This document shows, piece after piece, positions 1 through 64,000 of a stretch of DNA of 64,000 nt. Below the pieces are notes generated by a model, which made no database searches, was not told the DNA's origin, and saw only the letters and a program-made list of their open reading frames with translations. Location of the stretch: assembly GCA_937930175.1 (NCBI GenBank), contig CALGLP010000004.1, positions 2,163 to 66,162 of the forward strand, read 5' to 3'. A program made the translations under genes and the position numbers. The stretch comes from an uncultured bacterium (GTDB lineage: Bacteria > Omnitrophota > Gorgyraeia > Zapsychrales > Aceulaceae). How positions within the stretch are numbered: position 1 is the first letter of the stretch; each line of letters starts with the position of its first letter.

Positions 1-749
1 ATCGACGCCTTAGCGCGCACAAGAACCTTGCCTCGACCTGTGTTATAGGCGTCGAGGAACCCTTGGCGTCCACAAATAATGCCTCCGGTTGGAAAATCCG
101 GGCCCTTCACGTGACGGCACAATTCTTTGATTTCAATATCAGGATTATCCACAACGCTTACAATGCCGTCGACAATCTCAGATAAATTATGAGGGGGCAT
201 ATTCGTGGCCATACCAACCGCGATGCCGCTTGAGCCGTTGATCAAAAGATTAGGAATCGCAGACGGAAGAACTTGAGGCTCTTCCAAAGAATTATCAAAG
301 TTGGGCGAAAAATCAACGGTCTTTTTTTCTAAATCCTTGAGGATTTCTTCCGCAATGGATTCCATGCGAACTTCGGTATAACGCATGGCCGCCGCGGAAT
401 CACCGTCAATGGATCCAAAGTTTCCCTGCCCATCCACCAAGGGATAACGCAAGGAAAATGTCTGCACCATGCGCACAATCGAATCATACACCGCCGTGTC
501 GCCATGGGGATGATATTTACCTAACACCTCACCGACGATACGCGCGCTTTTTTTATAAGATTTGTTATGCTCCATACCAAGCCCTTGCATCGCGTAAAGA
601 ATGCGCCGATGAACAGGCTTAAGCCCATCACGGACATCCGGCAAAGCACGGCTCACAATAACGCTCATCGAATAAGAAAGATAAGAGCTTTTCATTTCTT
701 CTTCGATATTAATCGGAAGTATTTTTTCCTTCGCTGTAAAGTCCTTCAT
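1..749 (-). CDS. gyrA: DNA gyrase subunit A, N-terminal 249 codons (gene runs off the window start)
   Basis: My translation of the minus strand from the ATG at 749 gives [54 protein letters not shown], the canonical GyrA N-terminus. It is absent from the ORF track because there is no stop inside the window. It lies directly downstream of gyrB. Confidence 0.9.
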
Positions 750-891
750 ATGTTTCTTATGCCTTTCTTAAAATAATCAATACCCAAGATACAAACACCA
801 AACTAGTTTCAAATCCCAATCAACAATAACCAAAATCCAATAAATATTATTTAGTTATTCGAGCTTGTTTATTCACTAATTATTCGTTGAC

Positions 892-3653
<2,762 letters not shown>

Positions 3654-3654
3654 A

Positions 3655-4746
3655 TTAAATACGCATTGGCAAGGCTAAATACAAATAATCCTGCAAACGA
3701 ATGACCCCCGGTTTATCAGGCCCAAGCAATTCAAGGTTAATTTGTTCCTCGACAATATTTTTCAATACCTCAATAAAAAACCCAGGATTGAAACCAACAA
3801 TGGTTTCCCCGCCGCCATACTCAATAGCCACTTCTTCCCGTGATTCTCCTACATCAGGTGTAATTTTCGAGACAACAAGCTTATCCTTAAAAACTTCAAA
3901 TTTCACAGCTTGAAAATCTGGTGTAGCAAGTAAATTGGCCCTTCGAATCGCCGAAAGAAATTCTTGAGTATTCATCTTAATCTTAATTTTTTGTTCCACA
4001 GGAATCACTTGATTATAATTAGGAAATTCTCCCTCAACAATTCGCGTGGCAATCAAAATATTATTAACATCAAATAAAATTTGATTAATTCCTATTAAAA
4101 AAGAGGTTGTTCCTTCATCTTTAAGATTACGCGTAATTTCATTAACCGCTTTAATTGGAATAATAATTTTCATTTCTTTTTTAAACGCATTTTCTAATGT
4201 GCGTTCAATCTTAGCAAGTCTGCGACCATCGGTTGCCACAATCCGTATAATATTTCCTTCTATTTCTAATAAAACACCATTTAAAACATATCTTGATTCT
4301 TCGTGTGAAACAGCAAAAGAAGTCATCCGTAACATTTCCTTTAAAACCGGTTGCTCCAGTGTGATCGCTTCTGTATTTTTAAACTCGGGAAATTTAGGAA
4401 ACTCTTCCTTAGGTAACCCATTTAGTTTAAATAAAAATTTTTCTCCTTGAATTTCGATTTGATTATTTTTTTTCGTTGAAATCATAATATCCCCTGTCGG
4501 CAATTCCTTGATAATATCGCTAAACTTTTTCGCAGGGATTGTAATTGCACCTTCTTCTAATATTTGTACAGGGATTTCACAAGAAATACCAATATCGAGA
4601 TCTGTTGCATAAAGTTTAATAGTAGAATTTTTTTTTGTTTCTACAAGCATATTTGCCAAAATTGGTAATGTAGCTTTTGGAGAAACAGCATTTTGAACCT
4701 TAAGGATGCCTTGGAGAAGATGTTCTTTAAAAATTTTTATTTTCAT
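3655..4746 (-). CDS. dnaN: DNA polymerase III beta sliding clamp
   Basis: 363-aa ORF immediately downstream of dnaA, with beta-clamp length and typical N- and C-termini (MKIKIFKEHLL..., ...YLYLALPMRI). Confidence 0.9.
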   Translation of the reverse strand: MKIKIFKEHLLQGILKVQNAVSPKATLPILANMLVETKKNSTIKLYATDLDIGISCEIPVQILEEGAITIPAKKFSDIIKELPTGDIMISTKKNNQIEIQGEKFLFKLNGLPKEEFPKFPEFKNTEAITLEQPVLKEMLRMTSFAVSHEESRYVLNGVLLEIEGNIIRIVATDGRRLAKIERTLENAFKKEMKIIIPIKAVNEITRNLKDEGTTSFLIGINQILFDVNNILIATRIVEGEFPNYNQVIPVEQKIKIKMNTQEFLSAIRRANLLATPDFQAVKFEVFKDKLVVSKITPDVGESREEVAIEYGGGETIVGFNPGFFIEVLKNIVEEQINLELLGPDKPGVIRLQDYLYLALPMRI

Positions 4747-4894
4747 ATTTTTTATGCCTTCTTATATGGTAGTAAAATTAAAAATAGTTGTAGTATTATT
4801 AGGGTCTGTGGATAATATGAACAAGCATTAAACCTTATTAAAATAAACGAGTTATAAAAATATTATATGTGAAAAAACGGTGAATAAAATAAAA
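4747..4894. promoter_or_regulatory. dnaA-dnaN spacer with a perfect DnaA box; possible second half of a bipartite oriC
   Basis: TGTGGATAA, the exact complement of TTATCCACA, lies at 4807-4815 in a very AT-rich 148-nt spacer. Confidence 0.45.
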
Positions 4895-6226
4895 TTATGC
4901 TTTAATTTCAGTGGATAACTGTTCTAAAATATTTTTTAACTGATGATCTACTTCTATTTCTCTTTCAATTTTTTTACAAGAATGTAAAACTGTTGTATGA
5001 TCTTTTCCACCAAAAAAACCACCAATTTCCGGTAATGATAAATTAGTCAATGTTCGCGCAAGATACATGGCGATTTGCCTAGGCAAAACAACATTTTTGT
5101 TGCGTCGCGTGGCCTTGAGATCAAATAAGGAAATATTAAAGTGATTGGCAACGACTTTTTGGATCATATCAACATTAATAATTTTTGTTGTCTCACTTAC
5201 CATATCTTTTAAAATTGTTTTAGCCATGGCAAGGGAAATCGTTTTTTCTTCTAGTAAAGAATAGGCTAGGACACGGACGAGAGCCCCTTCAAGCTCGCGG
5301 ATATTTGTTTTAATCTGTGTCGCAATAAAAACAATGACATCGTCGGGTACCTTGGTGGGCTCACGTTCAATTTTTTTTCGTAAAATGGCAACGCGGGTTT
5401 CAAAATCTGGTGGCTGAATATCAGTGATTAGGCCCCACGCGAAGCGAGAGCGCAATCGCTCTTCCAGATTGGTAATACTTTTAGGAGGCTTATCCGAAGA
5501 AATGACGATTTGCTTGTGGTTTTCATGAAGCTCATTAAAGGTGTGAAAAAATTCTTCCTGTGTTGATTCTTTGCCGGCAATAAATTGGATATCATCGATC
5601 AAGAGAACGTCAACACTGCGAAAGCGTTGACGAAATTGAGTAGCGGAGCGATGGCGAATCGCGTCAATGAGGGCGTTGGTGAAGCTTTCTGATGAAAGGT
5701 AGCAGAATTTAGTTTTTGGATGCTTTGTTCTAATATGGTTGGCGATCGATTGCATAAGGTGTGTTTTTCCCAACCCTACTCCCCCGTAGATAAATAAAGG
5801 ATTATATGCTTTAGCTGGAGATTCTGCTACGGCGAGACTTGCGGCTTGTGCAAAGCGGTTCCCTGCGCCAATGACAAAATTGTCAAAGGTAAAGCGCGGT
5901 GCGATGACGGATGTTTCTTTTAGGATGGATAGGGGTTCTTCGTCTGCAAGAGTGTGTTTTTTTGGTTTATCGGAAGAAAGAGGCGCGTTGACTTCAAACT
6001 CAATATTGATATTTGTCGAGCAGAGAGTGCCAACGGTTGTTTCGATTATGTTGAGATAATGTTCAATAATCCAATTTTTAAAAAACTCATCCGGAGTTCC
6101 AATCACAAGTGTTTCAGGGTTTTTTTCTCGAACGCTTAGGGATGAAAACCATGTTTCGTAAGAGGTTTCTCCAATCTGTTCTCGAAGGGATTTTTGCGTT
6201 TTCTTCCAAACATCTAAGATCTGCAT
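4895..6226 (-). CDS. dnaA: Chromosomal replication initiator DnaA
   Basis: 443-aa ORF with Walker A GGVGLGKTHL, LLIDDIQF, and the C-terminal DNA-binding region (GGKDHTTVLHSCKKI). Confidence 0.95.
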   Translation of the reverse strand: MQILDVWKKTQKSLREQIGETSYETWFSSLSVREKNPETLVIGTPDEFFKNWIIEHYLNIIETTVGTLCSTNINIEFEVNAPLSSDKPKKHTLADEEPLSILKETSVIAPRFTFDNFVIGAGNRFAQAASLAVAESPAKAYNPLFIYGGVGLGKTHLMQSIANHIRTKHPKTKFCYLSSESFTNALIDAIRHRSATQFRQRFRSVDVLLIDDIQFIAGKESTQEEFFHTFNELHENHKQIVISSDKPPKSITNLEERLRSRFAWGLITDIQPPDFETRVAILRKKIEREPTKVPDDVIVFIATQIKTNIRELEGALVRVLAYSLLEEKTISLAMAKTILKDMVSETTKIINVDMIQKVVANHFNISLFDLKATRRNKNVVLPRQIAMYLARTLTNLSLPEIGGFFGGKDHTTVLHSCKKIEREIEVDHQLKNILEQLSTEIKA

Positions 6227-6516
6227 GGTGAGTCGTCAGAGTTTCTTTTTTAAAAAGTTATTAACAGTTCTTCCACATAATACACAGGTTTTCCACAGGC
6301 TAATAAGCAATCAAGCAGGAGCATTTTTTTATAAAACCTAAGCCTTGTAAAAAAGTGAACCTATTATAACAAAGGAAAAATGAATTTCAACAGAAAAACT
6401 TTTTATAACTAAAAAAGAGTTTTTATTTAATAAATATTTTGTTTTAAGCAAAAGAAAAAAATGTTCGTAAGGCTTTAATTATGAAAACTTTTTATCTTTC
6501 ATGAAATGAAAAAAAC
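6227..6516. other. Candidate oriC / dnaA promoter region
   Basis: Intergenic region between divergent dnaA and rpmH. A DnaA-box variant TTTTCCACA sits at 6289-6297 and a weaker TCTTCCACA at 6269-6277. About 6380-6500 is extremely AT-rich and could be a DNA-unwinding element. Confidence 0.4.
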
Positions 6517-6544
6517 TTGACTAGAATAATGCGCGTGATATACT
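6517..6544 (+). promoter_or_regulatory. Sigma-70-type promoter for rpmH-yidD-yidC
   Basis: TTGACT (6517-6522), a 16-nt spacer, then TATACT (6539-6544), about 78 nt upstream of the rpmH ATG. Confidence 0.45.
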
Positions 6545-6621
6545 TAACCAAATATTTATGATTTTCTTTTTTATCGAACGCTGATAAACAGCGCTCGGCG
6601 GGTTAACGTTAAGGAAAGTAA

Positions 6622-6759
6622 ATGAAAAAACATCTAAAGATACCAACAAAGATTAAAGGGAAAAAACGTCACGGTTTCCGTCGAAGAATGAAAACTGCTG
6701 ATGGGCGAAAAGTTTTGAAAAGACGACGTCAAAAAGGACGAAAAAAACTATCAGTTTAG
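6622..6759 (+). CDS. rpmH: 50S ribosomal protein L34
   Basis: My translation gives [45 protein letters not shown] (45 aa). It is below the ORF-track size cutoff. An AGGA-type RBS lies upstream. Confidence 0.9.
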
Positions 6760-6782
6760 TGTGACCCTGGTAGACAAGCACT

Positions 6783-6995
6783 GTGATGATAAAAATTTTG
6801 TCTTTTATGATCGTTTTTTATCAGAGGATAAAGCACGCGGTGGTTCCATCAACGTGTCGTTTTTATCCCTCCTGCTCCGAATATAGCCTTTTAGCTTTAA
6901 AGAAATACGGGCTTTTTAAAGGAATGATATTGTCTGTAAAACGCATATTACGTTGCTCTCCCCTGTCTGCGGGAGGGTTTGATCCCCTAAAATAG
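6783..6995 (+). CDS. yidD: Membrane protein insertion efficiency factor YidD
   Basis: 70-aa ORF with CRFYPSCSEYSLLALKKYG...RILRCSPLSAGGFDP, the YidD signature. Confidence 0.85.
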   Translation: MMIKILSFMIVFYQRIKHAVVPSTCRFYPSCSEYSLLALKKYGLFKGMILSVKRILRCSPLSAGGFDPLK

Positions 6996-7008
6996 AAAAA
7001 GGAATATC

Positions 7009-8622
7009 ATGGAAAAAAGAACATTTTTAGCTATTATATTATCAATATTTGTATTATTTGGGTATCAAACTCTTTTTGTCAACAAAGTAGCGAAAAATGT
7101 TCAGCCTTCATTAATTGATTCACAAACTATTGCAAAAGAAGAGTTTACATCTGATTTAAAAATAGACAAAATACAGAAAAATGATATCGTAAAAAATATT
7201 CAGGAAAATATTGAAAAAAAAATAATAACAATTGAGACTAGCAAGCTTTTGCTTACTTTTTCGAATATCGGCGGAGCGATCGTTGGAATTGATATAAAAA
7301 ATCAGCAAGTCCTCCCTGTCACAAATATTTCGACATTAATCGAATATGCAGATCTACCATTTGAACTTTTAAGTAATCGTAATGGTGAGGTTGTTTATAG
7401 GCTTGTTTTTGGTGATTATGAGATTACAAAAATTTATAATATGTCCAATCAGGATTATTTAGTAAATACTGAAATTTTAATAAAAAATATATCTAAAATG
7501 TCCAATGTGAAGAACGTAGAAATTGGAGCTTTTCAAGTTGATACAAAGTTAATAAAAAATAAAAAAGATAATGAAAATGGTTTATATGAATATAGTATTG
7601 CAACAGGAACGAAAACTATTCGAAAATCAAATGCTTACAAGTTTTCAGTCAAGGAGTCTAAGAGTGAAAATCAGCCTGTAAGATGGCTGGGATTTCGCGA
7701 TAAATTTTATTGTTCAGTGTTTAAACCAGAATTTGATGCTATCGGTTATAAAATAGATCCAGAAATAGAAACAAAGCTTAATATTTCTGTTGAGTCAAAA
7801 ACAACAAGTCTAAATCCAGGAGATCAAGTATCATTAAAAAGTACATATTATTTTGGGCCTCAAGATCAAGACTTACTGAAAAGTTACGAACTTGGCGATT
7901 TCGTTGTTTTTAGCCAGTTTGGATTGCTTGACATGATATCAAAATTTGTTATAAATATTGTTAAATTTATGCACAAATTTGTTCCAAGTCTGGGTTTATG
8001 TTTAATTCTTGTAAGTATTATAATTTATGGAGCAATGTATCCATTGACCATGAGCGGTATGCTTTCTATGAGAAAAATGCAAGCTTTGCAACCAAAAATG
8101 GCAAAGTTAAAGGAGCAATATAAGAATAATCCTCAGAAATTGAATCAAGAAGTAATGAATTTATATAAAGAAAATTCAATAAATCCATTTGGTGGATGCT
8201 TACCTTTTTTATTACAAATGCCAGTTTTTATAGCTCTTTATCAAGCGCTGTGGAGATCTGTTATATTTCAAGGCCAAGGATTCTTGTGGATTAAAGATTT
8301 AGCACTTCCAGATAGGTTTTTTATTTTACCCAACAAACTGCCTATAATAGGGGACGAAATCAATCTTTTACCATTATTAATGATGGTTGCTATGTTTTTT
8401 CAACAAAGACTTTCAACAAAGAATATGCCTGTTACAGATCCTAGTCAAGCTATGCAGCAGAAGATGATGGCATGGTTTTTCCCTATATTCCTAGGAGTTT
8501 TGTTTTATAAGTTCGCAAGCGGACTCAATCTTTATTTCACTGTATTTTACACGCTTTCAACTCTTACGCAGTTAAGAATGTCCAAAATGAACACATGTTT
8601 GGTACCAGAATCAAGGTCTTAA
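7009..8622 (+). CDS. yidC: Membrane protein insertase YidC
   Basis: 537-aa ORF with an N-terminal TM segment, a large periplasmic domain, and the conserved C-terminal core (NPFGGCLPFLLQMPVFIALY, LYFTVFY). Confidence 0.9.
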   Translation: MEKRTFLAIILSIFVLFGYQTLFVNKVAKNVQPSLIDSQTIAKEEFTSDLKIDKIQKNDIVKNIQENIEKKIITIETSKLLLTFSNIGGAIVGIDIKNQQVLPVTNISTLIEYADLPFELLSNRNGEVVYRLVFGDYEITKIYNMSNQDYLVNTEILIKNISKMSNVKNVEIGAFQVDTKLIKNKKDNENGLYEYSIATGTKTIRKSNAYKFSVKESKSENQPVRWLGFRDKFYCSVFKPEFDAIGYKIDPEIETKLNISVESKTTSLNPGDQVSLKSTYYFGPQDQDLLKSYELGDFVVFSQFGLLDMISKFVINIVKFMHKFVPSLGLCLILVSIIIYGAMYPLTMSGMLSMRKMQALQPKMAKLKEQYKNNPQKLNQEVMNLYKENSINPFGGCLPFLLQMPVFIALYQALWRSVIFQGQGFLWIKDLALPDRFFILPNKLPIIGDEINLLPLLMMVAMFFQQRLSTKNMPVTDPSQAMQQKMMAWFFPIFLGVLFYKFASGLNLYFTVFYTLSTLTQLRMSKMNTCLVPESRS

Positions 8623-8840
8623 AAACTGAGGATAAATTGAAGAAAGAAAATAGTGATAAAAAAGGTTTTGAATTTTACGGAAGAACAGTTGAAGAGTCAA
8701 TTCAAATGGCAATGAAAGAGTTCAATGTTCCACGTGAATCATTGGACATAAAGATAGTTTCTGAAGAGAAAAAAGGGCTTTTTGGTATGGATGGAGAAAA
8801 ACCAGCAAAAATTATTGCTTCTTTGAAGAAAAAGAAGTAA
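8595..8840 (+). CDS. Jag-like protein, N-terminal domain only (no KH/R3H part)
   Basis: 81-aa ORF directly after yidC. The segment GRTVEESIQMAMKEFNVPRESLDIKIVSEEKKGLFG resembles the Jag_N domain. The start codon is uncertain. Confidence 0.5.
   Translation: MFGTRIKVLKTEDKLKKENSDKKGFEFYGRTVEESIQMAMKEFNVPRESLDIKIVSEEKKGLFGMDGEKPAKIIASLKKKK
8726..8741. promoter_or_regulatory. parS centromere-like site (inside the jag-like CDS)
   Basis: TGTTCCACGTGAATCA matches 15 of 16 positions of the Bacillus-type parS TGTTCCACGTGAAACA. Confidence 0.65.
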
Positions 8841-8868
8841 TATGGTTTTGTAGAGAATTTATAAAAGC

Positions 8869-8884
8869 TGTTCCACGTGGAACC
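8869..8884. promoter_or_regulatory. parS centromere-like site upstream of parA
   Basis: TGTTCCACGTGGAACC matches 14 of 16 positions of the parS consensus and has a perfect GTTCCACGTGGAAC palindrome. Confidence 0.65.
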
Positions 8885-9008
8885 CCGTTTGAGAATTTGA
8901 TTGGTTGTCAGAAAAATGTTGGTGGAATGAAGCCCAGCCGAGAATCGTAATTAAGATGCAATTAAGATTTGAGATTCTCTGACGGGGTGGAACCCAGAGG
9001 GTATTTAA

Positions 9009-9806
9009 ATGGGAAAAATAATAGCTTTCTGTAATCAAAAAGGTGGAACAGGGAAGACGACAACAGCTGTTAATTTATCAGCAGCTTTAAGTGAGAAGAA
9101 TAAAAAAATACTTCTTGTTGATATGGATCCGCAGGGAAACGCAACAAGCGGACTAGGTATAAACAAAAATCAAATACAAAGATCTATATACGATGTTCTT
9201 TTAAATAAATCAAAAGTTAGTGATATCTCTGTCCAATCTGAATTTAAAAATCTTTTTGTTGCTCCATGTAATATTAATTTAACTGGAGCAGAGATTGAAT
9301 TGGTTGGTTCTTTGTCTAGAGAAACAAGGCTTAAGAGAGGCCTTGAGGAGATAAAAAGCGAGTATGATTACATTTTTATTGATTCGCCGCCGTCATTAGG
9401 ACTGATTACGTTGAATTCATTGGTTGCAAGCGATTCGATCATTATTCCTATCCAATGTGAGTTTTATGCCCTCGAAGGAGTCTCGCAACTTTTAAATACG
9501 ATTAATTTAATTAGGGAAGGTCTTAACCCAACTCTTCATATTGAGGGCGTTTTGATGACAATGGCAGACTTCAGAACAAATTTGACATCTGAAGTTATTA
9601 ATGAAATTAAGACTTTTTTTAAGGATAAGGCCTACAAAACAGTTATTCCAAGAAACGTTAAATTAAGTGAAGCGCCAAGCTTTGGAAAGCCGATTTCTGT
9701 TTATGATCGTAATTCAATCGGCGCAAAGAAGTATGAGCAGTTTGCAAGAGAATTTCTCGGCGAGAAGATAGCAGAAGAGACTGAAAAGATTCTTCAGACA
9801 AATTAA
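9009..9806 (+). CDS. parA: Chromosome partitioning ATPase ParA/Soj
   Basis: 265-aa ORF with the deviant Walker A CNQKGGTGKTTTAVNL and DMDPQGNAT. Confidence 0.9.
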   Translation: MGKIIAFCNQKGGTGKTTTAVNLSAALSEKNKKILLVDMDPQGNATSGLGINKNQIQRSIYDVLLNKSKVSDISVQSEFKNLFVAPCNINLTGAEIELVGSLSRETRLKRGLEEIKSEYDYIFIDSPPSLGLITLNSLVASDSIIIPIQCEFYALEGVSQLLNTINLIREGLNPTLHIEGVLMTMADFRTNLTSEVINEIKTFFKDKAYKTVIPRNVKLSEAPSFGKPISVYDRNSIGAKKYEQFAREFLGEKIAEETEKILQTN

Positions 9807-9821
9807 CAAGGGGAAGAGAAA

Positions 9822-10673
9822 ATGGAAAAAAGTGCTTTAGGAAAAGGCCTGTCTGCTTTGATTCCCGAGAATTTTAAAAGTGATACCGATGAAAGTATTG
9901 CGTATGTCAATATTTCTCAAATTCAGAAGAATAACTTTCAGCCGCGTAAAGAATTTAAAGAAGAGAAATTATCTGACCTTGTTTCTTCTATCAAAGAAAA
10001 AGGAGTTCTTCAGCCGCTTTTGTTACGCAAAAAAGGTGATGGATATGAACTTATCGCAGGTGAGCGACGTTTGCGAGCTGCGCAGTCTTTAAATATTGAA
10101 AAAGTTCCAGCGATCATCAAATCAGCCACTGATGAAGAATCTTTAGTCTTGGCTTTAATTGAAAACATTCAGCGTGAAGATCTTAACCCAATTGACGAAG
10201 CAAAGGCTTATCGACGATTGGTTGAAGATTTTAGTTTTACACAAGACCATGTGGCACAATCAGTTGGGAAAGATAGGACAACCGTTACAAACATGTTGAG
10301 ATTATTGACTCTGCCTGAAGAAATTCAAAAAAGTATCGTAGACGGTGCTTTCTCTGTTGGTCATGCGCGAACAATTTTGTCGGTCAAAGATAGGATGCGA
10401 CAAACGTTTTTATGGAAGAAAACCATTGATAAAGGATTTTCCGTTCGTGAACTTGAGAATATTATCAAATCTGAAGAGAGTGCCCAAGAGGGGAAGCGAA
10501 AAGTTGGCGCTGAGAAAAAAGATCCTTATGTAGTTTCTGTGGAGGAGGACTTGCAACGCGCTTTAGGAACAAAGGTTCGTCTTGTGACAAAGAAAAAAAG
10601 AGGAACAATTGTTATTGAGTATTATTCGAATGACGACCTAGGCCGCATCATCAAGGCCATTGTTCGTTCTTAA
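9822..10673 (+). CDS. parB: Chromosome partitioning protein ParB/Spo0J
   Basis: 283-aa ORF with the ParB box GERRLRAA, NIQREDLNPIDEA, and an HTH region. Confidence 0.9.
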   Translation: MEKSALGKGLSALIPENFKSDTDESIAYVNISQIQKNNFQPRKEFKEEKLSDLVSSIKEKGVLQPLLLRKKGDGYELIAGERRLRAAQSLNIEKVPAIIKSATDEESLVLALIENIQREDLNPIDEAKAYRRLVEDFSFTQDHVAQSVGKDRTTVTNMLRLLTLPEEIQKSIVDGAFSVGHARTILSVKDRMRQTFLWKKTIDKGFSVRELENIIKSEESAQEGKRKVGAEKKDPYVVSVEEDLQRALGTKVRLVTKKKRGTIVIEYYSNDDLGRIIKAIVRS

Positions 10674-10688
10674 CAAAAAAGGAACATT

Positions 10689-11510
10689 ATGATCAAAAGT
10701 ATGACAGGGTTTAGTTCCGTCGAGATCTCGCTTGGAGCGATGAAAGCTGTTTTAGAGATACGCAGCGTTAATCATCGTTATTTGGATATTGCTTATTTTT
10801 TACCCCTAGGCTTTACATCGTGTGAAGATCGCTTGCGGCAAGTGATACAGAAAGCCATTGCTAGAGGACGCGTTACTATTTCGATGAAGATTGTTAAGAA
10901 GCAGGAGCCGATGATTACTTTTAATAAAAGCGTTGTCAGGGATTATCTTAAGCGCGAAAAAGAAATTAAAAAAGAATTTGGCTTGAAAGGTGTCTTGATG
11001 TTAAGCGACTTGATTCGGCTTCCTGGGGTTGTAGAAATTCAGGATGTTGAGCCTAGAGCAAGCACGCTTTTACCAGCAATCGAAAAGGCTACGACGAAGG
11101 CTTTAAATTTGTTGATTGTTATGCGCTTGCGAGAGGGTAAGAGCATTGTTTTGGATATTCTTAAGCAAACAAGTCGTATGTTATTGGAAATAAACACGAT
11201 ACGAGCGAAAGAAAAAGAAATTTTATCCTATAAAAAACAGAAATTGAGTACTGAAGAATTTGAGTCGTATCAAAAGGGAATTGATGTCAATGAGGAGCTT
11301 GCACGCCTTGCACACCATATTGATGAGGTGAGACATCTTTTAAAGGCCAAAGAGGCTGTTGGAAAGAAAATGGATTTTATTGCTCAAGAAATGCAGCGCG
11401 AAGCCAATACAATTGGGTCAAAGCTTCAAGACAAGGTTGTTTCAAGCTCTGTTATTTCTTTGAAAAGCAACATTGAGAAATTGCGTGAGCAAGCACAAAA
11501 TATTGAATAA
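10689..11510 (+). CDS. yicC: YicC-family protein
   Basis: 273-aa ORF with the N-terminus MIKSMTGFSS...EIRSVNHRYLDI and the C-terminal FIAQEMQREANTIGSK motif. Confidence 0.8.
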   Translation: MIKSMTGFSSVEISLGAMKAVLEIRSVNHRYLDIAYFLPLGFTSCEDRLRQVIQKAIARGRVTISMKIVKKQEPMITFNKSVVRDYLKREKEIKKEFGLKGVLMLSDLIRLPGVVEIQDVEPRASTLLPAIEKATTKALNLLIVMRLREGKSIVLDILKQTSRMLLEINTIRAKEKEILSYKKQKLSTEEFESYQKGIDVNEELARLAHHIDEVRHLLKAKEAVGKKMDFIAQEMQREANTIGSKLQDKVVSSSVISLKSNIEKLREQAQNIE

Positions 11511-11514
11511 GGAT

Positions 11515-12114
11515 ATGAAAAGGTTGCCGGGTCGTATTTTTGTCTTGTCAGGCCCGTCGGGTTCTGGCAAAACAACCTTGCATCACACATTGCTCCTTGA
11601 TAAAAAAATGAGATCCTGTTTGGTTAAAACGATCTCTGCAACGACGAGGAAAAAGCGCGTCGGAGAACGTCAAGGCAGAGACTATTTGTTTTTAACCAAA
11701 AAACAGTTTTTACGTCGCATCGAGACTGGATATTTCTTAGAATGGCAAAAAGTTTTTACCGATTATTATGGAACGCCTAAGGCTCAAGCAGAAAAAATAT
11801 TAAAAAAAGGTAAGAATATTTTGTTGTGTATTGATGTGCAGGGTGCGCGTATTGTGTTCAAAACGTTTAAAGATGCGGTGGGTATTTTTATTAAGGCGCC
11901 ATCGCTAGCGATCTTGAAAAAACGTCTTCAAAAGAGAGCAACAGAAACTCCCAAGGCTTTGGCGTTTAGACTTGCAGTTGCTAAGCGGGAAATGAAGGAG
12001 GTTAGGCGATATCACCATGTTGTTGTTAATGACAGCGTTTTAAGAGCAGTCCACAAACTTAAAAGAATTGTTAACCATGAACTAAAGAAGAAATTAAGAG
12101 GAGGCAAGGCATAA
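11515..12114 (+). CDS. gmk: Guanylate kinase
   Basis: I prefer the internal ATG at 11515 (MKRLPGRIFVLSGPSGSGKTTL, P-loop) over the ORF-track start at 11473, which overlaps yicC. Confidence 0.9.
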   Translation: MKRLPGRIFVLSGPSGSGKTTLHHTLLLDKKMRSCLVKTISATTRKKRVGERQGRDYLFLTKKQFLRRIETGYFLEWQKVFTDYYGTPKAQAEKILKKGKNILLCIDVQGARIVFKTFKDAVGIFIKAPSLAILKKRLQKRATETPKALAFRLAVAKREMKEVRRYHHVVVNDSVLRAVHKLKRIVNHELKKKLRGGKA

Positions 12115-12115
12115 A

Positions 12116-12385
12116 ATGAGTTATCAACCGTTAGAAAAATTATTACCAAGAGCTGGAAAAAGTATTTACCAGCTTGTTTTGCTAGCTTCCAAGCGCGCTA
12201 CAGAGCTTGCGGAAGGAATGCCAAAGCTTGTCGAGCGACCGCTCACAATTAAGACAACAACACTTGCTCTTGACGAGATTTTAGAAGGCATGGTGGTGAT
12301 GAAGGGTTACGAATCTCAGCTGCATCACAGGGAGCCTGTTACAGAAGGTGTAGAAGCGAAGGCTGATAAAAAACATAAGGAATAA
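12116..12385 (+). CDS. rpoZ: RNA polymerase omega subunit
   Basis: 89-aa ORF immediately after gmk (conserved gmk-rpoZ synteny). SIYQLVLLASKRATELAEG is typical of omega. Confidence 0.85.
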   Translation: MSYQPLEKLLPRAGKSIYQLVLLASKRATELAEGMPKLVERPLTIKTTTLALDEILEGMVVMKGYESQLHHREPVTEGVEAKADKKHKE

Positions 12386-12390
12386 TAAAC

Positions 12391-12942
12391 ATGTCAAGAA
12401 ACAAGCATGTTGTGCTTGGTGTTACGGGGAGCATTGCAGCTTATAAAGCTTGTGAGATCATCCGTGCGCTGCAAAGGCAAGGCATAGACGTTTCTGTTGT
12501 TATGACCACAGAGGCCAAGCAATTTGTTACGCCACTAACTTTTGCGAGTCTTTCGCGAAATCGTGTTTATGGGGATATGTTTGTTAAGGATTGGGCTGAT
12601 TGGGATATTGAACATGTGAGCTTGGCAGAGCGCGCTGATCTTTTGCTTATTGCTCCGGCGACAGCAAATGTGATTGGTAAGATCGCTCAGGGATTGGCGG
12701 ATGATTTGCTTTCTTGTCTTGCCATGACAACGAAAGCGCCTATTATTATAGCTCCAGCGATGAATACAGGGATGTACATAAATAAAATTGTTCAAGAAAA
12801 TATTAAAAAGTTGCAAGCCCATGGTTTTCACATCATTTCTCCGGTGAAAGGTCTTTTGGCTTGCGGAACTGTTGGCGATGGACACCTAGCGGATATTGAG
12901 ACGATTGTAAAGAAAGTTTGCGCTCTTTTGAAAAATAAATAA
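12391..12942 (+). CDS. coaC: Phosphopantothenoylcysteine decarboxylase-type flavoprotein (CoaC half only)
   Basis: 183-aa ORF with VLGVTGSIAAYKA...PAMNTGMY, the flavoprotein signature. No CoaB domain is attached. Confidence 0.8.
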   Translation: MSRNKHVVLGVTGSIAAYKACEIIRALQRQGIDVSVVMTTEAKQFVTPLTFASLSRNRVYGDMFVKDWADWDIEHVSLAERADLLLIAPATANVIGKIAQGLADDLLSCLAMTTKAPIIIAPAMNTGMYINKIVQENIKKLQAHGFHIISPVKGLLACGTVGDGHLADIETIVKKVCALLKNK

Positions 12943-13065
12943 AATAGATGACGACGCCTCGCTTTATCTTTAAAACTATATAAAGGAAAAAGAAACGTAG
13001 TCAAGTCGAGGCAGAGTTCCTTTGGGAGATGAGGAATACGTTGTTATTTGGAATAAGGAGATTTT

Positions 13066-13083
13066 GGCGCGATAGCCAAGTGG
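13066..13083 (+). pseudogene. Orphan 5' fragment of a tRNA-Cys-like gene (positions 1-18)
   Basis: GGCGCGATAGCCAAGTGG matches 16 of 18 positions of the 5' end of the intact tRNA-Cys at 13363. It is followed by a 69-nt two-hairpin block. Confidence 0.6.
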
Positions 13084-13215
13084 GCCAGCTTTTCTTGAAA
13101 ACAATTAAGGAAGCTGGCATTCCGTTTCCGCTAAAAGTTTGGAGAAACGGAATAAGGTAGGACCCATAGTTCTTTGGAAAAATGTGTTTAAGCGCTCGAA
13201 ACAAGGTTTAGTCTT

Positions 13216-13234
13216 GGTGCGATAGCCAAGTGGT
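13216..13234 (+). pseudogene. Orphan 5' fragment of a tRNA-Cys-like gene (positions 1-19)
   Basis: GGTGCGATAGCCAAGTGGT matches 16 of 19 positions of the 5' end of the intact tRNA-Cys. It is followed by a 70-nt two-hairpin block. Confidence 0.6.
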
Positions 13235-13362
13235 GCCGATGTTTTCGTGAAACAGTAAAAGCATCGGCGCTCAACTTCCTCTAGAAATTTAAGGAATGTT
13301 GAGCGAGGCAGCATCCTTGTTCTTTTGGAGATGTTTGTCGTTCGTTTTAAAAGGTTTTTGCT

Positions 13363-13434
<72 letters not shown>

Positions 13435-13457
13435 TTAGTTTTTAAAACGAACGACAA

Positions 13458-13504
13458 AAGGTCTGCAAAACCTTTATCCGTCGGTTCGATTCCGACTCGC
13501 GCCT
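13458..13504 (+). pseudogene. Orphan 3' portion of a second tRNA-Cys (anticodon arm through acceptor 3' strand)
   Basis: AAGGT-CTGCAAA-ACCTT, TATCC, GTCGG-TTCGATT-CCGAC, TCGCGCC-T. The acceptor strand TCGCGCC is exactly complementary to the orphan 5' fragment GGCGCGA at 13066. Confidence 0.65.
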
Positions 13505-13678
13505 TAAATGTCCTCATAGCTTGTGCGACAAAACGGAGCGTAAGCTATTTGAGCGAACTTACTCCAAGCGATAGCGAGGAGTAAACGATAATCTATTTGT
13601 CTGAATTGACTCCGATGATTTCCGGAGCAAGTGATTTTAAGTGATTCCGTTAAAAGCGGAGTTCAGTATTCTTTGGGC

Positions 13679-13696
13679 GGGCAAGTGGTGGAATGG
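13679..13696 (+). pseudogene. Orphan 5' fragment of tRNA-Leu (positions 1-18)
   Basis: GGGCAAGTGGTGGAATGG is identical to the first 18 nt of the intact tRNA-Leu, which starts exactly 150 nt downstream. Confidence 0.65.
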
Positions 13697-13828
13697 TCCG
13701 ACTTCGTTCAAAAATATTCATGTTTGAACTACGTTGGACACATGGCTTTGGTGGCGCAGCGTGGCGAAGCTAAGCGCATACGTAATTTGGCAAAGACGGG
13801 CGAAAGCCCGGCGAAGTTTTACGAAGAC

Positions 13829-13911
13829 GGGCAAGTGGTGGAATGGCATACACGCAGGACTTAAAATCCTGTGGCTGAAAGGCTGTGAGGGTTCGACTCC
13901 CTCCTTGCCCA
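13829..13911 (+). tRNA. tRNA-Leu (UAA), type II
   Basis: Acceptor GGGCAAG/CTTGCCC, anticodon stem CAGGA/TCCTG with loop CTTAAAA, a long variable arm, and T arm GAGGG-TTCGACT-CCCTC. Length 83 nt, with no encoded CCA. Confidence 0.9.
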
Positions 13912-14059
13912 TAAAAATTCTGTTAGCAGAATTTTTATGGAGCAATTGAGCAATAGAGAAGCGAGCAATAGATATGCAACGGCCCAATTGCGATCAATTT
14001 TCAATTGTCGATTTTTGAAGTTTTCTTTTTTGATCTTTTAAGCTTAAATTATTTTTTGT

Positions 14060-14072
14060 GAGCTTATAGCTC
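14060..14072 (+). pseudogene. Orphan 5' fragment of tRNA-Val (positions 1-13, one mismatch)
   Basis: GAGCTTATAGCTC versus GGGCTTATAGCTC of the intact tRNA-Val 137 nt downstream. It is followed by a 64-nt two-hairpin block. Confidence 0.55.
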
Positions 14073-14196
14073 TCCGACGTTTTGATTGATAACTAGAAGT
14101 CGGAGTCCCGATCCCTGCAAAGCAGGGCGTCGGGACAGTTTTCAGCTCAAGGCGTAATGGAGATAAAGCTGTATTAGCATAGAACAAAGCAGGTGT

Positions 14197-14273
14197 GGGC
14201 TTATAGCTCAGTTGGTTAGAGCGCTTCCTTGACATGGAAGAGGTCTGAGGTTCGAGTCCTCATAGGCCCACCA
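14197..14273 (+). tRNA. tRNA-Val (GAC)
   Basis: Acceptor GGGCTTA/TAGGCCC, anticodon stem CTTCC/GGAAG with loop TTGACAT, and T arm TGAGG-TTCGAGT-CCTCA. CCA is encoded. Confidence 0.9.
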
Positions 14274-14491
14274 GTTTTTAAATGAGTCCGCGATTTATGG
14301 AGCTTAAGCGACATAAATCGTATGGACGAATTTATTCCGCTTACCTGAGCGCAAGTGAAGGAAGCGGAGCTAAAAATACAGGGAATAAAGAATGGAAATC
14401 TCGCAGTCGTCCGTCAAAGAATTATTGGCGGACTCCTTGGGATAAATTCGGTTGGACGATTTGCGTTCCTCACTTCGTTCGTCTGTAAAAC

Positions 14492-16234
14492 GTGACCTCA
14501 TTTATGGATCAAAATTATTTAGATACTTTACGACATAGCTGTTCGCACATCATGGCCCAGGCTGTTAAAGAATTATGGCCTGAGGTCAAGGTGGCAATCG
14601 GTCCTTCGATTGAAAACGGATTTTATTATGATTTTGATAAAAAAGAGCCGTTTACTCCCGACGATCTCAAGGCCATCACCAAGCGTATGCGACAGATCAT
14701 TGAAAAAAAGCCTGAATTTAAACAGAGCCTTATGCCCAAAGACAAGGCCTTGGCTTTTTTTAAAGAACGCAATGAAAACTATAAAGTTGAAATCATTGAA
14801 GCGCTTTCGGATGAAAATGTTTCGATGTATCAAACAGGCGAAGGCTTTGTTGATTTATGCAAAGGTCCTCATGTTAAGCATGCTGGGGAGATCAAGGCCT
14901 TTGCGCTGTTGTCTACGGCTGGCGCATATTGGCGCGGGGATGAAAAGAACGCCATGCTCCAGCGCATTTATGGAACCTGTTTCCCGTCGGAAAAAGAACT
15001 TAAAGAGCATTTAAAGCTTTTAGAAGAAGCCCAAAAACGAGATCACCGCAAGCTTGGACCTCAACTTGATTTGTTTAATTTTTACCAGGATGAAGCTGGT
15101 GCCGGGCTTATTTTTTATCACCCCAATGGCGCCATGGTGCGCAGAATCATTGAAGACTACATCAAGGATGAAAACTTAAAGCGTGGTTATGAGCTTGTGA
15201 TGACACCGCATATGCTGAAGGGAAAACTTTGGGAAATTTCTGGGCACGCAGATCATTACCGAGAGAACATGTATTATTTTAAGGTCGATAGCGAAGAATA
15301 TGCGGTGAAGCCCATGAACTGTCCAGGGCACATTTTGATTTATAAGTCACGAATACACTCTTATCGCGAAATGCCGGTACGTTATTTTGAGTTGGGGACG
15401 GTTTATCGACAAGAGAAAGCCGGTGTGTTGCATGGACTTTTGCGTGTGCGTGGATTTACACAAGACGATGGACATATTTTCTGCCGCGAAGACCAAATTT
15501 GTGAGGAAGTCAAGAATGCTATTGATTTTGTCTTTGCCGTGATGAAAGATTTTGGATTTGAAAAAGCTGAAATTGAATTGAGTACGCAACCCGCCAAGTT
15601 TATCGGCTCCCAAGAAAACTGGGACACGGCGACGAAGGCTCTAGAGGATTCGCTCAAGGAAAAAAATATTGCGTATAAAATTAACCTTGGCGACGGTGCT
15701 TTTTATGGCCCCAAAATTGATATCAAGCTTAAAGATGCTCTTGGTCGTCTTTGGCAGTGTGCGACAATCCAATGCGATTTTGCCTTGCCAGAGCGTTTTC
15801 AAATGACCTATGTCAGCGAAGACGGCAAAGAGAAGCGACCGATCATGATTCATCGCGCGATTTTAGGAAGCTTTGAGCGATTTTTTGGTACGCTCGTTGA
15901 GCATTATGCCGGAGCTTTTCCTCTGTGGCTTGCGCCAGTTCAGATTTTGTTGATCCCTATTCGTGAAGAGCAGGTTCATTTTACAAAAGAAGTAAAAGAC
16001 ATTTTACAAAATCAAGGGTTTCGGGTTATAATGGACGCACGCAACGAGACCTTGGATAAACGGATTCGCGAAGGATCGTTAAAGAAAATCCCATACCTTG
16101 TGATTATTGGTGAAAAAGAAATGACACAGCGTACAGTGGCCCTTCGCAAGCGAGGCGTAGGCGATGGGGGTGTTTTATCTATCGACGATTTTGTTAAGCA
16201 ACTTCAACAAGAACAACACGATAAAACAGCATAA
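14492..16234 (+). CDS. thrS: Threonyl-tRNA synthetase (no N-terminal TGS domain)
   Basis: 580-aa ORF beginning near the editing-domain motif LRHSCSHIMAQAV. Class II motifs and the anticodon-binding domain are present. The start is GTG 14492 or ATG 14504. Confidence 0.95.
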   Translation: MTSFMDQNYLDTLRHSCSHIMAQAVKELWPEVKVAIGPSIENGFYYDFDKKEPFTPDDLKAITKRMRQIIEKKPEFKQSLMPKDKALAFFKERNENYKVEIIEALSDENVSMYQTGEGFVDLCKGPHVKHAGEIKAFALLSTAGAYWRGDEKNAMLQRIYGTCFPSEKELKEHLKLLEEAQKRDHRKLGPQLDLFNFYQDEAGAGLIFYHPNGAMVRRIIEDYIKDENLKRGYELVMTPHMLKGKLWEISGHADHYRENMYYFKVDSEEYAVKPMNCPGHILIYKSRIHSYREMPVRYFELGTVYRQEKAGVLHGLLRVRGFTQDDGHIFCREDQICEEVKNAIDFVFAVMKDFGFEKAEIELSTQPAKFIGSQENWDTATKALEDSLKEKNIAYKINLGDGAFYGPKIDIKLKDALGRLWQCATIQCDFALPERFQMTYVSEDGKEKRPIMIHRAILGSFERFFGTLVEHYAGAFPLWLAPVQILLIPIREEQVHFTKEVKDILQNQGFRVIMDARNETLDKRIREGSLKKIPYLVIIGEKEMTQRTVALRKRGVGDGGVLSIDDFVKQLQQEQHDKTA

Positions 16235-16249
16235 CACAATCAGAAAGGG

Positions 16250-16795
16250 GTGGTTTGTATTAATAAGTATATTCGCATCAATGAGTACATTCGAGTTCCT
16301 GAGGTTCGCGTGATTGGGCCTAATTCAGAACAGCTGGGGGTTTTGATGGTCAGACGCGCGGTGGAGCTTGCGAAAGAACACGGTTTAGATTTAGTGGAAG
16401 TGGCGCCTATGGCCAAGCCGCCGGTTTGTCGCATCATTGATTTTAGTAAATACAAATATGAACAAGAAAAGAAAGAGCGTAAAAGTAAGAAAAGCCAGCA
16501 TGTGACACGCTTAAAAGAAATTCGCGTTAAGCCCCATATTGATGAGCACGATTATCAAGTGAAGCTCAAGCAATCGGCTTCCTTTTTAGATAAGCATGAC
16601 AAGGTCAAGATCAATTTGTTTTTTCGTGGACGAGAAATGGCCTTTAAAAGCCAAGGACGGCAAGTGCTTGACCGATTTGTTGTTGACCTAGCTGAGCACG
16701 GACAGCTTGAAAAAGATTTAGGGGTGGAAGGGCGCGTGATGTCGATTGTCATGGCTCCAAAATCTGCTAAAAAACAAGAACTACCAAAAGGATAA
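16250..16795 (+). CDS. infC: Translation initiation factor IF-3
   Basis: [22 protein letters not shown]...[17 protein letters not shown]. The start is ambiguous: GTG 16250 or the ATT at 16259, which would fit the AUU start typical of infC. Confidence 0.9.
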
Positions 16796-16799
16796 TTCT

Positions 16800-16997
16800 A
16801 TGCCAAAGCTTAAAACAAACCGGTCCGCGCGAAAAAGATTTCGCATCACAAAATCCGGAAGACTTAAGAAACGAAGCGCCAATCGTGGCCATATGTTAGG
16901 AAAAAAGTCACGTAAGCGTAAACGCCAACTGCGCCATAGCACCTATACCACAGGAGCTGACGCTAAGAAGATCAGGAAAATTTTACCATACGGGTAA
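16800..16997 (+). CDS. rpmI: 50S ribosomal protein L35
   Basis: [31 protein letters not shown] from the internal ATG at 16800. The ORF-track start at 16746 overlaps infC. Confidence 0.9.
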
Positions 16998-17036
16998 AAA
17001 CAAAGATCATCAAGGAAGTAAGGAGGATGTTGTTCC

Positions 17037-17396
17037 ATGACACGAGTATCTCATGCGGTTGCGTCACGCCGACGAAAAAAAAGAGTTTTAAAACTTGCCA
17101 AGGGGCAGTTTGGGCACCGTAGCAAGCGGTATCAACAAGCGGATCGTTCTGTTCGTAAAGGACAGAAGTATTCTTATCGCGATCGCAAGGTTAAAAAACG
17201 CGAATTTCGCAATCTCTGGGTTACGCGCATCAATGCGGCTTGCCGCGAGGCAGAGATGACCTATAGCCGTTTTATCAGCGGCCTCAAGAAAGCCAAGATT
17301 GACATGAATCGTCAAATGTTATCTGAGCTTGCAGTGAGATCACCCGTAGCTTTTAAGAAGCTTGTGGATATCGCGAAAAAAGCAAATAGTAAGTAG
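17037..17396 (+). CDS. rplT: 50S ribosomal protein L20
   Basis: 119-aa ORF starting MTRVSHAVASRRRKKRVLKLAKGQFG..., typical of L20. Confidence 0.95.
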   Translation: MTRVSHAVASRRRKKRVLKLAKGQFGHRSKRYQQADRSVRKGQKYSYRDRKVKKREFRNLWVTRINAACREAEMTYSRFISGLKKAKIDMNRQMLSELAVRSPVAFKKLVDIAKKANSK

Positions 17397-17433
17397 TTGT
17401 TTACAGTAGCGAATAATTAATAAAGAGAAAAAA

Positions 17434-17475
17434 AGAAAGGTGCGCCTGTTGGTATGACAACAGGCGCACCTTTCT
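17434..17475. terminator. Hairpin terminator after rplT (18-bp perfect stem)
   Basis: AGAAAGGTGCGCCTGTTG-GTATGA-CAACAGGCGCACCTTTCT, with an A-run upstream and T-rich sequence downstream. The core GTGCGCCTGTTG/CAACAGGCGCAC recurs at 18759. Confidence 0.6.
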
Positions 17476-17586
17476 TATCTTGTTATTTTGTTTTGTGTCC
17501 CCGCTTTTGGTGAATATAACCCTACCTTGTCAATCTTTTTTTCTATGCTATCCTTATCTTAGGATACAGGTAAAAAAGGAGGAAAA

Positions 17587-18714
17587 ATGTTATTTCGAGG
17601 TTTATTAAAAAGTATGCTACGGCTGTGGTTGTTGGGGCTTTTTATTTTAAGTGTATGTCCTATTGTTTTAGCAAATACTCTTTTTGTGCCTAGCCAATAT
17701 GCGCAAATTCAGCAAGCGATTGATGTCGCGCAGGCCGGGGATACCGTTTTCGTAGAGGCAGGGGTCTACGATATTCTGGACAGCATTCACATGAAAGAAA
17801 AAGTTAACTTGGTCGGCGCTGGCAGTCAGGTTACTGTTTTAAATGGCATCGATGAGATGGAGGTTCTTGTTTATGGGGCGAGTCATAGCCTGCTCTCAGG
17901 ATTTAAGCTTAAAAAAGAAATTGCTTCAACTGGAGTGCCCACGTATGGCGTGGCCGTTTATCTTGACAATGTCCGGCAGATGGTGATTAAGGATAATGGT
18001 GTGGTCGGGCATATGGATATCGGCATCTATTTAAAATCTAGCCATTATAATGTTCTTGAAAACAATATTGTCAAATCCATCGAGGATGACAAGGTGATTA
18101 GCCATGCCCTTTCACTGAATGCCTCTTCTTATAACTACATTCTTGATAATTCTGTCGATGGGTTTTGGGCGGGAATTTTTTCCTATTATGGAAAGAATAA
18201 TAAAATAGAACACAATTTTGTGCGCAAGGTCGAATTCCTCTATGGGCAGTCAACAGGGGGAGCCATCCATCTTTTTACCGAGAAAGATACAACGCTATTA
18301 CATAACACATGCTTGAGCATGACGCAGAACGTGACTCCGGGAGGAGGCTTAACGCTAGAGTATCCTCTTAATGTTCAGGTTAATAATTGTTTAATTTATG
18401 GAAAAAAACATGGGCTTTATGTTTCGGGAGACCTACCGGCAGCAGTTTCGATTCAATATAGCGATATTAAAGGTGAGGAGCAAGATGTTGTGTTGAGTGG
18501 AAGCATTAATCCTGTTTACGGCAGCGGCGTTTTGTTTCTTCCGCCTAAGGTGAATTTGGGGAGTGGAGCGCTTTATGCCAACTCGCCTTGCCGCAACGCA
18601 GGGGACCCAGGAACGCCTCATGATCCTGATGGATCAATAGCGGATATAGGGGCTTTTTATTATGTTCTTCCGAGCAGTCCTCCTGTGCCTAATATTCGGC
18701 GTGATAACAAGTAG
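17587..18714 (+). CDS. Secreted right-handed parallel beta-helix repeat protein
   Basis: 375-aa ORF with an N-terminal signal/TM segment (LWLLGLFILSVCPIVLA). Repeated units (NNIV..., LDNSV..., HNF..) are typical of pectate-lyase-fold/NosD-like beta-helices. Confidence 0.55.
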   Translation: MLFRGLLKSMLRLWLLGLFILSVCPIVLANTLFVPSQYAQIQQAIDVAQAGDTVFVEAGVYDILDSIHMKEKVNLVGAGSQVTVLNGIDEMEVLVYGASHSLLSGFKLKKEIASTGVPTYGVAVYLDNVRQMVIKDNGVVGHMDIGIYLKSSHYNVLENNIVKSIEDDKVISHALSLNASSYNYILDNSVDGFWAGIFSYYGKNNKIEHNFVRKVEFLYGQSTGGAIHLFTEKDTTLLHNTCLSMTQNVTPGGGLTLEYPLNVQVNNCLIYGKKHGLYVSGDLPAAVSIQYSDIKGEEQDVVLSGSINPVYGSGVLFLPPKVNLGSGALYANSPCRNAGDPGTPHDPDGSIADIGAFYYVLPSSPPVPNIRRDNK

Positions 18715-18758
18715 AGGTATTTTTTAGGGATAAGTATTTGGGATTGATATGTTTTTTG

Positions 18759-18798
18759 GTGCGCCTGTTGTTGTGACAACAGGCGCACTTCTTTTTTA
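18759..18798 (+). terminator. Rho-independent terminator after the beta-helix gene
   Basis: GTGCGCCTGTTG-TTGTGA-CAACAGGCGCAC followed by TTCTTTTTT. The stem arms are the same as in the hairpin at 17434. Confidence 0.6.
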
Positions 18799-18903
18799 GT
18801 AAGATTATTAGGATTTTCGAAATGCTTTAGAAAAGATAGTTTTTTATTTCTTTTCTAGTATAATAAGCATAAGTTATTTTTATTAATATATTGCTTAGTC
18901 ACT

Positions 18904-19950
18904 ATGTCCTCTTGGAATTTTAACGAACTTACGTTAACCGCAGAACAAGAAATTCAATCTGTTGTTGATATTGAAGCCCTTGAGCTTTTGCGCGTCAAAT
19001 ACCTTGGCCGCAAAGGACTTGTAGCTCAGATCTATGATGGCTTGGCCCAAGCTTCACCTGAAGAAAAACCGTTGATTGGCAAGGGCGCCAACGAATTACG
19101 TAAGAAAGTCACTGAGCTTCTGGAATCAAAGCGCGTAACCCTTGTAGAGGGGAATCTTTCTCTACAAAGCTCCGCAGACACCCTTGATTTAACTCTGCCT
19201 GGCGTTGCCCCAGAGCTTGGTCGACGACATATTTTATCGCAAACGATCAATGATATCTGCAGCATTTTTGAACATTTAGGCTTTGCAGTTTTTGAAGGCC
19301 CGGAAATTGAAACTGAGTTTAATAATTTTACCGCGCTTAATATTCCCTTGGATCACCCTTCGCGTGATGCCTTTGATACATTTTATCTTAAAGAAAAAGA
19401 TCCTCAAAGTCCTGCGCGCCATTTGCTGTTGCGCAGCCATACGTCGCCGGCACAGATTCGCGTAATGCAAGCGCATAAGCCACCCTTGGCCGTGATTGTT
19501 CCAGGCAAGGTGTATCGACCTGATGCTATGGACGCGAGCCATTCCTACATGTTTCACCAAATTGAAGGACTCGTGATCGACGAGAACATTACATTTGCAG
19601 ATCTTAAGGGATTTCTGACTAATTTCTGTAAGAAATTTTTTGGCCCGGACATCAAGATGCGTTTTCGTCCGCATTTTTTCCCTTTTACAGAACCATCAGC
19701 TGAGGTCGATATTTCGTGTTATATTTGTGGTGGGCGGGGTTGTTCGGTGTGCGGTCGTAAAGGGTGGCTTGAGATCTTAGGTTGCGGCATGGTCCACCCG
19801 AAGGTGTTTGAGGCCGTAAAATATCCTAAGGGTCAATATGCCGGCCTGGCCTTTGGTATGGGTGTTGAACGCATTGCAATGCTTAAGCACGGCATCAACG
19901 ACATTCGCTTGTTCTATGAAAATGATTTAAGGTTTTTGAAACAGTTTTAA
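18904..19950 (+). CDS. pheS: Phenylalanyl-tRNA synthetase alpha subunit
   Basis: 348-aa ORF with class II motifs (HPSRDAFDTFY, FRPHFFPFTEPSAEVD, GMGVERIAML). Confidence 0.95.
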   Translation: MSSWNFNELTLTAEQEIQSVVDIEALELLRVKYLGRKGLVAQIYDGLAQASPEEKPLIGKGANELRKKVTELLESKRVTLVEGNLSLQSSADTLDLTLPGVAPELGRRHILSQTINDICSIFEHLGFAVFEGPEIETEFNNFTALNIPLDHPSRDAFDTFYLKEKDPQSPARHLLLRSHTSPAQIRVMQAHKPPLAVIVPGKVYRPDAMDASHSYMFHQIEGLVIDENITFADLKGFLTNFCKKFFGPDIKMRFRPHFFPFTEPSAEVDISCYICGGRGCSVCGRKGWLEILGCGMVHPKVFEAVKYPKGQYAGLAFGMGVERIAMLKHGINDIRLFYENDLRFLKQF

Positions 19951-19971
19951 TGAAGGAAAGGAAAAGAAGGA

Positions 19972-21492
19972 ATGAAAAAAATCGTTTTTGGGATATTGTT
20001 TGGTGTTTGTTTTTGTTCTTTGACTTTTGCCGAGAGCTTGACGCTTACCACTTATTATCCAGCACCGTTTGGAATGTATAAAGAGATGCGGGTGATGGGG
20101 AAGTTGGGGGTTGGGATAACAGATCCAACACATAAGGTAGAGATTGTGCCAGATGCTGGTCAAGGAGCCCTTGTTACTGGAACAGGAAACACTGCGTCAG
20201 ATGGTTCCTCTGCTTTTGGCACAGGAAATTCAGTGAGTGGAACCAAATCTCTTGCTTCAGGAACTGGCAATACCGTTTCAGGGAATACATCTTTTGCTTC
20301 AGGAACCGGTAATACCGTCTCTAGTGCAACATCTTTTGCTTCAGGAGCTTCTAACACTGTTTCAGGAATTCAGGCTTTTGCTTCTGGGACAGGAAATGAT
20401 GTTTCTGGAGCTTTATCCTTTGCTTCCGGTGTATCCAACATTATCTCCGCAACAGGAAGTCAGTCTGCCGCCTTTGGCTGGGAAAATAACATAACGAAGC
20501 CTTCGAGCTTTGCCACAGGTTACGGCAATACGGTTAGCAGTCAGCAGTCTTTTGCTGGGGGTGAGCATGTAACAGCGCAAGCTGCAAATTCTTTTGTTTT
20601 TGGAAGATACAATGTTGTTTCTGGGAGTCCTGTGAGCTGGGTTCCAACCGAGCCTTTGTTTGTTCTTGGAAATGGAACAAGCGCCACTCCGTCTAACGCC
20701 ATGACTGTCTTAAAGAATGGTAAAGTTGGTGTTTCTACTGCGTTGCCGCAAGCAACTCTTCATGTTGGTGATGGCATAGGTATGCCACCTGTCGGATCTG
20801 CTGAAGCGTTGACTTTAATAGGAACGGTGGCGAATCAACCAGCCTTAATTGCTGTTTCTAGGCCTACAAGCGATCCTGATCCTGCGAGCATAGCAACAGG
20901 ACGCATGGCTGTTTATGCTGCAGGGCTTGACTATGGCATTTATTCTGCTCAAGGAGAAAATTATTTTGCAGATAGCGTAGGCATTGGAGCGCCATCGGGA
21001 ACACAAAAACTACATGTCTACAACGATACCTCTCCATACACCGCAACAATTACAAAGAATTCTGATAGCAATGGCGCTGCTTTGCAGATTTACTCTGGAA
21101 ATGGTGGAATGTCTTGGGTAGGGGGAAAAGCAGGCATATATATGAACAATGCCAACGGGCATTACGGCATTTTTCAGGCAACGAATTCTGGAGCGACAAA
21201 AAATTATTTTGGAGGCAACGTGGGCATCGGAGTTGTAGATCCCACGGTGTCTTTGGACGTTTCTGGTCAGGCGCGTATTCAAATTGCGGAAACTAATGGA
21301 TCATGTACGAGTGCGGCTGATGGAGGGAAACTAAATTTTACACCAGCAGTAACTTATATGTGTGGAGGGAGTTCATATACTACGTCAGTTTTGCGTCTTT
21401 GTTCCAGGGATCATGGTGGTACTTGGGCTTGGCGGCAGGTGCAAGGCGCGTGGTCTGGAGATCTTTGCGGATCGGCAGCTTTGCCGGATTAA
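19972..21492 (+). CDS. Secreted repeat protein, paralog 1 (14-residue SFASG..N.VSG repeats; adhesin/fibre-like)
   Basis: 506-aa ORF with a signal peptide and then ESLTLTTYYPAPFGMYKEMRVMGKLGVG. About 10 tandem 14-residue repeats resemble YadA-head/Hep_Hag beta-roll repeats. A conserved neck (FVFGRYN...PLFVLGNG...NAMTVLKNGKVGV) is followed by a Cys-containing C-terminal domain. Confidence 0.6.
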   Translation: MKKIVFGILFGVCFCSLTFAESLTLTTYYPAPFGMYKEMRVMGKLGVGITDPTHKVEIVPDAGQGALVTGTGNTASDGSSAFGTGNSVSGTKSLASGTGNTVSGNTSFASGTGNTVSSATSFASGASNTVSGIQAFASGTGNDVSGALSFASGVSNIISATGSQSAAFGWENNITKPSSFATGYGNTVSSQQSFAGGEHVTAQAANSFVFGRYNVVSGSPVSWVPTEPLFVLGNGTSATPSNAMTVLKNGKVGVSTALPQATLHVGDGIGMPPVGSAEALTLIGTVANQPALIAVSRPTSDPDPASIATGRMAVYAAGLDYGIYSAQGENYFADSVGIGAPSGTQKLHVYNDTSPYTATITKNSDSNGAALQIYSGNGGMSWVGGKAGIYMNNANGHYGIFQATNSGATKNYFGGNVGIGVVDPTVSLDVSGQARIQIAETNGSCTSAADGGKLNFTPAVTYMCGGSSYTTSVLRLCSRDHGGTWAWRQVQGAWSGDLCGSAALPD

Positions 21493-21558
21493 AAGGATTC
21501 GTAAAAATTAAAGCTGTGCTATCGGTAATTTAATATTTTCTTAAAGGGAGGAAACGAA

Positions 21559-23046
21559 ATGAAAAAAATCTTTTTTGGGATATTGTTTAGTGTTTGTTTT
21601 TGTTCCCTGGCTTTTGCCGAGAGCTTAACGCTTACGACGTATTATCCAGCACCGTTTGGAATGTATAAAGAGATGCGTGTGATGGGGAAGTTGGGGGTTG
21701 GGACAACGGCGCCTGTAGCCAAAACTGAAATTGTAGCTTCTGGGGCAGAAGGAGCCCTTTTGGTTGGAACAGGAACAGTGACAAATTTATCCTCTGCTTT
21801 TGGTACAGCTAATACGGTGAGCGGAACTAAGTCTTTTGCTTCTGGAGCATCTCATAGCGTTACTGGCGATCAATCCGCTGCTTTTGGCTCAGCTAATCCG
21901 GTGGGAGGAGATAATTCTTTTGCGGCAGGAATAAATAATGATGTTTCTGGAGACAAATCTTTTGCTTCTGGAGAGTCCAATCTCGTGCCTGGGGCCAAGT
22001 CTTTTGCTGCTGGAAAATCAAATACAGCTTCCGGAGACCATGCTTTTGCTGCCGGGGAAGGCGTGACAGCGCAAGCTTACGATTCCTTTGTTTTTGGAAG
22101 GTGGAATATTATTGCAGGAACTTCAGACGCTTGGGTTGATGCTGACCCTTTGTTTGTTGTTGGAAACGGAAGAGATAATGCTGCCAACAGATCCAACGCT
22201 GTGACTGTCTTAAAGAATGGAAGCGTTGGGATCAACACTAGTGTTCCTGAGTATAGCATGAGCTATCTTGAAATCTTTGATGATGCGACTAATGGCGCAA
22301 ATGGCATGCAGATAACATCAGGGGCTTCTTCAGAGGATGATCCTAGAATTATCTTGAAGCGAAGGCATGGCATTCCAAACAATAATAATGATGGGTTTAG
22401 CATTGCCTATGATCGAAGCGCAGATTCGCTAGACACTTCTTATGTTAACGCTAATCTTACAGGAAATCCTCTTTTGACAATTAAACAAGCTGGCAACGTT
22501 GGCATAGGAACCACCGATCCTGCCTCTCGGCTTGATGTTGGCAACGGAACGATTACCCTGGGGTCTGGGAATATTTCTAATGCAGGAGATGCTGATCGAG
22601 GTATTTTTATTGATAGCGATGGTAATATTGGTCTAAACAAGACAGACCCGGACGTTCTTACTCATGTTGGAGCGTGCTCGGGAGGATCTTGCTGGGCCGA
22701 AGATGCAACGATTTTTAAAGTAGATGGGCGGGCTGACACAGGACATCTTGTTGTTGGGACCTATGCGGTTCCGCGAAATGCTTATGTTTACGGATATATT
22801 CGTCCTTCATGGTCTTCCGCTCCGTGTGATGTTGATCACATAGGTGCGATTCGAGTAGCACAATATGCAGCTGCAGGAAGTAATCGTTGCGCTTTAGAGG
22901 TTTGTTATCCTGGTCAATCGAAGTATTGGAATGGCATAGCGTGGACGGTTGTTCAGCCAACTAGCATGAGCTGGAAAGGAACATGTCATCTTATTGACGG
23001 AGGAGCAGTTGTACCTTATGAAACCACTCCTGCTATTACTGATTAA
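21559..23046 (+). CDS. Secreted repeat protein, paralog 2
   Basis: 495-aa ORF. The first ~50 residues are almost identical to paralog 1, and it shares the same repeat type and neck motif (FVFGRWN...PLFVVGNG...NAVTVLKNGSVGI). The C-terminal half is unrelated. Confidence 0.6.
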   Translation: MKKIFFGILFSVCFCSLAFAESLTLTTYYPAPFGMYKEMRVMGKLGVGTTAPVAKTEIVASGAEGALLVGTGTVTNLSSAFGTANTVSGTKSFASGASHSVTGDQSAAFGSANPVGGDNSFAAGINNDVSGDKSFASGESNLVPGAKSFAAGKSNTASGDHAFAAGEGVTAQAYDSFVFGRWNIIAGTSDAWVDADPLFVVGNGRDNAANRSNAVTVLKNGSVGINTSVPEYSMSYLEIFDDATNGANGMQITSGASSEDDPRIILKRRHGIPNNNNDGFSIAYDRSADSLDTSYVNANLTGNPLLTIKQAGNVGIGTTDPASRLDVGNGTITLGSGNISNAGDADRGIFIDSDGNIGLNKTDPDVLTHVGACSGGSCWAEDATIFKVDGRADTGHLVVGTYAVPRNAYVYGYIRPSWSSAPCDVDHIGAIRVAQYAAAGSNRCALEVCYPGQSKYWNGIAWTVVQPTSMSWKGTCHLIDGGAVVPYETTPAITD

Positions 23047-23083
23047 TTAGGCAGGATGAGTAGAAGAAAAATATTAATCTAGA

Positions 23084-25204
23084 ATGAAAATATCTTTAAA
23101 TTGGCTCAAAGAGTATATTAATTCTAAGCTTTCTGCAAAGGAGCTTGCGCATCGGCTGACACTTTCTGGACTGGAAGTCGAGAAAGAGGAGATTGTCTCC
23201 GTTGATTCGATTTATCTTGGTTTGAGCTCAGGGGAAATCGAGACGTCCCCGCGTTCTATAGGGTCAAAACCAAGGAAGCTAGGGGACGATACGGTTTTTG
23301 AACTAGAGATCACGCCTAACAGGCCGGATTGCTTGAGCTTGATCGGTATTGCGCGAGAGCTTTCCGCGATCCTTAACGTGCCGCTTAAGACGCCCAAAGT
23401 CGGCAAGATCAAGATTCCTTCCAAAAAGTGTTCGATTGTTATCGAGGATAAAAAAGATTGCGCAAGGTATATTGGTGCGATTTTGACAGATGTCAAAATC
23501 GCACCATCTTCGGTGCGCATACAAGCCTTCTTAAGCGCGATCGGGCTTCGTCCGGTTAACAATATTGTGGATATAACGAACTTTTGCTTGATGGAAACCG
23601 GACAGCCCATGCACGCCTTTGATTACGACAAGCTTTCCGGAGGAAAGATTGTTGTGCGCCGCGCCAAGCCTGGCGAGAAATTGATTGCCATCAACGACGT
23701 GGAATACACCCTTGATCCTTCTATTCTTGTGATTGCCGATGCCGAGCGCGCGGTCGCAATCGCAGGCATTATGGGTGGCAAGGCTACGGAAGTCACAGCG
23801 AAAACAAAAAATATTTTGCTTGAAAGTGCGTCTTTTGATCCGCTTTTGATCCGTCGAGCATCCCGCAAGCTTGGCCTTCGCAGTGATGCATCGTATCGTT
23901 TCGAACGCGGCGTGGATATGGACATGGTTTACAAAGGATGCCTTCGAGCCGTGAGCTTGATGCTTGAAATTGCCTCAGGAACCTTTACTTCTTTGGCTGA
24001 TGTGGCTCAAGGAAAATCTAAAAAGCAAAAGCCTGTTTCGATTGTTTTTGATATTAAAAAAGCAACGAAACTTTTGGGCACCGCAATTTCTTCTTCTCAG
24101 GCCAAGAATATTTTAACAAAGCTTGAGTGTAAGGTTAGCTCAGCAGCCAAGGGAGGACTCAAGGTTTCTCCGCCGTCATTTCGTGCGGATATTAAAACGG
24201 ACGTGGATGTCATTGAGGAGATTGGCCGTATTATTGGTTTTGATCGCTTGTCCTCTCGCCTTTGCGCCATTAATCCTTTGAACATCGCAACAGACAAAAA
24301 GCGTATGTTCAAAGAAAAGCTTGCCACGCTTCTTGTTTCCCAGGGTTGCAGCGAGATTGTTTCTTATACAACGCTAAGCACCGCAGACCTTGTCAAGGCC
24401 AAGGTGTCCCTGCAAGGTCTTGTGTACAATCAGAATTTTCTTAATGAAGACCAAGAAGTGATGCGGCCTTCGTGCTTGCCGAGCATGCTCAATGTCCTAG
24501 GACATAATGTGAAGAACGGGCAGAAGAATTTAAGGTTTTTTGAAATAGGTAAGATTTATTTGCCGTCGGGTGAGAAGGATGTCTTTGTGATTGGGCTTAC
24601 GGGAGTACCGGCTCATGACTGGCGTTCGCCACAGACAAGAAAGAATGATTTTTATGATATCAAGGGTATTGTTGCGAACGCGTTTGAATTTTTTAAGGCG
24701 CAAGGCCTTGTTTTTCGGTCAGGGCAACATGTGTCTTTGGATCCCCAGGAAACCATGGACATTATTTTTGCAGGGCAAGCCGTGGGTTTTCTCGGCAAGA
24801 TTAAAAAAAATATTCTCAGCGCTTGGGATATTAAACATCAGGATGTTTTTTTTGCGCAAATCTTCATTGACGGTTTATGTCAGCATGATGCCAAGCGGAT
24901 TGCCGCTTATGTGCCTTTAAATGCTTATCCAAGCATTGTGCGCGATGTTAGCCTTGCACTCAAGAAAGAGATCAGCTATCAAAGCATTAAAGAGGCTATT
25001 GTTCATCTCCGCGAGCCGCTTTTGAAAAGCATTGATTTTGTTGAGCAGTATCTCGGCGACAAGATTTCTCCTGGACAAAGGGGCATGACCATTTCTTTGG
25101 TTTATCAATCATCGAGCAAGACGCTCACTGAGCAAGAAGTTGAAGAGGCACACCAGCGCATTTGTAGCCACATTGTGAGCGCGTTTCAGGCTGTTAAAAG
25201 ATAG
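23084..25204 (+). CDS. pheT: Phenylalanyl-tRNA synthetase beta subunit (short form)
   Basis: 706-aa ORF with MKISLNWLKEYI..., ITPNRPDCLS, B3/4, B5 and the C-terminal ferredoxin-fold anticodon-binding domain. The N-terminal OB-fold tRNA-binding domain appears replaced by a short linker. Confidence 0.9.
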   Translation: MKISLNWLKEYINSKLSAKELAHRLTLSGLEVEKEEIVSVDSIYLGLSSGEIETSPRSIGSKPRKLGDDTVFELEITPNRPDCLSLIGIARELSAILNVPLKTPKVGKIKIPSKKCSIVIEDKKDCARYIGAILTDVKIAPSSVRIQAFLSAIGLRPVNNIVDITNFCLMETGQPMHAFDYDKLSGGKIVVRRAKPGEKLIAINDVEYTLDPSILVIADAERAVAIAGIMGGKATEVTAKTKNILLESASFDPLLIRRASRKLGLRSDASYRFERGVDMDMVYKGCLRAVSLMLEIASGTFTSLADVAQGKSKKQKPVSIVFDIKKATKLLGTAISSSQAKNILTKLECKVSSAAKGGLKVSPPSFRADIKTDVDVIEEIGRIIGFDRLSSRLCAINPLNIATDKKRMFKEKLATLLVSQGCSEIVSYTTLSTADLVKAKVSLQGLVYNQNFLNEDQEVMRPSCLPSMLNVLGHNVKNGQKNLRFFEIGKIYLPSGEKDVFVIGLTGVPAHDWRSPQTRKNDFYDIKGIVANAFEFFKAQGLVFRSGQHVSLDPQETMDIIFAGQAVGFLGKIKKNILSAWDIKHQDVFFAQIFIDGLCQHDAKRIAAYVPLNAYPSIVRDVSLALKKEISYQSIKEAIVHLREPLLKSIDFVEQYLGDKISPGQRGMTISLVYQSSSKTLTEQEVEEAHQRICSHIVSAFQAVKR

Positions 25205-25394
25205 GATCTTAACGATCGAGCGCTTCTTGATCTTTCCCTGCAGTGTTCGTCGGAAGCCAAATATACTGAACCAATACAGTATATAAGGGAGCATTCGTTC
25301 TGTTAAATGTCTGCGGACATTTCAGAGAAGCACCCACTTGTAACGAACGGTTCATGTTACTAAGCTTCTGACGGCACAGGCGGGGTTCATTATT

Positions 25395-26753
25395 ATGCGG
25401 AAAAAATTTTCACCAGAAAATGATGATTTGTTGTTTGCTGAGCCTCTGAAGCCTGAGGAAGATTTAGCGATGATGGATCGCGATGCGCCTCTAAGCTTTC
25501 GCATGCGACCTGTGGCCCTTGAGGATTTTGTTGGGCAAAAACATATCTTGGGTGACGGCAAACTTTTGACTCGCGCCATCGAGGCGGATCGCTTAAGTTC
25601 TGTTATTTTTTACGGGCCCCCGGGCGCTGGCAAAACAACGCTCGCCCAGTGTATTAGTCGCAAGACTAAAAGTTATTTTGAAAGTGTTAACGCGGTTTGT
25701 TCTAACGTTGAAGAGCTGCGCAAGGTTTTGGCCGCGAGCCGCCAGCGCAAAAAGATCTCCGGACAGAAAACCATTCTTTTTATCGATGAAATTCATCGTT
25801 TCAATAAAGCTCAGCAAGATGTTTTGATGCCAGATTTAGAGCAGGGACACATTGTCCTTGTTGGCGCTACAGTGTTAAATCCTTTTTTTACGTTGATTGG
25901 GCCCCTGCTTTCGCGCTCCATGATTTTTGAACTCAAAAGCCATTCTCCAGAAGATATTTTAGTTATTCTTACAAGGGCGCTCAAAGATCCTGACAAGGGT
26001 TTGGGGCGATATAATGTCGAAATTGAAAAAGCGGCCCTTACCTTTTTATCGCAAACCTGCGATGGGGACGCCAGGCGAGCGCTCAATGCCTTGGAAATTG
26101 GTGTCCTGACAACCAAAGAAAATGAACGCGGTATTGTTTCGCTAACGCTTGCGATTGCGCAAGAATCCATTCAGAAGAAACAGCTTCTTTATGATCGCGA
26201 TGGCGACGCGCATTATGATACCGCGTCCGCCTTGATCAAGTCCATGCGTGGCTCTGATCCGGATGCCACGCTGTATTGGCTGGCTAAGATGATTTATGCT
26301 GGTGAAGACCCTCGTTTTATTGCTCGGCGTATTTGTATTTGTGCTTCTGAAGATGTAGGCAATGCGGATCCCCAGGCCTTAATTTTAGCCAATGCTGCTT
26401 TGCAGGCGTCAGAATTTATTGGTTTTCCTGAAGCGCGTATTCCGCTTGCGCAGGCTGCGGTCTATGTTGCGTGCGCGCCAAAATCCAACGCTGCGTATTT
26501 AGGAATTGAAAAAGCACTTAAAGAGGTTTCAGAGAAAAAACTTGAAGACGTTCCTGTGCACTTAAAAGATGCTTCGTATCCTAAGGCCTCTACGCTAGGC
26601 CACGGCGAAGGATACAAATACGCGCATGATTTTCCTCATCATTATGTTGTTCAGGAATATATGCCTTTAAAGAAAAAGTTTTATGAGCCTACCGATCAGG
26701 GCTTTGAAGAGCAGATCCAAAAACATTTAAAAAAGCTTCAAGACCTCTCCTAG
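25395..26753 (+). CDS. rarA: Replication-associated recombination protein A (AAA+ ATPase RarA/MgsA)
   Basis: 452-aa ORF with Walker A GPPGAGKTT, Walker B FIDEIHRFNK, and the MgsA C-terminal domain (YDTASALIKSMRGSDPDATLYWLAKM). Confidence 0.9.
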   Translation: MRKKFSPENDDLLFAEPLKPEEDLAMMDRDAPLSFRMRPVALEDFVGQKHILGDGKLLTRAIEADRLSSVIFYGPPGAGKTTLAQCISRKTKSYFESVNAVCSNVEELRKVLAASRQRKKISGQKTILFIDEIHRFNKAQQDVLMPDLEQGHIVLVGATVLNPFFTLIGPLLSRSMIFELKSHSPEDILVILTRALKDPDKGLGRYNVEIEKAALTFLSQTCDGDARRALNALEIGVLTTKENERGIVSLTLAIAQESIQKKQLLYDRDGDAHYDTASALIKSMRGSDPDATLYWLAKMIYAGEDPRFIARRICICASEDVGNADPQALILANAALQASEFIGFPEARIPLAQAAVYVACAPKSNAAYLGIEKALKEVSEKKLEDVPVHLKDASYPKASTLGHGEGYKYAHDFPHHYVVQEYMPLKKKFYEPTDQGFEEQIQKHLKKLQDLS

Positions 26754-26879
26754 CTTCCTTTTGATTGTTGTCCATCCTGCGTTTTTAGCGTTTTGTGAGG
26801 TCGATAATGCGCAATCGCCAATTTTTGTAAGTTCTGACATCCACGAACTTTAAAGTTGTGTGGAAATAAGAAAAATGAT

Positions 26880-27035
26880 AGAATGAGCCCCGTTAGAAAA
26901 TAGTATTGCTCGTGTAAGGAATAATGGTGGAATTTTCGTTTACGGCAGCGCTAGAAGCTATGCATGAGGCATTATCAATAACAACGGGGATTTTTTGAAT
27001 CGCGCTCGTTGGTTTTCTAACGGGGTGAGCTCGAG
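26880..27035 (+). ncRNA. ssrS: Candidate 6S RNA (ssrS)
   Basis: It lies in a 288-nt non-coding gap directly upstream of, and co-oriented with, the 5-formyl-THF cyclo-ligase gene (the classical ssrS-ygfA synteny). A 13-bp closing helix pairs CCCCGTTAGAAAA (26888-26900) with TTTTCTAACGGGG (27013-27025). I could not verify the internal fold by eye. Confidence 0.3.
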
Positions 27036-27056
27036 TAAGAATTGTGGCGGGGATTT

Positions 27057-27620
27057 ATGGATCGCATGCAAAAACAAACTTTACGTCAAAAACTTTTAGG
27101 ACTACTTAAGAATCAGAAGGAGGAAATCCGACGACAGAAAAGTAGGCTTATTCAGAAGCGGTTGTTTACAACGCCGGCTTTCCAGGCGGCAAAAACCGTG
27201 ATGCTTTATTGTTCGTTTGATGGTGAAGTGGAAACTGGGGAAATGATCAAGCAGGCTAAAAAGATGGGCAAGAACGTTGCTGTTCCAGTAACTGTGCGTA
27301 CTGAAAAGAAAATCATACCTTCTCTTGTGAACAACATTGAAGAAGAATTAACCGATGGACCGTATGGGATTAAACAACCAAAACAAGAACGTCAGCATTT
27401 TGTGGACAACGACCGTTTAGACTTGGTCGTTGTGCCTGGCGTGGCTTTTGACCGTTGCAATAATCGCCTCGGTCGCGGTGAAGGTTATTATGATCGTTTC
27501 TTAAAACTCTTGCCTTCCACAACGCCCACCATCGGGTTGGCGTTTGATTTTCAGCTTGTTGATGCTCTTCCTGAGCTTGAAGCTCACGATATTCCCGTTT
27601 CTCTCGTCTTAACAGCATAA
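27057..27620 (+). CDS. ygfA: 5-formyltetrahydrofolate cyclo-ligase
   Basis: MDRMQKQTLRQKLL... with the VVVPGVAFDRCNNRLGRGEGYYDRFL motif. I prefer the ATG at 27057 over the TTG at 27042. Confidence 0.85.
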   Translation: MDRMQKQTLRQKLLGLLKNQKEEIRRQKSRLIQKRLFTTPAFQAAKTVMLYCSFDGEVETGEMIKQAKKMGKNVAVPVTVRTEKKIIPSLVNNIEEELTDGPYGIKQPKQERQHFVDNDRLDLVVVPGVAFDRCNNRLGRGEGYYDRFLKLLPSTTPTIGLAFDFQLVDALPELEAHDIPVSLVLTA

Positions 27621-27681
27621 TCAAGAAGTACGTGTTAAACACAGGCTCAATTGTTTTATCAAACAAGAGGGAGATGTTCTC

Positions 27682-29250
27682 ATGACGCAGGCTACACCAT
27701 TTTTGCATAACGCAGGGATTTTAGCCCTAGCGGTTTTTTTACCTTTATCGGGATATCTTGTAAGCCGTTTTTTTAGTGATAAGCGGTTGCAAAAAACGAG
27801 GCTCAAATCTAAAGAACTTTTGGATAAAGCCCAACATGAAGTGGAAAATAAGATCAAAGAAGCCGAGATCAAAAGCCGTGATCTCTTGATTCAGGTACGC
27901 GAAAATTTTGAGCGCGAAACCAAGGAGCGCCGCGAGGAAATCACGATCGCGGAAAAACGTATTTTACTTAAAGAAGAAAATGTCGAAAAGCGCTTAGAGC
28001 TTTTGGAGAAAAAAGAAAAAGATGTGGAAGCGCGTATTGCAAAAGTTCATCAAGAGGAAACGGGTCTTGAGGAGAAGCATAAGCAGCTTAATCATCTTGT
28101 GGAAGAAGAAAAGCAGCGTTTACAGAAGATTTCATCCATGACCGTGGAGGATGCGCGTCATCTTTTGCTTTCTCGCGTGGATGAAGACTTACTTGGAGAA
28201 AAAGCCTCGCGTCTTCGTGCGATGGAGGAAGAGATTAAAGAATCTGCAGATAAAAAGGCCAGGGAAATTCTTTCCGCTGCTATTCATCGCTGTGCCAGTG
28301 AGCATGCTGGAGAGACGACGGTAAGCGTTGTCCATCTTCCATCCGATGAAATGAAGGGACGTATTATTGGCCGTGAAGGCCGCAATATCCGCGCTTTTGA
28401 AACAGCTGCCGGGGTTGATGTCATTATTGATGATACCCCAGAAGCCGCAACGATTTCTTGTTTTGATATGATGCGACGAGAAATTGCCAAGATTGCTCTT
28501 GAGCGTTTGATTCAGGATGGGCGTATTCATCCAGGGCGTATTGAAGAAATTGTAGAAAAGGTTAAAAAAGAGATTGAAGTGAAGGTGAAAGAAGAAGGTG
28601 AGCAGGCAGCTTTTGATTTGGGCATTCATGGCATGCACCCAGAGCTTGTGAAGCTCGTTGGAAAATTAAAGTATCGTACAAGTTTTGGCCAGAATGCGCT
28701 CAATCATTCTAAAGAAGTTGCGTCTCTGATGGGGATTATGGCTTCACAGCTGAATGTTGATTTTAAGCTGGCGAGGCGTGCAGGGTTGTTGCATGATATC
28801 GGTAAGGTAGCTGGGCAGGATGTGGAAGGCCCACACGCCTTGGTCGGCGCAGAGTTGATTCGTAAGTATGGTGAACTGCCGGAGGTTGTCAAAGCAGTTC
28901 AGTGCCATCACGAAGAAGTCGAGATGTCTCTTTTGGGTGTTTTGGTTGCCGCGGCAGATGCTGTGAGTGCCGCACGTCCAGGGGCTCGCGCAGAAACTAT
29001 GGAAACCTATGTCAAACGTGTTGAATCGCTTGAAAAAATTGCCAATTCGTTTAAGGGCGTTGAGAAAGCGTTTGCTCTTCAAGCTGGACGCGAAGTGCGG
29101 GTGATGGTTAAGCCAAGCAAGATCACCGATGACGAAGCGCTGGTTATGTCGCGGGATCTAAAGAAAAAGATTGAGGCTGACATGGAATATCCTGGGCAAA
29201 TCAGGATTATTGTTATTCGGGAAACGCGCGCGATCGAGTTCGCGAAATAG
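27682..29250 (+). CDS. rny: Ribonuclease Y
   Basis: 522-aa ORF with an N-terminal TM segment, a coiled coil, a KH domain (GRIIGREGRNIRAFE) and an HD domain (LLHDIGK). Confidence 0.9.
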   Translation: MTQATPFLHNAGILALAVFLPLSGYLVSRFFSDKRLQKTRLKSKELLDKAQHEVENKIKEAEIKSRDLLIQVRENFERETKERREEITIAEKRILLKEENVEKRLELLEKKEKDVEARIAKVHQEETGLEEKHKQLNHLVEEEKQRLQKISSMTVEDARHLLLSRVDEDLLGEKASRLRAMEEEIKESADKKAREILSAAIHRCASEHAGETTVSVVHLPSDEMKGRIIGREGRNIRAFETAAGVDVIIDDTPEAATISCFDMMRREIAKIALERLIQDGRIHPGRIEEIVEKVKKEIEVKVKEEGEQAAFDLGIHGMHPELVKLVGKLKYRTSFGQNALNHSKEVASLMGIMASQLNVDFKLARRAGLLHDIGKVAGQDVEGPHALVGAELIRKYGELPEVVKAVQCHHEEVEMSLLGVLVAAADAVSAARPGARAETMETYVKRVESLEKIANSFKGVEKAFALQAGREVRVMVKPSKITDDEALVMSRDLKKKIEADMEYPGQIRIIVIRETRAIEFAK

Positions 29251-29251
29251 T

Positions 29252-30034
29252 ATGAATATCCTTTGTATTGGAGACATTGTAGGAAGGCCTGGCCGCGACG
29301 CGGTGGCTGGCTTGTTGCCTAAACTCATCGCAGAGCATGATCTTGAGTTTGTTATTGCCAATGCGGAAAATGCCGCAGGTGGAGCAGGGATCATCCCCAA
29401 GATTGCCGATGAGCTTTTTTCTTATGGGTGCGATGTTTTAACTGCCGGTGATCATATTTGGGACAAAAAAGATATCTTGGATTATCTTGATCAGACCCCG
29501 CGATTGTTACGTCCTGCTAATTTTCCTGTGGACACACCAGGACATGGTTTTTTTGTGACGGAAACGAAGAAAGGCAAGAAAATCGGCGTGATAAATCTTT
29601 TAGGTCGTGTTTTTATACGCTATAATGTCCTTTGTCCGTTTGAGACGATGACCAAGGTTTTAAAAGAAATTTATCGCCAAACACGGATCGTGATCGTTGA
29701 TTTTCACGCAGAGGCCACGAGTGAAAAGATCGCCTTAGGGCATTTTGCGGATGGCAAGGTATCTGCTGTTTTCGGTACCCATACGCATGTCCAGACAGCG
29801 GATGAGAAGATCTTGCCTCTGGGGACGGGGTATTTGACCGATGTTGGCATGACAGGGCCTTTTGATTCTGTTATTGGGCAGAAAAAAGAGAATATTATTG
29901 AACGATTTTTGACGACGATCCCTTCGAAGTTTGAAGTGGCCACTGAGGATGTAGGCTTAAATGGTGTGGTCTTTACCATTGATGAAAAGACCGGACTGAC
30001 AACAAAGATTATAAGAATTCAAAGGAGGGTTTGA
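29252..30034 (+). CDS. ymdB: YmdB-family metallophosphoesterase (TIGR00282-like)
   Basis: MNILCIGDIVGRPGRDAV...ANAENAAGG...DFHAEATSEK...GTHTHVQTADE. Conserved rny-ymdB synteny. The start is taken at ATG 29252. Confidence 0.85.
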   Translation: MNILCIGDIVGRPGRDAVAGLLPKLIAEHDLEFVIANAENAAGGAGIIPKIADELFSYGCDVLTAGDHIWDKKDILDYLDQTPRLLRPANFPVDTPGHGFFVTETKKGKKIGVINLLGRVFIRYNVLCPFETMTKVLKEIYRQTRIVIVDFHAEATSEKIALGHFADGKVSAVFGTHTHVQTADEKILPLGTGYLTDVGMTGPFDSVIGQKKENIIERFLTTIPSKFEVATEDVGLNGVVFTIDEKTGLTTKIIRIQRRV

Positions 30035-30429
30035 TGAATCATTGGAACGGCTTGGAACGACGACAATTTCCCCGCGTTAACTATCCTTGTTTGATAACGA
30101 TCCGTTATGAGGCAAGCGGGTTGGATGCCTTTTTGACACATACGGAAAATATTGGAACAGGTGGAGTTTGTCTTCTTTTTAAGAAAGACATCAAGCTTTT
30201 TTCAGATGTCGAGCTAGAAATCGATTTATTGGACATGGAAAAAAATATACGATGCCGCGGCAAGGTCGTTTGGTCGGTGAAAGTGCAACCGGATAAACCC
30301 GCAAAGACACCTGTCTTTGATACGGGAGTTGAGTTTGTTGCTATTCTTCCTAAAGATCAAAAGCGTATTGCGGATGTTGTGAATCAGTTGATCAAAGAAG
30401 GTTTTGAGAAAACGCCTTACCGTGTTTAA
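30031..30429 (+). CDS. PilZ domain protein
   Basis: 132-aa ORF with the RRQFPR (RxxxR) and TENIGTGG (D/NxSxxG-like) c-di-GMP-binding motifs. Confidence 0.7.
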   Translation: MMNHWNGLERRQFPRVNYPCLITIRYEASGLDAFLTHTENIGTGGVCLLFKKDIKLFSDVELEIDLLDMEKNIRCRGKVVWSVKVQPDKPAKTPVFDTGVEFVAILPKDQKRIADVVNQLIKEGFEKTPYRV

Positions 30430-30489
30430 GGTTTTTAAACATCGTGACCCATCAGCGCCTTCGAGTTTCTTATCGCAAAAGGAAAAAAG

Positions 30490-31764
30490 ATGAAAGTTAG
30501 ATTTGCTCCTAGTCCTACAGGATATCTCCACATCGGCGGCGCGCGGACGGCACTCTTTAATTGGATGTATGCCAAAAGCCAGGAGGGGAGTTTTCTTTTG
30601 CGCATTGAAGATACGGATCTTGAGCGTTCAAAGAAAGAATTTCTCGATGAGATTCTAGAAAGCATGAAATGGCTTGGGCTTGATTGGGATGAGTTATTTT
30701 TGCAAAGCGAGCGTTTTGATGTGTACCGTCAGCATGCCACGAAGCTTTTAGACGAAGGCAAGGCTTACAAAGACGGAGAGGCTGTTATTCTTAAAATCCC
30801 GCCGCAGCAGATTAAGCTTTATGATCTTATCCGCGGAGAAATTGTTTTTGATTCCGAGACGATCAAGGATCAGGTCTTGATAAAATCCGATGGATCGCCA
30901 ACCTATAGTTTTGCCTGTGTGGTGGATGATGCCTTAATGGAGATCACCCATGTTGTACGCGGGGAAGACCATATTTCTAATACCCCTAAGCAGATGATTA
31001 TTTATGAAGCCTTGGGTTTTAAGATACCCAAGTTTGCGCACTTACCGTTGATTATGGGTGAAGATGGCGGACGCCTCTCCAAGCGTACCGGCGCTGTGGC
31101 CGTGAGCGATTATCGCAAGATGGGTTTTGTACCCGAAGGTATTGTGAATTATTTGATGCTCTTGGGTTGGTCGCCTGGGCCCAATCAAGAAATTGTCAAT
31201 CTTGAAAAGGCGTGTCAAAATTTTTCTATAAAAAAAATTAACAAAACAGCAGCGATCTTTTCTATGGATAAGCTGCGATGGGTTAATGCCCAGCATATCA
31301 AGGCCATGGCCCTTGATCGATTGACGGATCTTTTGATTCCCTTGCTTAAAGAAAAAAAATATGTAACAGACACCTTTGATCGTAAAAGACTTGAAAGCAT
31401 TGTGAGTTTGTTTAAGGGGCGGTTATCGACGCTGGAGGATTTTCTTGACTGGGCAGATTTTGTTTTTGTTGATACGCTTAGCGTGCGCGAGGAAGATAAG
31501 CAAAAATATCTTACGCAAGATAGAAAAAAAGAATTTATGATGTTGGCACAAAAGTTAGAAGCGTTAAAGGAGTTTACGCCACAGGCAACAGAATCTTCTT
31601 TTCGGGACGTGGTTTCAGAGCTTGGCATAGCGTCATCTGATTTGGTACACCCGGTGCGTGTTGCCTTAACGGGAAAATCAGTCGGGCCAGGTCTTTTTGA
31701 GACGATGAGTCTTTTGGGAAAAGAAAAGACCGTGGAGCGACTTGAAAAAGCTTTCATTTTGTAA
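30490..31764 (+). CDS. gltX: Glutamyl-tRNA synthetase
   Basis: 424-aa ORF with RFAPSPTGYLHIGGARTALFNW (HIGH) and RLSKRTG (KMSKS-like). Confidence 0.9.
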   Translation: MKVRFAPSPTGYLHIGGARTALFNWMYAKSQEGSFLLRIEDTDLERSKKEFLDEILESMKWLGLDWDELFLQSERFDVYRQHATKLLDEGKAYKDGEAVILKIPPQQIKLYDLIRGEIVFDSETIKDQVLIKSDGSPTYSFACVVDDALMEITHVVRGEDHISNTPKQMIIYEALGFKIPKFAHLPLIMGEDGGRLSKRTGAVAVSDYRKMGFVPEGIVNYLMLLGWSPGPNQEIVNLEKACQNFSIKKINKTAAIFSMDKLRWVNAQHIKAMALDRLTDLLIPLLKEKKYVTDTFDRKRLESIVSLFKGRLSTLEDFLDWADFVFVDTLSVREEDKQKYLTQDRKKEFMMLAQKLEALKEFTPQATESSFRDVVSELGIASSDLVHPVRVALTGKSVGPGLFETMSLLGKEKTVERLEKAFIL

Positions 31765-31791
31765 CGAGTAAAGAGGGGAAGGAGACTAAAG

Positions 31792-31965
31792 ATGTTGAAA
31801 AGATTGTCCGCTGTGATCCTCATTGTTCTGTTTTTTAGTGTTGTGGGATGCGAGACTTTTAAGGGGGCGGGACAAGGCTTTGCCAAGGATACGAGCAAAG
31901 GAGTACCTGCGCTATGGAAAGCTGTGAAAGATGCCGATACTTGGGTTAAAGAAAATCTTTGGTAG
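31792..31965 (+). CDS. Small lipoprotein, entericidin-like
   Basis: My translation gives MLKRLSAVILIVLFFSVVGCETFKGAGQGFAKDTSKGVPALWKAVKDADTWVKENLW (57 aa). It has a lipobox VVGC and a GGAG RBS upstream, and is below the ORF-track cutoff. Confidence 0.5.
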   Translation: MLKRLSAVILIVLFFSVVGCETFKGAGQGFAKDTSKGVPALWKAVKDADTWVKENLW

Positions 31966-32082
31966 GCTAGCGGGTGTGTTGTTGGATGGCATTTTTGATA
32001 GAAAAGTAAAATAAAAGAGCTGTTCTGATCTCAGGGTTGTTTGAGGCAGAAATTTTTTTTGAAAAAAAAGATAAATGTAATT

Positions 32083-32156
32083 TGCCCTGTCGTCTAATGG
32101 TAGGACTCAAGATTCTGGATCTTGCTATCATGGTTCGAGTCCATGCGGGGCAGCCA
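32083..32156 (+). tRNA. tRNA-Gln (CUG)
   Basis: Acceptor TGCCCTG/CGGGGCA, anticodon stem CAAGA/TCTTG with loop TTCTGGA, and T arm CATGG-TTCGAGT-CCATG. CCA is encoded. Length 74 nt. Confidence 0.9.
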
Positions 32157-33833
32157 ACCTTGACGCTCAGGCGAACTTCGAGCGTTCGATACAGTAACAA
32201 GCGCCTTGCAGGCATCCCCTGCAGGGCGCTTGTCATTTTTAGGGGCTTTTTGGGTCTCCGGGGCGGGCAGGCTGCATGAAATGCTGTCAACGGTGGGCTG
32301 GTCTATATACATTTTGATTTCGATATAATCCTTGTAAACGACGATTTCCTTGATCATGGCTTGTATAAGGCTCTTCTGGGCTTCCGGAGGGGCCTTTTCG
32401 ATATATTGCATGGCAAACCTAAGGTTTGAGTGCAAGAATTGCCCCGAGCTTGCCGACATTTGAGCCACGTTCTTTTTAGCCTGCAGTTTTTCCAGCTCGT
32501 CTTCTAGCCTGACAATCTCCTCATCAAGCCTCGCCATCTTGTCCTTGTAAGTCTTCCCTTGCGATATCCTGTTGTCCATAGCCAGTTCAAGAAGCCTGTT
32601 CGCTTCCTGTTTGGTCTCTTCAAGTTTCTCCTGGAGAGGCTTCATCATTTTCTCAAGGGCCTCGAGTTTTATCTGGGAATCAAGGATTGCGTCTCCGATC
32701 GCCTTTACGATGATGTCCTGATCAGTAGATGCCCGCTTGAAATAATCGATAAGCGCCTCATCAAAGCCCCTGGCAGAGAACCTAGACACATCACAGCCTA
32801 ATTTCTGCTTGGACCTGCCGCATACATAATAAAAGAATTTCTCAGCTGCCTGGCCGTTGCCGCTTTCGCAGACATAGTGGCTTCCGCATTCGCCGCACTT
32901 AAGGAGCCCGGCTAAGAGGTAGATATACTCCGGGGTCTGTTTTATAAAGCGATGCCCGGGAAGTTTTGCGGTGAGGACCCGGTTTGCCTTTAACCATAAC
33001 TCTTCGTCCACAATAGCAGGATGAGTGCCTTTGTGGATCTCCTTGCCGTATTTTATATAACCCTTGTGAAATTGATTCTTTATAATCCAGGCAATGCTCT
33101 GCTTGCGCCAGACTTTACCCGTAGGAGTCTTTATGCCTCTGCGGATTAACTCCTGTCCGATATCATAAAGCGACTTGTTATTAGCGGCCATCTCCCAGAT
33201 AAAGCGCAGCTTATTTCCTGTTTCAGGATCGACAATAATTTTATGCGGCTGCCTGCCGTTTGGAAGAGGCGCGCCGTCTGGTATCAATTTATAACCGAAG
33301 GGCACGTTGCCACCAACCCACCTGCCTTGTCGCACCCTGGCAACGCAGGAGGCCTTCACGCGCTCGCCGATGAGCTCCCGCTCAAAAGCCGATAGAATAC
33401 CGAGTATGCCGATTACTACCCTGCCTATGGCAGTTGAGCTATCAAGGTTTTCGCGTACGGATACGAAAGCGATCTCTTTGGAGTTGAATAGATCAATAAG
33501 CCAGTAGAGGTCACGGGTATTGCGGGTTAAGCGGTCAAGACGGAAGAAGATTATTCCGTCAAACGCGGCAGTTTTTCTGCGCACGTGGTCAATAATCATC
33601 TGGATGCCGGGTCTGTTGAGATCCTTGCCGGAATAGCCGTCGTCTTTTACCACGCCTTTATTGCCTATATCGGCAAGCTCATGCCCGAACGCATCCAGCA
33701 GATTCCTGCAGTGGTAGGTCTGGGCATCCAGGGTAGTAAAATCTCCCTGGGCCTGGTCGTCGGTAGAGCAGCGCGTATATATAACGTAGCGTTTTTTCTT
33801 ACGGGTATTATCTGTTTTAACATTCATAGCCAT
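32094..33833 (-). CDS. Large serine recombinase (phage integrase)
   Basis: 579-aa ORF with the N-terminal resolvase domain YVIYTRCSTDDQ (catalytic Ser) and LDRLTRN, a recombinase domain, a zinc-ribbon region (CGECGSHYVCES...YYVCGR) and a coiled coil. The last ~60 codons run through the terminator and antisense to tRNA-Gln, so the true or functional 3' end is uncertain. Confidence 0.85.
   Translation of the reverse strand: MAMNVKTDNTRKKKRYVIYTRCSTDDQAQGDFTTLDAQTYHCRNLLDAFGHELADIGNKGVVKDDGYSGKDLNRPGIQMIIDHVRRKTAAFDGIIFFRLDRLTRNTRDLYWLIDLFNSKEIAFVSVRENLDSSTAIGRVVIGILGILSAFERELIGERVKASCVARVRQGRWVGGNVPFGYKLIPDGAPLPNGRQPHKIIVDPETGNKLRFIWEMAANNKSLYDIGQELIRRGIKTPTGKVWRKQSIAWIIKNQFHKGYIKYGKEIHKGTHPAIVDEELWLKANRVLTAKLPGHRFIKQTPEYIYLLAGLLKCGECGSHYVCESGNGQAAEKFFYYVCGRSKQKLGCDVSRFSARGFDEALIDYFKRASTDQDIIVKAIGDAILDSQIKLEALEKMMKPLQEKLEETKQEANRLLELAMDNRISQGKTYKDKMARLDEEIVRLEDELEKLQAKKNVAQMSASSGQFLHSNLRFAMQYIEKAPPEAQKSLIQAMIKEIVVYKDYIEIKMYIDQPTVDSISCSLPAPETQKAPKNDKRPAGDACKALVTVSNARSSPERQGWLPRMDSNHDSKIQNLESYH
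32197..32240 (+). terminator. Rho-independent terminator downstream of tRNA-Gln
   Basis: ACAAGCGCCTTGCAGG-CATCC-CCTGCAGGGCGCTTGT (16-bp stem with one G-U pair) followed by CATTTTT. It is T-rich only on the plus strand. Confidence 0.6.
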
Positions 33834-33906
33834 AAACTTTCCACCGCATTTAACTCAGGCACCCGCCAGGCAGAAGGCACTCTCCTGCCTGGCGTCGCTA
33901 AAACAG

Positions 33907-34251
33907 TTATGCCTGGGCTTTCTGCTTTTTGCCTTTGCCCCAGCCAGCCTTCCATCTGGTCACAGCCCCAGCCACAATAGCATCAACAGCTTTCTGGTCG
34001 CCGATGTTCTTGAGAACGTCGGTGAGTTCCTGCTTGTTAAGCACCCGAAAATTCTTAACTCCGCGCTGCTTAGCTGTCAGCATTAGCTCGTTGCGTGTGC
34101 TGCCTGCCGCTAAGACAATACCTTCCTTAGGCGACGGAGAATTATCAACCGACGCCTTGGCTTTTTGAGTTTTTGGTTTCTTCTTGCCGTAATGCTTGGC
34201 GTGAAGTTTGTGCAAAAACTCCCGGTCTTTCTTTTTCTGCTCTGCGGTCAT
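33907..34251 (-). CDS. Basic hypothetical protein with SAP/Rho_N-like helix-extension-helix motif
   Basis: 114-aa Lys-rich ORF. NELMLTAKQRGVKNFRVLNKQELTDVL resembles Rho_N/SAP motifs. It is divergent from the early rightward genes. Confidence 0.45.
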   Translation of the reverse strand: MTAEQKKKDREFLHKLHAKHYGKKKPKTQKAKASVDNSPSPKEGIVLAAGSTRNELMLTAKQRGVKNFRVLNKQELTDVLKNIGDQKAVDAIVAGAVTRWKAGWGKGKKQKAQA

Positions 34252-34368
34252 GTGGTTTCACCCCCTTTCAGGTTTTTGGACACCCCAACCCTATAACAAA
34301 ACCCCTACAAGTCAAGAGGAATCGATGCATAGGCGCCCTATGTATATATCCCGTTTTTTTTCGCAAAA

Positions 34369-34414
34369 TGTCCCATTTTTATTGGGACAAATTGCAGAAA
34401 AAATCGGGATATGT
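34369..34414 (+). promoter_or_regulatory. Early-region promoter-like motif with overlapping palindrome (copy 1)
   Basis: The palindrome TGTCCCA-N7-TGGGACA (34369-34389) overlaps a TGGGACA-N16-GGGATATGT motif, 16 nt upstream of the ATG at 34430. The motif recurs at 35349. Confidence 0.4.
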
Positions 34415-34429
34415 AAGTAGAGGTGGAAT

Positions 34430-34645
34430 ATGGGGCAGACCATAAAGAACAATTTCAATAAGCGATTCGGAGGTCGGATTCGGATTGTCTACGCGCAGAA
34501 AGTATCCGCGTTAGAAAGGCAAATCCTTAATGAGAGGCTCTGCAAGGCAATGATAGAAGTGCTTACCGGAATTTTAGGCAGAGAGCCGACCCAGCGGGAG
34601 TTGCTGGGCATCGATGACCTCGCGAAAGCAATAAAGCATAAATAG
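34430..34645 (+). CDS. Hypothetical early protein
   Basis: 71-aa ORF with a GAGGTGG RBS. No motif recognised. Confidence 0.4.
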   Translation: MGQTIKNNFNKRFGGRIRIVYAQKVSALERQILNERLCKAMIEVLTGILGREPTQRELLGIDDLAKAIKHK

Positions 34646-34761
34646 AGATACCTCTGTATATATTTATGAGACCTCCGTGATTTACTTGGCCTCTCTAAAA
34701 GGCTAACGTTAGTAAGGGCTCATTTAAAGACACCTCAAGAAATAAAAAAAGGAGGTGTCTC

Positions 34762-35334
34762 ATGAGTCTCAATTACGGGAAGTTATTTGAGAGCTGGGAG
34801 CTTGCCACCGCGAAGTCAATAATCAATGAATACAGAGAGAAGTATAAATATTTAAGACAGGAAAGCTTTGATGATCTTTTGCAGGATTGTCTTATCTGCT
34901 GGCTGGACCTGCGGGAGCGATACGATCCTGGTCGCGAAGCGTCAAAGAAAACTTTTATGGCCGGGGTCATTAAGAAAGAGCTTGAGAAAATCGCCGAAAA
35001 GCTTAAGGCACATAAGCGAAAGACGATTTTTGAAGCAGTCTCTCTGGATGAGCCCCTTAATGATGACGAAGTCGAGTCCACCTTAAAAGATAAGATTCCC
35101 GAAGACAGGGACGCCCCGCCACAAACCGAAACGGACCTCAAGATAGAAATTTCCAAGGTATATCAAAAACTTACTCCCCAGCAAAAGAAGCTATGCAGAC
35201 TGTTGAGCGATGAAGACCTCAGCATAAAAGAGGTCTGCAAGCAGTTTGGCAAACAAAAGAGCAGTATATACAGAGAAATATCCCGAATTCGGGAGATCTT
35301 CGAGAGGGAAGGCCTTAAAGATTACCTGAAATAA
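34762..35334 (+). CDS. Phage-encoded sigma-70-family (ECF-like) sigma factor
   Basis: 190-aa ORF with a region-2-like segment (DDLLQDCLICWLDLRERYDP...TFMAGVIKKEL) and a region-4 HTH (LTPQQKKLCRLLSDEDLSIKEVCKQFGKQKSSIYREISRIREIF). Confidence 0.65.
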   Translation: MSLNYGKLFESWELATAKSIINEYREKYKYLRQESFDDLLQDCLICWLDLRERYDPGREASKKTFMAGVIKKELEKIAEKLKAHKRKTIFEAVSLDEPLNDDEVESTLKDKIPEDRDAPPQTETDLKIEISKVYQKLTPQQKKLCRLLSDEDLSIKEVCKQFGKQKSSIYREISRIREIFEREGLKDYLK

Positions 35335-35348
35335 TTTTTCAAAAAGGG

Positions 35349-35380
35349 TGGGACATTTTCAGGAAAAAATCGGGATATGT
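35349..35380 (+). promoter_or_regulatory. Early-region promoter-like motif (copy 2)
   Basis: TGGGACATTTTCAGGAAAAAATCGGGATATGT, compared with TGGGACAAATTGCAGAAAAAATCGGGATATGT at 34383. It lies 18 nt upstream of the ATG at 35398. Confidence 0.4.
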
Positions 35381-35397
35381 GTATGGAGGCAAATTAA

Positions 35398-35673
35398 ATG
35401 ACCGATGTGTGCAAATTCAAATTTCAGGAAAAGGTAGGCAAGAAGACGATTGATAAGCAGATCGCCCGTGCCATTGAGACCGCGGAATACACCTTCGGCC
35501 AGGCCAAGGTGCGGCTTCATGCCGGGTATCTGGCCACAGACGATAAGGCGGTCATTGATGTCTCAAGCGAAGTCGGTGAATACATCGCCCAGATATTTAT
35601 CGGCCTTATGACCCGGCAGCTCGGCGAGGACAAATTCACCGTGGAAAGAATAAGGAGGAGCGAAGAGCCATGA
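35398..35673 (+). CDS. Hypothetical protein
   Basis: 91-aa ORF with a GGAGG RBS, translationally coupled to the next ORF. Confidence 0.4.
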   Translation: MTDVCKFKFQEKVGKKTIDKQIARAIETAEYTFGQAKVRLHAGYLATDDKAVIDVSSEVGEYIAQIFIGLMTRQLGEDKFTVERIRRSEEP

Positions 35674-35852
35674 AAGTTATTCAGGGACTAAAGAAACTCT
35701 ATAAAAGCTTGAGTTGGTATAACCGCGATAGACTTGTCGAGGCAAACCGGCCGTTTGGCAAGGATCCAAAAGAATTCATAAGGATACTGATTTGGCTTTT
35801 TGCAATTTCATCGATCATTATCGGCATCCTTTTAATTATCGGAAGGCGGTAG
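35670..35852 (+). CDS. Small membrane protein
   Basis: 60-aa ORF with a C-terminal hydrophobic helix (ILIWLFAISSIIIGILLIIG). Confidence 0.35.
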   Translation: MKVIQGLKKLYKSLSWYNRDRLVEANRPFGKDPKEFIRILIWLFAISSIIIGILLIIGRR

Positions 35853-35858
35853 AGAGCA

Positions 35859-36104
35859 ATGGATGATGGTCAAGGAGACTTATTCTTATCCAAGGAAAAG
35901 CAGCTCTTAAATTGGTGTAAGCAAAAGAGGGTTTTCTCTAAAGCTGAAGTCATCTCCTTTGGCACTAAGAATTATTATCTCCGGGCCGATAGGACAATAA
36001 GGGATTTTGTCCGCAGGGGCATAGTAAGAAAAATAAGCAAGGAAGAATGCATCCGGCGGAACCTCAAGGGCAAGATGGCCTGGTATGAGTTTGCATCTTC
36101 TTAA
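35859..36104 (+). CDS. Hypothetical protein
   Basis: 81-aa ORF. No motif recognised. Confidence 0.35.
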   Translation: MDDGQGDLFLSKEKQLLNWCKQKRVFSKAEVISFGTKNYYLRADRTIRDFVRRGIVRKISKEECIRRNLKGKMAWYEFASS

Positions 36105-36116
36105 AAGAGTATTTTT

Positions 36117-36542
36117 ATGGGAAGCGAAAAGATAGATATCAGGGATTTGCGCGACGGCAAATTCCTTTGGATAGATAAGGCAGCATTAAGACTCATTAGT
36201 GAGAATGCTGGGACAATGGGCGTAGCTGTTTACTCATGGCTTTGTTATTACGCTAATTTTAAGGCGCAGGACTGTTTTCCGTCTATTACTACACTGGCAT
36301 ATCACTGCGGAGTATCCAGGCGCACGATCATGCGGGCAGTGAAGCAGCTTGAGCGGCTAAAAGCTGTCTCAATTGAAAGGAAGAAGGGCAAGCCGAATAT
36401 TTATAAGCTGCTTAATATTTCCGCAGTCAAAAGTTATCCACAACCAAGTAGTGACATTGATGTCACCAGTGACAGGGCTGTCACTGGGGTAGTGACACAG
36501 GCGTCACCAGAGGTAGTGACTGGCGTGTCACACGAACAATAG
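36117..36542 (+). CDS. Winged-helix DNA-binding protein, replication-initiator-like
   Basis: 141-aa ORF with FPSITTLAYHCGVSRRTIMRAVKQLERLKAV (HTH). Its 3' end contains four GTGAC-N6-GTCAC sites. Confidence 0.5.
   Translation: MGSEKIDIRDLRDGKFLWIDKAALRLISENAGTMGVAVYSWLCYYANFKAQDCFPSITTLAYHCGVSRRTIMRAVKQLERLKAVSIERKKGKPNIYKLLNISAVKSYPQPSSDIDVTSDRAVTGVVTQASPEVVTGVSHEQ
36451..36531. repeat. Four tandem 16-bp palindromic sites GTGAC-N6-GTCAC (iteron-like; candidate phage ori)
   Basis: The sites are at 36451-36466, 36469-36484, 36492-36507 and 36516-36531. An AT-rich tract follows immediately (36541-36600). Confidence 0.55.
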
Positions 36543-36726
36543 ATATATAACAAGAGATAACTATCAAAAGATAGTAGTAGAGGCTGTGAAATTGTGAATA
36601 ACTCTGGTTTGTTCTTAAAAGAAAGCTTGCGGGTCCTTCCAAGGGGGTGTGCGGCGCGGGTCGGGCGAGGCGCGGGCTTTCAGTGATTAGGGCTTAAAAA
36701 ATTGATGTCAATGTCAATGAAAATGG

Positions 36727-36760
36727 GTCCTACCCGAAAAGGGCGGAGGACTATCTTTTT
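36727..36760 (+). terminator. Hairpin plus T-run terminator in the 260-nt non-coding gap
   Basis: GTCCTACCC-GAAAA-GGGCGGAGGAC followed by TATCTTTTTC. Confidence 0.4.
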
Positions 36761-36805
36761 CATTTAACTATATATCTATTAAAGGGTTAGAAAAAGGAGG
36801 ATAGA

Positions 36806-38113
36806 GTGGCAAAGATTAACATAAAGCCCGAAATTAGTGACATAAAGTTATCAGAAATAAAGCCCGCCCCATATAATCCGCGGGAGATTACGAATGAGGC
36901 GCTTTCGGGCCTGCGGCATAGCCTGGAAAAGTTTGGCTATGTAGACTTACTGGTAGTCAATAAGCGCAACATGCATATCATCTCAGGGCATCAGCGGTAT
37001 AGGATTTTGCAGGCAGAGGGCGTTGCGACCGCACCGGCTATCTTGGTCGACGTTGATGAAATTCAAGAACAGGCAATGAATGTTACGCTCAATAACCAAG
37101 AGATTGCTGGTCAATGGACGCAGGCGCTTATCCCGCTTTTAGAGAAGTTGCGCAATGAGGCGGCTGATGATTACCTTGCCTTAAGGCTTAAGAATTTACG
37201 GGACAGTGTCGGAGACATGGGAGTTGAGAATTTAGGAGACGGTAAGACGCTTCCGGATGATATTCCTGAACCGCCTAAAGAGGCGATTACTAAAAAAGGC
37301 GACCTTTGGATTATGGGCGAACACAGGCTTCTCTGCGGCGATTCTACAAACGAAAGCGATGTGGCGCGGCTTATGGATAATCAAAAGGCAAGCTTGTTTG
37401 CTACGGATCCGCCCTATTGCGTTGATTATACCGGAGCCGACAGGCCTACCGGCGGCCACGACTGGTCCGGAGTTTATCATGAAGTCGATATTCCGGATGC
37501 TAAGGAATTCATAAAGAAGTTTTATGTAGTGGGCCTTAAGCATATCAAAGAAAATACCGCACTCTATCTTTGGCATGCTTCAAAACGAAGAGGCATGATT
37601 GAGAATATCTGCGACGAGCTGGGCATTCTCCTTCACCAGCAGATTATATGGGTTAAGCCTTGCGCGGTATTAACATATTCGTTTTATTCTTGGCGCCATG
37701 AGCCCTGTCTTCTTATGTGGGTTAAAGGACAAAAACCACCCTATAAGCCAAAAGACAAATCTATCGGCAGCGTGTGGATGATTGATTTCTTGCGCTCAGG
37801 TGATCCTGCTCAAGCCGAATATCATACTGATGTCTGGGAGCTTGATTGGGAAGGCAAGAAACGCAACCCAGGTCTGCATCATCCAACAGTTAAACCTACG
37901 GAGGTATTCGCTATTCCTATGCGCGTGCATACGTCGCCCGGAGAAATCTGTTACGAGCCGTTTAGCGGGTCTGGTTCGCAGATCATTGCAGCTGAACGGT
38001 TAAATAGGCGCTGCTATGCGATGGAGATCGAGCCTATCTTTTGCGACGTGGCCGTCAAGAGATGGGAGGAATTTTCAGGAAGGAAGGCGCATAGAGAAGA
38101 TAGCAATGGATGA
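36806..38113 (+). CDS. ParB-like nuclease domain fused to a DNA methyltransferase (beta-class N6A/N4C)
   Basis: 435-aa ORF starting at GTG with an AGGAGG RBS. It has a ParB-N domain (IKPAPYNPR...ISGHQRYRIL), motif IV DPPY (LFATDPPYCVDY), and motif I afterwards (YEPFSGSGSQIIAAERL). Confidence 0.8.
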   Translation: MAKINIKPEISDIKLSEIKPAPYNPREITNEALSGLRHSLEKFGYVDLLVVNKRNMHIISGHQRYRILQAEGVATAPAILVDVDEIQEQAMNVTLNNQEIAGQWTQALIPLLEKLRNEAADDYLALRLKNLRDSVGDMGVENLGDGKTLPDDIPEPPKEAITKKGDLWIMGEHRLLCGDSTNESDVARLMDNQKASLFATDPPYCVDYTGADRPTGGHDWSGVYHEVDIPDAKEFIKKFYVVGLKHIKENTALYLWHASKRRGMIENICDELGILLHQQIIWVKPCAVLTYSFYSWRHEPCLLMWVKGQKPPYKPKDKSIGSVWMIDFLRSGDPAQAEYHTDVWELDWEGKKRNPGLHHPTVKPTEVFAIPMRVHTSPGEICYEPFSGSGSQIIAAERLNRRCYAMEIEPIFCDVAVKRWEEFSGRKAHREDSNG

Positions 38114-38732
38114 AAAAAGTCAGAACTTAATAGAGATTGCCCGCAAAAAACGCTACATCTCCCTCGTTGAGAAACTGCAGCGAGGAACGCTATCAGCCAA
38201 GGAGCTTAAGGAGCTCGAGGAGTTTGAAAGATCCGAGCACAAAAAAGAAAGTAATGTACTTGATGGGACGGTTGACCTCGGGACAATTTCAGTATTCTTA
38301 GAGAAATCTCCCCGCATGGTCCGGCGTTACATAAAGCAGGGACTGCCGGTTATCCGGGATTCACAGGGAGAAATCTATCGTTTTAAAGTCAGCGATGTCT
38401 TCAAGTGGTTTTATGCTTCGCAAAATCCCGAAGACGGCAGCAAAGATTATTGGGAAAATGAATACCGCAAGAACCGCGCCAAATTAAGCGAGCTTGAATT
38501 AAAGCAAAAAGAAGGCGAGCTTATTCCTTTCGCAGATCACGCTTCATTAATCAAAAATCAGATCAGGGGTATCAGGGCAGGTTTTTTGAGATTACCAAAA
38601 TACATTGCACCTAAGTTGTACCAGCAGGAGCCGAAGGTTATTTGCGAGATGCTGGACGCAGAGCTTCGCTATATCATCAATCAGTTTGCAGGAGTGAAAA
38701 GTGGGGATAAAGATAGCCAAAGCAATAGTTAA
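38106..38732 (+). CDS. Terminase small subunit (Nu1-like wHTH), putative
   Basis: It lies directly upstream of the GpA-type large terminase. The HTH-like segment is ISVFLEKSPRMVRRYIKQGLPVIRDSQGEIYRFKVSDVFKWF. The start is taken at ATG 38106. Confidence 0.55.
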   Translation: MDEKSQNLIEIARKKRYISLVEKLQRGTLSAKELKELEEFERSEHKKESNVLDGTVDLGTISVFLEKSPRMVRRYIKQGLPVIRDSQGEIYRFKVSDVFKWFYASQNPEDGSKDYWENEYRKNRAKLSELELKQKEGELIPFADHASLIKNQIRGIRAGFLRLPKYIAPKLYQQEPKVICEMLDAELRYIINQFAGVKSGDKDSQSNS

Positions 38733-40551
38733 TACTGTTTTGCCTTATGCGGCGGAGGAATGGGTTTTGCCTAATAAGATGACGGTGAGTGAATGGGCGG
38801 ATGCATTCAGGCGGCTCGACGTGAAAACTTCTGCAGAGCCAGGGCAATGGTCAACAACCAGGACGCCGTATTTAAAAGGGATTATGGATGCGTTCACGGA
38901 TCCGTTTGTTGACGAAATAACGGTTATGGCAGCATCTCAAGTTGGGAAGACTGAAGCGATGTATAACATGCTGGGCTATGTCATTGACCAGGATCCGGGG
39001 CCGACGCTTATGGTCTCACCCCGGGCCGATGACGCAAAGAGCGTTTCGTATAATAGAGTCCGTCCAATGATTGAAGTTTCCCCTATATTAAATAAATATC
39101 TTCCTGAGAATCTCGATGATATCACGAAACTCGAATATCATTTTGACCGCATGATTCTTTATTTTGCAGGATCCAACAGCCCGGCCGATCTTGCATCGCG
39201 GCCTATCCGTTATCTGTTTTTAGACGAGGTTGATAAATATCCGAAATTTTCGGGCCGCGAGGCAGACCCGATAAAACTTGCCTCAGAAAGGCAGAAAACC
39301 TTTTGGAATAAAAAGACGATCAAGGTTTCAACGCCGACTACGCGCGAAGGATATATCTTCAGGGAATATGAGAAATCAGACCAGAGGCGATTTTATGTAC
39401 CATGCCCTCATTGCGGCAAACTGCAGGTTTTGTTATTTGGCCAGATTAAATGGCCGAGAGAGGAATCTTCGCCCGAGAGGATTAAGAATGAACGACTAGC
39501 ATGGTATGAATGTTTTCATTGCGGCAAGAAGATAGAAGACTCGCAAAAGCAGAAGATTATGTTAAGCGGTGAATGGATTCCAGAGAAGAAAGAAAAAAGC
39601 AGAAACCGCGGGTTTTGGGTAAGTTCTCTTTATTCTCCCTGGCTTACATGGAGTGACATCGCCTCGGAGTTCTTAAAATCAAAAGACTATATCGAGCTTT
39701 TAATGAACTTCGTCAATTCCTGGCTGGCAGAGGTTTGGGAAGAGAAAATCGAAGAGACAACAGTAGATAAGGTGCGCAACCTTGCCCGTGACTATGATGA
39801 GGGAGTTGTGCCGGATGAAGTTTTGGTTTTAACTGCAGGCGTGGATGTGCAGAAGGATCACTTTTATTTTGTGATACGCGGCTGGGGATATTACGAAGAA
39901 TCGTGGCTTATCCGCGCAGGCAGAGCTGAATATTGGGATGATCTGGTAGAAACCCTATTTAAAACAGAATACAAAAGATTATCTTCAGACGAAACCCTAG
40001 GTATCTATATGTCATGTATTGATTCAGGATTTCGAACGGATGAAGTATATCGTTTTTGCCGGAGCTGGGCCGATAAGACAAAAGCGATAAAGGGAGTTGA
40101 AGAAATCAGCGGAGGCAGATTTTACCGCGCAAACAAAATAGATATCAATTCGCGCACCGGCGCAGTTATCCCATGCGGGCTTGTCTTATGGCATTTAAAC
40201 GTAACACAATATAAGGATAAAATTAACCGGCTTATTACTTCCCGGGATCCGGTCAAGTGGCACATCTTTAAAAACCCAAGCGAGGAGTATCTGACTCAGT
40301 TTGCTTCTGAGCATAAGATATTGATACGCAACCGCACGACCGGCCGGGCAAAGGAAGTTTGGCAGAAAAAGAAAGAAGCAGCGGCAAATCACTTCCTTGA
40401 CGCCGAGGTTTACGCTTTAGCTGCGGCGGATATTATCCGCGCCTTGAATATCCGCAAGGACGGCGCCGTGAGAGTTTACCAGCCGAAAGCTAAAGAGCAT
40501 GAGCATTCAAGGGAAGATTGGATCCGGAAAAGGGAAGGGTCTTGGCTTTAA
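38701..40551 (+). CDS. Terminase large subunit, lambda GpA family
   Basis: 616-aa ORF with Walker A MAASQVGKTE, Walker B YLFLDEVDKY, and a C-terminal nuclease region. Size and order are as in lambda. Confidence 0.85.
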   Translation: MGIKIAKAIVNTVLPYAAEEWVLPNKMTVSEWADAFRRLDVKTSAEPGQWSTTRTPYLKGIMDAFTDPFVDEITVMAASQVGKTEAMYNMLGYVIDQDPGPTLMVSPRADDAKSVSYNRVRPMIEVSPILNKYLPENLDDITKLEYHFDRMILYFAGSNSPADLASRPIRYLFLDEVDKYPKFSGREADPIKLASERQKTFWNKKTIKVSTPTTREGYIFREYEKSDQRRFYVPCPHCGKLQVLLFGQIKWPREESSPERIKNERLAWYECFHCGKKIEDSQKQKIMLSGEWIPEKKEKSRNRGFWVSSLYSPWLTWSDIASEFLKSKDYIELLMNFVNSWLAEVWEEKIEETTVDKVRNLARDYDEGVVPDEVLVLTAGVDVQKDHFYFVIRGWGYYEESWLIRAGRAEYWDDLVETLFKTEYKRLSSDETLGIYMSCIDSGFRTDEVYRFCRSWADKTKAIKGVEEISGGRFYRANKIDINSRTGAVIPCGLVLWHLNVTQYKDKINRLITSRDPVKWHIFKNPSEEYLTQFASEHKILIRNRTTGRAKEVWQKKKEAAANHFLDAEVYALAAADIIRALNIRKDGAVRVYQPKAKEHEHSREDWIRKREGSWL

Positions 40552-40808
40552 TGGGGCGATGGCTTGAGAGAAAACCTAACTGGCTGAAAAATGTAGACCG
40601 TAATGATTCTGTTGAGCCGCAAAGAAATTTAGGCGGCAGGCCGCAGAATGAGTCAAAAGATTACGGAGTCAGATTTATTCCCTTAAAATGCCCCAAGTGT
40701 AAAAGCAAAGATATTAAATGTTATTCCAGCCATCCGCCGGTTAGATATCATATCTGCCAGAAATGCGGCCATAATTTCAAATCTGTTGAGGCTGAAGAGG
40801 ATGGATAG
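40551..40808 (+). CDS. Zinc-ribbon protein
   Basis: CPKCKSKD...ICQKCGH (two CxxC pairs). Its ATG overlaps the terL stop (TAATG). Confidence 0.4.
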   Translation: MGRWLERKPNWLKNVDRNDSVEPQRNLGGRPQNESKDYGVRFIPLKCPKCKSKDIKCYSSHPPVRYHICQKCGHNFKSVEAEEDG

Positions 40809-40987
40809 TTTTTACTAATTTGTAGTAACGACTATCTTGTCAATTACAGGGTTTCAAGTAATATAGAGTTAAAGAATATTTGCGCTAAAAGGTTGGCCGC
40901 CTTTATAAGCGCCCCAATAGTTTTATTAAGCCCGTTACCGTGCACGGCGGTGGCGGGCTTTTTTATTGGGTAAAATTGGAGGTTTAT

Positions 40988-41197
40988 GTGAGCGCGCCTA
41001 CAAAACAGGAAATGCTCGATGCTATTGAAACTGCTATCAACGGGTTAAGTTCAGGCGTGAAGTCATACACGATAAACGGCAGGACTATGACTTACCGCGA
41101 TATCGCAGACTTAAAACAAATGCGCGATCAGCTCAAGAAAGAAATGTCTCCCACATCAGATCGCACAACATACGCCTCTTTTAAGGATCCGTCATGA
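40988..41197 (+). CDS. Head-to-tail joining protein, gpW-like
   Basis: About 69 aa from the GTG at 40988, with a GGAGG RBS. YTINGRTMTYRDIADLKQMRDQL resembles the gpW family. It sits upstream of the portal gene, as in lambda. Confidence 0.5.
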   Translation: MSAPTKQEMLDAIETAINGLSSGVKSYTINGRTMTYRDIADLKQMRDQLKKEMSPTSDRTTYASFKDPS

Positions 41198-42780
41198 AAA
41201 AAAGCATCGGCGAAAAACTGGCAGACAGACTAGATGATATTATTTCTTTTTTCTCGCCCAAAGCCGGTTTTAAGAGGCGCATGTTCCGGCAGGCTATCGG
41301 TATTTCAGAGTCGTTTAGTTCTTATAAAGGCGCTTCAAGGTCAAGGCTTAGATCTAGCTGGCTTCCCGGAGGCGGCTCGGCAGATGAGGATTTATTGCCG
41401 GAATTAAAAGATATCCGCGAGCGCAGCCGAGACTTAAACCGCAACGACGCGCATGCTTCAGGGATCACCGGCACCATGACTACAAATGTTGTCGGTTCCG
41501 GGATAAGGCCGCAATCAAGAATTGATAAGGAATTATTGGGCATCGATGACGCTACGGGGAGCAGTTTCCAAAAACAAGCTGAGAGGGTCTGGAAGGACTG
41601 GCTTCCTTTTGCTGATGCCGGAAACCGCATGGACTTTTATGAAATCCAGCAGCTGGTGGACAGACAGATTTTAGAAAACGGCGAAGCAATCATTATCCCG
41701 AAGATGCTTAAAGAGCCCGGCAGGCTTTATTCTTTGGCGCTGCAAATTATCGAATCTGACCGGCTCGATACTCCGCCCCGTATGCAGGGGGATAAATCTA
41801 TAAGGTCAGGCGTACGGATTGGTGAAAAAGGCGAGCCGATTTCGTATTTCATTCAGAAGACGCATCCCGGAGATATCAGGTTTACAAAAAGGGGAGAAAG
41901 AGAATTTATTGAGATACCTGTCAGGAACGAATACGGGCGCAGGAATATTTTCCACCTGTATTTTGTTTTACGCTCAGGCCAGACAAGGGGCGTTCCATTC
42001 TTTGCGCCGGTCCTGACTTATTTCAAGGATTTAGCAGAATATGCTGAGGCCGAGCTTGTAGCGGCAAGGATAGCAGCGTGCTTTTCTCTTTTTATTACTT
42101 CGGAAGCGTCAATGGATGTAGCAGTTAATTCCGCTTATGACAAAAATTCTTCTGGGCAGCTTATCGAGTCATTAGAGCCGGGGATGATCAAACATCTTCT
42201 GCCCGGAGAAAACATTACCTCGTTTAATCCACAAAGACCGGGAGCTACTTTTGAGCCGTTTGTGGAAAGGATATTAAAAGCGATCTCTGCCGCCCTGGGC
42301 CTGCCGTATGAGCTGGTGGCAAAGGATTTCTCAAAGACAAATTATTCAAGCGCCCGGGCGGCTCTACTTGAGGCGCGCAGGTATTTCAGGATGAGGCAGG
42401 AGTGGCTTAGCCGTAAACTCTGCCAGCCGGTTTGGGAAATGCTTTTAGAGGAAGCATATCTTAACCGTCAGATTACGGCCGAAACATTTTATGAGAATAA
42501 GCGTTACTGGACAAACGCCTCATGGATTGCGCCGGGATGGGAATGGGTTGATCCGCTAAAAGAAGCGCAGGCCGCAGAGGTTGGATTGAAGAACGGCATT
42601 GTCACCTACTCTGACCTTTACGCGCAGGAAGGCAAAGACTGGGAAGAAAGTTTTGAGCAGCGCAAGCGCGAAGCCACAAAAATGAAAGAATTGGATTTGG
42701 AGTTTCCAAGCGATGAAAAAGCAAAAGAACCAAAAGAAACCAAAGATTCAAGCGGCCAGGAAGATAACAATCGGCAGTAA
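41194..42780 (+). CDS. Portal protein, lambda gpB family
   Basis: 528-aa ORF between the gpW-like and protease genes. Its length and acidic C-terminus are typical of lambda-family portals. Confidence 0.8.
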   Translation: MKKSIGEKLADRLDDIISFFSPKAGFKRRMFRQAIGISESFSSYKGASRSRLRSSWLPGGGSADEDLLPELKDIRERSRDLNRNDAHASGITGTMTTNVVGSGIRPQSRIDKELLGIDDATGSSFQKQAERVWKDWLPFADAGNRMDFYEIQQLVDRQILENGEAIIIPKMLKEPGRLYSLALQIIESDRLDTPPRMQGDKSIRSGVRIGEKGEPISYFIQKTHPGDIRFTKRGEREFIEIPVRNEYGRRNIFHLYFVLRSGQTRGVPFFAPVLTYFKDLAEYAEAELVAARIAACFSLFITSEASMDVAVNSAYDKNSSGQLIESLEPGMIKHLLPGENITSFNPQRPGATFEPFVERILKAISAALGLPYELVAKDFSKTNYSSARAALLEARRYFRMRQEWLSRKLCQPVWEMLLEEAYLNRQITAETFYENKRYWTNASWIAPGWEWVDPLKEAQAAEVGLKNGIVTYSDLYAQEGKDWEESFEQRKREATKMKELDLEFPSDEKAKEPKETKDSSGQEDNNRQ

Positions 42781-42830
42781 AACCCAGATGGCCATGCCGA
42801 AGGAGCTTGATATTCGGATAGGAGAACAAG

Positions 42831-43964
42831 ATGCCCAATAAGGATATTCTTTTTCGCACGGACATAGCACGGGCCGGAGGTGTCCGGGTCAGCAGGAATA
42901 ATGAGGTGGTTGAAGGCTTTGCAGTTGTCACCAAAGGCGTCACACATGACGAAAGGGGGGAGTTTGATGATACAGCGTTAGACAAAATTGTTGAACTGGG
43001 GAATCAGCCAAAGATGGGGATCAAATCGAGGTTTGGCCATCCCAACATGAGTTCAACCGCCCTAGGTACGTTTCTGGGAAGGGTTAAGAATTTTAGGCGG
43101 GACGGCAGCATTGTTAGGGCGGATCTGCATATTGATCAAACCGCGCATAAGACGCCAGATGGAGACCTTGCGGGTTATACCATGGAGCTTGCGGAAAGCG
43201 ATCCCGACGCATTCGGTTCTTCCATGGTCATACATTGGGACGAGGAGTACCGGCAGGAAAAAGACGGGTCCTTGACAAAGGATGAGAAGGGCAATGCTTT
43301 GCCGCCGCTTATCCGTGTTAAGAAATTGATGTCGGTGGATATCGTTGACGATCCGGCAGCGAATAACGGCCTTTTCGGCATGCCGTTTTTATCTGAGTCT
43401 GTAAAGCCATCAGCAGAGATGACGGGGTTTCTGGACAGGTTCTTAGAGCAGCCGGATGCCGTTGAGCGGGTGATTGCATTTTTGGAGAGGTATCGAACGA
43501 ATAAAGATGAATTTCAAACTATCTTAAAAAAACAGGAGGTGAAAACCATGCTTGAAAATTTAACCGTAGAGCAGTTGAAAAAGGAGCGGGCAGATATTTT
43601 TGATTCCGTCTTCAAGTCAGGTCTTGATGAGGGAGTCAAAAAGGGCGGCGAGTACGGGCAGAAACAGGAAAGAGAGCGGGTTGTAGCGATCTTAAAGAAA
43701 GCGAAGGCTTTCAAAGATATGAATGACCTTGCTATTGCCGCGGTTGAGAACGGATTGTCTTTAGAGCAGGCAACAATCAGTTTTCAGGACAAACAGCTTG
43801 CTGGCCTTCAGCATGCCCAGGCGCCGGATGTCGGGCCTGATAACGACGAGGACAAAGGCAAGAAGCCGACGACTCATCTTGAAAGGGCGCATGCCTATAA
43901 ACAGGAGCATAACTGTAGCATGACCGAAGCGTTAAAGGCAACAGCAGAAAAAAGAAAGCAATAA
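42831..43964 (+). CDS. Prohead protease / scaffold fusion, putative
   Basis: 377-aa ORF in the gpC/Nu3 position. An N-terminal globular half is followed by a coiled-coil C-terminal half (LENLTVEQLKKERADIFDSVF...ERERVVAILKKAK). Confidence 0.55.
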   Translation: MPNKDILFRTDIARAGGVRVSRNNEVVEGFAVVTKGVTHDERGEFDDTALDKIVELGNQPKMGIKSRFGHPNMSSTALGTFLGRVKNFRRDGSIVRADLHIDQTAHKTPDGDLAGYTMELAESDPDAFGSSMVIHWDEEYRQEKDGSLTKDEKGNALPPLIRVKKLMSVDIVDDPAANNGLFGMPFLSESVKPSAEMTGFLDRFLEQPDAVERVIAFLERYRTNKDEFQTILKKQEVKTMLENLTVEQLKKERADIFDSVFKSGLDEGVKKGGEYGQKQERERVVAILKKAKAFKDMNDLAIAAVENGLSLEQATISFQDKQLAGLQHAQAPDVGPDNDEDKGKKPTTHLERAHAYKQEHNCSMTEALKATAEKRKQ

Positions 43965-43983
43965 AAAACGAAGGAGGAGAAAG

Positions 43984-44337
43984 ATGTCACAGTTTAATAT
44001 CGGATCAAAAGCGTTTGTGGCGGGCGAGGCATTAGAAGCTTACCGCAGAGTAAAGTTAAGCGCAGGAAGCGGCACGCAGGTTGAATACGCAGATGCAGGC
44101 GAGGCCTTTATCGGGTTTACCGCGGCCAAGGCAGCGCTGGGCGAGATGGTCAGTGTAGATCTAAAGACCACGGGCCGGACATTTAAAGTTGAAGCTAACG
44201 GCGCGATTGCCGTCGGCGGAAATTTTTACGGCGCAAACGACGGAAAGGTAAGCGCTACGGTAAGCGGTTCGATTCAGGGCCGGGTGCTTGAAGCAGCTGC
44301 TTCAGACGGCGAGATTATCGAAGGATTATTGCTGTAA
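43984..44337 (+). CDS. Head decoration protein (DUF2190-like)
   Basis: 117-aa Gly/Ala-rich ORF immediately upstream of the major capsid gene. Confidence 0.55.
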   Translation: MSQFNIGSKAFVAGEALEAYRRVKLSAGSGTQVEYADAGEAFIGFTAAKAALGEMVSVDLKTTGRTFKVEANGAIAVGGNFYGANDGKVSATVSGSIQGRVLEAAASDGEIIEGLLL

Positions 44338-44364
44338 ACAAATATTTAAAGACAGGAGGATACA

Positions 44365-45324
44365 ATGGGAGTTGATTATCAGGGTTCAAGGGCAGTACCG
44401 AGGTTAGAGCTGGGCGAAGCGGCTTTGGAATTTATCCAGCAGCAGGATGAGTTTATCGGGACGCAGGTGTTGCCGATATTCCCGACCAAGAAAAAGGCAA
44501 GCATATTCCCCGCAATAACCAGGGAAAGCATCACGCGCGAAGCAGATACCAAGAGGGCCCCGCGCGGCAACTATAACAGGGACGGGTTTCAGGCAAAGGA
44601 CAAGCAGTATAACTGCGAAGAATACGGCCTTGAAGGGCCTCTTGATGACAGTGAGAGGAGCCTTTATGCGACGGACTTTGATGCAGAGCTTACCACGGTG
44701 CAAATCATCACGCGGCGTGTTTTACAGGCTCAGGAAAGGCGTATCGCAGGGATTGTGTTCAACACAGCCACGTTTGCCGGGCCCGCGCTCTACACCGACA
44801 ATTCCGGCGCTCCTTGGGACAACCCAAGCTCTGATGTTCCGCTGCAGGTGCGCGCGGCAAGAGAAAGGGTAAGAGCCAATTGCGGGATTGATCCGAACGC
44901 TCTTATCTGCAGCAAGGCCAATATTGACCGCCTATTGGCTAATAACAGCATCAAGGACGCGATCAAGTATGTGGCCAGGCTTACTGAGGCAGAGATACTT
45001 AACGCCCTCGCAGATATCCTTGGCGTGCGCAGGATCCTTGTAGGCAAAGGAATCTACAACACAGCCAAAGAAGGCAAGCCGTTCGCCAGCGCGGATATCT
45101 GGAATGACGATTACGCGATGGTAGCAACTATCGGAGATTCGCAGCGGCTTTCCGATCCGAGCGTTGGAAGGGTGTTTTTGTGGAGCGCTGACAGCCCAGA
45201 GAACGCGACAGTCGAGCAGTACCGCGACGATGCGGCACGCAGCGATATCTTCCGCGTAAGGCAGCACGTGGATGAAATAATCATCGATCCGTTTTTTGCG
45301 CATTTGATGAAAGTCGACGCCTAA
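44365..45324 (+). CDS. Major capsid protein, lambda gpE-like
   Basis: 319-aa ORF. Its position after the decoration protein and its size match the capsid E family. A strong hairpin follows it. Confidence 0.75.
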   Translation: MGVDYQGSRAVPRLELGEAALEFIQQQDEFIGTQVLPIFPTKKKASIFPAITRESITREADTKRAPRGNYNRDGFQAKDKQYNCEEYGLEGPLDDSERSLYATDFDAELTTVQIITRRVLQAQERRIAGIVFNTATFAGPALYTDNSGAPWDNPSSDVPLQVRAARERVRANCGIDPNALICSKANIDRLLANNSIKDAIKYVARLTEAEILNALADILGVRRILVGKGIYNTAKEGKPFASADIWNDDYAMVATIGDSQRLSDPSVGRVFLWSADSPENATVEQYRDDAARSDIFRVRQHVDEIIIDPFFAHLMKVDA

Positions 45325-45348
45325 TTAAGCGTCTGAAACAAGCAATGT

Positions 45349-45375
45349 GCCGGGAGGCTTTAACAGCCTCCCGGC
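45349..45375 (+). terminator. Stable hairpin after the capsid gene (attenuator-like)
   Basis: GCCGGGAGGC-TTTAACA-GCCTCCCGGC, a perfect 10-bp GC-rich stem with no clear T-run. Confidence 0.4.
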
Positions 45376-45396
45376 AAGGCTTGGAAAGCGGGGCCT

Positions 45397-45744
45397 ATGG
45401 CTTTCAAAGATAATTTAGCGCAAGATGCGGCAAAGATATTTTTAAACTCGGATGAGTTTGCCGAGGAAATTACCTACACGCCTAAAGGCGGCGCTGCGAA
45501 AGTTATTAAAGCGCTTGTGAACCGCAAGCGCATAGACCCTGCCTATGAGGATGCGGGCCGCGTCCTTTTAAACCAATTTGAGATATTTATTGCTAATGAC
45601 GAAACATCCGGCATCGCATCCATTAACAAAGGCGGGGATCTGGTTTCGCTTGCGGAGTTTATCGGCGGAGCTGCAATTGACTGGGTAGTGGCTGATATCT
45701 TAGGTCAAGACGAAGGGGTATGGCATTTGCTTTTGCAAAAATGA
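45397..45744 (+). CDS. Head-tail connector/adaptor protein, putative
   Basis: 115-aa ORF assigned by position in the head-tail joining block only. Confidence 0.3.
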   Translation: MAFKDNLAQDAAKIFLNSDEFAEEITYTPKGGAAKVIKALVNRKRIDPAYEDAGRVLLNQFEIFIANDETSGIASINKGGDLVSLAEFIGGAAIDWVVADILGQDEGVWHLLLQK

Positions 45745-46346
45745 GCGAACTAAGACTAGAGATTAATACAAAGAATTTAGAGCGGGCAATCAGGATTTTC
45801 CCTAAAGAGCTTAAATACGAAATTGCCGACGGGATGGATCATGCCACGAGGAAGTTCTTGAAAATCTTTAAACAAACCAGACTCCAGGGCCCGCCGGGAA
45901 TCAAAGGCAGGCCGCACGGGATATTTACTCATTTTCAAAGAGCAAGCTTTGTGTCGCAGGATATCGAGGGTATGGGTATGGTGATTTTCTCGGATTCGAA
46001 GATTGCCCGTATGCATGAGGAAGGCGCGATACTTAAGAATCCAGGCGGCGGGAAGCTTGCAGTGCCGCTTTCGGCAAGAAAAGAGCTTTTTACCTCTGAC
46101 GGCAGGCTTAAGAAGCAATACAAACAGCCCAGGCTGCTCAAGAATGTTATCCCTATCCAATTAAAAGGTAAAACATTCTTGGCCAAGGTTAAAAAGAAAC
46201 TGCGCGAGCTGATACCTATTTTTGTTTTAAAAAACAGCGTGCGCATACGCCCCCGACTTATGTTCTACAAAACCTGGGATGACATGCAGAATGAGCGGAT
46301 AGATATCTTAAACAAATCAATCGAAAAGGCGCTGAATAAAGTATGA
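45741..46346 (+). CDS. Head-tail joining / tail completion protein, putative
   Basis: About 201 aa, with an ATGA overlap to the previous ORF. Assigned by position only. Confidence 0.3.
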   Translation: MSELRLEINTKNLERAIRIFPKELKYEIADGMDHATRKFLKIFKQTRLQGPPGIKGRPHGIFTHFQRASFVSQDIEGMGMVIFSDSKIARMHEEGAILKNPGGGKLAVPLSARKELFTSDGRLKKQYKQPRLLKNVIPIQLKGKTFLAKVKKKLRELIPIFVLKNSVRIRPRLMFYKTWDDMQNERIDILNKSIEKALNKV

Positions 46347-46801
46347 CAGTCAGAGAAAGTATTTTGGAAAATTTAAAGATAACACTTGAGGCCATATCAA
46401 TTGCAAACGGCTATCACAATGACATTGCCAGCGTGCAAAGGTGGCGGCAGTCCGGCAATTCTCTTGTTTCAATTCCCTGCATTGTTATTAATGCCGGGCC
46501 CGAAGAAAAAGAGCCGGTGCCTAATCCTTTTACGACCTGTAAGCTTACCGTCTATCTCGATGTTTGGATGAGGCAGGCGCAGGATGATCCGCAGTCAACA
46601 GATACGCTCTTAAACAGTCTTTTAGGGGATATTGAAAAAGCGCTTATGGTTGACTACACGCGCGGAGGTTTTGCCAAGGATACAAATATTAAGTCCAATG
46701 TCCTTTTTGAAACTTTAGAAGGCCAGCCCCAGTCAGGCATAATCACAGAGCTTGAGATAATTTATCAGCACAAACAAAACGATCCCGAAGTGTCGGGATA
46801 G
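46343..46801 (+). CDS. Tail terminator-like protein, putative
   Basis: 152-aa ORF overlapping the previous stop. Assigned by position only. Confidence 0.3.
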   Translation: MTVRESILENLKITLEAISIANGYHNDIASVQRWRQSGNSLVSIPCIVINAGPEEKEPVPNPFTTCKLTVYLDVWMRQAQDDPQSTDTLLNSLLGDIEKALMVDYTRGGFAKDTNIKSNVLFETLEGQPQSGIITELEIIYQHKQNDPEVSG

Positions 46802-46814
46802 AGGAGGTTAAACC

Positions 46815-47957
46815 ATGCTTACGCGTAAAAGGCAGCTTGCTGCAAAGATAGAAGTGGCAGAAGGTGCTGCTGAAGCCTTGGCTGCGGCTGATGCCAGGCT
46901 TTTAGTCTACAACCCGAAGGTGAGTTTTGATATAGCTATGTTTGAACGCAACCCTGCGCGGCAGTCGTTCTCAAATATCGCCAAGCTTCCCGGCAAGCGG
47001 CCAGCAGGCCTGTCATATCGGCTGGAGTTAAGAGGCTCAGGCATTGCCGGTACCGTTCCTGAATGGGCGAAGATTTTACAAGCCTGCGGATTCGGAGTCA
47101 GCCAGCTTAAGTCAATGAATATAGGCGCAGTTACCAACGGGCCTTTTGAGCACGGAGAAACAATTACCGGAGGGACTTCCGGCGCAAAAGGCAGGGTGGT
47201 GGTTAATACTGCAAACGGCTCGCCGAATATTTACTTTGTATCTATCTCAGGGGCATTTGAGTCAGCCGAGACTATTACAGGCGGCACATCAGGTGCAACA
47301 GCAACTACTTCGTCTGCGCCGGTAACAGTGGGTAATGAGATTAAGCCTATCTCTGATAACATTCCCTCGCTTACCCAGGGCAGTTATGAAGACGGTGTGC
47401 GCAAGCTCTTAAAGGGCTGCCGGGGCAAGGTGAAGTTTAGTTTTAAGTCAGGCGAGCCGGTGCTTCTTGATTTTGATTTTCAGGGTGTAGAAGCGGGAGT
47501 GAGCGATTTATCTTTTCTTGCAGATGTCGCTTACGAGAATACAAAACCGCCGGTATTCTTAAGCGCGCTTTTCTCAGTGGATGCCTATTCGGCGAAGATA
47601 GGGGAGATGGATATCGATGTTGGTAATACCCTGGCGGTTCGCGATGACGTTAATGACCCAAGAGGGATTTTATCTTTTGCTGTCACGGGAAGGAGTGTTT
47701 CCGGCTCATTCAATCCGGAGATGGTTTCCTGCGCGGCGCACGATTTTCATTCCAAATGGTTTTCGGGAGCTGAGATGGTGATTGATTTTACTGTTGGCCA
47801 GACAGCCGGAAATAAGTTTAGGTTTTATGTGCCAAGGGCGCAGTATACCAAAGTCGACGATGAAGATAGAGACGGCCTGCAATTAGCCAAGAGCACTTTT
47901 GGTTTGAACGGATCGCTTTTATACGGCGATGACGAAGTATCAATCTTAGTATTTTAA
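46815..47957 (+). CDS. Major tail (tube) protein, putative, with an internal duplicated ETITGGTSGA motif
   Basis: 380-aa ORF immediately upstream of the tail chaperone pair. A GGAGG RBS is present. Confidence 0.5.
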   Translation: MLTRKRQLAAKIEVAEGAAEALAAADARLLVYNPKVSFDIAMFERNPARQSFSNIAKLPGKRPAGLSYRLELRGSGIAGTVPEWAKILQACGFGVSQLKSMNIGAVTNGPFEHGETITGGTSGAKGRVVVNTANGSPNIYFVSISGAFESAETITGGTSGATATTSSAPVTVGNEIKPISDNIPSLTQGSYEDGVRKLLKGCRGKVKFSFKSGEPVLLDFDFQGVEAGVSDLSFLADVAYENTKPPVFLSALFSVDAYSAKIGEMDIDVGNTLAVRDDVNDPRGILSFAVTGRSVSGSFNPEMVSCAAHDFHSKWFSGAEMVIDFTVGQTAGNKFRFYVPRAQYTKVDDEDRDGLQLAKSTFGLNGSLLYGDDEVSILVF

Positions 47958-47973
47958 CAAAAGGAGGAAAGCC

Positions 47974-48399
47974 ATGCTTACGGGAATTAATATTTACGAA
48001 ACCAAACCTTACAAGTCAAAACTGGATCTTGACAAAGATAACTCCACGGTTTTTCACGTCGGGCTTCTTGATTCTCATTCGAGGGCCTACATTGAGGATC
48101 AAACTACCTCTTTTGAATTCAGCTCCAAGAATCCGAAGGATCCGGCTAAGGCAAACATCAACGCCTCAAAGCGCAATCTCTTGGTGGTGAAGTTTGGGCT
48201 GAAAGGTTTCGACAACTTCCTGGATCCGCGCGACAGGAAGCCGCTCAAATTTGATACGGTCTCAACAGCTATAAACGGGAAGAATTATTCAGCAGTCGCA
48301 GATGAAATTATAGCGATGTTGCCTAAGGCTTTGATAGATGAGCTTTCGGAAGTGATTTTAGCCGAGAATTCTTTGAGCGAGGACGAAGAAAAAAACTAA
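47974..48399 (+). CDS. Tail assembly chaperone (gpG-like)
   Basis: 141-aa acidic ORF directly upstream of the tape measure gene. It ends at a slippery heptamer. Confidence 0.65.
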   Translation: MLTGINIYETKPYKSKLDLDKDNSTVFHVGLLDSHSRAYIEDQTTSFEFSSKNPKDPAKANINASKRNLLVVKFGLKGFDNFLDPRDRKPLKFDTVSTAINGKNYSAVADEIIAMLPKALIDELSEVILAENSLSEDEEKN

Positions 48400-48707
48400 T
48401 CCTGGCGGTCGGGCTGCATAAGTTTAGGCTCGACTGCCAGGCGTGCTCAGACGCTTTAAAGGTAGAGCGCGGCTGCGAGGAAGATTCGCCGATTGAAGGC
48501 GTCTGGAAGTTAAAGGACTGGGAGTTTAGGCGGTGTCCAAGGAAACTTGTTGCTAGGGCGAGCATTGAATATTTGAACGCGTATCTTTTTTTCGAGAAAG
48601 GATATCTGCCTAATCCCGGCGGCTGGTTAGATCAGCCGCTTAAATTTATCCAGGCAATAAAGATAATTGAGCGCGAGATTGCCCTGGCAAAAGAGAAAGA
48701 GGATTAA
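47974..48707 (+). CDS. Tail assembly chaperone frameshift product (gpGT-like; -1 shift at 48390-48396)
   Basis: The -1 frame is open from 48396 to TAA at 48705-48707 (103 codons: LILAVGLHKFRLDCQACSDALKVERGCEEDSPIEGVWKLKDWEFRRCPRKL...). It ends exactly at the tape measure ATG (TAATG). Confidence 0.6.
48390..48396 (+). promoter_or_regulatory. Programmed -1 ribosomal frameshift slippery site A_AAA_AAC
   Basis: An X_XXY_YYZ heptamer in the zero frame lies 1 nt before the gpG-like stop. Confidence 0.55.
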
Positions 48708-50251
48708 TGCCTACAAACAGAGAACTCGAAATCATCATGAAATTAAAAGACGAGGTCTCAAAGCGCCTGCAGGGGATTGAAGGCAATCTGCAGAAGTTTG
48801 CTAATTCCTGCAAGCAGCTTGGCGATACGCTGCGTAACGTAGGCAGAGAGATTGCCCAGGTCGGCCAGAACCTTGTTTTTATGGGCGGCGCATTGACCGG
48901 GCCTCTTGCTCTTGCCTTTAAGTCTGCAGAGAAATATTCCCTTTCCGTCTCAAATGAACTAAAACGCCTTGATAATGCCTTTATCGGGCTTCGTGTAAGC
49001 ATTGCCGAGGCATTAGTGCCGGTTGCGCATAAATTGGCCAATGTCTTTGGCAATCTGCTTAATCTCTGGAATAGCCTGACCCCCACAACGCAGCAGATGA
49101 TTGTGCAGACTATTGCCGTCACCGGTATTTTTATGACACTCGGCGGTGTAGTAGTTGCCTTGATAGGGCGCTTGATACGATTAGGCGGGCTCATTATTGA
49201 TTTAGTCGGCAAGCTTGCCCTGTTTGCCTTAGCGCATCCCTGGATTGCCGGGATCGCTATCGCCGTGTCTATTCTTATCGTTGTTTTCCTTAAATTCAGA
49301 GATGTGGCAGTGCCGGTCCTTAACGTAGTTGAGATCGGCGCGCAGATGGTCTACATCGGCTTTGTAAAACTTATTAAGTATCTCTTGGTGGGTTTTGACA
49401 AATTAGCCCTTGGTTTAGAAAAGTTCTATGAGGTCTTAGGCAAACTTCCCGGCAAACTCGGCGAGCCTTACAGGGAAGCTTCAGAGCATATCAAACGTTT
49501 CCGCGATAACCTGCAGGGCTTAATTAAAGCCTCTGACGCGGAGATGGACCGGGTAGGCAATAAGATTTCAAATATATTAGTTACCGGAGAGGGCAGCCTC
49601 GTTAAAGGATATGACAAAGCAAAGAACGCGATAAATAGTTTTATCGATGCCCTTAAGAATTTAGGCAAGGATATCAAGATTGAAGAGGTTGCGCAGAAGT
49701 TTGACGCAATTCAGTCTATGGGAGAAGGCGTTGCCCGGTCGCTGGGGAGCGTATTCAAACACTTCTTTAGTGATGTTTTTAAAGGCCAAATGGATGATGC
49801 CAAAGATTATTTTGCAGAGTTTGGCAACATGATGCTGGAAGTCTTGGCTGAGGTTTTGGCCAAGATGATTCTTGTTAAGACCATTGGTTCTATTTTTCCG
49901 GGCATGATCCCCTTCTTCCACCAAGGCGGCATGATATATCACTCTGGCGGCCAGATTTTACCTGTAAGAGCGCATGCGGGCCTTGCGCCTGATGAGGTGC
50001 CGATTGTTGCGCAGACCGGGGAGGGGGTTTTATCCAGGCGCGGAATGCGCGCATTAGGCGGGCCGGATAGTTTGAAATCCTTAAATGAAGGAAAACCCGC
50101 CAAAGCAGGCATAACCATAAATGTTAACCAGGTCATCCAGGCTTGGGATGCGCAGGATGTCTGGCGTAACCGCAAGATGCTTTCCAATGCGATTGCAGAC
50201 GACATTTATAACAACGGCAAGATCCGTTCGGTAATCAGGAGTTACACATGA
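48707..50251 (+). CDS. Tail tape measure protein
   Basis: 514-aa ORF with helical and hydrophobic central segments, in the position after G/GT. Confidence 0.8.
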   Translation: MPTNRELEIIMKLKDEVSKRLQGIEGNLQKFANSCKQLGDTLRNVGREIAQVGQNLVFMGGALTGPLALAFKSAEKYSLSVSNELKRLDNAFIGLRVSIAEALVPVAHKLANVFGNLLNLWNSLTPTTQQMIVQTIAVTGIFMTLGGVVVALIGRLIRLGGLIIDLVGKLALFALAHPWIAGIAIAVSILIVVFLKFRDVAVPVLNVVEIGAQMVYIGFVKLIKYLLVGFDKLALGLEKFYEVLGKLPGKLGEPYREASEHIKRFRDNLQGLIKASDAEMDRVGNKISNILVTGEGSLVKGYDKAKNAINSFIDALKNLGKDIKIEEVAQKFDAIQSMGEGVARSLGSVFKHFFSDVFKGQMDDAKDYFAEFGNMMLEVLAEVLAKMILVKTIGSIFPGMIPFFHQGGMIYHSGGQILPVRAHAGLAPDEVPIVAQTGEGVLSRRGMRALGGPDSLKSLNEGKPAKAGITINVNQVIQAWDAQDVWRNRKMLSNAIADDIYNNGKIRSVIRSYT

Positions 50252-50586
50252 GCGATTTCACGTATTTGCCGGATTTTCTCATTGATGAGGCACTTGAATA
50301 TAAGACGATTGTTTCGGAGTTTGAAAACGGAGCAGAACAGAGGCGCCGTAAATGGGCAAACCCTCAGCGCAAATGGACGCTTAGGTTTAATAATAGGACT
50401 CATACAGAAATGACGGAGGTTTCAGACTTCTTTAAGAGCAAGTTTGGAGCATTCATGGCGTTTACCTGGACAAACCCGAATGATTTGGTTGAATACACCG
50501 TGCGTTTTGTTGAGGACAGCTTTCAGTTTAGCCGCAAGGCATACGGCGTGTATGATTTTGAATTTGAATTTATCGAGGTGAAATAA
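50248..50586 (+). CDS. Minor tail protein, lambda gpM-like
   Basis: 112-aa ORF directly after the tape measure gene. Size and order are as for gpM. Confidence 0.55.
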   Translation: MSDFTYLPDFLIDEALEYKTIVSEFENGAEQRRRKWANPQRKWTLRFNNRTHTEMTEVSDFFKSKFGAFMAFTWTNPNDLVEYTVRFVEDSFQFSRKAYGVYDFEFEFIEVK

Positions 50587-51197
50587 TGCCGCGAGAGACA
50601 GACAGCACATTTAAGCAAGAGAAAGCCAAGCGCCAGAATTCACCGATATTTTTGTATACGCTTGAAAAATATGACGGCGTAAATGACCTGCGCTTAGCGA
50701 GTTTTGACGAGGATGTAATTTATAACGGCGTTACTTATTCGCGGTTTCCTATAACCCATGAGTTTGTCGGCGAGAATAATCAAGGCCAGATTGACCAGGT
50801 TAAGGTGCGGCTTGCCAATGTCTCAAGGCTGATCCAGCTCTACTTAGAGCAATTTGATTTTAGGGGCAGGAAGGTAACTATTCGTATGGTCTGGCTGGAT
50901 CAGTTATCTGATCCGGATGCCTTTATGGATGATATTTTCTACATCGACAGTTATACGGCAGATCAAAATAACGTGGAGTTTACTCTGACAGGAAAGTTCG
51001 ATGTTCTCGGGGTAGATCTTCCGGCAAGGCGCTACTCGCGGAATTACTGCAGTTGGAAGTTTAAGTCGCCAGAGTGCGGATATTCAGGAGCTGAGCTTAC
51101 ATGCAACAAGACAAAACAGAGATGCAAACAGCTGGACAACTATCAGAGATTCGGGGCGTTTCCGTCGGTACCGGCAAGGCGCATCTACGTGATGTAG
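50586..51197 (+). CDS. Minor tail protein, lambda gpL / BR0599-family-like
   Basis: 203-aa ORF with the C-terminal Cys cluster CSWKFKSPECGYSGAELTCNKTKQRCKQLDNYQRFGAFP, typical of gpL-type Fe-S tail tip proteins. Confidence 0.65.
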   Translation: MPRETDSTFKQEKAKRQNSPIFLYTLEKYDGVNDLRLASFDEDVIYNGVTYSRFPITHEFVGENNQGQIDQVKVRLANVSRLIQLYLEQFDFRGRKVTIRMVWLDQLSDPDAFMDDIFYIDSYTADQNNVEFTLTGKFDVLGVDLPARRYSRNYCSWKFKSPECGYSGAELTCNKTKQRCKQLDNYQRFGAFPSVPARRIYVM

Positions 51198-51601
51198 AGC
51201 AATATATCATCGACAAGTATCTTGGGTTGCCGTATCGGCACAGGGGCCGGTCTTTAGAGGGGCTTGACTGCTGGGGTTTCCTAAAGTTTGTCTATGCTGA
51301 CTTAGGCGTGAGGCTGTTTGATATTGAAGAACTGGAATACAGCAAAATCTGGGGAGCGGAGGGAAAGGATTATTTTAAAGAGCATTACTTCCATGACTGG
51401 GCAAGCGTTAAGGCGCCCGAGATGCTTGACGGAGTACTGTTTGTTAATTCAAGAAGAATTGCCAATCACGCAGGAATAATCTTAAGCAGCGGAAGATTTA
51501 TTCATTGCGCAAGGCCGGGCGTGATTATCTCAAGGATAAATGATCTCTCCTGGCAGGCAAGGATAGAGGGATTTTACAGGTTAAAAGACAAGATATGCTG
51601 A
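51101..51601 (+). CDS. NlpC/P60-family tail-associated peptidase (gpK-like)
   Basis: GLDCWGFLKFVY (catalytic Cys) ... NHAGIIL ... FIHC. The start is uncertain, because the ORF-track start overlaps the previous gene by 97 nt. Confidence 0.65.
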   Translation: MQQDKTEMQTAGQLSEIRGVSVGTGKAHLRDVEQYIIDKYLGLPYRHRGRSLEGLDCWGFLKFVYADLGVRLFDIEELEYSKIWGAEGKDYFKEHYFHDWASVKAPEMLDGVLFVNSRRIANHAGIILSSGRFIHCARPGVIISRINDLSWQARIEGFYRLKDKIC

Positions 51602-54600
51602 CTATAAGGAACATAGACAATCCGTTTAAACTGGAAGAGGCTCAGGTTAAGGAGGTCCCTTACTCCCGTCATAAGACGCTTCAGGAAGTTTTAATTGAGT
51701 CCGGGTTTGATTACGAGAATAAGCGCATTATTGTCAGCGGCAAGCGCATCGAGAATTTATCAGCATATCTTGATAATGAAGACGAGGTTACTATTATCCC
51801 GGAAGTAAAAGCGCCGGTGGTTGCGATTATCTCTGCCATAGTATCGGCAGTATGGGCCGTGGCAGTGGCGCATCCGTTCTTATTTACTTTTTTCGTGCTC
51901 TCCATGGGTTATGCCATTTATCAGCATATGAACCAGCCTAAGATGCCGGATTTTAATTTAGGCTCGGCAACCGGCATGGATGAGGGGTCGCCTACCTACG
52001 GCTGGGATGGCGTGCAGACTATCCAGGAAGTAGGAGTGCCGGTGGCAGTTGTTTACGGAGAACACAGGATCGGCGGGAATATTATCAATCAATTCCTTTG
52101 GGAGGATGGAGATAGCCATTACTTAAATGTTCTGCTTGCGCTTTGCGAAGGAGAGATTGAGTCAATCGAGAGCATTGAAATAAATAACAATCCTATTGCT
52201 AACTTCGGAGGAGTGACGGTTTCAAAACGATACGGCGCAAACTTTCAGAGTCTTGTCAGCAACTTCGAAGACCTGCACAATCTTTATCCGGTTAATGCCA
52301 ATCTGGTTAAAAACAACCCTTATGTTTACACTACCGTGGATTTAGATGTGGAAGGGTTTGAGATTCACTTAAGGCTGAATAACGGGCTTTACCAGCAGAG
52401 CCAAGGATCCGGCGATATCCAAAGTTGGAGCGTAACTTACAAGGTTGAATACAAGCTCCATTCAGAAGGCACTTATATTAATTTAGGCGAGACGACCATT
52501 TCGGAAAAATCCCGCTCCACAGTGCGCAGGGTGTTTCGCAAAGTCGGTTTAGGGCCCGGGCAATACGATATCCGGATCACCCGCACCTCAGATGACAGTT
52601 CGCTTTCACCGCTTCGGCAGGGTGATTTAACCTTATTTCAGATAGATGAGCTTAAGACTGATGATCTAAGTTATCCAAACACAGCTTTATTGGGCCTGCA
52701 GCTTTTGGCCACAGACCAGCTTAACGGCGGAACCCCGAATGTTACAGCAGTTGTAAAGGGCAAGAAAGTTTTAGTGCCGGACATAAGAAACACCGGTGTG
52801 GCGGTTAGCTGGGAAGATTATTATTGGGATGGAGGCGACTATCGTCTTTTATGTGACGATACTTTGCTTGAATGGGACGGCATAACCTATGTCCAGAAAT
52901 TCTCAGCCAATCCGGTATGGTGCCTCAGGGATTTCATTGTCAACAATCGTTATGGGCTGGGCGAGTTTATTTTAACCTCGCATCTGGATAACGCCTCGCT
53001 ATTGGAAATGTCGCAGTATTGCGAAGAGAAAGTGGCTGACGGAAAAGGCGGCTTTGAGAAACGTTTCAGGCTCGATGTCGTGATTGACTCAAATAACAAG
53101 GCGCTCGATATTCTGATTCAGCTAAGTGCTGTGTTTAACGCTATGCCATTATACAGTGCAGGCGGGATATCGTTCAAAATAGATAAGCAAACGCTGCCGA
53201 CTCAGCTTTTCGGCATGGGAAATATCGTTAAAGATAGCTTTGTGCAGAGTTGGAAGACAATCAAAGAAGTGCCGAATGTGATTGAAGTGCAGTTTACAGA
53301 TAAAGAGAAAAATTACCGCCAGGAAACCATTGCTTACATCGATGAGGATGCATTGGCTAACGGCGAGCCGATGCGCAAGAGCCAGCTTCGCTTATTTACC
53401 ACTGGCGCAAGCTATGCTATCCGCGCAGCGCGCTATGCCTTAAAGGTTGCCAAATATATTAACCGCTCAATTGTTTTTAAGGCAGGCATTGACGCAGTTG
53501 CCTGCCAGGCGGGAGATATTATTTCTCTTTCGCATGATGTGCCGCAGTGGGGATTTTCGGGCAGGGTAAAGGACGACTCCACAACGATATTAATTAAGCT
53601 GGACCGGCCTATGATTATTGAAGACGGCAAGTCTTATAAGATACAAATCAGATTCTCTGATGATTCGATTGAGGAAAAATTAATAACCTCGCCAGCCGGG
53701 ACCTATACAGAAATCGCCTGCCAGGCATTCACAAATACGCCGCAGGATTTTGATGTCTATGCCATAGGCGAAACGAATAAGGTCAAAAAAGACTTTAGAG
53801 TTGTAGCGATTCAAAGAGAAGGCAAGAACGAGGTGCAGATTCAGGCCCTGGAATATAACGAAGCGGTTTATGACGATTCTGATATTATCCTGCCGCAGAA
53901 TAACTACTCTTCTTTATCAGGAGAAATTCCGCCCGTATCAAATCTTACGTTAACCGAATCCCTGGTTAAGAAGACTGACGGCACAATTGAAAACGCGATT
54001 GATGTTTGGTTTGACCGGCCGGTGTATGTCGACCACTATGTCAAGTCCTTTGCCAAGGCAAAAATATATTTAAGCGATGACGGCGGCTTAAGCTGGGGTG
54101 CAAGAGGCGAAACAACCGGCTCATATTTCCGCATTATCGGCGATATTGTTGACCGGCACACCTATAAGGTTAAAGTCACATCGCTTACAGATATGGATGA
54201 GGAAAGCTCTCTTGTGACAGCGCCTGAATCCTCAATTACTGTTGTGGGCAAATCTGCCCCGCCAAGCGATGTTTCGACTTTCTTGGTTAACCAGAACAGG
54301 GATCAAATTTATTTCGGCTGGAGCGAGATCCCGGATGTGGACGTTTGGGGATACGAAATCAGGCGCGGAGTAGACTGGGAAAGCGGAGAGGTAATAACAT
54401 TTCAGCAGGGAACACACTATCTTACTACGGGTCTTAAGAAAGGCATTGATCAGAAATTTTGGATCAAGGCAATTGATACTTCCGGTAACTATTCTGAAAA
54501 CCCTACAGAATCAGTCCTTACTGTAGGTGAGATCCCGTTTAGGAACGTAATTGCTGAATATCAGGAGCATCCATTATGGGAAGGCGTAAAGACAAATCTT

Positions 54601-55215
54601 GAGGTCAGTTTTGAGACGCTGGTAATTTCCGACGGATTCCTTTCCGGAGAATATGATACGCCTGTCCGGGATATCGGCTATGTGGCAGCTGCCTTTATTG
54701 AGATAGAGGCAATCGTTTCTCTGTCAACAGGCAGAAGGTTTAACAGCGACCCGGACGCACGGTTTAACGACAGCCTGTCTTACCGGTTTACCGGCCAAGA
54801 GACGCAGAATGTGGCCAATTTTAAGATACGGTTGTCCGAAGACAATATCAACTGGTCCGAGTGGGCAGATTATCAGCCGGGGGATTATTATTGTCGGTAC
54901 TTTCAGCTTAAGATGATTTTAACGCGCGCAAACCTGGGTGACTATGTGACGTGCTCAACCCTGCAATATCTTGCAGACCTTCCTGATGTGGATGATTTCG
55001 GAAGCGATGCAGTAGCGGACGCAAACGAGGGGAAAGAGGTATTTTTTACCAAAACTTATCACGAGGAGCCGAATGTGCATATTGAGATAACTTCCGGAGG
55101 AGGCGTTTATACGCAGTTTGTTGATAAGTCTACGACGAGTTTTAAGGTCAAGTTATTCAATGCTCAAGGTGCCGCGCAGACAGGTACTTTTGACTGGCAT
55201 AGCCATGGAGTTTAA
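51595..55215 (+). CDS. Host specificity / central tail fibre protein, lambda gpJ-like
   Basis: 1206-aa ORF following the M/L/K-like genes, with an N-terminal TM-like stretch and a large beta-rich body. Confidence 0.8.
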   Translation: MLTIRNIDNPFKLEEAQVKEVPYSRHKTLQEVLIESGFDYENKRIIVSGKRIENLSAYLDNEDEVTIIPEVKAPVVAIISAIVSAVWAVAVAHPFLFTFFVLSMGYAIYQHMNQPKMPDFNLGSATGMDEGSPTYGWDGVQTIQEVGVPVAVVYGEHRIGGNIINQFLWEDGDSHYLNVLLALCEGEIESIESIEINNNPIANFGGVTVSKRYGANFQSLVSNFEDLHNLYPVNANLVKNNPYVYTTVDLDVEGFEIHLRLNNGLYQQSQGSGDIQSWSVTYKVEYKLHSEGTYINLGETTISEKSRSTVRRVFRKVGLGPGQYDIRITRTSDDSSLSPLRQGDLTLFQIDELKTDDLSYPNTALLGLQLLATDQLNGGTPNVTAVVKGKKVLVPDIRNTGVAVSWEDYYWDGGDYRLLCDDTLLEWDGITYVQKFSANPVWCLRDFIVNNRYGLGEFILTSHLDNASLLEMSQYCEEKVADGKGGFEKRFRLDVVIDSNNKALDILIQLSAVFNAMPLYSAGGISFKIDKQTLPTQLFGMGNIVKDSFVQSWKTIKEVPNVIEVQFTDKEKNYRQETIAYIDEDALANGEPMRKSQLRLFTTGASYAIRAARYALKVAKYINRSIVFKAGIDAVACQAGDIISLSHDVPQWGFSGRVKDDSTTILIKLDRPMIIEDGKSYKIQIRFSDDSIEEKLITSPAGTYTEIACQAFTNTPQDFDVYAIGETNKVKKDFRVVAIQREGKNEVQIQALEYNEAVYDDSDIILPQNNYSSLSGEIPPVSNLTLTESLVKKTDGTIENAIDVWFDRPVYVDHYVKSFAKAKIYLSDDGGLSWGARGETTGSYFRIIGDIVDRHTYKVKVTSLTDMDEESSLVTAPESSITVVGKSAPPSDVSTFLVNQNRDQIYFGWSEIPDVDVWGYEIRRGVDWESGEVITFQQGTHYLTTGLKKGIDQKFWIKAIDTSGNYSENPTESVLTVGEIPFRNVIAEYQEHPLWEGVKTNLEVSFETLVISDGFLSGEYDTPVRDIGYVAAAFIEIEAIVSLSTGRRFNSDPDARFNDSLSYRFTGQETQNVANFKIRLSEDNINWSEWADYQPGDYYCRYFQLKMILTRANLGDYVTCSTLQYLADLPDVDDFGSDAVADANEGKEVFFTKTYHEEPNVHIEITSGGGVYTQFVDKSTTSFKVKLFNAQGAAQTGTFDWHSHGV

Positions 55216-55217
55216 GA

Positions 55218-55433
55218 ATGGGTAAGAAACTGATACCGAGTAAAGTGATTATCGAGTTTGATAACGGCGCTTTTGTAAGCGGCGTTATTCTTTATAAAGT
55301 AAATGACAGCGGTGAAATAAGCCGGGTAAAAACAATCGGGATTAAGAATGCTGATTTCAGCAAACCGCTACTTAACGGGCTGCTACAAAAGTTTATTAAG
55401 CATGCGGAAAGCGCGGAAGGAACTCAAGAATGA
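55218..55433 (+). CDS. Hypothetical protein
   Basis: 71-aa ORF tightly packed after the gpJ-like gene. Confidence 0.3.
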   Translation: MGKKLIPSKVIIEFDNGAFVSGVILYKVNDSGEISRVKTIGIKNADFSKPLLNGLLQKFIKHAESAEGTQE

Positions 55434-55708
55434 TTTGCTCAAGATGCAAGCAAGAGATCCCCAAAGACATGGCCTATGTGCTGATAAGGGGAAGCATTAT
55501 TTTGCGTACTCCCAAAAAGCGGCCTTTAGTCTTTACCTGCATTGAGCAGGCATTTAATTACGCGCAAGCCTTATTTATGCACGATGTCTGCTGGATTGAG
55601 ACTTTGCGGGAGTACGGGTTAGAGCTTTATGACATGAATAAGGTCGCAGAACAATATAAGAATATGGAGGTGTCCGATGGCTTGGGACAAGACAAAGCCG
55701 GAAAATGA
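55430..55708 (+). CDS. Hypothetical Cys-containing protein
   Basis: 92-aa ORF with an N-terminal CSRCK motif, overlapping its neighbours. Confidence 0.3.
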   Translation: MICSRCKQEIPKDMAYVLIRGSIILRTPKKRPLVFTCIEQAFNYAQALFMHDVCWIETLREYGLELYDMNKVAEQYKNMEVSDGLGQDKAGK

Positions 55709-56249
55709 CATGCTTTTAATTAACTTCCCGGCTGCCTGCAGGGCAAACTGGGAAGCCTTAGAGTTAGGCACGGACCCGAATCTTTTAATTACGAATGCCA
55801 AGGTAGCGCCCGGGGCCGGAATTGAAGACACAAAGCTGGCACAGATAGTCACGCCGAATAAGGTGAGCGGCGCAGCTTTGACCGGCCTGGCAAGCATACC
55901 TTCTGCAGCCGGGGTCCTGCCGGAGGCGAATTCTCCTAATAAGCTGAAAGCCGATGTCAGTGATACAACGCCGGAGTATTTAGACGGGCTTATCGATACT
56001 TTGGTGTTTCAGATTTCAGGAAGCGATAAGCTGCAGCTAAAAGACGGCGGAGTCGGCACTGAAAAGCTGGAAGGAGGCGCAGCTTCTCCGGGGAATAACA
56101 AATGTTACGGAACCAATGCAGGCGGTGCCAAGGGGTTTTATGAGACTATCCCTGTTCACCTTGATTCAGTTCAAGACGGCCAGGGATTAAGATATAGCAG
56201 CGCCAATTCAAGGTTTGAGAACGCGCCGCCCAGAGCGGTATACGCATAA
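55677..56249 (+). CDS. Tail-fibre-like protein
   Basis: 190-aa ORF with the N-terminus MAWDKTKPENDMLLINFPAACRANWEAL and repeated I..(T/A)KLA....KVSGAAL-type segments, as seen in phage fibre N-termini. This is recognition only. Confidence 0.4.
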   Translation: MAWDKTKPENDMLLINFPAACRANWEALELGTDPNLLITNAKVAPGAGIEDTKLAQIVTPNKVSGAALTGLASIPSAAGVLPEANSPNKLKADVSDTTPEYLDGLIDTLVFQISGSDKLQLKDGGVGTEKLEGGAASPGNNKCYGTNAGGAKGFYETIPVHLDSVQDGQGLRYSSANSRFENAPPRAVYA

Positions 56250-56258
56250 AGGAAACAC

Positions 56259-56834
56259 ATGGGAAATTATACAAGCGGGCCCCCGAAAAGCTCCGGAGGA
56301 AATCCAGTACCTACAACATGGACGGACGATCCATTAGTTCAGGATGTTACGCCTATTAAAAAGACGCACATTGTAGAGCTACGGGCTTGTTTAGAAGCCT
56401 TAGACGGCCATTATCATGTATTCAATGGGAACAATTCAAACGCGGAAGTGCCGGATGTATCTGTGGCATGGGCAGAATCAAATGCGCAGCTTATTGTGGA
56501 TGAAACGCCGCCGAAGGCATCGCATACTAATGAGGTTATAAATTTTATCAAGGCCTTTAATGGTCACTACCATTATGTGCCAGCATACAGCATTAATTCC
56601 AACGCCTTTGCGCCCGGTTTTGCTTTTGAGGACGACCCGGTTACAGCGCTTGTTACATGGATCAAGGCATCGGCTCACGAACAATTAAGAAGCCATTTAG
56701 AAAGCTTGGCAGGGCATACGCATATAGTCTGCTGTGAATGCGAATGCACCTGCACTTGTACCTGCACGTGTACTTGTACCTGCACCTGCACCTGCCAGGA
56801 GCAGTGCTGCAGCGAATGCGATTGCGGAGATTAA
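56259..56834 (+). CDS. Fibre-module protein with three His-rich helical repeats and a 16-Cys C-terminal tail containing (Thr-Cys)x8
   Basis: 191-aa ORF ending HIVCCECECTCTCTCTCTCTCTCTCQEQCCSECDCGD. There are three copies of a ~20-residue K..H..EL(R)..LE.L.GH.H unit. Its stop lies 1 nt before the radical SAM gene ATG. Confidence 0.6.
   Translation: MGNYTSGPPKSSGGNPVPTTWTDDPLVQDVTPIKKTHIVELRACLEALDGHYHVFNGNNSNAEVPDVSVAWAESNAQLIVDETPPKASHTNEVINFIKAFNGHYHYVPAYSINSNAFAPGFAFEDDPVTALVTWIKASAHEQLRSHLESLAGHTHIVCCECECTCTCTCTCTCTCTCTCQEQCCSECDCGD
56748..56795 (+). repeat. Imperfect hexanucleotide tandem repeat (ACN-TGY)x8 encoding (Thr-Cys)x8
   Basis: acc tgc act tgt acc tgc acg tgt act tgt acc tgc acc tgc acc tgc. 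Confidence 0.9.
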
Positions 56835-56835
56835 A

Positions 56836-58122
56836 ATGAAGCCAAAATCTGCCTATATTTTTGTGACTAATAAATGCAACCTGCGCTGTAAATATTGCTA
56901 TGAAGAAAACCGCACCGGAGATATGACACCGGAAACTATGGTTGCGGCCATAGACTGGCTGGTAAGCCATTATGAAAAAGAAATGTTTGCCCGGCCTTTT
57001 GAAAGCCTGACCTTTACATTCTTTGGCGGAGAACCGCTTCTTAATTTTCCGACAGTCAGGGCTGGTATAGATTACCTGCGGGGCATATGCGATAAGCTTA
57101 ATTTTAAGGCAGGAATCCACATTTTATCAAACGGGACGGTATTTACAGATGAGATGACAGAGTATTTTAAGAACATTCGTCAATACAATAATTTCAACTG
57201 GCACTTTCAGGTGTCATTGGACGGCTGCGAGGAAACGCACAACGCTAACAGGGTATTTGCCAATGATGAGGGAAGCTATAAGGTTATTTCAGAAAACATA
57301 AAAAAGATCAGGGAAATTTTCAAAAGCGTAGGCGTGCGCATGACCGTTACGCCGGAGAATATAAAATCACTTTCAAAAGATTTTGAGGCTTTGCTTTCTT
57401 TTGGCACGCCTGTGACTAACCTTACGCCTATTGTAGAAGGCGACTGGAATGATGAGGTGATCGGCACATTCATAGATGAGCTTAAAAAATGCATTGAGCT
57501 GTATTACCGAAAAGGCCATAACCAGTATTTTAATTATCTGCACCATTCTTTGGAGAGGATAGTGGACAATTCATTTAACCGGCAGAAGGGCTGCAGGGCA
57601 GGGGAATTCTTGATAGGTATTTCAACTGAGGGCAAGATCTATCCTTGCCACAGATTTGTCGCCTATTCTAAGAAAGATGACTTTTGCCTGGGCGATGTCT
57701 GGAAAGGTATAGACGAAAACGGCGAGGCGTTTAAGAAAATAAAAGAAATGCGTCAGAGGGCAGTTAAGTGTTTAAACTGCAAGGTGTTTTCCTGTAACAG
57801 GTGTTTTGCAACAAATATGTACTTGAATCAGGATCCCGCGGCGATTCCCGACAACGGGTACTGCGAAATGAACGAAAAGATATCAAGCGCCTTGCGGCCG
57901 ATAATAAGGAGGTTGTTTGTGGAAGGAAAATTACCGCTTAAAGAAGGCGAAATGGCAGATCTAAAAGATAATGGTGTTATGTATAAGATAAGTAAAGACG
58001 AGCCTGCGGAGCTTGTAGAGGACAAGTTAGATGTAATGGCCCGCTGTATGATCCGCGTGGTGAAAGAACTGCAAGAGGTAAAGTCAGCGCTGTCTTTGCT
58101 TGCATCGAGGCATAAGGATTAA
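56836..58122 (+). CDS. Radical SAM enzyme with C-terminal SPASM-type auxiliary Fe-S domain (peptide-maturase/anSME-like)
   Basis: 428 aa from ATG 56836, with a GGAG RBS 6 nt upstream. Motifs: CNLRCKYC (CX3CX2C, 56875-56898), FFGGEPLL, and a C-terminal Cys cluster GCRAGE...YPCHRF...CLNCKVFSCNRCFATN...GYCEMN. Confidence 0.8.
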   Translation: MKPKSAYIFVTNKCNLRCKYCYEENRTGDMTPETMVAAIDWLVSHYEKEMFARPFESLTFTFFGGEPLLNFPTVRAGIDYLRGICDKLNFKAGIHILSNGTVFTDEMTEYFKNIRQYNNFNWHFQVSLDGCEETHNANRVFANDEGSYKVISENIKKIREIFKSVGVRMTVTPENIKSLSKDFEALLSFGTPVTNLTPIVEGDWNDEVIGTFIDELKKCIELYYRKGHNQYFNYLHHSLERIVDNSFNRQKGCRAGEFLIGISTEGKIYPCHRFVAYSKKDDFCLGDVWKGIDENGEAFKKIKEMRQRAVKCLNCKVFSCNRCFATNMYLNQDPAAIPDNGYCEMNEKISSALRPIIRRLFVEGKLPLKEGEMADLKDNGVMYKISKDEPAELVEDKLDVMARCMIRVVKELQEVKSALSLLASRHKD

Positions 58123-58125
58123 GCT

Positions 58126-59478
58126 ATGAAGTATTTATGCATCGTTCCATATGAATATACCACTATAACGATGATGTACCGGAATTCTCCGGTCGGCATC
58201 TATAAGGTTGCCACAAAACTGCGCAGAGAAGGCCATACTGTAGAGCTTTTTAACATGTACCCTCTTTACCGCCCGAGAAAGTTTATGGAGAATAAGCCGG
58301 GCGCGATGTATTTCAAGGGCATACCTGTATCTCAATTTATCGGTTATAAGAAGTGCGGTAATTTCGAGAACGAGAAATTATGCAGGGAGTTTCACAGGCT
58401 GGGACTGCCAATATCAGAACTTACGAAAAAGTTAGAGGAGTTTCAGCCTGACAGGATATTTGTTGGCAATACCTTTACTTTTCTCTGGAGGGCAGTTTAT
58501 GAGATCGTAGCCGAATGCAAAAAGACGATGCCTAAGGTTCCGGTAAAGGTCGGCGGGCTATATGCTATTCTTTGTCCGGATCATGCTGCAGCATCGGGTG
58601 CCGACGAAGTCATGACCCTGGAAGAAAAGACTACGAGCGATAACTTTATCAAAATAGATACGGATTTATTCGGTGATAACCTTCCAGAGAGGATATTTTT
58701 AGGGACCTCGGTAGGCTGCCCCAATCATTGCTCATATTGCGCTGTTCATATTGTAGAGGGCTGCACAAAGGTAAACACCAGCCCGGATGAAGTAGTAAGC
58801 GAGCTTAAGTATTATAAATCAATGGGAATAAGCAGGTTTATTTTTCTCGACGCCAATATCCTCTATGGATACGAGAATCATTTTAAAGTTATTCTCGATA
58901 AGGTTATCCAGGAAAACTTAAATATAGAGCTTTATTCCTACGGAGGAGTAGAGGCGCGCCTATTGACCGATGATATTGCAGAAAAGATGGTTAGTGCCGG
59001 GTTTCGTTCGGTGAATATTCCTATTGAGAGCGCAAGCGACATTATTATTAAAGAATGGAAGAGGAATTGCTTTGTTGCCGACTGGGAACAGGCGATGAAT
59101 GTTGCTAAGAGGCATTTTCAGCGTCTGCGTTCTTTCCTGATTATCGGCGCGCCGAATCAGACCGCAGAAGATATTAAGTCAACCATTGACCTGATTAAAA
59201 GCTACGGTGCAGAGGCGGTAACTCTGCCGTATACGCCGATTCCAGGTACTCCTGATTACGAGAAGTATAAGCATATCGATTTGGAGGACCTTAACCCGGC
59301 CTTTTATCCCTGCGCGCATGAGCGGATGAAAGCAGCTGATTTAGAAAAGTTTTACTCTGAAAACCGGAATGTCAGGTTTTGCTTAAGAGATTGGGATGAT
59401 GCTCAACAGAAAATACCGCCGCCCACAAAGACGATATTTGAAAGCGGACCGGCAGTAAAAACTAAAGGAGGGGATTAG
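58126..59478 (+). CDS. Radical SAM enzyme with N-terminal B12-binding-like (class B) domain
   Basis: 450-aa ORF with an N-terminal Rossmann-like segment (LCIVP...SPVGIYKVATKLRREGHTVELFNM) and a CPNHCSYC CX3CX2C motif (58717-58740). It starts 3 nt after the previous stop. Confidence 0.7.
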   Translation: MKYLCIVPYEYTTITMMYRNSPVGIYKVATKLRREGHTVELFNMYPLYRPRKFMENKPGAMYFKGIPVSQFIGYKKCGNFENEKLCREFHRLGLPISELTKKLEEFQPDRIFVGNTFTFLWRAVYEIVAECKKTMPKVPVKVGGLYAILCPDHAAASGADEVMTLEEKTTSDNFIKIDTDLFGDNLPERIFLGTSVGCPNHCSYCAVHIVEGCTKVNTSPDEVVSELKYYKSMGISRFIFLDANILYGYENHFKVILDKVIQENLNIELYSYGGVEARLLTDDIAEKMVSAGFRSVNIPIESASDIIIKEWKRNCFVADWEQAMNVAKRHFQRLRSFLIIGAPNQTAEDIKSTIDLIKSYGAEAVTLPYTPIPGTPDYEKYKHIDLEDLNPAFYPCAHERMKAADLEKFYSENRNVRFCLRDWDDAQQKIPPPTKTIFESGPAVKTKGGD

Positions 59479-59480
59479 CT

Positions 59481-59771
59481 ATGGGAAAGGTCATCAATCA
59501 CGAGGAGATAATTGTTGACGATATTGTAAAGAGCTTAACACCGTCGGTTTACGACCCGGGCAGCGGTGTGCCAGCCTCTTTTGCGCTTATTCACGCGGAA
59601 GGCGGGCCGATGAGATATTTCGTTAACGGGCAAAATCCTGCGCCGTCGTCCGGGGCACTTTTAGAGGATGGAGATATTGTAGAGCTTCCGTCAATTTATC
59701 ACATAAAGGATTTTAGGGTGGTTAAATCCGGGGATGATTCAGGAAAAATTACAGTAACTTATGAAGCATAA
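59481..59771 (+). CDS. Hypothetical small protein coupled to the radical SAM genes
   Basis: 96-aa ORF starting 2 nt after the previous stop, with a GGAGG RBS. Confidence 0.35.
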   Translation: MGKVINHEEIIVDDIVKSLTPSVYDPGSGVPASFALIHAEGGPMRYFVNGQNPAPSSGALLEDGDIVELPSIYHIKDFRVVKSGDDSGKITVTYEA

Positions 59772-59785
59772 AGGAGGCGTTAAGA

Positions 59786-60340
59786 ATGCAGCTGCATCTT
59801 AAACATCGCAAAGCAAGCAGAATAATTAAGCGGGTTACAGAAATAACTACAGATGGCGGGCTTCCAAAGACAGGCCAGACTATGATTTATCAGCCTGGAG
59901 ATGACGGGTCCTATCAGATGGGGTATCCGATAGGCGGCGTTCAAAGGTTTATTGACAACGGCGACGGAACAATAATCGATATGGCGACAGGCCTTATGTG
60001 GATAAAAGATCCTCAGGCAGCAGGTTTAAGGTCCTCTATGTATTGGTATGACGCAATCAATGCCTGCGAGAATTTGGATTATGCAGGCCACGATGATTGG
60101 CGGATGCCGAACATTAACGAGCTCTTGTCAATTGTGGATCATTCAAGGTATGATCCGGCATTCGATCTGATGTATTTTATACCATTCCCGGATACATGGA
60201 CGCCTAATTGGTCGTCAACCGTTTGTGCGCCTTGGCTGGACGGGGCCTGGTGTATGTATCCGTATGATGGTTACAAAACAGTCTGGAGCAGAATTAGTGA
60301 TATGTGTTTTGTGCGGCCTGTCAGAGGCGGTCAATCTTAA
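59786..60340 (+). CDS. DUF1566 (Lcl C-terminal domain)-like protein
   Basis: TGQT..YQPGDDG...FIDNGDGTIIDMATGLMWIKD...W.DAINACENLDYAGHDDWRMPNINELLSIVD matches the DUF1566 signature. Confidence 0.65.
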   Translation: MQLHLKHRKASRIIKRVTEITTDGGLPKTGQTMIYQPGDDGSYQMGYPIGGVQRFIDNGDGTIIDMATGLMWIKDPQAAGLRSSMYWYDAINACENLDYAGHDDWRMPNINELLSIVDHSRYDPAFDLMYFIPFPDTWTPNWSSTVCAPWLDGAWCMYPYDGYKTVWSRISDMCFVRPVRGGQS

Positions 60341-60354
60341 AAGGGGAGGCGAAA

Positions 60355-60537
60355 ATGGCAAAAGCTACAATTGAATATAAAAATGGAAAGAAAATCGTTA
60401 CCTATCCTAACGGCGAAAAGCAGGAACATTCCAAAGAAAGCCTTAAAACCGCGAAAGATATGTTTTTGCGGCATAGGCAGAAGATAGATGAGAATATCGC
60501 ATCAATCGATGACGATCTTGCAAAAATGACGGTGTAG
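60355..60537 (+). CDS. Hypothetical small protein
   Basis: 60 aa from ATG 60355, with a GGGGAGG RBS. Confidence 0.3.
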   Translation: MAKATIEYKNGKKIVTYPNGEKQEHSKESLKTAKDMFLRHRQKIDENIASIDDDLAKMTV

Positions 60538-60541
60538 TCAT

Positions 60542-60826
60542 ATGCATAATAATGGTAGCTGGACAAAATATATCACACCGGTTTTAGTGACGATTGCTAT
60601 TTTCATGCTCGGCACGATTATGGCACAGGTAAGCCGCATCGATGAGAAACTCTTTCAGCATTTGGCGAATGACCAGATACATATGCCGCGCAGTCAGTAT
60701 GTTTCAAAGGCAGAATTTGATCTGCACTGCAAATTCTTTGAAAAAGAAAACGAGCGGATCTTGAAGGCAATAGACGATTTAAGGAATGATTTAAAGGTAA
60801 GAAGCCGGGATGGAAGAAATAAGTAG
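60542..60826 (+). CDS. Single-pass membrane protein (holin/spanin-like position)
   Basis: 94-aa ORF with the TM segment ITPVLVTIAIFMLGTIMAQV followed by a coiled-coil tail. Confidence 0.35.
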   Translation: MHNNGSWTKYITPVLVTIAIFMLGTIMAQVSRIDEKLFQHLANDQIHMPRSQYVSKAEFDLHCKFFEKENERILKAIDDLRNDLKVRSRDGRNK

Positions 60827-61016
60827 AGTAAGGATTGAGTTTGACCTGCATGAGTATCGGCGGCTTGCCTTGGTTATCCGGGATCACAAAAGTCTGCTCT
60901 ATAAATTAAAAATGAACGAGCTGATCAAACAGGGCCTTATAAAAGACATGAACATTATTATAGGCATATTGGAAAGAGCCGAGGTTAAACCACAAAAGGG
61001 GGAGGTGGAAACATGA
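60810..61016 (+). CDS. Hypothetical small protein
   Basis: 68-aa ORF overlapping its neighbours. Confidence 0.3.
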   Translation: MEEISRVRIEFDLHEYRRLALVIRDHKSLLYKLKMNELIKQGLIKDMNIIIGILERAEVKPQKGEVET

Positions 61017-61123
61017 AGATGTTTATAGCTTTTACTTTGGGGAATATAGTCGGAGGCCTGGGAATGTTTTTTTATCTTTGGCTGAAAGGCAAGGTGCAGA
61101 GTGTCGGAAAGCGAAAAATTTAG
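61013..61123 (+). CDS. 36-aa hydrophobic peptide (holin-like)
   Basis: My translation gives MKMFIAFTLGNIVGGLGMFFYLWLKGKVQSVGKRKI. A GGGGGAGG RBS is present. It is below the ORF-track cutoff. Confidence 0.3.
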   Translation: MKMFIAFTLGNIVGGLGMFFYLWLKGKVQSVGKRKI

Positions 61124-61433
61124 TCTGCTTAAATTTGCCGGGAGTTTTTTTCAATTCCTGCCGTGGGTGAAGACGCTGCGTTATGCAGCCGGTATTGCGC
61201 TTGTCGGTTTTATCGGCCTGACAATTTACAGGGCATTCTTTATGCCGACGCAGACCACCAAACAGGTCACGCATATCATCGCCCAGCCTGGAGCACAGGT
61301 AACGGTGGATCAGAAGAAAGAGGAAAGGAAGCCCGGCCTTGAGGTTAGTCCTTTCGTAGAAGGCTATGGGTTCGTGGAATCCGACGAGCGCAAGGGCGCA
61401 GGCGCCAAGGCCGGGGTTAGGATTGACTTTTAA
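61101..61433 (+). CDS. Membrane-anchored hypothetical protein (last prophage ORF)
   Basis: 110-aa ORF starting at GTG, with the TM segment AAGIALVGFIGLTIYRAFF. Confidence 0.3.
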   Translation: MSESEKFSLLKFAGSFFQFLPWVKTLRYAAGIALVGFIGLTIYRAFFMPTQTTKQVTHIIAQPGAQVTVDQKKEERKPGLEVSPFVEGYGFVESDERKGAGAKAGVRIDF

Positions 61434-61471
61434 CATTCCTACGCACGCAGCCACAAACTTGGGAAATTACC

Positions 61472-61523
61472 TTGACAGAACAAAAATTGAATGGTATATT
61501 TTAATTGTGAACACCAGTTCACA
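61472..61523 (+). promoter_or_regulatory. Promoter plus palindromic operator upstream of the TetR gene
   Basis: TTGACA (61472-61477), a 17-nt spacer, TATATT (61495-61500), then the perfect inverted repeat TGTGAAC-ACCA-GTTCACA (61506-61523). Confidence 0.6.
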
Positions 61524-61550
61524 AATTAGATGGTATTCATGGGGGTATAG

Positions 61551-62168
61551 ATGAGTGTATTAAACAGGAAAGAAAGAGATAGGCAGTTGCGCAGATCCGA
61601 TATTCTCAGGGCCGCAGAGCATATATTTGCTTTAAAAGGGTACCACAAAGCGACAATAAGAGATATCGCAAAGGAAGCCCAATATGGAACTGGCACGGTT
61701 TATCTGCATTTTAAGAATAAGCATGCTCTTTATTTTGCTTTACTTGAAGAAAAGTTAAAGCACTTATTATCTATAATTAAAGAGAAGACCGGGCAGGTGA
61801 AAGATGCAAGAAAGAAGCTGGAGATTTTTATACTGGAAGGATTGACTTTCTTCGAGGAGAATCAGGATTTCTTTCAGATATTTGCTTCGGACTCCGAGGG
61901 AAGTGAATTATATGCAGAAGCGAGAGTCTTTAAATCTCCCATAGGCTTACAATTGCAAGAATACACAGCGAGCGTGCTTAAGGAAGCGCAAAGCCAGGAG
62001 GTTATTAGTAGCAGTTTTGACTTGGAACAGCTCTGCGATGTGTTTACGTCTCTTTTAAAGACGATTACTCTCAAATGGTTACAAAGAAAGGAGGGGAAGG
62101 GCGAAAATTTAGTTGGCCTATCTGAGGTAGTTCTTAAGTTGTTTCTGTACGGTGCCGCAAATAAATAA
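61551..62168 (+). CDS. TetR/AcrR-family transcriptional regulator
   Basis: 205-aa ORF with an N-terminal HTH (ILRAAEHIFALKGYHKATIRDIAKEAQYGTGTVYLHFKNKHALY). Confidence 0.85.
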   Translation: MSVLNRKERDRQLRRSDILRAAEHIFALKGYHKATIRDIAKEAQYGTGTVYLHFKNKHALYFALLEEKLKHLLSIIKEKTGQVKDARKKLEIFILEGLTFFEENQDFFQIFASDSEGSELYAEARVFKSPIGLQLQEYTASVLKEAQSQEVISSSFDLEQLCDVFTSLLKTITLKWLQRKEGKGENLVGLSEVVLKLFLYGAANK

Positions 62169-62211
62169 GCACTGGCCTAACATTCCCACCTAATATTCTT
62201 TAAAAATTATC

Positions 62212-62282
62212 TTGACAAAACCATTTGTGAATGGTATATTTTAATTGTGAACAGATGTTCAGATAGTGATGAAATGTTCACA
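62212..62282 (+). promoter_or_regulatory. Second copy of the promoter/operator, upstream of the efflux genes
   Basis: TTGACA (62212-62217), a 17-nt spacer, TATATT (62235-62240), then TGTGAAC-AGAT-GTTCAGA (62246-62263) and an extra GTTCACA half-site (62276-62282). The 25-nt core GAATGGTATATTTTAATTGTGAACA is identical to the copy at 61489. Confidence 0.6.
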
Positions 62283-62304
62283 ACAGACATAATTGAGGAA
62301 TAAA

Positions 62305-63627
62305 ATGAAAAGGGTAATATTTCTTATCAGTTTCAGTGTAGTTGCGCTATTTACCTATAATATAGCTTTGGCAGATAGCCCAGCGGAGGATTCTATTCTG
62401 CAAATAGGCCTTGATGAGACTATCAAACGGGCCCTGGATGCCAGTGAGGAATTAAAGATTAAGGATAGCGAGATTAAGAAAAGCAAAGGGGTTTACGGCG
62501 AAGTCCGCTCCGAGGCATTGCCGCATATTAGCGGCCAATCGATTTGGACTAACAATATGGATTACCCGGCTAAAGCCGTCGGCAAGTATTATGACCATTC
62601 ATTAGATAACGGCCTAAGCGCTTCGCAGCTTGTTTGGTCGTTTGGCAAAGTGATGTACGCAATAGATTCGGCCAAGAGTGCCGTCGAAGCGACTCGGTTG
62701 AACAAGGAAACGACTAGGCAGGAGGTTATTTTTGCCGCAAAATTAAGCTATTATAGCTGCCTGCTTGCTAAAAATAGCCTATCTATAGCCGAGAAATCAT
62801 ATGCGGACGTTCTTGAGAATAAAAAATTGCTCGGTCAGCGCTCTTACGGAGGCCGCAGCTCGAAATATGAGATCGTTAAAATAAATGCTGATGTCGCGGC
62901 TAGGATTCCGGCAGTCAATGAAGCCCGCACTCAATTTGATGCCGCCACCGAAACCTTAAGAAGGGTTATTGATGTTGATCTTAACCGCAAGATTGAGCTT
63001 GAGGGGAACTTTCAAGAACAATACGCCGATTTTAATTATGAAACGCTGGTGAATGCTATGTACGCATATGAGCCTTATTTGCAGGAGCTTGGCAAAACAA
63101 TCGACTCTACCGAGGCGAACGTAAAAAGCAAATATGCAAACTTTCTGCCTACGATTTCTGCGTTTGCCTCTATGAATTATAAAGGCGATTCCAATAAATC
63201 TAGTGTTTGGAGCGAGCTCGATAATTACTCTGCCGCCGGACTTAAAGTGAGTGTTCCGATTTGGGAAGGAGGAATAAAGGAGGCTCAGCTGAGCCAAGCC
63301 AAAGCGGTTAAAGAAATTGCTGTTCTCAGGAAAGAACAGGCAGAAAAAAATTTACTGTTAGAGCTTAAGAAAGCTTATTTAGAATATGAGCAGTATAAGG
63401 ATAATCTTAAAGCAAATATCGAAGCAGTGAGTCTTGCCGAAGAGGCCTTCAAGCAAACACAAGAGATGTTTTCTTCCGGACAGGTCAGTATCACCGATCT
63501 TAACATTGCAGAACTTTCTTTGACTAATCAAAGGCTCAATAAGGAAGCTACCCTTTACAATATAAATATAACACTGGCAAAAATTGAGAAGTTAGTAACC
63601 GAGAAATACGAAGATGAAAAACTTTAA
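62305..63627 (+). CDS. TolC-like outer membrane efflux protein (OEP family)
   Basis: It has a signal peptide (MKRVIFLISFSVVALFTYNIALA) and two OEP-type repeats of coiled-coil and beta segments. I prefer the ATG at 62305 (GAGGA RBS) over the TTG at 62293. Confidence 0.8.
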   Translation: MKRVIFLISFSVVALFTYNIALADSPAEDSILQIGLDETIKRALDASEELKIKDSEIKKSKGVYGEVRSEALPHISGQSIWTNNMDYPAKAVGKYYDHSLDNGLSASQLVWSFGKVMYAIDSAKSAVEATRLNKETTRQEVIFAAKLSYYSCLLAKNSLSIAEKSYADVLENKKLLGQRSYGGRSSKYEIVKINADVAARIPAVNEARTQFDAATETLRRVIDVDLNRKIELEGNFQEQYADFNYETLVNAMYAYEPYLQELGKTIDSTEANVKSKYANFLPTISAFASMNYKGDSNKSSVWSELDNYSAAGLKVSVPIWEGGIKEAQLSQAKAVKEIAVLRKEQAEKNLLLELKKAYLEYEQYKDNLKANIEAVSLAEEAFKQTQEMFSSGQVSITDLNIAELSLTNQRLNKEATLYNINITLAKIEKLVTEKYEDEKL

Positions 63628-64000
63628 GCGAGAGACGGTATACTTAATAATTATTATCGTTAGTTTAGCCTCCGTCGCAATACGTATCCAGGCAGTCAAA
63701 GCGGCCCGCGGAAAGGCAATTATCAGTTTCTATGAGGAATGGAAGAAGGCCGGGAAGCCGGTAGAGGTTCAAGCGATAGAGGCTGAGGATATCCCTGTGT
63801 ACGCCCAGTTTACAGTCAGGATTGTTGACGGATGCCTTGCCCGTGGTTTTGTAACTGGCGAAGTAAGGAATGCGCTTCAGGAAGGTCAAGAAATATACGA
63901 TCCGTATGATACATCTGTTATTTGTGCCCGATTAAAAAGCGTAGGCGCGGAATTAGATATGAACGCCGGTATGTTTCCGGTAGAGGTAGAATTCGATAAG
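63614..64000 (+). CDS. Periplasmic adaptor (membrane fusion protein)-like, partial; runs off the window end
   Basis: My translation gives MKNFKRETVYLIIIIVSLASVAIRIQAVKAARGKAIISFYEEWKKAGKPVEVQAIEAEDIPVYAQFTV.... It overlaps the TolC-like stop. An N-terminal TM anchor followed by a beta-rich start is typical of MFPs. It is absent from the ORF track because there is no stop. Confidence 0.45.
   Translation, partial: MKNFKRETVYLIIIIVSLASVAIRIQAVKAARGKAIISFYEEWKKAGKPVEVQAIEAEDIPVYAQFTVRIVDGCLARGFVTGEVRNALQEGQEIYDPYDTSVICARLKSVGAELDMNAGMFPVEVEFDK

What the first reader, a model, noticed from the sequence alone, without database searches (positions are those of the whole stretch)
17397..23083. The conserved infC-rpmI-rplT-pheS-pheT cluster has been invaded twice by secreted-protein genes, and one insertion is bracketed by a duplicated hairpin
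Established knowledge: thrS-infC-rpmI-rplT-pheS-pheT is one of the most conserved bacterial gene strings, and pheS and pheT are normally adjacent. Here a 375-aa secreted beta-helix protein sits between rplT and pheS, and two ~500-aa secreted repeat proteins sit between pheS and pheT. The beta-helix gene is flanked on both sides by hairpins with identical arms: GTGCGCCTGTTG / CAACAGGCGCAC at 17440-17469 and at 18759-18788. This looks like a cassette inserted together with a copy of the rplT terminator, or by recombination at it.
Basis: partly seen in the sequence, partly recalled or inferred. Interest (0 to 1): 0.5.

Follow-up and report, generated by a model that had tools for sequence, protein, structure and literature searches.

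The report
Surface-fibre genes nested in pheST operon
In this uncultivated Omnitrophota bacterium, two fast-evolving secreted fibre genes sit inside the essential pheS-pheT operon, as they do in its whole clade. A newer secreted beta-helix gene next door is bracketed by two copies of one terminator hairpin, which is a local copy and not an insertion scar.

Summary
The genes and both hairpins are at the stated coordinates, and no other copy of the hairpin occurs in the 64 kb.

The two interruptions differ in kind and age.

- **pheS|pheT.** This gap holds 1-5 tandem genes for secreted fibre-like proteins in every sampled member of the window's clade. About 50 other Omnitrophota-like genomes have pheS and pheT adjacent. 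So this is an old, fixed, hypervariable locus. In the window the genes are packed with spacers of 21, 66 and 37 nt and no terminator. The proteins share an unannotated N-terminal module (signal peptide, then TLTTYYPAPFGMY). That module heads about 1000 protein clusters whose tips are tail-fibre-like.

- **rplT|pheS.** This is an operon boundary. In Omnitrophota it is either empty or holds Trk/Ktr potassium-uptake genes. Only the window and its nearest relative carry a self-contained beta-helix gene there, with its own promoter and terminator.

- **Hairpins.** Both are intrinsic terminators. The downstream one has an ortholog in the nearest relative, whose rplT terminator is unrelated. The upstream copy is therefore a secondary local duplication, not an insertion scar or a REP family.

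The parts
14492..17396 (+). thrS-infC-rpmI-rplT (thrS 14492-16234, infC 16250-16795, rpmI about 16800-16997, rplT 17037-17396)
   Evidence: ORFs; Pfam Ribosomal_L20 for rplT; tblastn synteny with 80 loci.
17433..17476 (+). Hairpin T1 after rplT. Perfect 19-bp stem, core 17440-17469, with an A-tract before it and a T-rich tail after it. It is the present rplT terminator and a derived copy of T2.
   Evidence: -36.7 kcal/mol. L042 and L088 have unrelated rplT terminators.
17527..17554 (+). Promoter-like site of the beta-helix gene (TTGTCA, 16 nt, TATCCT, with TG upstream).
   Evidence: The same block is readable upstream of the L042 ortholog.
17587..18714 (+). Secreted right-handed parallel beta-helix protein (375 aa). 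Lineage-specific insert at the rplT|pheS operon boundary.
   Evidence: Pfam Beta_helix/NosD/Pect-lyase. AF2 model pLDDT 80.7. Foldseek neighbours are alginate epimerases, tailspike depolymerases, GH87 and polysaccharide lyases. The ortholog occurs only in L042/L156; the next homolog lies beside ftsH.
18758..18789 (+). Hairpin T2, followed by TTCTTTTTT. Terminator of the beta-helix gene and the ancestral copy.
   Evidence: It aligns with the L042 hairpin and shares its flanks; the stem differs by a compensatory T-A to C-G change.
18850..18864 (+). Conserved -10 block CTTTTCTAGTATAAT of the pheS promoter.
   Evidence: Invariant in the window, L042 and L088 (alignment A1); also readable in L001 and L005.
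18904..19950 (+). pheS
   Evidence: Pfam tRNA-synt_2d.
19972..21492 (+). rep1: secreted fibre-like protein. It has the N-module (signal peptide plus TLTTYYPAPFGMY), YadA-head-like 14-residue beta-roll repeats, GxVGIG..P...L units and a small Cys-containing C-terminal domain (here called type A).
   Evidence: (42-nt period).
21559..23046 (+). rep2: tandem paralog. It matches rep1 at 55% identity over residues 1-263 (the first 49 residues match at 45 of 49). The C-terminal half is unrelated (here called type B).
   Evidence: (D3).
23084..25204 (+). pheT
   Evidence: Pfam B3_4, B5, tRNA_synthFbeta, FDX-ACB.
25232..25390 (+). 6S RNA gene, 27 nt after pheT. Possible 3' end of the same transcription unit.
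   Evidence: Rfam RF00013, 66 bits. The same linkage occurs in 7 relatives.

Best explanation
The window comes from an Omnitrophota genome. The region is made of three transcription units: thrS-infC-rpmI-rplT, ending at hairpin T1; a stand-alone beta-helix gene with its own promoter and terminator T2; and pheS-rep1-rep2-pheT, possibly running on into 6S RNA.

(1) pheS|pheT locus. rep1 and rep2 belong to a clade-wide hypervariable locus that has sat between pheS and pheT since the common ancestor of the window's clade. It holds 1-5 tandem genes for secreted, probably trimeric, fibre proteins. Each has a conserved N-terminal module, fibre repeats and exchangeable C-terminal tips. In the window they are packed without terminators (spacers 21, 66 and 37 nt). 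They are inferred to be read from the pheS promoter together with the essential synthetase genes. The locus diversifies by tandem duplication, homogenisation of the 5' module within a genome, and replacement of the distal parts. The conserved pheS and pheT flanks are inferred to serve as anchors for homologous exchange. The likely role, by analogy, is attachment to a host or prey surface.

(2) rplT|pheS gap. This is an operon boundary that in this phylum is empty or carries Trk/Ktr genes. The common ancestor of the window and L042 acquired there a self-contained gene for a secreted beta-helix protein that probably acts on or binds polysaccharide.

(3) Hairpins. Both are intrinsic terminators. 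T2 is ancestral to the beta-helix unit. T1 arose later in the window's lineage, when a copy of T2 of about 31-38 nt replaced the former rplT terminator. The mechanism was short-patch gene conversion or template switching. Which of the two is inferred, not shown.
For: Organism and synteny.

pheS|pheT:
- 50 of 53 loci have gaps of 159 nt or less. The exceptions L001, L004 and L008 carry only genes with the N-motif.
- Six of six context look-ups of N-module homologs fall between pheS and pheT.
- In the NJ tree the window, L088, L001, L089, L081 and L082 form one clade, and all have the insert.
- Spacers in the window, L088 and L084 are 10-66 nt and unstructured.
- 5' modules are 76-98% identical within a genome against at most 72% between genomes.
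- rep1 and rep2 share only their N-terminal halves.
- L088 shares 86% of pheS residues with the window, but its rep genes match only over the first 63-66 residues.
- Codon usage is native.

rplT|pheS:
- 20 loci are empty, 29 carry Trk/Ktr genes and 1 (L042) carries the beta-helix gene.
- Identities place the window with L042, then L088 (90.2, 88.3 and 86.8%), which points to one gain.
- The next homolog of the beta-helix protein (51%) lies beside ftsH.

Hairpins:
-.
- T2 is orthologous to the L042 hairpin, with conserved flanks and a compensatory change.
- T1 shares the window-specific stem features of T2.
- The rplT terminators of L042 and L088 are unrelated to it.
- No further copies turned up.

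Protein nature: beta-roll with pLDDT about 90; trimeric autotransporter head CbpF, E=7e-5; wider family members end in Peptidase_S74, H_lectin or T4 gp36 domains.
Against: - Co-transcription is inferred from spacing only; no expression data were available. In L081, L087 and L001 the pheS-to-rep spacer is 106-260 nt and holds strong stem-loops, so operon embedding may not hold for the whole clade.
- The tree is a rough NJ tree. In the sister clade, L004 and L008 have inserts but L009, L013, L016 and L017 do not. That means either several losses or independent gains.
- The loci are centred on pheS, so family members elsewhere in these genomes would go unseen. Divergent N-motif genes do lie elsewhere (L083, L157, L159).
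- The direction of the hairpin copying rests on one relative (L042).
- Only 64 kb of a 188-kb contig could be searched for further hairpins.
- Trimer formation, surface display and function of the fibres are untested. The rep1 model was poor outside the repeats.
Confidence: 0.7

Rival explanations
1. The beta-helix gene entered as a cassette, either together with a copy of the rplT terminator or by recombination at that terminator. The two identical hairpins are then the scar of the insertion.
For: Two hairpins with identical 12-bp arms bracket exactly one gene. L088 and L005 lack the gene, so an insertion did occur.
Against: L042 has the orthologous gene at the same site, with an unrelated rplT terminator and only the downstream hairpin conserved. 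The two window copies resemble each other (29 of 31 positions) more than T2 resembles its L042 ortholog, although the surrounding intergenic DNA has diverged about 35%. This requires recent copying in the window's lineage whatever happened earlier. The rplT terminators of L088, L005 and L001 are all different from it.
Confidence: 0.1
2. The hairpin belongs to a dispersed REP-like or other mobile palindromic family that happens to have landed on both sides of the gene.
For: It is a perfect GC-rich extragenic palindrome present in more than one copy.
Against: There are only 2 copies in 64 kb, even allowing 3 mismatches. A scan of 241 million metagenome records for the 10-bp-arm core found 62 single, unrelated sites, none with the full arms and none paired. 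In about 1.2 Mb of Omnitrophota loci the 7-bp core occurs only at the orthologous L042 site. No transposase- or RAYT-like gene was found among the 40 large ORFs of the window.
Confidence: 0.05
3. The rep genes are recent, independent horizontal insertions into pheS|pheT in each genome, for example from phage tail-fibre genes, and are not a vertically inherited locus.
For: Gene number (1-5), gene order and distal sequences differ between close genomes. The repeats resemble tail-fibre and adhesin repeats. In the sister clade the distribution is patchy.
Against: Every insert at this site is of the same N-module family, and all members of the window's clade have one. No viral contig encodes the N-module. 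The prophage in the window shares nothing with the rep genes. Codon usage is native. Repeated independent hits of one family on one 20-nt gap are much less parsimonious than a single old insertion followed by turnover.
Confidence: 0.1
4. The rep genes lie between pheS and pheT but are expressed on their own, from promoters inside the 3' end of pheS or in the spacers. The nesting would then have no regulatory meaning.
For: Relatives L081, L087 and L001 have long structured spacers after pheS. A promoter-like match lies inside pheS at 19684-19713.
Against: In the window, L088 and L084 the spacers are 10-66 nt, have ribosome-binding sites and no hairpins. pheT has no promoter-like site of its own in its 37-nt spacer. 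It therefore depends on read-through across 3.1 kb.
Confidence: 0.25

Closest known systems
Bdellovibrio bacteriovorus mosaic adhesive trimer (MAT) fibre proteins (PMC10769870)
   Same: The architecture reads the same. There is a signal peptide, a family-wide conserved module directly after it, a repetitive fibre with V-G-x-x-x-x-P-x-x-x-L-type units, diverse swappable C-terminal tips, and a subset with a Peptidase_S74 chaperone domain. The organism is likewise a suspected predator or parasite (PMC10066038).
   Different: The conserved module here is about 30-50 residues (TLTTYYPAPFGMY...GVG), not the roughly 130-residue beta-rich domain of the MATs. No sequence or fold match to solved MAT structures reached significance. 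The proteins are shorter (about 400-650 aa). In this clade the genes sit inside pheST. Trimer formation and surface display are untested.
Trimeric autotransporter adhesins (YadA, Ata, CbpF)
   Same: 14-residue head repeats of the type SxAxGxxNxVSG. Matches are Pfam LbR_Ice_bind/YadA_head and the CbpF head at E=7e-5.
   Different: There is no C-terminal YadA-type membrane anchor and no matching stalk. The conserved end is the N-terminus.
Hypervariable surface-structure loci held between conserved housekeeping genes (for example the O-antigen cluster between galF and gnd, or the pneumococcal capsule locus between dexB and aliA; from general knowledge)
   Same: Highly conserved flanks, content that differs between close relatives, and assemblies that often break at the locus.
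   Different: Here the flanks are the two subunit genes of one essential enzyme in a single operon, and the cargo is 1-5 fibre genes, not a biosynthetic cluster. Exchange by flank recombination is inferred, not shown.
Intrinsic (Rho-independent) terminators
   Same: A GC-rich stem-loop followed by a T-rich tract, directly downstream of a stop codon on the coding strand.
   Different: Two neighbouring terminators share one stem sequence. The upstream one also has an A-tract and so looks bidirectional, although no gene converges on it.

Membership tests
Intrinsic terminator | Stable GC-rich stem-loop just after a stop codon on the coding strand | tested here: met
   T1 lies 37 nt after the rplT stop and T2 lies 44 nt after the beta-helix stop. 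Energies are -36.7 and -25.7 kcal/mol; z-scores are -9.4 and -6.0.
Intrinsic terminator | U-tract directly after the stem | tested here: met
   T2 is followed by TTCTTTTTT. T1 is followed by a T-rich but interrupted tract, (C)TTTCTTATCTTGTTATTTTG. Actual termination was not measured.
REP/BIME-like repeated extragenic palindromes | Tens to hundreds of dispersed copies per genome | tested here: not met
   2 copies in 64 kb with up to 3 mismatches. None elsewhere. The rest of the source genome could not be read.
Integron gene cassette (attC-bounded) | Promoterless ORF, attC site with RYYYAAC...GTTRRRY cores (57-141 nt), and an integron integrase nearby | tested here: not met
   The hairpin is 31 nt and lacks the core motifs when read directly. 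The gene has its own conserved promoter-like site. The only recombinase among the 40 large ORFs is a prophage serine recombinase 13 kb away.
Trimeric autotransporter adhesin | YadA-type head repeats | tested here: met
   LbR_Ice_bind and YadA_head matches, and the CbpF head at E=7e-5.
Trimeric autotransporter adhesin | C-terminal YadA-like beta-barrel anchor | tested here: not met
   No anchor domain in Pfam or NCBIfam. The C-termini are small Cys-containing domains.
Bdellovibrio MAT fibre family | Signal peptide followed by a family-wide conserved N-terminal domain | tested here: inconclusive
   A conserved module follows the signal peptide in 126 of the 135 best cluster representatives. It is much shorter than the roughly 130-aa MAT domain. 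Homology to that domain could not be tested because no MAT N-domain sequence or structure was at hand.
Bdellovibrio MAT fibre family | Variable C-terminal tips, with a Peptidase_S74 subset | tested here: met
   rep1 and rep2 share only residues 1-263. Tips differ across homologs. S74, H_lectin and gp36 domains occur in the wider family.
Bdellovibrio MAT fibre family | Trimeric fibre displayed on the cell surface | not testable with these tools
   The monomer AF2 model is confident only for the beta-roll at residues 60-200.
Phage tail-fibre gene / prophage remnant | Phage structural genes alongside, or presence on viral contigs | tested here: not met
   The neighbours are pheS and pheT. No viral contig encodes the N-module. 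The window's prophage proteins are unrelated.
Conserved thrS-infC-rpmI-rplT-pheS-pheT string | All six genes present, in the same order and on the same strand | tested here: met
   The string is interrupted at rplT|pheS and at pheS|pheT.

The most novel reading that the evidence does not exclude
The TLTTYYP(A/S)P(F/Y)GxY module that follows the signal peptide may be an undescribed presentation or anchoring signal. It would define a large repertoire (about 1000 clusters at 50% identity) of host- or prey-recognition fibres in Omnitrophota and neighbouring lineages. In one clade the active copies would be kept inside the essential pheST operon. That position would guarantee expression and supply conserved flanks for swapping tips between strains. 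A 77-aa member wedged between fabD and fabG in another genome hints that nesting in housekeeping operons may be a habit of the family.
Probability: 0.3. Interest if true: 0.65.

Novelty: new variant of a known kind. Interest (0 to 1): 0.45.

Why it matters
Omnitrophota are uncultivated, mostly ultra-small bacteria suspected of living on other cells. How they recognise partners is unknown beyond pili and giant ORFs (PMC10066038). A compact, fast-evolving fibre locus with a recognisable N-terminal tag gives a concrete candidate for that recognition. Its fixed address between pheS and pheT makes it easy to find in fragmentary genomes. It also gives a marker for strain-level variation.

The finding also carries a caution for synteny-based inference. 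Even the two subunit genes of an essential enzyme can stably host accessory genes. A hairpin pair around a gene need not mark how that gene arrived.

Tried and rejected
- **rep1 structure.** The AF2 model was poor (mean pLDDT 56; only the beta-roll was confident). Foldseek against the PDB gave nothing below E=0.5.
- **Viral origin.** A scan of viral contigs for the N-module found no encoded relative. PHROGs gave only weak repeat-level hits.
- **Domain libraries.** Neither Pfam nor NCBIfam has a model for the N-module.
- **Literature.** Searches for the motif, and for Omnitrophota together with pheS, found nothing.
- **Short-query protein search.** A search with the 53-aa module alignment returned only short or fragmentary proteins, so it gave no family census.
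- **Hairpin in metagenomes.** The scan gave only single, unrelated sites. It did not contain the source genome, so the remaining roughly 124 kb of the source contig is unchecked.
- **Rfam on the hairpins.** Only sub-threshold microRNA and sRNA noise.
- **Composition.** GC content and codon usage showed no foreign signature for any of the three inserted genes.
- **Other mobile-element readings.** Integron cassette, MITE or composite transposon, and prophage origin were considered and rejected (see the membership tests).
Full report
**Observation.**
- The ORF list and Pfam give thrS, infC, rpmI and rplT (ending at 17396). They also give a 375-aa beta-helix protein (17587-18714), pheS (18904-19950), two repeat proteins of 506 and 495 aa (19972-21492 and 21559-23046), and pheT (23084-25204).
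- The palindrome GTGCGCCTGTTG-N6-CAACAGGCGCAC occurs at 17440-17469 and 18759-18788. It occurs nowhere else in the window, even with three mismatches, and never in shuffled sequence.
- The shared stretch is 38 nt and the flanks are unrelated.

**Organism and map.**
- A pheS-based scan of one genome per species returned Omnitrophota genomes as the closest relatives. L042 has 81% identity over a partial pheS, and L001 (Candidatus Aceula meridiana) has 75%.
- The window starts near the replication origin (gyrB, dnaN and dnaA on the minus strand; yidC and parAB on the plus strand). It also contains a prophage at about 32-56 kb.
- A 6S RNA gene lies 27 nt after pheT. The same linkage is seen in seven relatives.

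**The rplT|pheS gap.**
- The gap could be measured in 50 Omnitrophota-like loci. It is short (26-319 nt) in 20 and 2.1-4.0 kb in 29. It is 1.5 kb in L042, which alone carries an ortholog of the beta-helix gene (62% identity).
- The long gaps hold Trk/Ktr potassium-uptake genes in three layouts. Pfam confirmed this for L001, L007, L048, L076, L081, L082 and L087. For the other loci it is inferred from matching ORF sizes.
- The junction is an operon boundary. A -10 block TTTTCTAGTATAAT upstream of pheS is invariant in the window, L042 and L088.
- Over thrS-infC-rpmI-rplT the window is 90.2% identical to L042 and 86.8% to L088. L042 and L088 are 88.3% identical, and all three are about 73% identical to L001. 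L088 has only a terminator and the promoter between rplT and pheS.
- The simplest history is loss of trkAH in this sub-lineage and one gain of the beta-helix unit in the ancestor of the window and L042.
- The unit is self-contained. It has a promoter-like site at 17527-17554 that is conserved in L042 and its own terminator.
- The only other close homolog (51%) lies next to ftsH in another genome.
- The AF2 model is a confident right-handed beta-helix (pLDDT 80.7). Its structural neighbours are alginate epimerases, phage tailspike depolymerases, GH87 glucanase and polysaccharide lyases, with TM-scores of only 0.35-0.53. The fold class is supported; the substrate is unknown.

**The hairpins.**
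- Both have the anatomy of intrinsic terminators.
- In L042 the hairpin after the beta-helix gene aligns with the window's T2. The flanks are conserved, and the stem differs by a compensatory T-A to C-G change and is 3 bp shorter. The L042 hairpin after rplT is an unrelated 22-bp stem.
- The rplT terminators of L088, L005 and L001 also differ from one another.
- The two window copies match at 29 of 31 positions and share the window-specific stem features, while the surrounding intergenic DNA of the window and L042 has diverged by roughly a third.
- Whatever the earlier history, the stems were therefore copied or homogenised in the window's lineage. The parsimonious reading is that a copy of T2 replaced the older rplT terminator.
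- The hairpin is not a dispersed family. The 10-bp-arm core found 62 single, unrelated sites in 241 million metagenome records, none with the full arms. The 7-bp core occurs among Omnitrophota loci only at the orthologous L042 site.
- As direct repeats 1.3 kb apart, the two copies could mediate deletion of the gene. This is an inference.

**The pheS|pheT gap.**
- In 50 of 53 loci the two genes are 2-159 nt apart. The exceptions are L001 (one gene), L004 (three) and L008 (five).
- Every gene in these gaps, and both genes in the window, begins with a signal peptide followed by TLTTYYP(A/S)PxGxY. The motif occurs nowhere else in the 80 loci or in the 64-kb window.
- Protein homologs of rep1 that carry the module were looked up without regard to position. 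All six look-ups landed between pheS and pheT (L081, L082, L084, L087, L088, L089).
- In an NJ tree of pheS+pheT+thrS, the window, L088, L001, L089, L081 and L082 form one clade in which every member has the insert. The sister clade is mixed.
- The insert is therefore old and fixed in this clade, but its content turns over quickly. L088 shares 86% of pheS residues with the window, yet its rep genes match only over the first 63-66 residues. Gene number and the order of the two C-terminal types vary.
- Many contigs end in or next to the locus (L004, L005, L042, L084, L087, L088, L152, L153).
- Within a genome the 5' modules are 76-98% identical, against at most 72% between genomes. This indicates recent duplication or gene conversion. 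rep1 and rep2 share residues 1-263 at 55% and nothing after that.
- In the window, L088 and L084 the spacers are 10-66 nt and unstructured. Co-transcription from the pheS promoter is the likely mode of expression.
- L081, L087 and L001 have long structured spacers after pheS, so this may not hold throughout the clade.

**What the proteins are.**
- The repeats have a 42-nt, 14-residue period of the YadA-head type. They model as a beta-roll and match the head of the trimeric autotransporter CbpF. There is no membrane anchor.
- A full HMMER pass over 1.84 billion cluster representatives with the first 60 residues found 965 clusters at E of 0.001 or better. Of the 135 best representatives newly retrieved by that search, 126 have the motif about 29 residues from the start. 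Their lengths run from 64 to 667 aa.
- Members of this wider family end in Peptidase_S74, H-type lectin or T4 gp36-like domains.
- No Pfam or NCBIfam model covers the module, and no paper in the library mentions it.
- The architecture parallels the Bdellovibrio MAT fibres: signal peptide, conserved N-terminal domain, fibre, variable tips, and subfamilies with or without S74. Membership cannot be claimed, because the module is much shorter and no similarity was detected.
- Divergent members lie outside pheST: three tandem genes in L083, a 77-aa gene between fabD and fabG in L157, and two genes in L159.

**Verdict.**
- The finding is real and its comparative prediction (relatives without the inserts) is fulfilled.
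- The proposed mechanism for the hairpins is not supported, and the two invasions are not equivalent.
- The hairpin pair is a minor local event.
- The more notable result is the clade-wide hypervariable fibre locus inside an essential operon, together with the large unannotated family to which it belongs.
- Main limits: no expression data, pheS-centred sampling, a rough tree, a single informative relative for the hairpins, and no access to the rest of the source genome.

Noticed in passing
window 13064-13911: tRNA fragments surround the intact tRNA-Cys (13363-13434) and tRNA-Leu (13829-13911). There are two 5' halves (GGCGCGATAGCCAAGTGG at 13064 and GGTGCGATAGCCAAGTGG at 13214, 150 nt apart). 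There is an 87% copy of the 3' half of tRNA-Cys at 13459-13505, whose acceptor strand pairs with the 13064 fragment. There is also a 5' fragment of tRNA-Leu at about 13676-13700. ARAGORN and Rfam call none of them. They may be integration scars or decayed duplicates.
   Followed up: partly
window 25232-25390; L001, L002, L028, L081, L082, L084, L089: A 6S RNA gene directly follows pheT in the window and in seven other Omnitrophota loci. In L081, L082 and L089 it is followed by 5-formyltetrahydrofolate cyclo-ligase, the classic ssrS-ygfA pair. In the window and L084, rarA sits between them.
   Followed up: partly
window about 32083-56000: A prophage lies next to tRNA-Gln (32083-32156). It has a large serine recombinase (32094-33833, minus strand), a ParB-methylase, a GpA-type large terminase (38701-40551), a lambda-type portal (41194-42780), a tail tube, tail protein L and a 1206-aa protein (51595-55215). 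It is unrelated to the rep and beta-helix genes.
   Followed up: partly
L082 7900-11106: Both rep copies have 5' ends that are 98% identical, and in both the N-module is out of frame with the rest of the gene (the called products start MVCIKRCGLWEVLGVGTTDP). This is a shared frameshift, an assembly error or pseudogenisation.
   Followed up: no
L157 7001-7234 (also L158): A 77-aa secreted protein with the same N-motif lies between fabD and fabG inside the plsX-fabD-fabG-acpP-fabF cluster and overlaps fabD by 8 nt. This is a second case of an N-motif gene nested in a housekeeping operon.
   Followed up: no
L081 6212-6471; L087 6311-6487: The pheS-to-rep spacers in these relatives contain several strong GC-rich stem-loops (-72 to -81 kcal/mol over 177-260 nt), unlike the 10-21-nt spacers of the window and L088. 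They could be terminators, attenuators or repeat elements.
   Followed up: no
window 61464-61521 and 62204-62261; 34346-34423 and 35340-35389: Two further repeat pairs. One is a 58-nt promoter-like block (TTGACA...TATATT followed by TGTGAACA) at 83% identity, 740 nt apart, flanking a TetR gene. The other is a direct-plus-inverted repeat pair around the sigma-like gene of the prophage.
   Followed up: no
window 3655-10673: The origin-proximal genes (dnaN, yidC, parA, parB) have clearly lower GC (0.30-0.39) and GC3 (0.24-0.32) than the rest of the window.
   Followed up: no

What the first reader, a model, noticed from the sequence alone, without database searches (positions are those of the whole stretch)
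19972..23046. Tandem paralogs with ~93% identical 5' ends, shared 14-residue repeats and unrelated C-terminal domains: possible variable surface fibre/adhesin pair
The first ~146 nt of the two genes differ at only ~10 positions, encoding a signal peptide plus ESLTLTTYYPAPFGMYKEMRVMGKLGVG. Both then carry SFASG-x2-N-x-VSG-type 14-mers (YadA-head/Hep_Hag-like) and a conserved neck (FVFGR(Y/W)N...PLFV(L/V)GNG...TVLKNG.VG). The last ~230 residues are unrelated and have different Cys patterns. High nucleotide identity confined to the 5' end, next to divergent 3' halves, is the pattern expected from gene conversion or cassette exchange of receptor-binding domains. The YYPAPFGMY N-terminal module directly after the signal-peptide cleavage site may be an anchoring or assembly module.
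Basis: seen in the sequence. Interest (0 to 1): 0.5.

Follow-up and report, generated by a model that had tools for sequence, protein, structure and literature searches.

The report
Swappable-tip surface fibre genes inside pheST
Two neighbouring genes wedged between the two phenylalanyl-tRNA synthetase genes of an uncultivated Omnitrophota bacterium most likely encode exported, adhesin-like fibres that share a near-identical front end, apparently kept alike by DNA copying between the genes, but carry different tips; this makes them good candidates for how these tiny, probably host-dependent bacteria recognise partners.

Summary
Genes A (19972-21492) and B (21559-23046) differ at 10 of their first 146 nt. 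Identity then drops to about 60% through a YadA-like head and neck, and to background in the C-terminal halves.

At least 12 Omnitrophota genomes carry 1-4 such genes in the same slot between pheS and pheT. Within a genome the 5' ends resemble each other (74-96% nt) more than they resemble any other genome's (57-74%). The C-terminal tips instead group by type across genomes, and their order differs between genomes. This pattern indicates concerted evolution of the 5' end plus tip and cassette turnover.

Each protein is a chimera with five parts:
- a Sec signal peptide;
- an undescribed 28-residue N-module (xTLTTYYPAPFGxYxEMR);
- a head and neck like those of trimeric autotransporters;
- shaft motifs like those of Bdellovibrio MAT fibres;
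- Cys-containing tips.

There is no autotransporter anchor and no phage context.

In three unrelated high-GC genomes, fibres with the same N-module sit in type IV pilus/T2SS-like operons directly after four minor-pilin genes. This suggests the module docks to, or is exported by, that machinery.

I rate this a new variant of a known kind (modular trimeric adhesive fibres). Function is inferred, not shown.

The parts
18904..19950 (+). pheS, the upstream conserved flank of the fibre slot
   Evidence: ORF. Homologues carry PF02912/PF01409 in the same position. Only 21 nt separate it from gene A.
19957..20120 (+). Homogenised 5' tract, copy 1 (RBS, signal peptide, N-module)
   Evidence: Direct repeat D3, 164 nt, 90% identical to 21544-21707. 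10 differences in the first 146 coding nt.
19972..21492 (+). Fibre gene A (506 aa), type-A tip
20032..20115 (+). N-module of A (aa 21-48, ESLTLTTYYPAPFGMYKEMRVMGKLGVG), directly after the predicted signal-peptide cleavage site
   Evidence: tblastn. The family consensus has invariant T, Y, P, P, G, Y across 96 distinct sequences. No Pfam or NCBIfam model covers it.
20206..20589 (+). YadA-like head of A: nine 14-residue repeats (aa 79-206)
   Evidence: Repeat register. 42-nt tandem repeat. AF2 pLDDT >90 with strands every 14 residues. Foldseek matches to the BpaC, CbpF, AtaA and UspA1 heads.
20590..20739 (+). Neck of A (SFVFGRYN...PLFVLGNG...TVLKNGKVGV)
   Evidence: Aligned to B. The same consensus is seen in 32 relatives. 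pLDDT is 85-95.
21214..21489 (+). Type-A tip: GNVGIG connector plus a 4-Cys knob ending ...ALPD
   Evidence: Orthologous tips in P0002, P0007, P0008 and P0011 (38-49% identical). It aligns as an elaborated version of a widespread C..AG.[IL][RK][YF]...C...W knob.
21544..21707 (+). Homogenised 5' tract, copy 2
21559..23046 (+). Fibre gene B (495 aa), type-B tip
21619..21702 (+). N-module of B, identical in protein sequence to that of A
21790..22083 (+). YadA-like head of B: seven 14-residue repeats (aa 78-175)
   Evidence: phmmer matches to BpaC 7o23 (E 1.2e-7) and AtaA 3wp8 (1.2e-6).
22084..22239 (+). Neck of B (SFVFGRWN...PLFVVGNG...TVLKNGSVGI)
22492..23043 (+). Type-B tip region: GNVGIGTTDPASRLDV connector plus a 6-Cys domain ending ...AITD
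   Evidence: Orthologous tips in P0003 and P0086 (33-40% identical), aligned with B' tips. The connector matches Bdellovibrio Bd2133 (8ond, E 6.5e-4). The AF2 model of the tip is poor (pLDDT 53).
23084..25204 (+). pheT, the downstream conserved flank; 37 nt after gene B
   Evidence: ORF. Pfam B3_4/B5/tRNA_synthFbeta/FDX-ACB on the identical gene in L001.

Best explanation
Genes A and B most likely encode Sec-exported, probably trimeric, modular surface fibres of an Omnitrophota bacterium.

Each protein has five parts:
1. a cleavable signal peptide;
2. a 28-residue N-module shared by a large, undescribed family;
3. a YadA-type beta-roll head and neck;
4. shaft connectors of the GNVGIG..P..LDV type, also found in Bdellovibrio MAT fibres and phage tail fibres;
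5. a disulfide-bonded tip domain that differs between the two genes.

The genes occupy an ancient slot between pheS and pheT and are probably co-transcribed with them. In different Omnitrophota this slot holds 1-4 such genes.

Shown by comparison:
- The 5' ends (RBS to about nt 150) are repeatedly homogenised within each genome by gene conversion or unequal recombination between the tandem direct repeats.
- The tips are drawn from a pool of types shared between genomes and are reshuffled in order and number.

Inferred:
- The tips bind different ligands on partner or host cells or on surfaces.
- The invariant N-module is the common element that delivers or docks every fibre to the same cell-surface machinery. 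The gene neighbourhoods of distant relatives suggest that this machinery is a type IV pilus/T2SS-like apparatus.
- The conserved pheS and pheT flanks and the shared 5' tract provide homology for cassette replacement and for expansion or contraction of the array.
For: Architecture:
- Signal peptide and N-module by inspection.
- Head: Pfam LbR_Ice_bind in the window genes and YadA_head in relatives. PDB sequence matches to the BpaC, AtaA, CbpF and UspA1 heads. AF2 pLDDT >90 for aa 70-260, and Foldseek probability 1.0 to the same heads.
- Shaft: a profile containing the GNVGIG connector hits five Bdellovibrio MAT fibre structures (8ond 3.7e-12, 8oml 4e-6, 8ojn 3.5e-5, 8on4 2.8e-4, 8ol4 0.012). 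B also hits tail-fibre PHROG 9942.
- The even Cys counts in the tips (4 and 6) fit an extracytoplasmic protein.

Conserved slot:
- pheS-[fibres]-pheT is seen in the window, L003, L004/L031, L005, L008/L022, L009+L011/L023, L010, L017/18, L019, L025, L028/29, L027/30 and L043, with 1-4 genes.
- The intergenic gaps are 21, 66 and 37 nt, and none contains a terminator-like hairpin.

Concerted evolution:
-.
- L004 and L031 are 99.96% identical over 10.1 kb. They differ only in a roughly 15-nt patch of gene 1, where L004 carries gene 2's version.

Tip modularity:
-.
- No tip type is repeated inside a locus (0/16 pairs), while types recur between loci (29/237).

N-module family:
- 107 of the fetched proteins carry it at a median start of residue 28, giving 96 distinct variants with invariant T-x-Y-P-x-P-x-G-x-Y.

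Pilus link:
- Three distinct genomes (cluster representatives <50% identical to each other) have an N-module fibre placed between four minor-pilin genes and pilM/O-secretin-ATPase-platform-pilin.
- T4a pili are nearly universal in Omnitrophota (PMC10066038).

Analogy:
- MAT fibres have a signal peptide, a conserved N-domain thought to bind a cell-surface element, and swappable tips (PMC10769870).
Against: - No experiment or expression data were available. Surface location, trimer formation and binding are all inferred.
- The AF2 monomer gives low confidence for the N-module and for both tips. The B-tip fold search returned nothing meaningful.
- No route across the outer membrane is evident. 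There is no autotransporter barrel, no S74 chaperone in A or B, and no partner gene in the locus.
- The pilus-operon association comes from distant, high-GC relatives and not from Omnitrophota. No pilus genes lie in this 64-kb window.
- The species itself shows no variation across three assemblies.
- The L004/L031 difference lies inside a roughly 600-nt exact repeat and could be an assembly artefact.
- The excess of non-redundant tips within loci is not statistically significant with this sample.
Confidence: 0.6

Rival explanations
1. The near-identity of the 5' ends reflects only strong purifying selection on an essential N-terminal peptide after an old duplication. No gene conversion is involved.
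For: The N-module is extremely conserved at the protein level across the whole family. In L017 the two paralogs keep the module but have different signal peptides, so homogenisation is not obligatory.
Against: - The signal-peptide DNA and the roughly 25 nt upstream of the ATG, which are weakly constrained, are also homogenised within genomes: 92/89/96% within against 57-74% between.
- Synonymous codon identity is higher in the tract (35/41 vs 60/99).
- Paralogs cluster by genome at the 5' end but by tip type at the 3' end.
Confidence: 0.08
2. The N-module is not an anchor. It is an export or sorting signal recognised by an outer-membrane translocon, such as a T2SS-like secretin system whose dedicated cargo is the fibre. 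The fibres are then released or held on the surface by other means.
For: The module lies immediately after the signal peptide in all members. Fibres are encoded inside T2SS/T4P-like operons in three genomes. T2SS cargo genes often neighbour their secretion genes (general knowledge, e.g. pulA). Cys-rich tips imply folding in the periplasm before export.
Against: T2SS substrates are not known to use linear N-terminal signals (general knowledge). The position directly after four minor pilins resembles the PilY1 slot of T4P operons more than a cargo position. This rival is not exclusive of docking.
Confidence: 0.2
3. These are phage-derived tail fibres: prophage remnants, or receptor-binding proteins of a tailocin or contractile injection system.
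For: There is weak similarity to tail-fibre PHROGs. Relatives carry the Peptidase_S74 chaperone typical of tail fibres. A lambda-like prophage lies 9 kb downstream in the window.
Against: - The genes sit between pheS and pheT in at least 12 genomes, with housekeeping neighbours and no phage genes.
- The prophage is separated from them by pheT, mgsA, rny, ymdB and gltX, and has its own tip protein J.
- The N-module was not found in 2.9 million IMG/VR contigs.
- The proteins have Sec signal peptides, which virion fibres lack.
Confidence: 0.04
4. They are secreted beta-roll proteins with a non-adhesive role, such as ice-binding/antifreeze or a structural sheath or S-layer-like coat.
For: Pfam LbR_Ice_bind scores above its gathering cut-off (30.9 and 43.3 vs 30). 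The ryegrass ice-binding protein 3ult is matched. Some relatives come from a genus named Candidatus Aceula lacicola.
Against: - TAA heads match better than 3ult in both sequence and fold (B: 1.2e-7 vs 0.013; Foldseek 5.7e-5 vs 2.6e-3).
- Many array members lack the beta-roll head altogether yet keep the N-module and tips.
- Tip diversification is not expected for an ice-binding or coat role.
Confidence: 0.06

Closest known systems
Bdellovibrio bacteriovorus MAT (mosaic adhesive trimer) fibres (Caulton et al. 2024, PMC10769870; PDB 8ond, 8oml, 8ojn, 8on4, 8ol4)
   Same: Both have a Sec signal peptide, a conserved N-terminal element common to all paralogs, a shaft with GNVGIG..P..L.V connectors, interchangeable C-terminal tips, and S74 and non-S74 subclasses across the family. 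Both occur in an organism with a host-dependent or predatory lifestyle. The surface element that holds the N-terminus is unidentified in both.
   Different: - The MAT N-domain is about 130 aa and beta-rich. Here the common element is a 28-residue module, and the head starts about 55 residues after the cleavage site.
- The window proteins carry a TAA-type head and neck.
- The genes sit in a fixed pheS-pheT slot with 5' homogenisation.
- The tips are small Cys knobs without PDB relatives.
Trimeric autotransporter adhesins (YadA, UspA1, BpaC, AtaA, CbpF)
   Same: Both have a 14-residue left-handed beta-roll head and a neck, with significant sequence and fold matches.
   Different: There is no C-terminal 12-stranded barrel anchor and no coiled-coil stalk. 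The polarity is reversed: here the conserved, presumably cell-proximal end is N-terminal and the variable end is C-terminal.
Phage tail fibres with conserved N-terminal attachment regions and recombining receptor-binding tips (e.g. S74-chaperoned fibres; the adenovirus fibre tail motif docking on penton base)
   Same: Both follow the same modular logic of a conserved docking end and a swappable distal tip. Relatives have the S74 chaperone.
   Different: These are chromosomal housekeeping-operon genes with signal peptides. There are no virion genes nearby, and the module is absent from IMG/VR.
PilY1/PilC-type pilus-tip adhesins encoded after minor pilins in type IV pilus operons
   Same: In three distant relatives the N-module fibre occupies the gene slot after four minor pilins and before the assembly genes.
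   Different: There is no sequence relationship to PilY1. In Omnitrophota the genes are not in pilus operons. The association is guilt by neighbourhood only.
Variable surface-antigen loci flanked by conserved housekeeping genes (e.g. O-antigen between galF and gnd; pneumococcal cps between dexB and aliA), from general knowledge
   Same: A hypervariable gene set lies between conserved flanks that can serve as homology arms for replacement. Copy number and content differ between lineages.
   Different: Here the flanks are the two subunits of one essential enzyme, normally adjacent and co-translated. The cargo is protein fibres, not polysaccharide genes.

Membership tests
Trimeric autotransporter adhesin (TAA) | YadA-like head repeats (Hep_Hag/YadA_head beta-roll) | tested here: met
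   phmmer matches to BpaC, AtaA, CbpF and UspA1. Foldseek probability 1.0, E 5.7e-5 to 2e-4. PF05658 is present in relatives.
Trimeric autotransporter adhesin (TAA) | C-terminal YadA_anchor beta-barrel translocator | tested here: not met
   No such Pfam hit at E<=1 in A or B, and none among the precomputed domains of 120 relatives. The C-termini are Cys-containing tips.
Trimeric autotransporter adhesin (TAA) | Coiled-coil stalk | tested here: not met
   The AF2 model has no helices apart from the signal peptide and two 3-residue turns.
Bdellovibrio MAT fibre superfamily | Signal peptide followed by a conserved ~130-aa beta-rich N-terminal domain (PMC10769870) | tested here: not met
   Only about 55 residues lie between the predicted cleavage site and the first head repeat, and the conserved part is 28 aa. 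Direct sequence comparison with a MAT N-domain was not possible, because no MAT N-terminal sequence was available.
Bdellovibrio MAT fibre superfamily | Shaft built from repeated GxVGIGTxxPxxxLxV connectors (trimeric beta-prism/helix) | tested here: met
   B aa 304-340 vs Bd2133 (E 6.5e-4). Profile A6 vs five MAT structures, 3.7e-12 to 0.012. This is motif-level evidence only.
Bdellovibrio MAT fibre superfamily | Variable C-terminal tips, with S74 and non-S74 classes | tested here: met
   A and B are non-S74. N-module relatives such as P0134, P0152 and P0181 end in Peptidase_S74. At least 9 tip types were found in the arrays.
Bdellovibrio MAT fibre superfamily | Trimer formation and surface display | not testable with these tools
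   Only monomer prediction was available.
Phage tail fibre | Encoded with virion or tail genes, or found in viral genomes | tested here: not met
   The context is housekeeping genes in at least 12 genomes. No confirmed match in IMG/VR.
Paralogs under concerted evolution (gene conversion) | A tract more similar between paralogs of one genome than between orthologs, with a sharp boundary and raised synonymous identity | tested here: met
Type IV pilus tip adhesin (PilY1-like role) | Gene located in the minor-pilin operon | tested here: not met
   Not met for the window genes, which lie in the pheS-pheT slot. Met for three distant N-module relatives.
Grass-type ice-binding beta-roll (PF21300) | Pfam score above the gathering threshold | tested here: inconclusive
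   Scores are 30.9 and 43.3 against a cut-off of 30. The same residues match TAA heads better. Ice binding itself is not testable here.

The most novel reading that the evidence does not exclude
The xTLTTYYP(A/S)PxGxYxE(L/M)R module is a universal plug. It docks interchangeable trimeric fibres onto the minor-pilin tip of a type IV pilus (or onto a T2SS-like pseudopilus). Omnitrophota and other uncultivated bacteria would then carry pili with swappable, phage-tail-like receptor-binding fibres. The pheS-pheT array would be the organism's host-range cassette, diversified by recombination between the shared 5' tracts.
Probability: 0.2. Interest if true: 0.8.

Novelty: new variant of a known kind. 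Interest (0 to 1): 0.58.

Why it matters
Omnitrophota are abundant, uncultivated and mostly ultra-small bacteria thought to depend on hosts. How they recognise and attach to partners is unknown; so far only giant ORFs and pili have been discussed (PMC10066038).

This locus is a compact, conserved and easily located set of candidate recognition proteins. Its tips could be expressed and used to find ligands or hosts.

It also defines an undescribed N-terminal module shared by hundreds of fibre-like proteins. Its repeated placement in pilus/T2SS-like operons gives a testable lead to a question left open for the Bdellovibrio MAT fibres: what holds such fibres on the cell.

Finally, it is unusual for variable surface genes to be maintained between the two subunit genes of an essential aminoacyl-tRNA synthetase.

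Tried and rejected
- A search of the 5.8-billion-protein set with the 59-aa N-terminus returned only two fragments. A search with the B C-terminal half returned only weak GNVGIG-type hits. The word-index search is unsuited to these queries; the exhaustive HMM search worked instead.
- The AF2 model of the B tip was poor (pLDDT 53) and its Foldseek search gave only noise. No fold assignment is made for either tip.
- PDB sequence searches with the tips alone found nothing beyond the GNVGIG connector.
- Pfam, NCBIfam and PHROGs have no model for the N-module or the Cys knob.
- A literature search for the motif strings found nothing relevant.
- An inversion or shufflon-type switch was rejected. There are no inverted repeats in or around the pair, and the only recombinase nearby belongs to the prophage.
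- A lipoprotein anchor was rejected. The window signal peptides lack a lipobox, and most relatives have no Cys in the signal peptide (by inspection).
- Cluster look-ups gave almost no organism names. The assignment to Omnitrophota rests on the record titles of the related loci.


Full report
**1. Observation**

The region holds two same-strand ORFs, A (19972..21492, 506 aa) and B (21559..23046, 495 aa).
- Their first 146 nt differ at 10 positions. Differences accumulate immediately afterwards: 17 by nt 160 and 34 by nt 200.
- A repeat search finds a 164-nt direct repeat, 90% identical, that starts 15 nt upstream of each ATG (19957-20120 and 21544-21707).
- Codon-aligned windows give 92-93% nt identity for codons 1-50, 57-72% for codons 51-256, and 33-49% afterwards.
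- Against the 62.8% identity of the remaining alignable part, 136/146 has a binomial tail of 2e-17.

The proteins share a signal-peptide-like N-terminus and the identical 28-mer ESLTLTTYYPAPFGMYKEMRVMGKLGVG. They then carry nine (A) or seven (B) 14-residue SFASGxxNxVSG-type units and a conserved neck.

After the neck, BLASTP finds only one 38-residue GNVGIG-centred match. The mature proteins have 4 and 6 cysteines respectively, at different spacings. One nuance is that both tips contain a C-x5-G-x-[LI]-[NR]-[FV] core that recurs in the wider family.

**2. Context**

The two genes lie between pheS (18904..19950) and pheT (23084..25204), in a thrS-infC-rpmI-rplT-...-pheS-A-B-pheT-mgsA string close to the replication origin (dnaA, dnaN, gyrB / yidC, parAB).
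- The gaps are 21, 66 and 37 nt.
- No terminator-like hairpin lies in them, whereas strong hairpins follow rplT and the gene before pheS.
- Co-transcription with pheST is therefore likely, but it is inferred.

The closest named relatives are Candidatus Omnitrophica/Omnitrophota MAGs, including Candidatus Aceula lacicola.

**3. What the proteins are**

Head and neck:
- Pfam gives only the beta-roll family LbR_Ice_bind. Relatives also score YadA_head, and many score Peptidase_S74.
- Against the PDB, both proteins match heads of trimeric autotransporter adhesins (BpaC, AtaA, CbpF, UspA1, BoaA).
- An AF2 model of A is confident (pLDDT >90) for residues 70-260, with a strand every 14 residues. Foldseek returns the same heads with probability 1.0.
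- There is no autotransporter anchor and no coiled-coil stalk. These are therefore not TAAs.

Shaft:
- The GNVGIGTxxPxxxLDV connector that precedes the tips matches Bdellovibrio Bd2133.
- A profile of connector plus tip hits five MAT-fibre structures (3.7e-12 to 0.012), solely through the connector.
- The MAT paper describes a signal peptide, a conserved N-terminal domain thought to bind a cell-surface element, a trimeric shaft, swappable tips, and S74 and non-S74 classes (PMC10769870). That is the closest functional analogue.

Tips:
- The tips have no PDB or Pfam relatives.

**4. A conserved, variable slot**

The same pheS-[fibre genes]-pheT arrangement occurs in at least 12 other genomes.
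- One gene: L019, L029, L043.
- Two genes: L003, L004/L031, L005, L017/18.
- Three genes: L022, L023.
- Four genes: L025.
- Sources.

This includes lineages whose N-module belongs to a different sub-type (L017, L019). The insertion is therefore old.

Tips cluster into types that are shared between genomes.
- Type A: window A, P0002, P0007/8, P0011; 38-49% identical.
- Type B: window B, P0003, P0086; 33-40% identical.
- There is also a related B' type, Cys-rich C and D types, and others.
- Their order differs: window A-B, L003 B-A, L005 B'-A, L022 D-A-C, L025 C-D-B-C'.
- No locus repeats a type (0/16 within-locus pairs against 29/237 between loci). This difference is not significant with this sample.

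**5. Concerted evolution of the 5' end**

In four genomes with tandem copies:
- The signal-peptide DNA is 92, 89, 96 and 74% identical within the genome, and 57-74% identical between genomes.
- The 63-nt core of the module differs at 4, 4, 0 and 9 nt within genomes and at 8-17 nt between genomes.
- The high-identity tract begins near -25 and ends at +150 to +220. In L004 it runs to about +690.
- Identical-codon use among identical residues is 35/41 in the tract and 60/99 afterwards (p=0.005).

Paralogs therefore group by genome at the 5' end and by tip type at the 3' end. This excludes a recent whole-gene duplication and also excludes simple purifying selection.

A possible recent event is visible. 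L004 and L031 are 99.96% identical over 10.1 kb and differ only in a roughly 15-nt patch of gene 1, where L004 carries gene 2's frameshifted version. Because the patch lies inside a long exact repeat, assembly mixing cannot be excluded.

For the window's own species, two further assemblies are 100% identical. No within-species polymorphism was seen.

No inverted repeats exist that could support an inversion switch. Tandem direct repeats 1,587 nt apart fit gene conversion and unequal crossing-over, which would also explain arrays of 1-4 genes.

**6. The N-module**

An exhaustive HMM search with a 40-residue profile returned 164 cluster representatives at E<=1e-10. Part of the wider hit list comes from giant proteins that match only the GxVGIGTTxP half.
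- Among the fetched proteins, 107 carry the module at a median start of residue 28, directly after a signal peptide.
- 96 distinct versions share invariant T-Y-Y/F-P-x-P-x-G-x-Y.
- The consensus is A-[ED]-x-[IVL]-T-[LIF]-T-T-Y-Y-P-[AS]-P-[FYR]-G-[VM]-Y-x-[ED]-[ML]-R.
- No Pfam or NCBIfam model covers it, and no paper was found that mentions it.
- It was not found in IMG/VR.

Bodies and tips behind the module are very diverse. They include S74-chaperoned fibres, YadA heads, a small disulfide knob (C..AG.[IM]RYN...LE[YF]C...W), and even an intein-containing member.

**7. A lead on mechanism**

In three unrelated high-GC genomes (L016, L040, L041), whose fibre proteins are <50% identical to each other, an S74 fibre with the module lies inside a type IV pilus/T2SS-like operon. 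The gene order is:
1. four genes with prepilin-type N-termini;
2. the fibre gene;
3. pilM/N, pilO and a PilP-like gene;
4. the secretin;
5. an MshE/T2SSE ATPase;
6. the T2SSF platform;
7. the major pilin.

That is the slot held by PilY1 in classical operons. T4a pili are nearly universal in Omnitrophota (PMC10066038).

The most economical reading is that the module is the common handle by which all these fibres are docked to, or exported by, one surface machine, possibly this pilus-like apparatus. This step is inferred. No pilus gene lies in the window.

**8. Rivals**

- Pure selection without conversion is disfavoured by the homogenised signal-peptide and upstream DNA.
- Phage or tailocin origin of the locus is disfavoured by the conserved housekeeping context, the signal peptides and the absence from viral contigs. 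The fibres are nevertheless clearly evolutionary relatives of tail fibres.
- An ice-binding or coat role is suggested only by a Pfam family that the TAA heads out-score.
- An export-signal role for the module remains open and is compatible with the main model.

**9. Verdict**

It is a new variant of a known kind: modular, probably trimeric adhesive fibres with a conserved proximal end and swappable tips. Three features appear undescribed:
- the 28-residue N-module family;
- the fixed, copy-number-variable slot inside the pheST operon, with concerted evolution of the 5' ends;
- the recurrent placement of module-bearing fibres in pilus/T2SS-like operons.

Noticed in passing
window 17433-17476 and 18758-18789, flanking ORF 17587-18714: The same GC-rich palindrome (GGTGCGCCTGTTG...CAACAGGCGCACC, terminator-like) occurs only twice in the window. 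The two copies bracket a secreted right-handed beta-helix protein gene (Beta_helix/NosD/pectate-lyase-like) inserted between rplT and pheS. A relative (L010) has rplT and pheS adjacent, and other relatives have trkA/trkH there. It looks like a lineage-specific insertion that duplicated the rplT terminator.
   Followed up: partly
L004 5901-6090 and 7546-7735; L031 about 5025-5135 and 6669-6780: In a related genome both fibre genes (L004), or only the second (L031), carry a +1 frameshift right after the N-module (AAGTCTTGGGGGTAGGG instead of AAAGTTGGGGGTAGGG). The two assemblies are otherwise 99.96% identical over 10 kb. This could be a pseudogene, an off-switch, a recent conversion or an assembly artefact; which one is unresolved.
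   Followed up: partly
L016 954-10825; L040 7175-19441; L041 5394-13649: Fibres carrying the N-module and an S74 chaperone sit between four minor-pilin genes and pilM/O-secretin-ATPase-platform-pilin genes in three high-GC genomes of unknown taxonomy. In L040 and L041 the flanks are also conserved (uvrA-TPR-exbB-exbD-DUF2582-cutA).
   Followed up: partly
L017 6392-8431 / L018 8001-10040 (protein P0239): One pheS-pheT fibre gene of a distant Omnitrophota lineage contains a Hint/intein-like domain (PT-HINT, Vint, Intein_splicing) in the middle of the fibre. Its partner gene is a YadA-head + S74 fibre.
   Followed up: no
C-termini of window A (21478-21489) and B (23032-23043), and of relatives: Type A, B and B' tips end in a Pro/Gly-rich tail followed by a hydrophobic residue, any residue, and Asp or Glu as the last residue (ALPD, AITD, NLTD, PSID, TFID, VFID, APID, PPED, SPIE, NSIE). 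28 of 107 module proteins end in D or E. This may be a C-terminal recognition or processing signal.
   Followed up: no
relatives P0004, P0023, P0143, P0218, P0239, P0251, P0262 (residues about 45-95): In the 'YDRLRLVPR' sub-family, the small disulfide knob that elsewhere forms the fibre tip (C..G.[LM]YY...[LF].[FV]C...W) follows the N-module directly at the N-terminus.
   Followed up: no
window 32083-32153, 32094-33833 (-), about 34700-56000: A tRNA gene abuts a large serine recombinase. This is followed by a lambda-like prophage: sigma-like regulator, ParB-methylase, terminase gpA, lambda-family portal, tail tube, minor tail protein L and tip attachment protein J (1206 aa). It is a probable prophage of an Omnitrophota host.
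   Followed up: partly
window 25232-25390 (+): A 6S RNA (Rfam RF00013, 66 bits) lies immediately downstream of pheT and upstream of mgsA.
   Followed up: no
window 892-10673: This is the chromosomal origin region. gyrB, dnaN and dnaA are on the minus strand and yidC, parA and parB on the plus strand. GC skew changes sign at about 4-6 kb. The fibre locus is therefore only about 15 kb from oriC.
   Followed up: no
L042 1230-6925: A separate array of three tandem YadA-head fibre genes (629, 616 and 632 aa; the sub-family with STYYPSPYAGYDELRLVPR) lies outside the pheS-pheT slot, next to a peptidoglycan-binding protein gene.
   Followed up: no

Follow-up and report, generated by a model that had tools for sequence, protein, structure and literature searches.

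The window analyzed here, a 64-kb stretch of Omnitrophota DNA, carries a prophage with lambda-like head, tail and terminase genes and a complete structural module; the features discussed below are collected in Table 1. The prophage adjoins a tRNA-Gln gene, and the 3' end of its large serine recombinase ORF overlaps the complete plus-strand tRNA by ~60 nt, so that the C terminus and stop codon of the integrase are read from tRNA DNA in the integrated state. No att direct repeat of 14 nt or longer was found, as expected for a serine integrase. The 2-kb early region contains a sigma-like gene and small ORFs without matches. The gene following the wHTH gene that is the subject of this analysis encodes a DNA methylase; a parS/ParB reading of the locus was dropped, as the neighboring "ParB" is only a ParB_N domain fused to this methylase. 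Beyond it lie genes for TerS, a gpA-family TerL, portal, major head protein, tape measure and a J-like central tail fiber, the two terminase genes falling within 2 kb downstream of the array described below. Pfam and PHROG searches detected no helicase, primase, helicase loader or polymerase gene in the prophage. Two radical-SAM genes, one of them with a B12-binding domain, come directly after the tail genes at the prophage's right end; they could be phage cargo or host genes, and are followed by host-like TetR and outer-membrane efflux genes. A 6S RNA is encoded in the host part of the window.

Table 1. Features of the window, with positions counted from its first letter.
Feature	Coordinates	Strand	Description
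6S RNA	25232-25390		Rfam, 66 bits, above gathering score; ~7 kb left of prophage
tRNA-Gln	32083-32156	+	adjoined by prophage
Large serine recombinase	32094-33833	-	
Sigma-like gene	34762-35334		early region
Short-form initiator-like gene	36117-36542	+	141 aa; Pfam HTH_36 (PF13730), E 7e-13; wHTH plus tail encoded by putative origin DNA
Probable replication origin	36434-36601		~170 bp
DnaA box 1	36434-36442	+	TTATCCACA, perfect consensus; 8 nt upstream of site 1
Site 1	36451-36466		GTGACA-TTGA-TGTCAC, perfect palindrome; codons S-D-I-D-V-T
Site 2	36469-36484		GTGACA-GGGC-TGTCAC, perfect palindrome; reading frame as site 1
Site 3	36492-36507		GTGACA-CAGG-CGTCAC; frame differs from sites 1 and 2 (V-T-Q-A-S)
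Site 4	36516-36531		GTGACT-GGCG-TGTCAC; frame as site 3
A-rich candidate unwinding element	36535-36579	+	22% GC, 56% A on top strand
First 11-mer	36535-36545		AACAATAGATA
Second 11-mer	36549-36559		AACAAGAGATA
Third 11-mer	36563-36573		ATCAAAAGATA
TAG stop of wHTH gene	36540-36542	+	inside first 11-mer
DnaA box 2	36593-36601	-	TTATTCACA, fits TTATNCACA; faces box 1 across array
12-nt inverted repeat	36538-36549, 36769-36780		AATAGATATATA / TATATATCTATT, perfect
10-nt inverted repeat	36566-36575, 36750-36759		perfect
Conserved GC-rich element	36630-36716		non-coding; candidate cos or late-operon control site
Invariant core of GC-rich element	36658-36672		GGGTCGGGCGAGGCG
Tandem hexamer	36705-36716		ATGTCA-ATGTCA
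ParB_N-N6/N4 DNA methylase	36806-38113		next gene after HTH_36 gene
Two radical-SAM genes	56734-59478		
TetR and outer-membrane efflux genes	61.5-63.6 kb		host-like

The wHTH protein is related to PHROG families annotated as replication initiation protein, O-like and DnaD-like (E values of 2e-11 to 1e-8, with the O-like families at E~1e-8), the DnaD-like families being helicase loaders. These matches cover only the N-terminal parts of the families concerned. The final ~90 nt of the gene are filled by an array of palindromes: the initial annotation had reported four of them within the 3' end of the wHTH gene, at the start positions listed in Table 1, directly followed by an AT-rich stretch, and had proposed that the repeats force the C-terminal peptide of the protein. 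Each of these descriptions is borne out. Direct reading and a pattern search both give exactly four matches to GTGAC-N6-GTCAC in the 64-kb window, spaced by 18, 23 and 24 nt, where dinucleotide-preserving shuffles (n=100) give a mean of 0.00; the ORF reading agrees on the position of the array, and the peptide that had been quoted, SSDIDVTSDRAVTGVVTQASPEVVTGVSHEQ, is the one encoded. When one mismatch is tolerated a single extra site appears in the 64-kb window, at 2169, which is outside the prophage and unrelated, and there is no second cluster of sites elsewhere in the window. The consensus can be refined to GTGACA-N4-TGTCAC, to which sites 1 and 2 conform perfectly and sites 3 and 4 with one mismatch each. 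Translation runs through sites 1 and 2 as aGT GAC ... GTC ACc (S-D..V-T) and through sites 3 and 4 as GTG ACa ... TCA Cnn (V-T..S-P/H), and thus one DNA motif is maintained in two reading frames. Scans for promoters and terminators returned hits at chance level only, no Rfam family matched within 36-37 kb at gathering thresholds, and cumulative GC skew rises monotonically over 34-39 kb without inflection at the array and is uninformative. A reading of the palindromes as host LexA boxes was dropped, as no matching motif was found.

Scanning of viral, genome and metagenome contigs yielded 91 distinct loci with a common synteny, and a second profile scan of viral contigs returned the same contigs only. 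Loci from separate collections were de-duplicated solely by the exact sequence of a 350-nt region, and the loci are phylogenetically related, so that the counts and p-values given here overstate their independence. Relatives are found in genomes of Omnitrophota, among them that of Ca. Velamenicoccus archaeovorus LiM, which is complete, and cultured phages and plasmids contain relatives at no more than 31% identity. The gene occurs in two forms. In 55 of the 91 loci it encodes a long form of ~265 aa, with the array in mid-gene and followed by ~130 codons for a C-terminal domain; the remaining 36 distinct loci, the window copy included, make up a short-form clade from which this domain has been deleted. 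One long form (L060) is nested within the short-form clade, indicating that the deletion of the C-terminal domain is secondary. The possibility that the missing domain is encoded separately in the window was rejected by tblastn and hmmsearch. Purifying selection on the short-form wHTH is strong (dN/dS of 0.056 at a dS of 0.96), and the gene is therefore not decaying. AlphaFold models of the long form place the wHTH at residues 21-98 (pLDDT 72-88) and a helical C-terminal domain (pLDDT 83.6 when modeled alone) on either side of a low-confidence segment (residues 102-153, pLDDT 26-32) encoded by the array and the A-rich DNA; in long forms the array-encoded segment is therefore predicted to be a disordered linker between the two domains. 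Sequence searches of the PDB with the full protein and with a profile of the C-terminal domain were empty, and Foldseek searches against the PDB detected generic wHTH regulators only, at E>0.03.

All four sites with the 18/23/24-nt spacing are present in 78 of the 91 loci and at least three sites in 86, site 1 being the best conserved across the family, and the array always accompanies the wHTH gene. Among 22 loci, third codon positions inside the half-sites have a mean pairwise identity of 0.937, with 13 of 16 positions invariant, against 0.489 for third positions of the wHTH domain; third positions in the invariant-residue codons of that domain likewise give 0.489, with 4% invariant. The corresponding values are 0.38 in the N4 spacers and 0.62 between the sites. 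Conservation within half-sites is equal at all three codon positions (0.917/0.927/0.937). A Mann-Whitney test, uncorrected for phylogeny, gives a p of about 5e-8. Short-form ORFs end at six different positions with respect to site 4 (+2, +8, +26, +29, +146 and -74 nt) in DNA that is otherwise nearly invariant. In one locus (L075) the ORF stops before the array, and three sites, both of the DnaA boxes described below and the A-rich repeats are retained, with most of the array persisting as untranslated DNA. These results support the proposal of the initial annotation that the DNA of the array, and not the encoded peptide, is under selection. Were the repeats selected instead for the repetitive protein tail that they encode, with its V-T/S-P motifs, or for four hairpins in the mRNA, the recognizable conservation of the SD..VT..VVT..SP peptide and the 6-bp hairpin possible at each perfect site would be accounted for, but such a reading is scarcely credible given that third codon positions are conserved like the first and second, that a single motif is read in two frames and persists largely untranslated in L075, and that the segment encoded is predicted to be disordered. 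Changes in variant sites also go uncompensated (TGGCAC) or turn one half-site round to give a direct repeat (GTGTCA-N4-TGTCAC), so it is the identity of the half-sites, rather than hairpin potential, that is maintained.

Two further kinds of element that were absent from the initial annotation, DnaA boxes and an 11-mer repeat structure, are found at the array. Across the short-form alignment the upstream DnaA box does not vary, in contrast to the sequence on either side of it. A box in this position occurs in 77 of the 91 loci, on the plus strand in 48, where it encodes S-Y-P-Q, and on the minus strand in 29, where it encodes P-V-D-K. The downstream minus-strand box is found in 67 of the 91 loci; it is conserved in short forms, being a perfect TTATCCACA in L007, and encodes a conserved L-W-I in long forms. 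The density of DnaA boxes is 6.88 per kb for the 230-nt region and 0.035 per kb for 453 kb of flanking sequence, an enrichment of ~200-fold, and 12 loci are without any box. It is assumed from the near-universal box consensus that the DnaA of Omnitrophota would bind these sequences. The A-rich element, with less than half the 47% GC of 32-56 kb, is the least stable 40-mer of that region and consists of three 11-mers with a 14-nt period. The stop codon of the wHTH gene falls within the first of these, and the A-rich repeats are nearly invariant across short-form loci despite not being translated there.

In most of the family the recognition helix is VSRRTIMR and the wing ERKKGKP, and the sites are GTGACA-N4-TGTCAC. 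Two lineages depart from this majority in both protein and site: L023 and L024, with helix VSGRTIAR and an altered wing, have CTGACA-N4-TGTCAG sites, and L127, with helix VSVRTVRR and wing FREKGKG, has GGGACA-N4-TGTCCC sites in which the 18/23/24 register is retained. In each case the change is symmetric across both half-sites. Such co-variation of helix and half-site is what a cognate dimeric binder predicts, and would point to the wHTH protein as the ligand of the array, although the independent events are few. In three other loci (L063, L107 and L150, with helix LS(K/R)RT.MRV) the right half of several sites is GACAC rather than GTCAC (GTGACAC-AAAC-GACAC), giving a direct rather than inverted pair of half-sites and suggesting monomers that can be re-oriented within a site.

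A protein that binds its own array might also be a transcriptional regulator (an autoregulator, an immunity factor or an early-to-late gate) whose palindromes act as operators or roadblocks controlling read-through, with no role in replication. The window protein consists of a DNA-binding domain only, its relatives carry source annotations that include "ArsR family regulator" and "biotin operon repressor", many repressors are among the fold matches, and the late operon follows closely on the array. This explanation is nevertheless unlikely, since the sites are not at a promoter-like position and in 55 of the 91 loci are inside coding sequence, at least 400 nt from the next gene; it also leaves the ~200-fold enrichment of DnaA boxes and the conserved A-rich repeats unexplained, and the best profile matches of the protein are to replication initiators. 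A dual role in replication and autoregulation is compatible with these observations.

Downstream of the array is a second conserved non-coding element, which is GC-rich and always located just upstream of the ParB-methylase/TerS/TerL genes, even where inserted genes part it from the wHTH gene. Its parts occur in the order CGGGTCCTT..GGGTCGGGCGAGGCGCG..CTTCAGTGAT, an A-run and a tandem hexamer whose two units co-vary between loci (ATGTCA, ATGTCC or ATTTCA, each twice). The sequence GGCGAGGCG is common to the core and to the cohesive end of P2 (PMC3931495), and the element is a candidate cos (cosN and TerS sites) or a late-operon control site. A structured RNA was rejected here (RNAalifold, -5 kcal/mol, no compensatory pairs), and the RNA fold of 36530-36810 gives a z of only -2.2. 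The two perfect inverted repeats that bracket the intergenic region between the wHTH and methylase genes are conserved in the closest relatives only. Between the initiator gene and the GC-rich element, L011 (4512-4976) and L012 (4913-5380) contain an inserted ORF for a hydrophobic protein of 154-155 aa without family matches and L024 (4221-4835) one of 204 aa, making this interval a hot spot for cargo insertion.

The palindromes themselves could in principle be packaging signals, namely the TerS-binding sites (cosB or pac-like) of a cos region upstream of the terminase genes. TerS and a gpA-family TerL are encoded within 2 kb, and the strongly conserved GC-rich element, which may be cosN, lies ~100 nt downstream of the array. 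In lambda-like phages, however, cosB is located between cosN and the terS gene (PMC4669245), and in the present locus the GC-rich element separates the array from the terminase genes, opposite to that layout. Gene insertions (L011, L012 and L024) leave the array linked to the wHTH gene and the GC-rich element linked to the packaging genes, at a distance from each other that varies from ~100 to >1000 nt. The modules also recombine independently (in L070 and L072 a short-form array is found together with a GC element of the type seen in the other clade), and changes in the sites track the recognition helix of the wHTH protein, all of which renders a packaging role for the palindromes very improbable.

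Taken together, the segment from box 1 to box 2 is probably the origin for vegetative replication in a temperate, lambda-like siphovirus that is integrated as a prophage in an Omnitrophota genome, a reading that rests on sequence and its conservation. It combines initiator sites, DnaA boxes and a repeat-bearing unwinding element, which is the usual grammar of theta-type origins (PMC4980987). Dimers of the wHTH protein would bind the four GTGACA-N4-TGTCAC sites, and the fixed 18/23/24-bp spacing would allow the bound dimers to form a higher-order complex. Host DnaA would occupy both of the boxes that bracket the array, and initiator and DnaA would jointly open the duplex at the A-rich 14-nt repeats next to the array, and the host helicase would be loaded there; a host helicase is proposed because the phage has no helicase, primase, loader or polymerase gene of its own. 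In the ancestral full-length protein the origin DNA would have doubled as the code for a disordered linker between the DNA-binding domain and the helical C-terminal domain, and the clade to which the window belongs would then have deleted the latter while retaining the whole origin. The initial annotation had proposed a phage origin at this position, and all sequence-level predictions of a lambda-like origin within the initiator gene that could be tested came out in its favor; as a qualification, the window copy is without the C-terminal domain of the long form.

The role of the truncated protein can be suggested only tentatively. The short form may be a minimal "origin organizer", with recruitment of the helicase falling wholly to host DnaA at the flanking boxes, or it may occupy the origin as an exclusion or copy-control factor directed against co-resident full-length relatives. 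The genome of Ca. Velamenicoccus archaeovorus LiM (NZ_CP019384.1) carries one long-form and one short-form gene with its origin (L054 and L068, at about 1.877-1.888 Mb and 1.926-1.936 Mb), ~49 kb apart and both of GTGACA-N4-TGTCAC specificity. There could be cross-talk between these two related prophages, and the pairing hints at the exclusion or copy-control option. If true, either role would make the short form a natural dissection of what an O-type initiator needs. A further reading is that the array of this particular prophage is an origin relic or a decoy, either because the protein has stopped initiating and now targets the origins of related phages for exclusion or copy control, or because the short-form phage needs a co-resident long-form relative. 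Absence of the C-terminal domain and the shared site specificity of the two LiM copies would fit such a history, but it is improbable: 36 distinct short-form loci have kept DnaA boxes, sites and A-rich repeats intact at a dS of about 1, as expected for an origin that is still used, and the structural module of the window prophage is complete.

The wHTH gene and its origin would make a compact candidate replicon, ~0.5 kb, for the Omnitrophota, a phylum that is to our knowledge represented almost exclusively by metagenomes and one enrichment culture and for which we know of no genetic tools. The array is also a clean case of selection on DNA sites overriding codon choice, the odd peptide tail or linker being a by-product of the putative origin, and the long and short forms provide a natural experiment on whether an O-like initiator can dispense with its recruitment domain where DnaA boxes are present. 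The locus would place a familiar origin design in a barely cultivated phylum and leaves the understanding of phage origins unchanged.

The closest architectural parallel is the lambda origin, where the O-some is built from O dimers on four iterons (PMC3985674). In the annotated lambda record four 18-bp iterons start at 39034, 39054, 39078 and 39101, a spacing of 20/24/23 that compares with 18/23/24 here, and they cover O codons ~117-145 (~112-139 here) and are followed by an A-rich run. Both systems have four sites of ~16-19 bp with internal dyad symmetry, about two helical turns apart, and in the 55 long-form relatives, as in lambda, the sites are in the linker that follows an N-terminal DNA-binding domain and precede a top-strand A-rich run. 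In the window copy, unlike lambda O, the array is at the 3' end of a truncated gene and the C-terminal domain is absent. The proteins are also of different families (PF04492, Phage_rep_O, in lambda and PF13730 here), with hhalign giving a probability of 1.3% between the family profile and lambda O. There is no P-like helicase-loader gene, the next genes being the ParB-N6/N4 methylase, TerS and TerL, and the array is bracketed by DnaA boxes, of which none is annotated within ori-lambda in the lambda record. The parallel with lambda drawn in the initial annotation therefore holds as one of architecture, with four in-gene sites and an AT-rich region, and does not extend to sequence homology or to a P-like gene.

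The element shares its grammar with the iteron plasmid origins (P1 oriR, RK2 oriV, F and pSC101), which likewise contain repeats that bind the initiator, DnaA boxes and, for unwinding, an AT-rich element with short repeats in tandem. In P1 oriR, DnaA boxes are found at both ends of the origin. In plasmids of this type Rep and DnaA cooperate in DNA opening and helicase recruitment (PMC4980987). Plasmid iterons, however, are repeated in direct orientation and bind monomers of Rep_3-type initiators, which have two winged-helix domains, whereas the sites described here are palindromes, the protein has a single wHTH with no Rep_3 match in Pfam, and the putative origin is inside the initiator gene of an integrating phage. 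For the RepA_N replicons (the RepA proteins of staphylococcal pSK41/pTZ2162 and of the Vibrio PLE), Pfam gives no match to RepA_N (PF06970) at E<=0.01, generic wHTH proteins are structurally at least as similar, and RepA_N iterons converge on a poly-A tract, which the sites here do not. By analogy, the element would work like a lambda-type intragenic origin with plasmid-like assistance from DnaA, while belonging by sequence to neither the lambda O nor the Rep_3 family and giving no RepA_N match at the threshold used.
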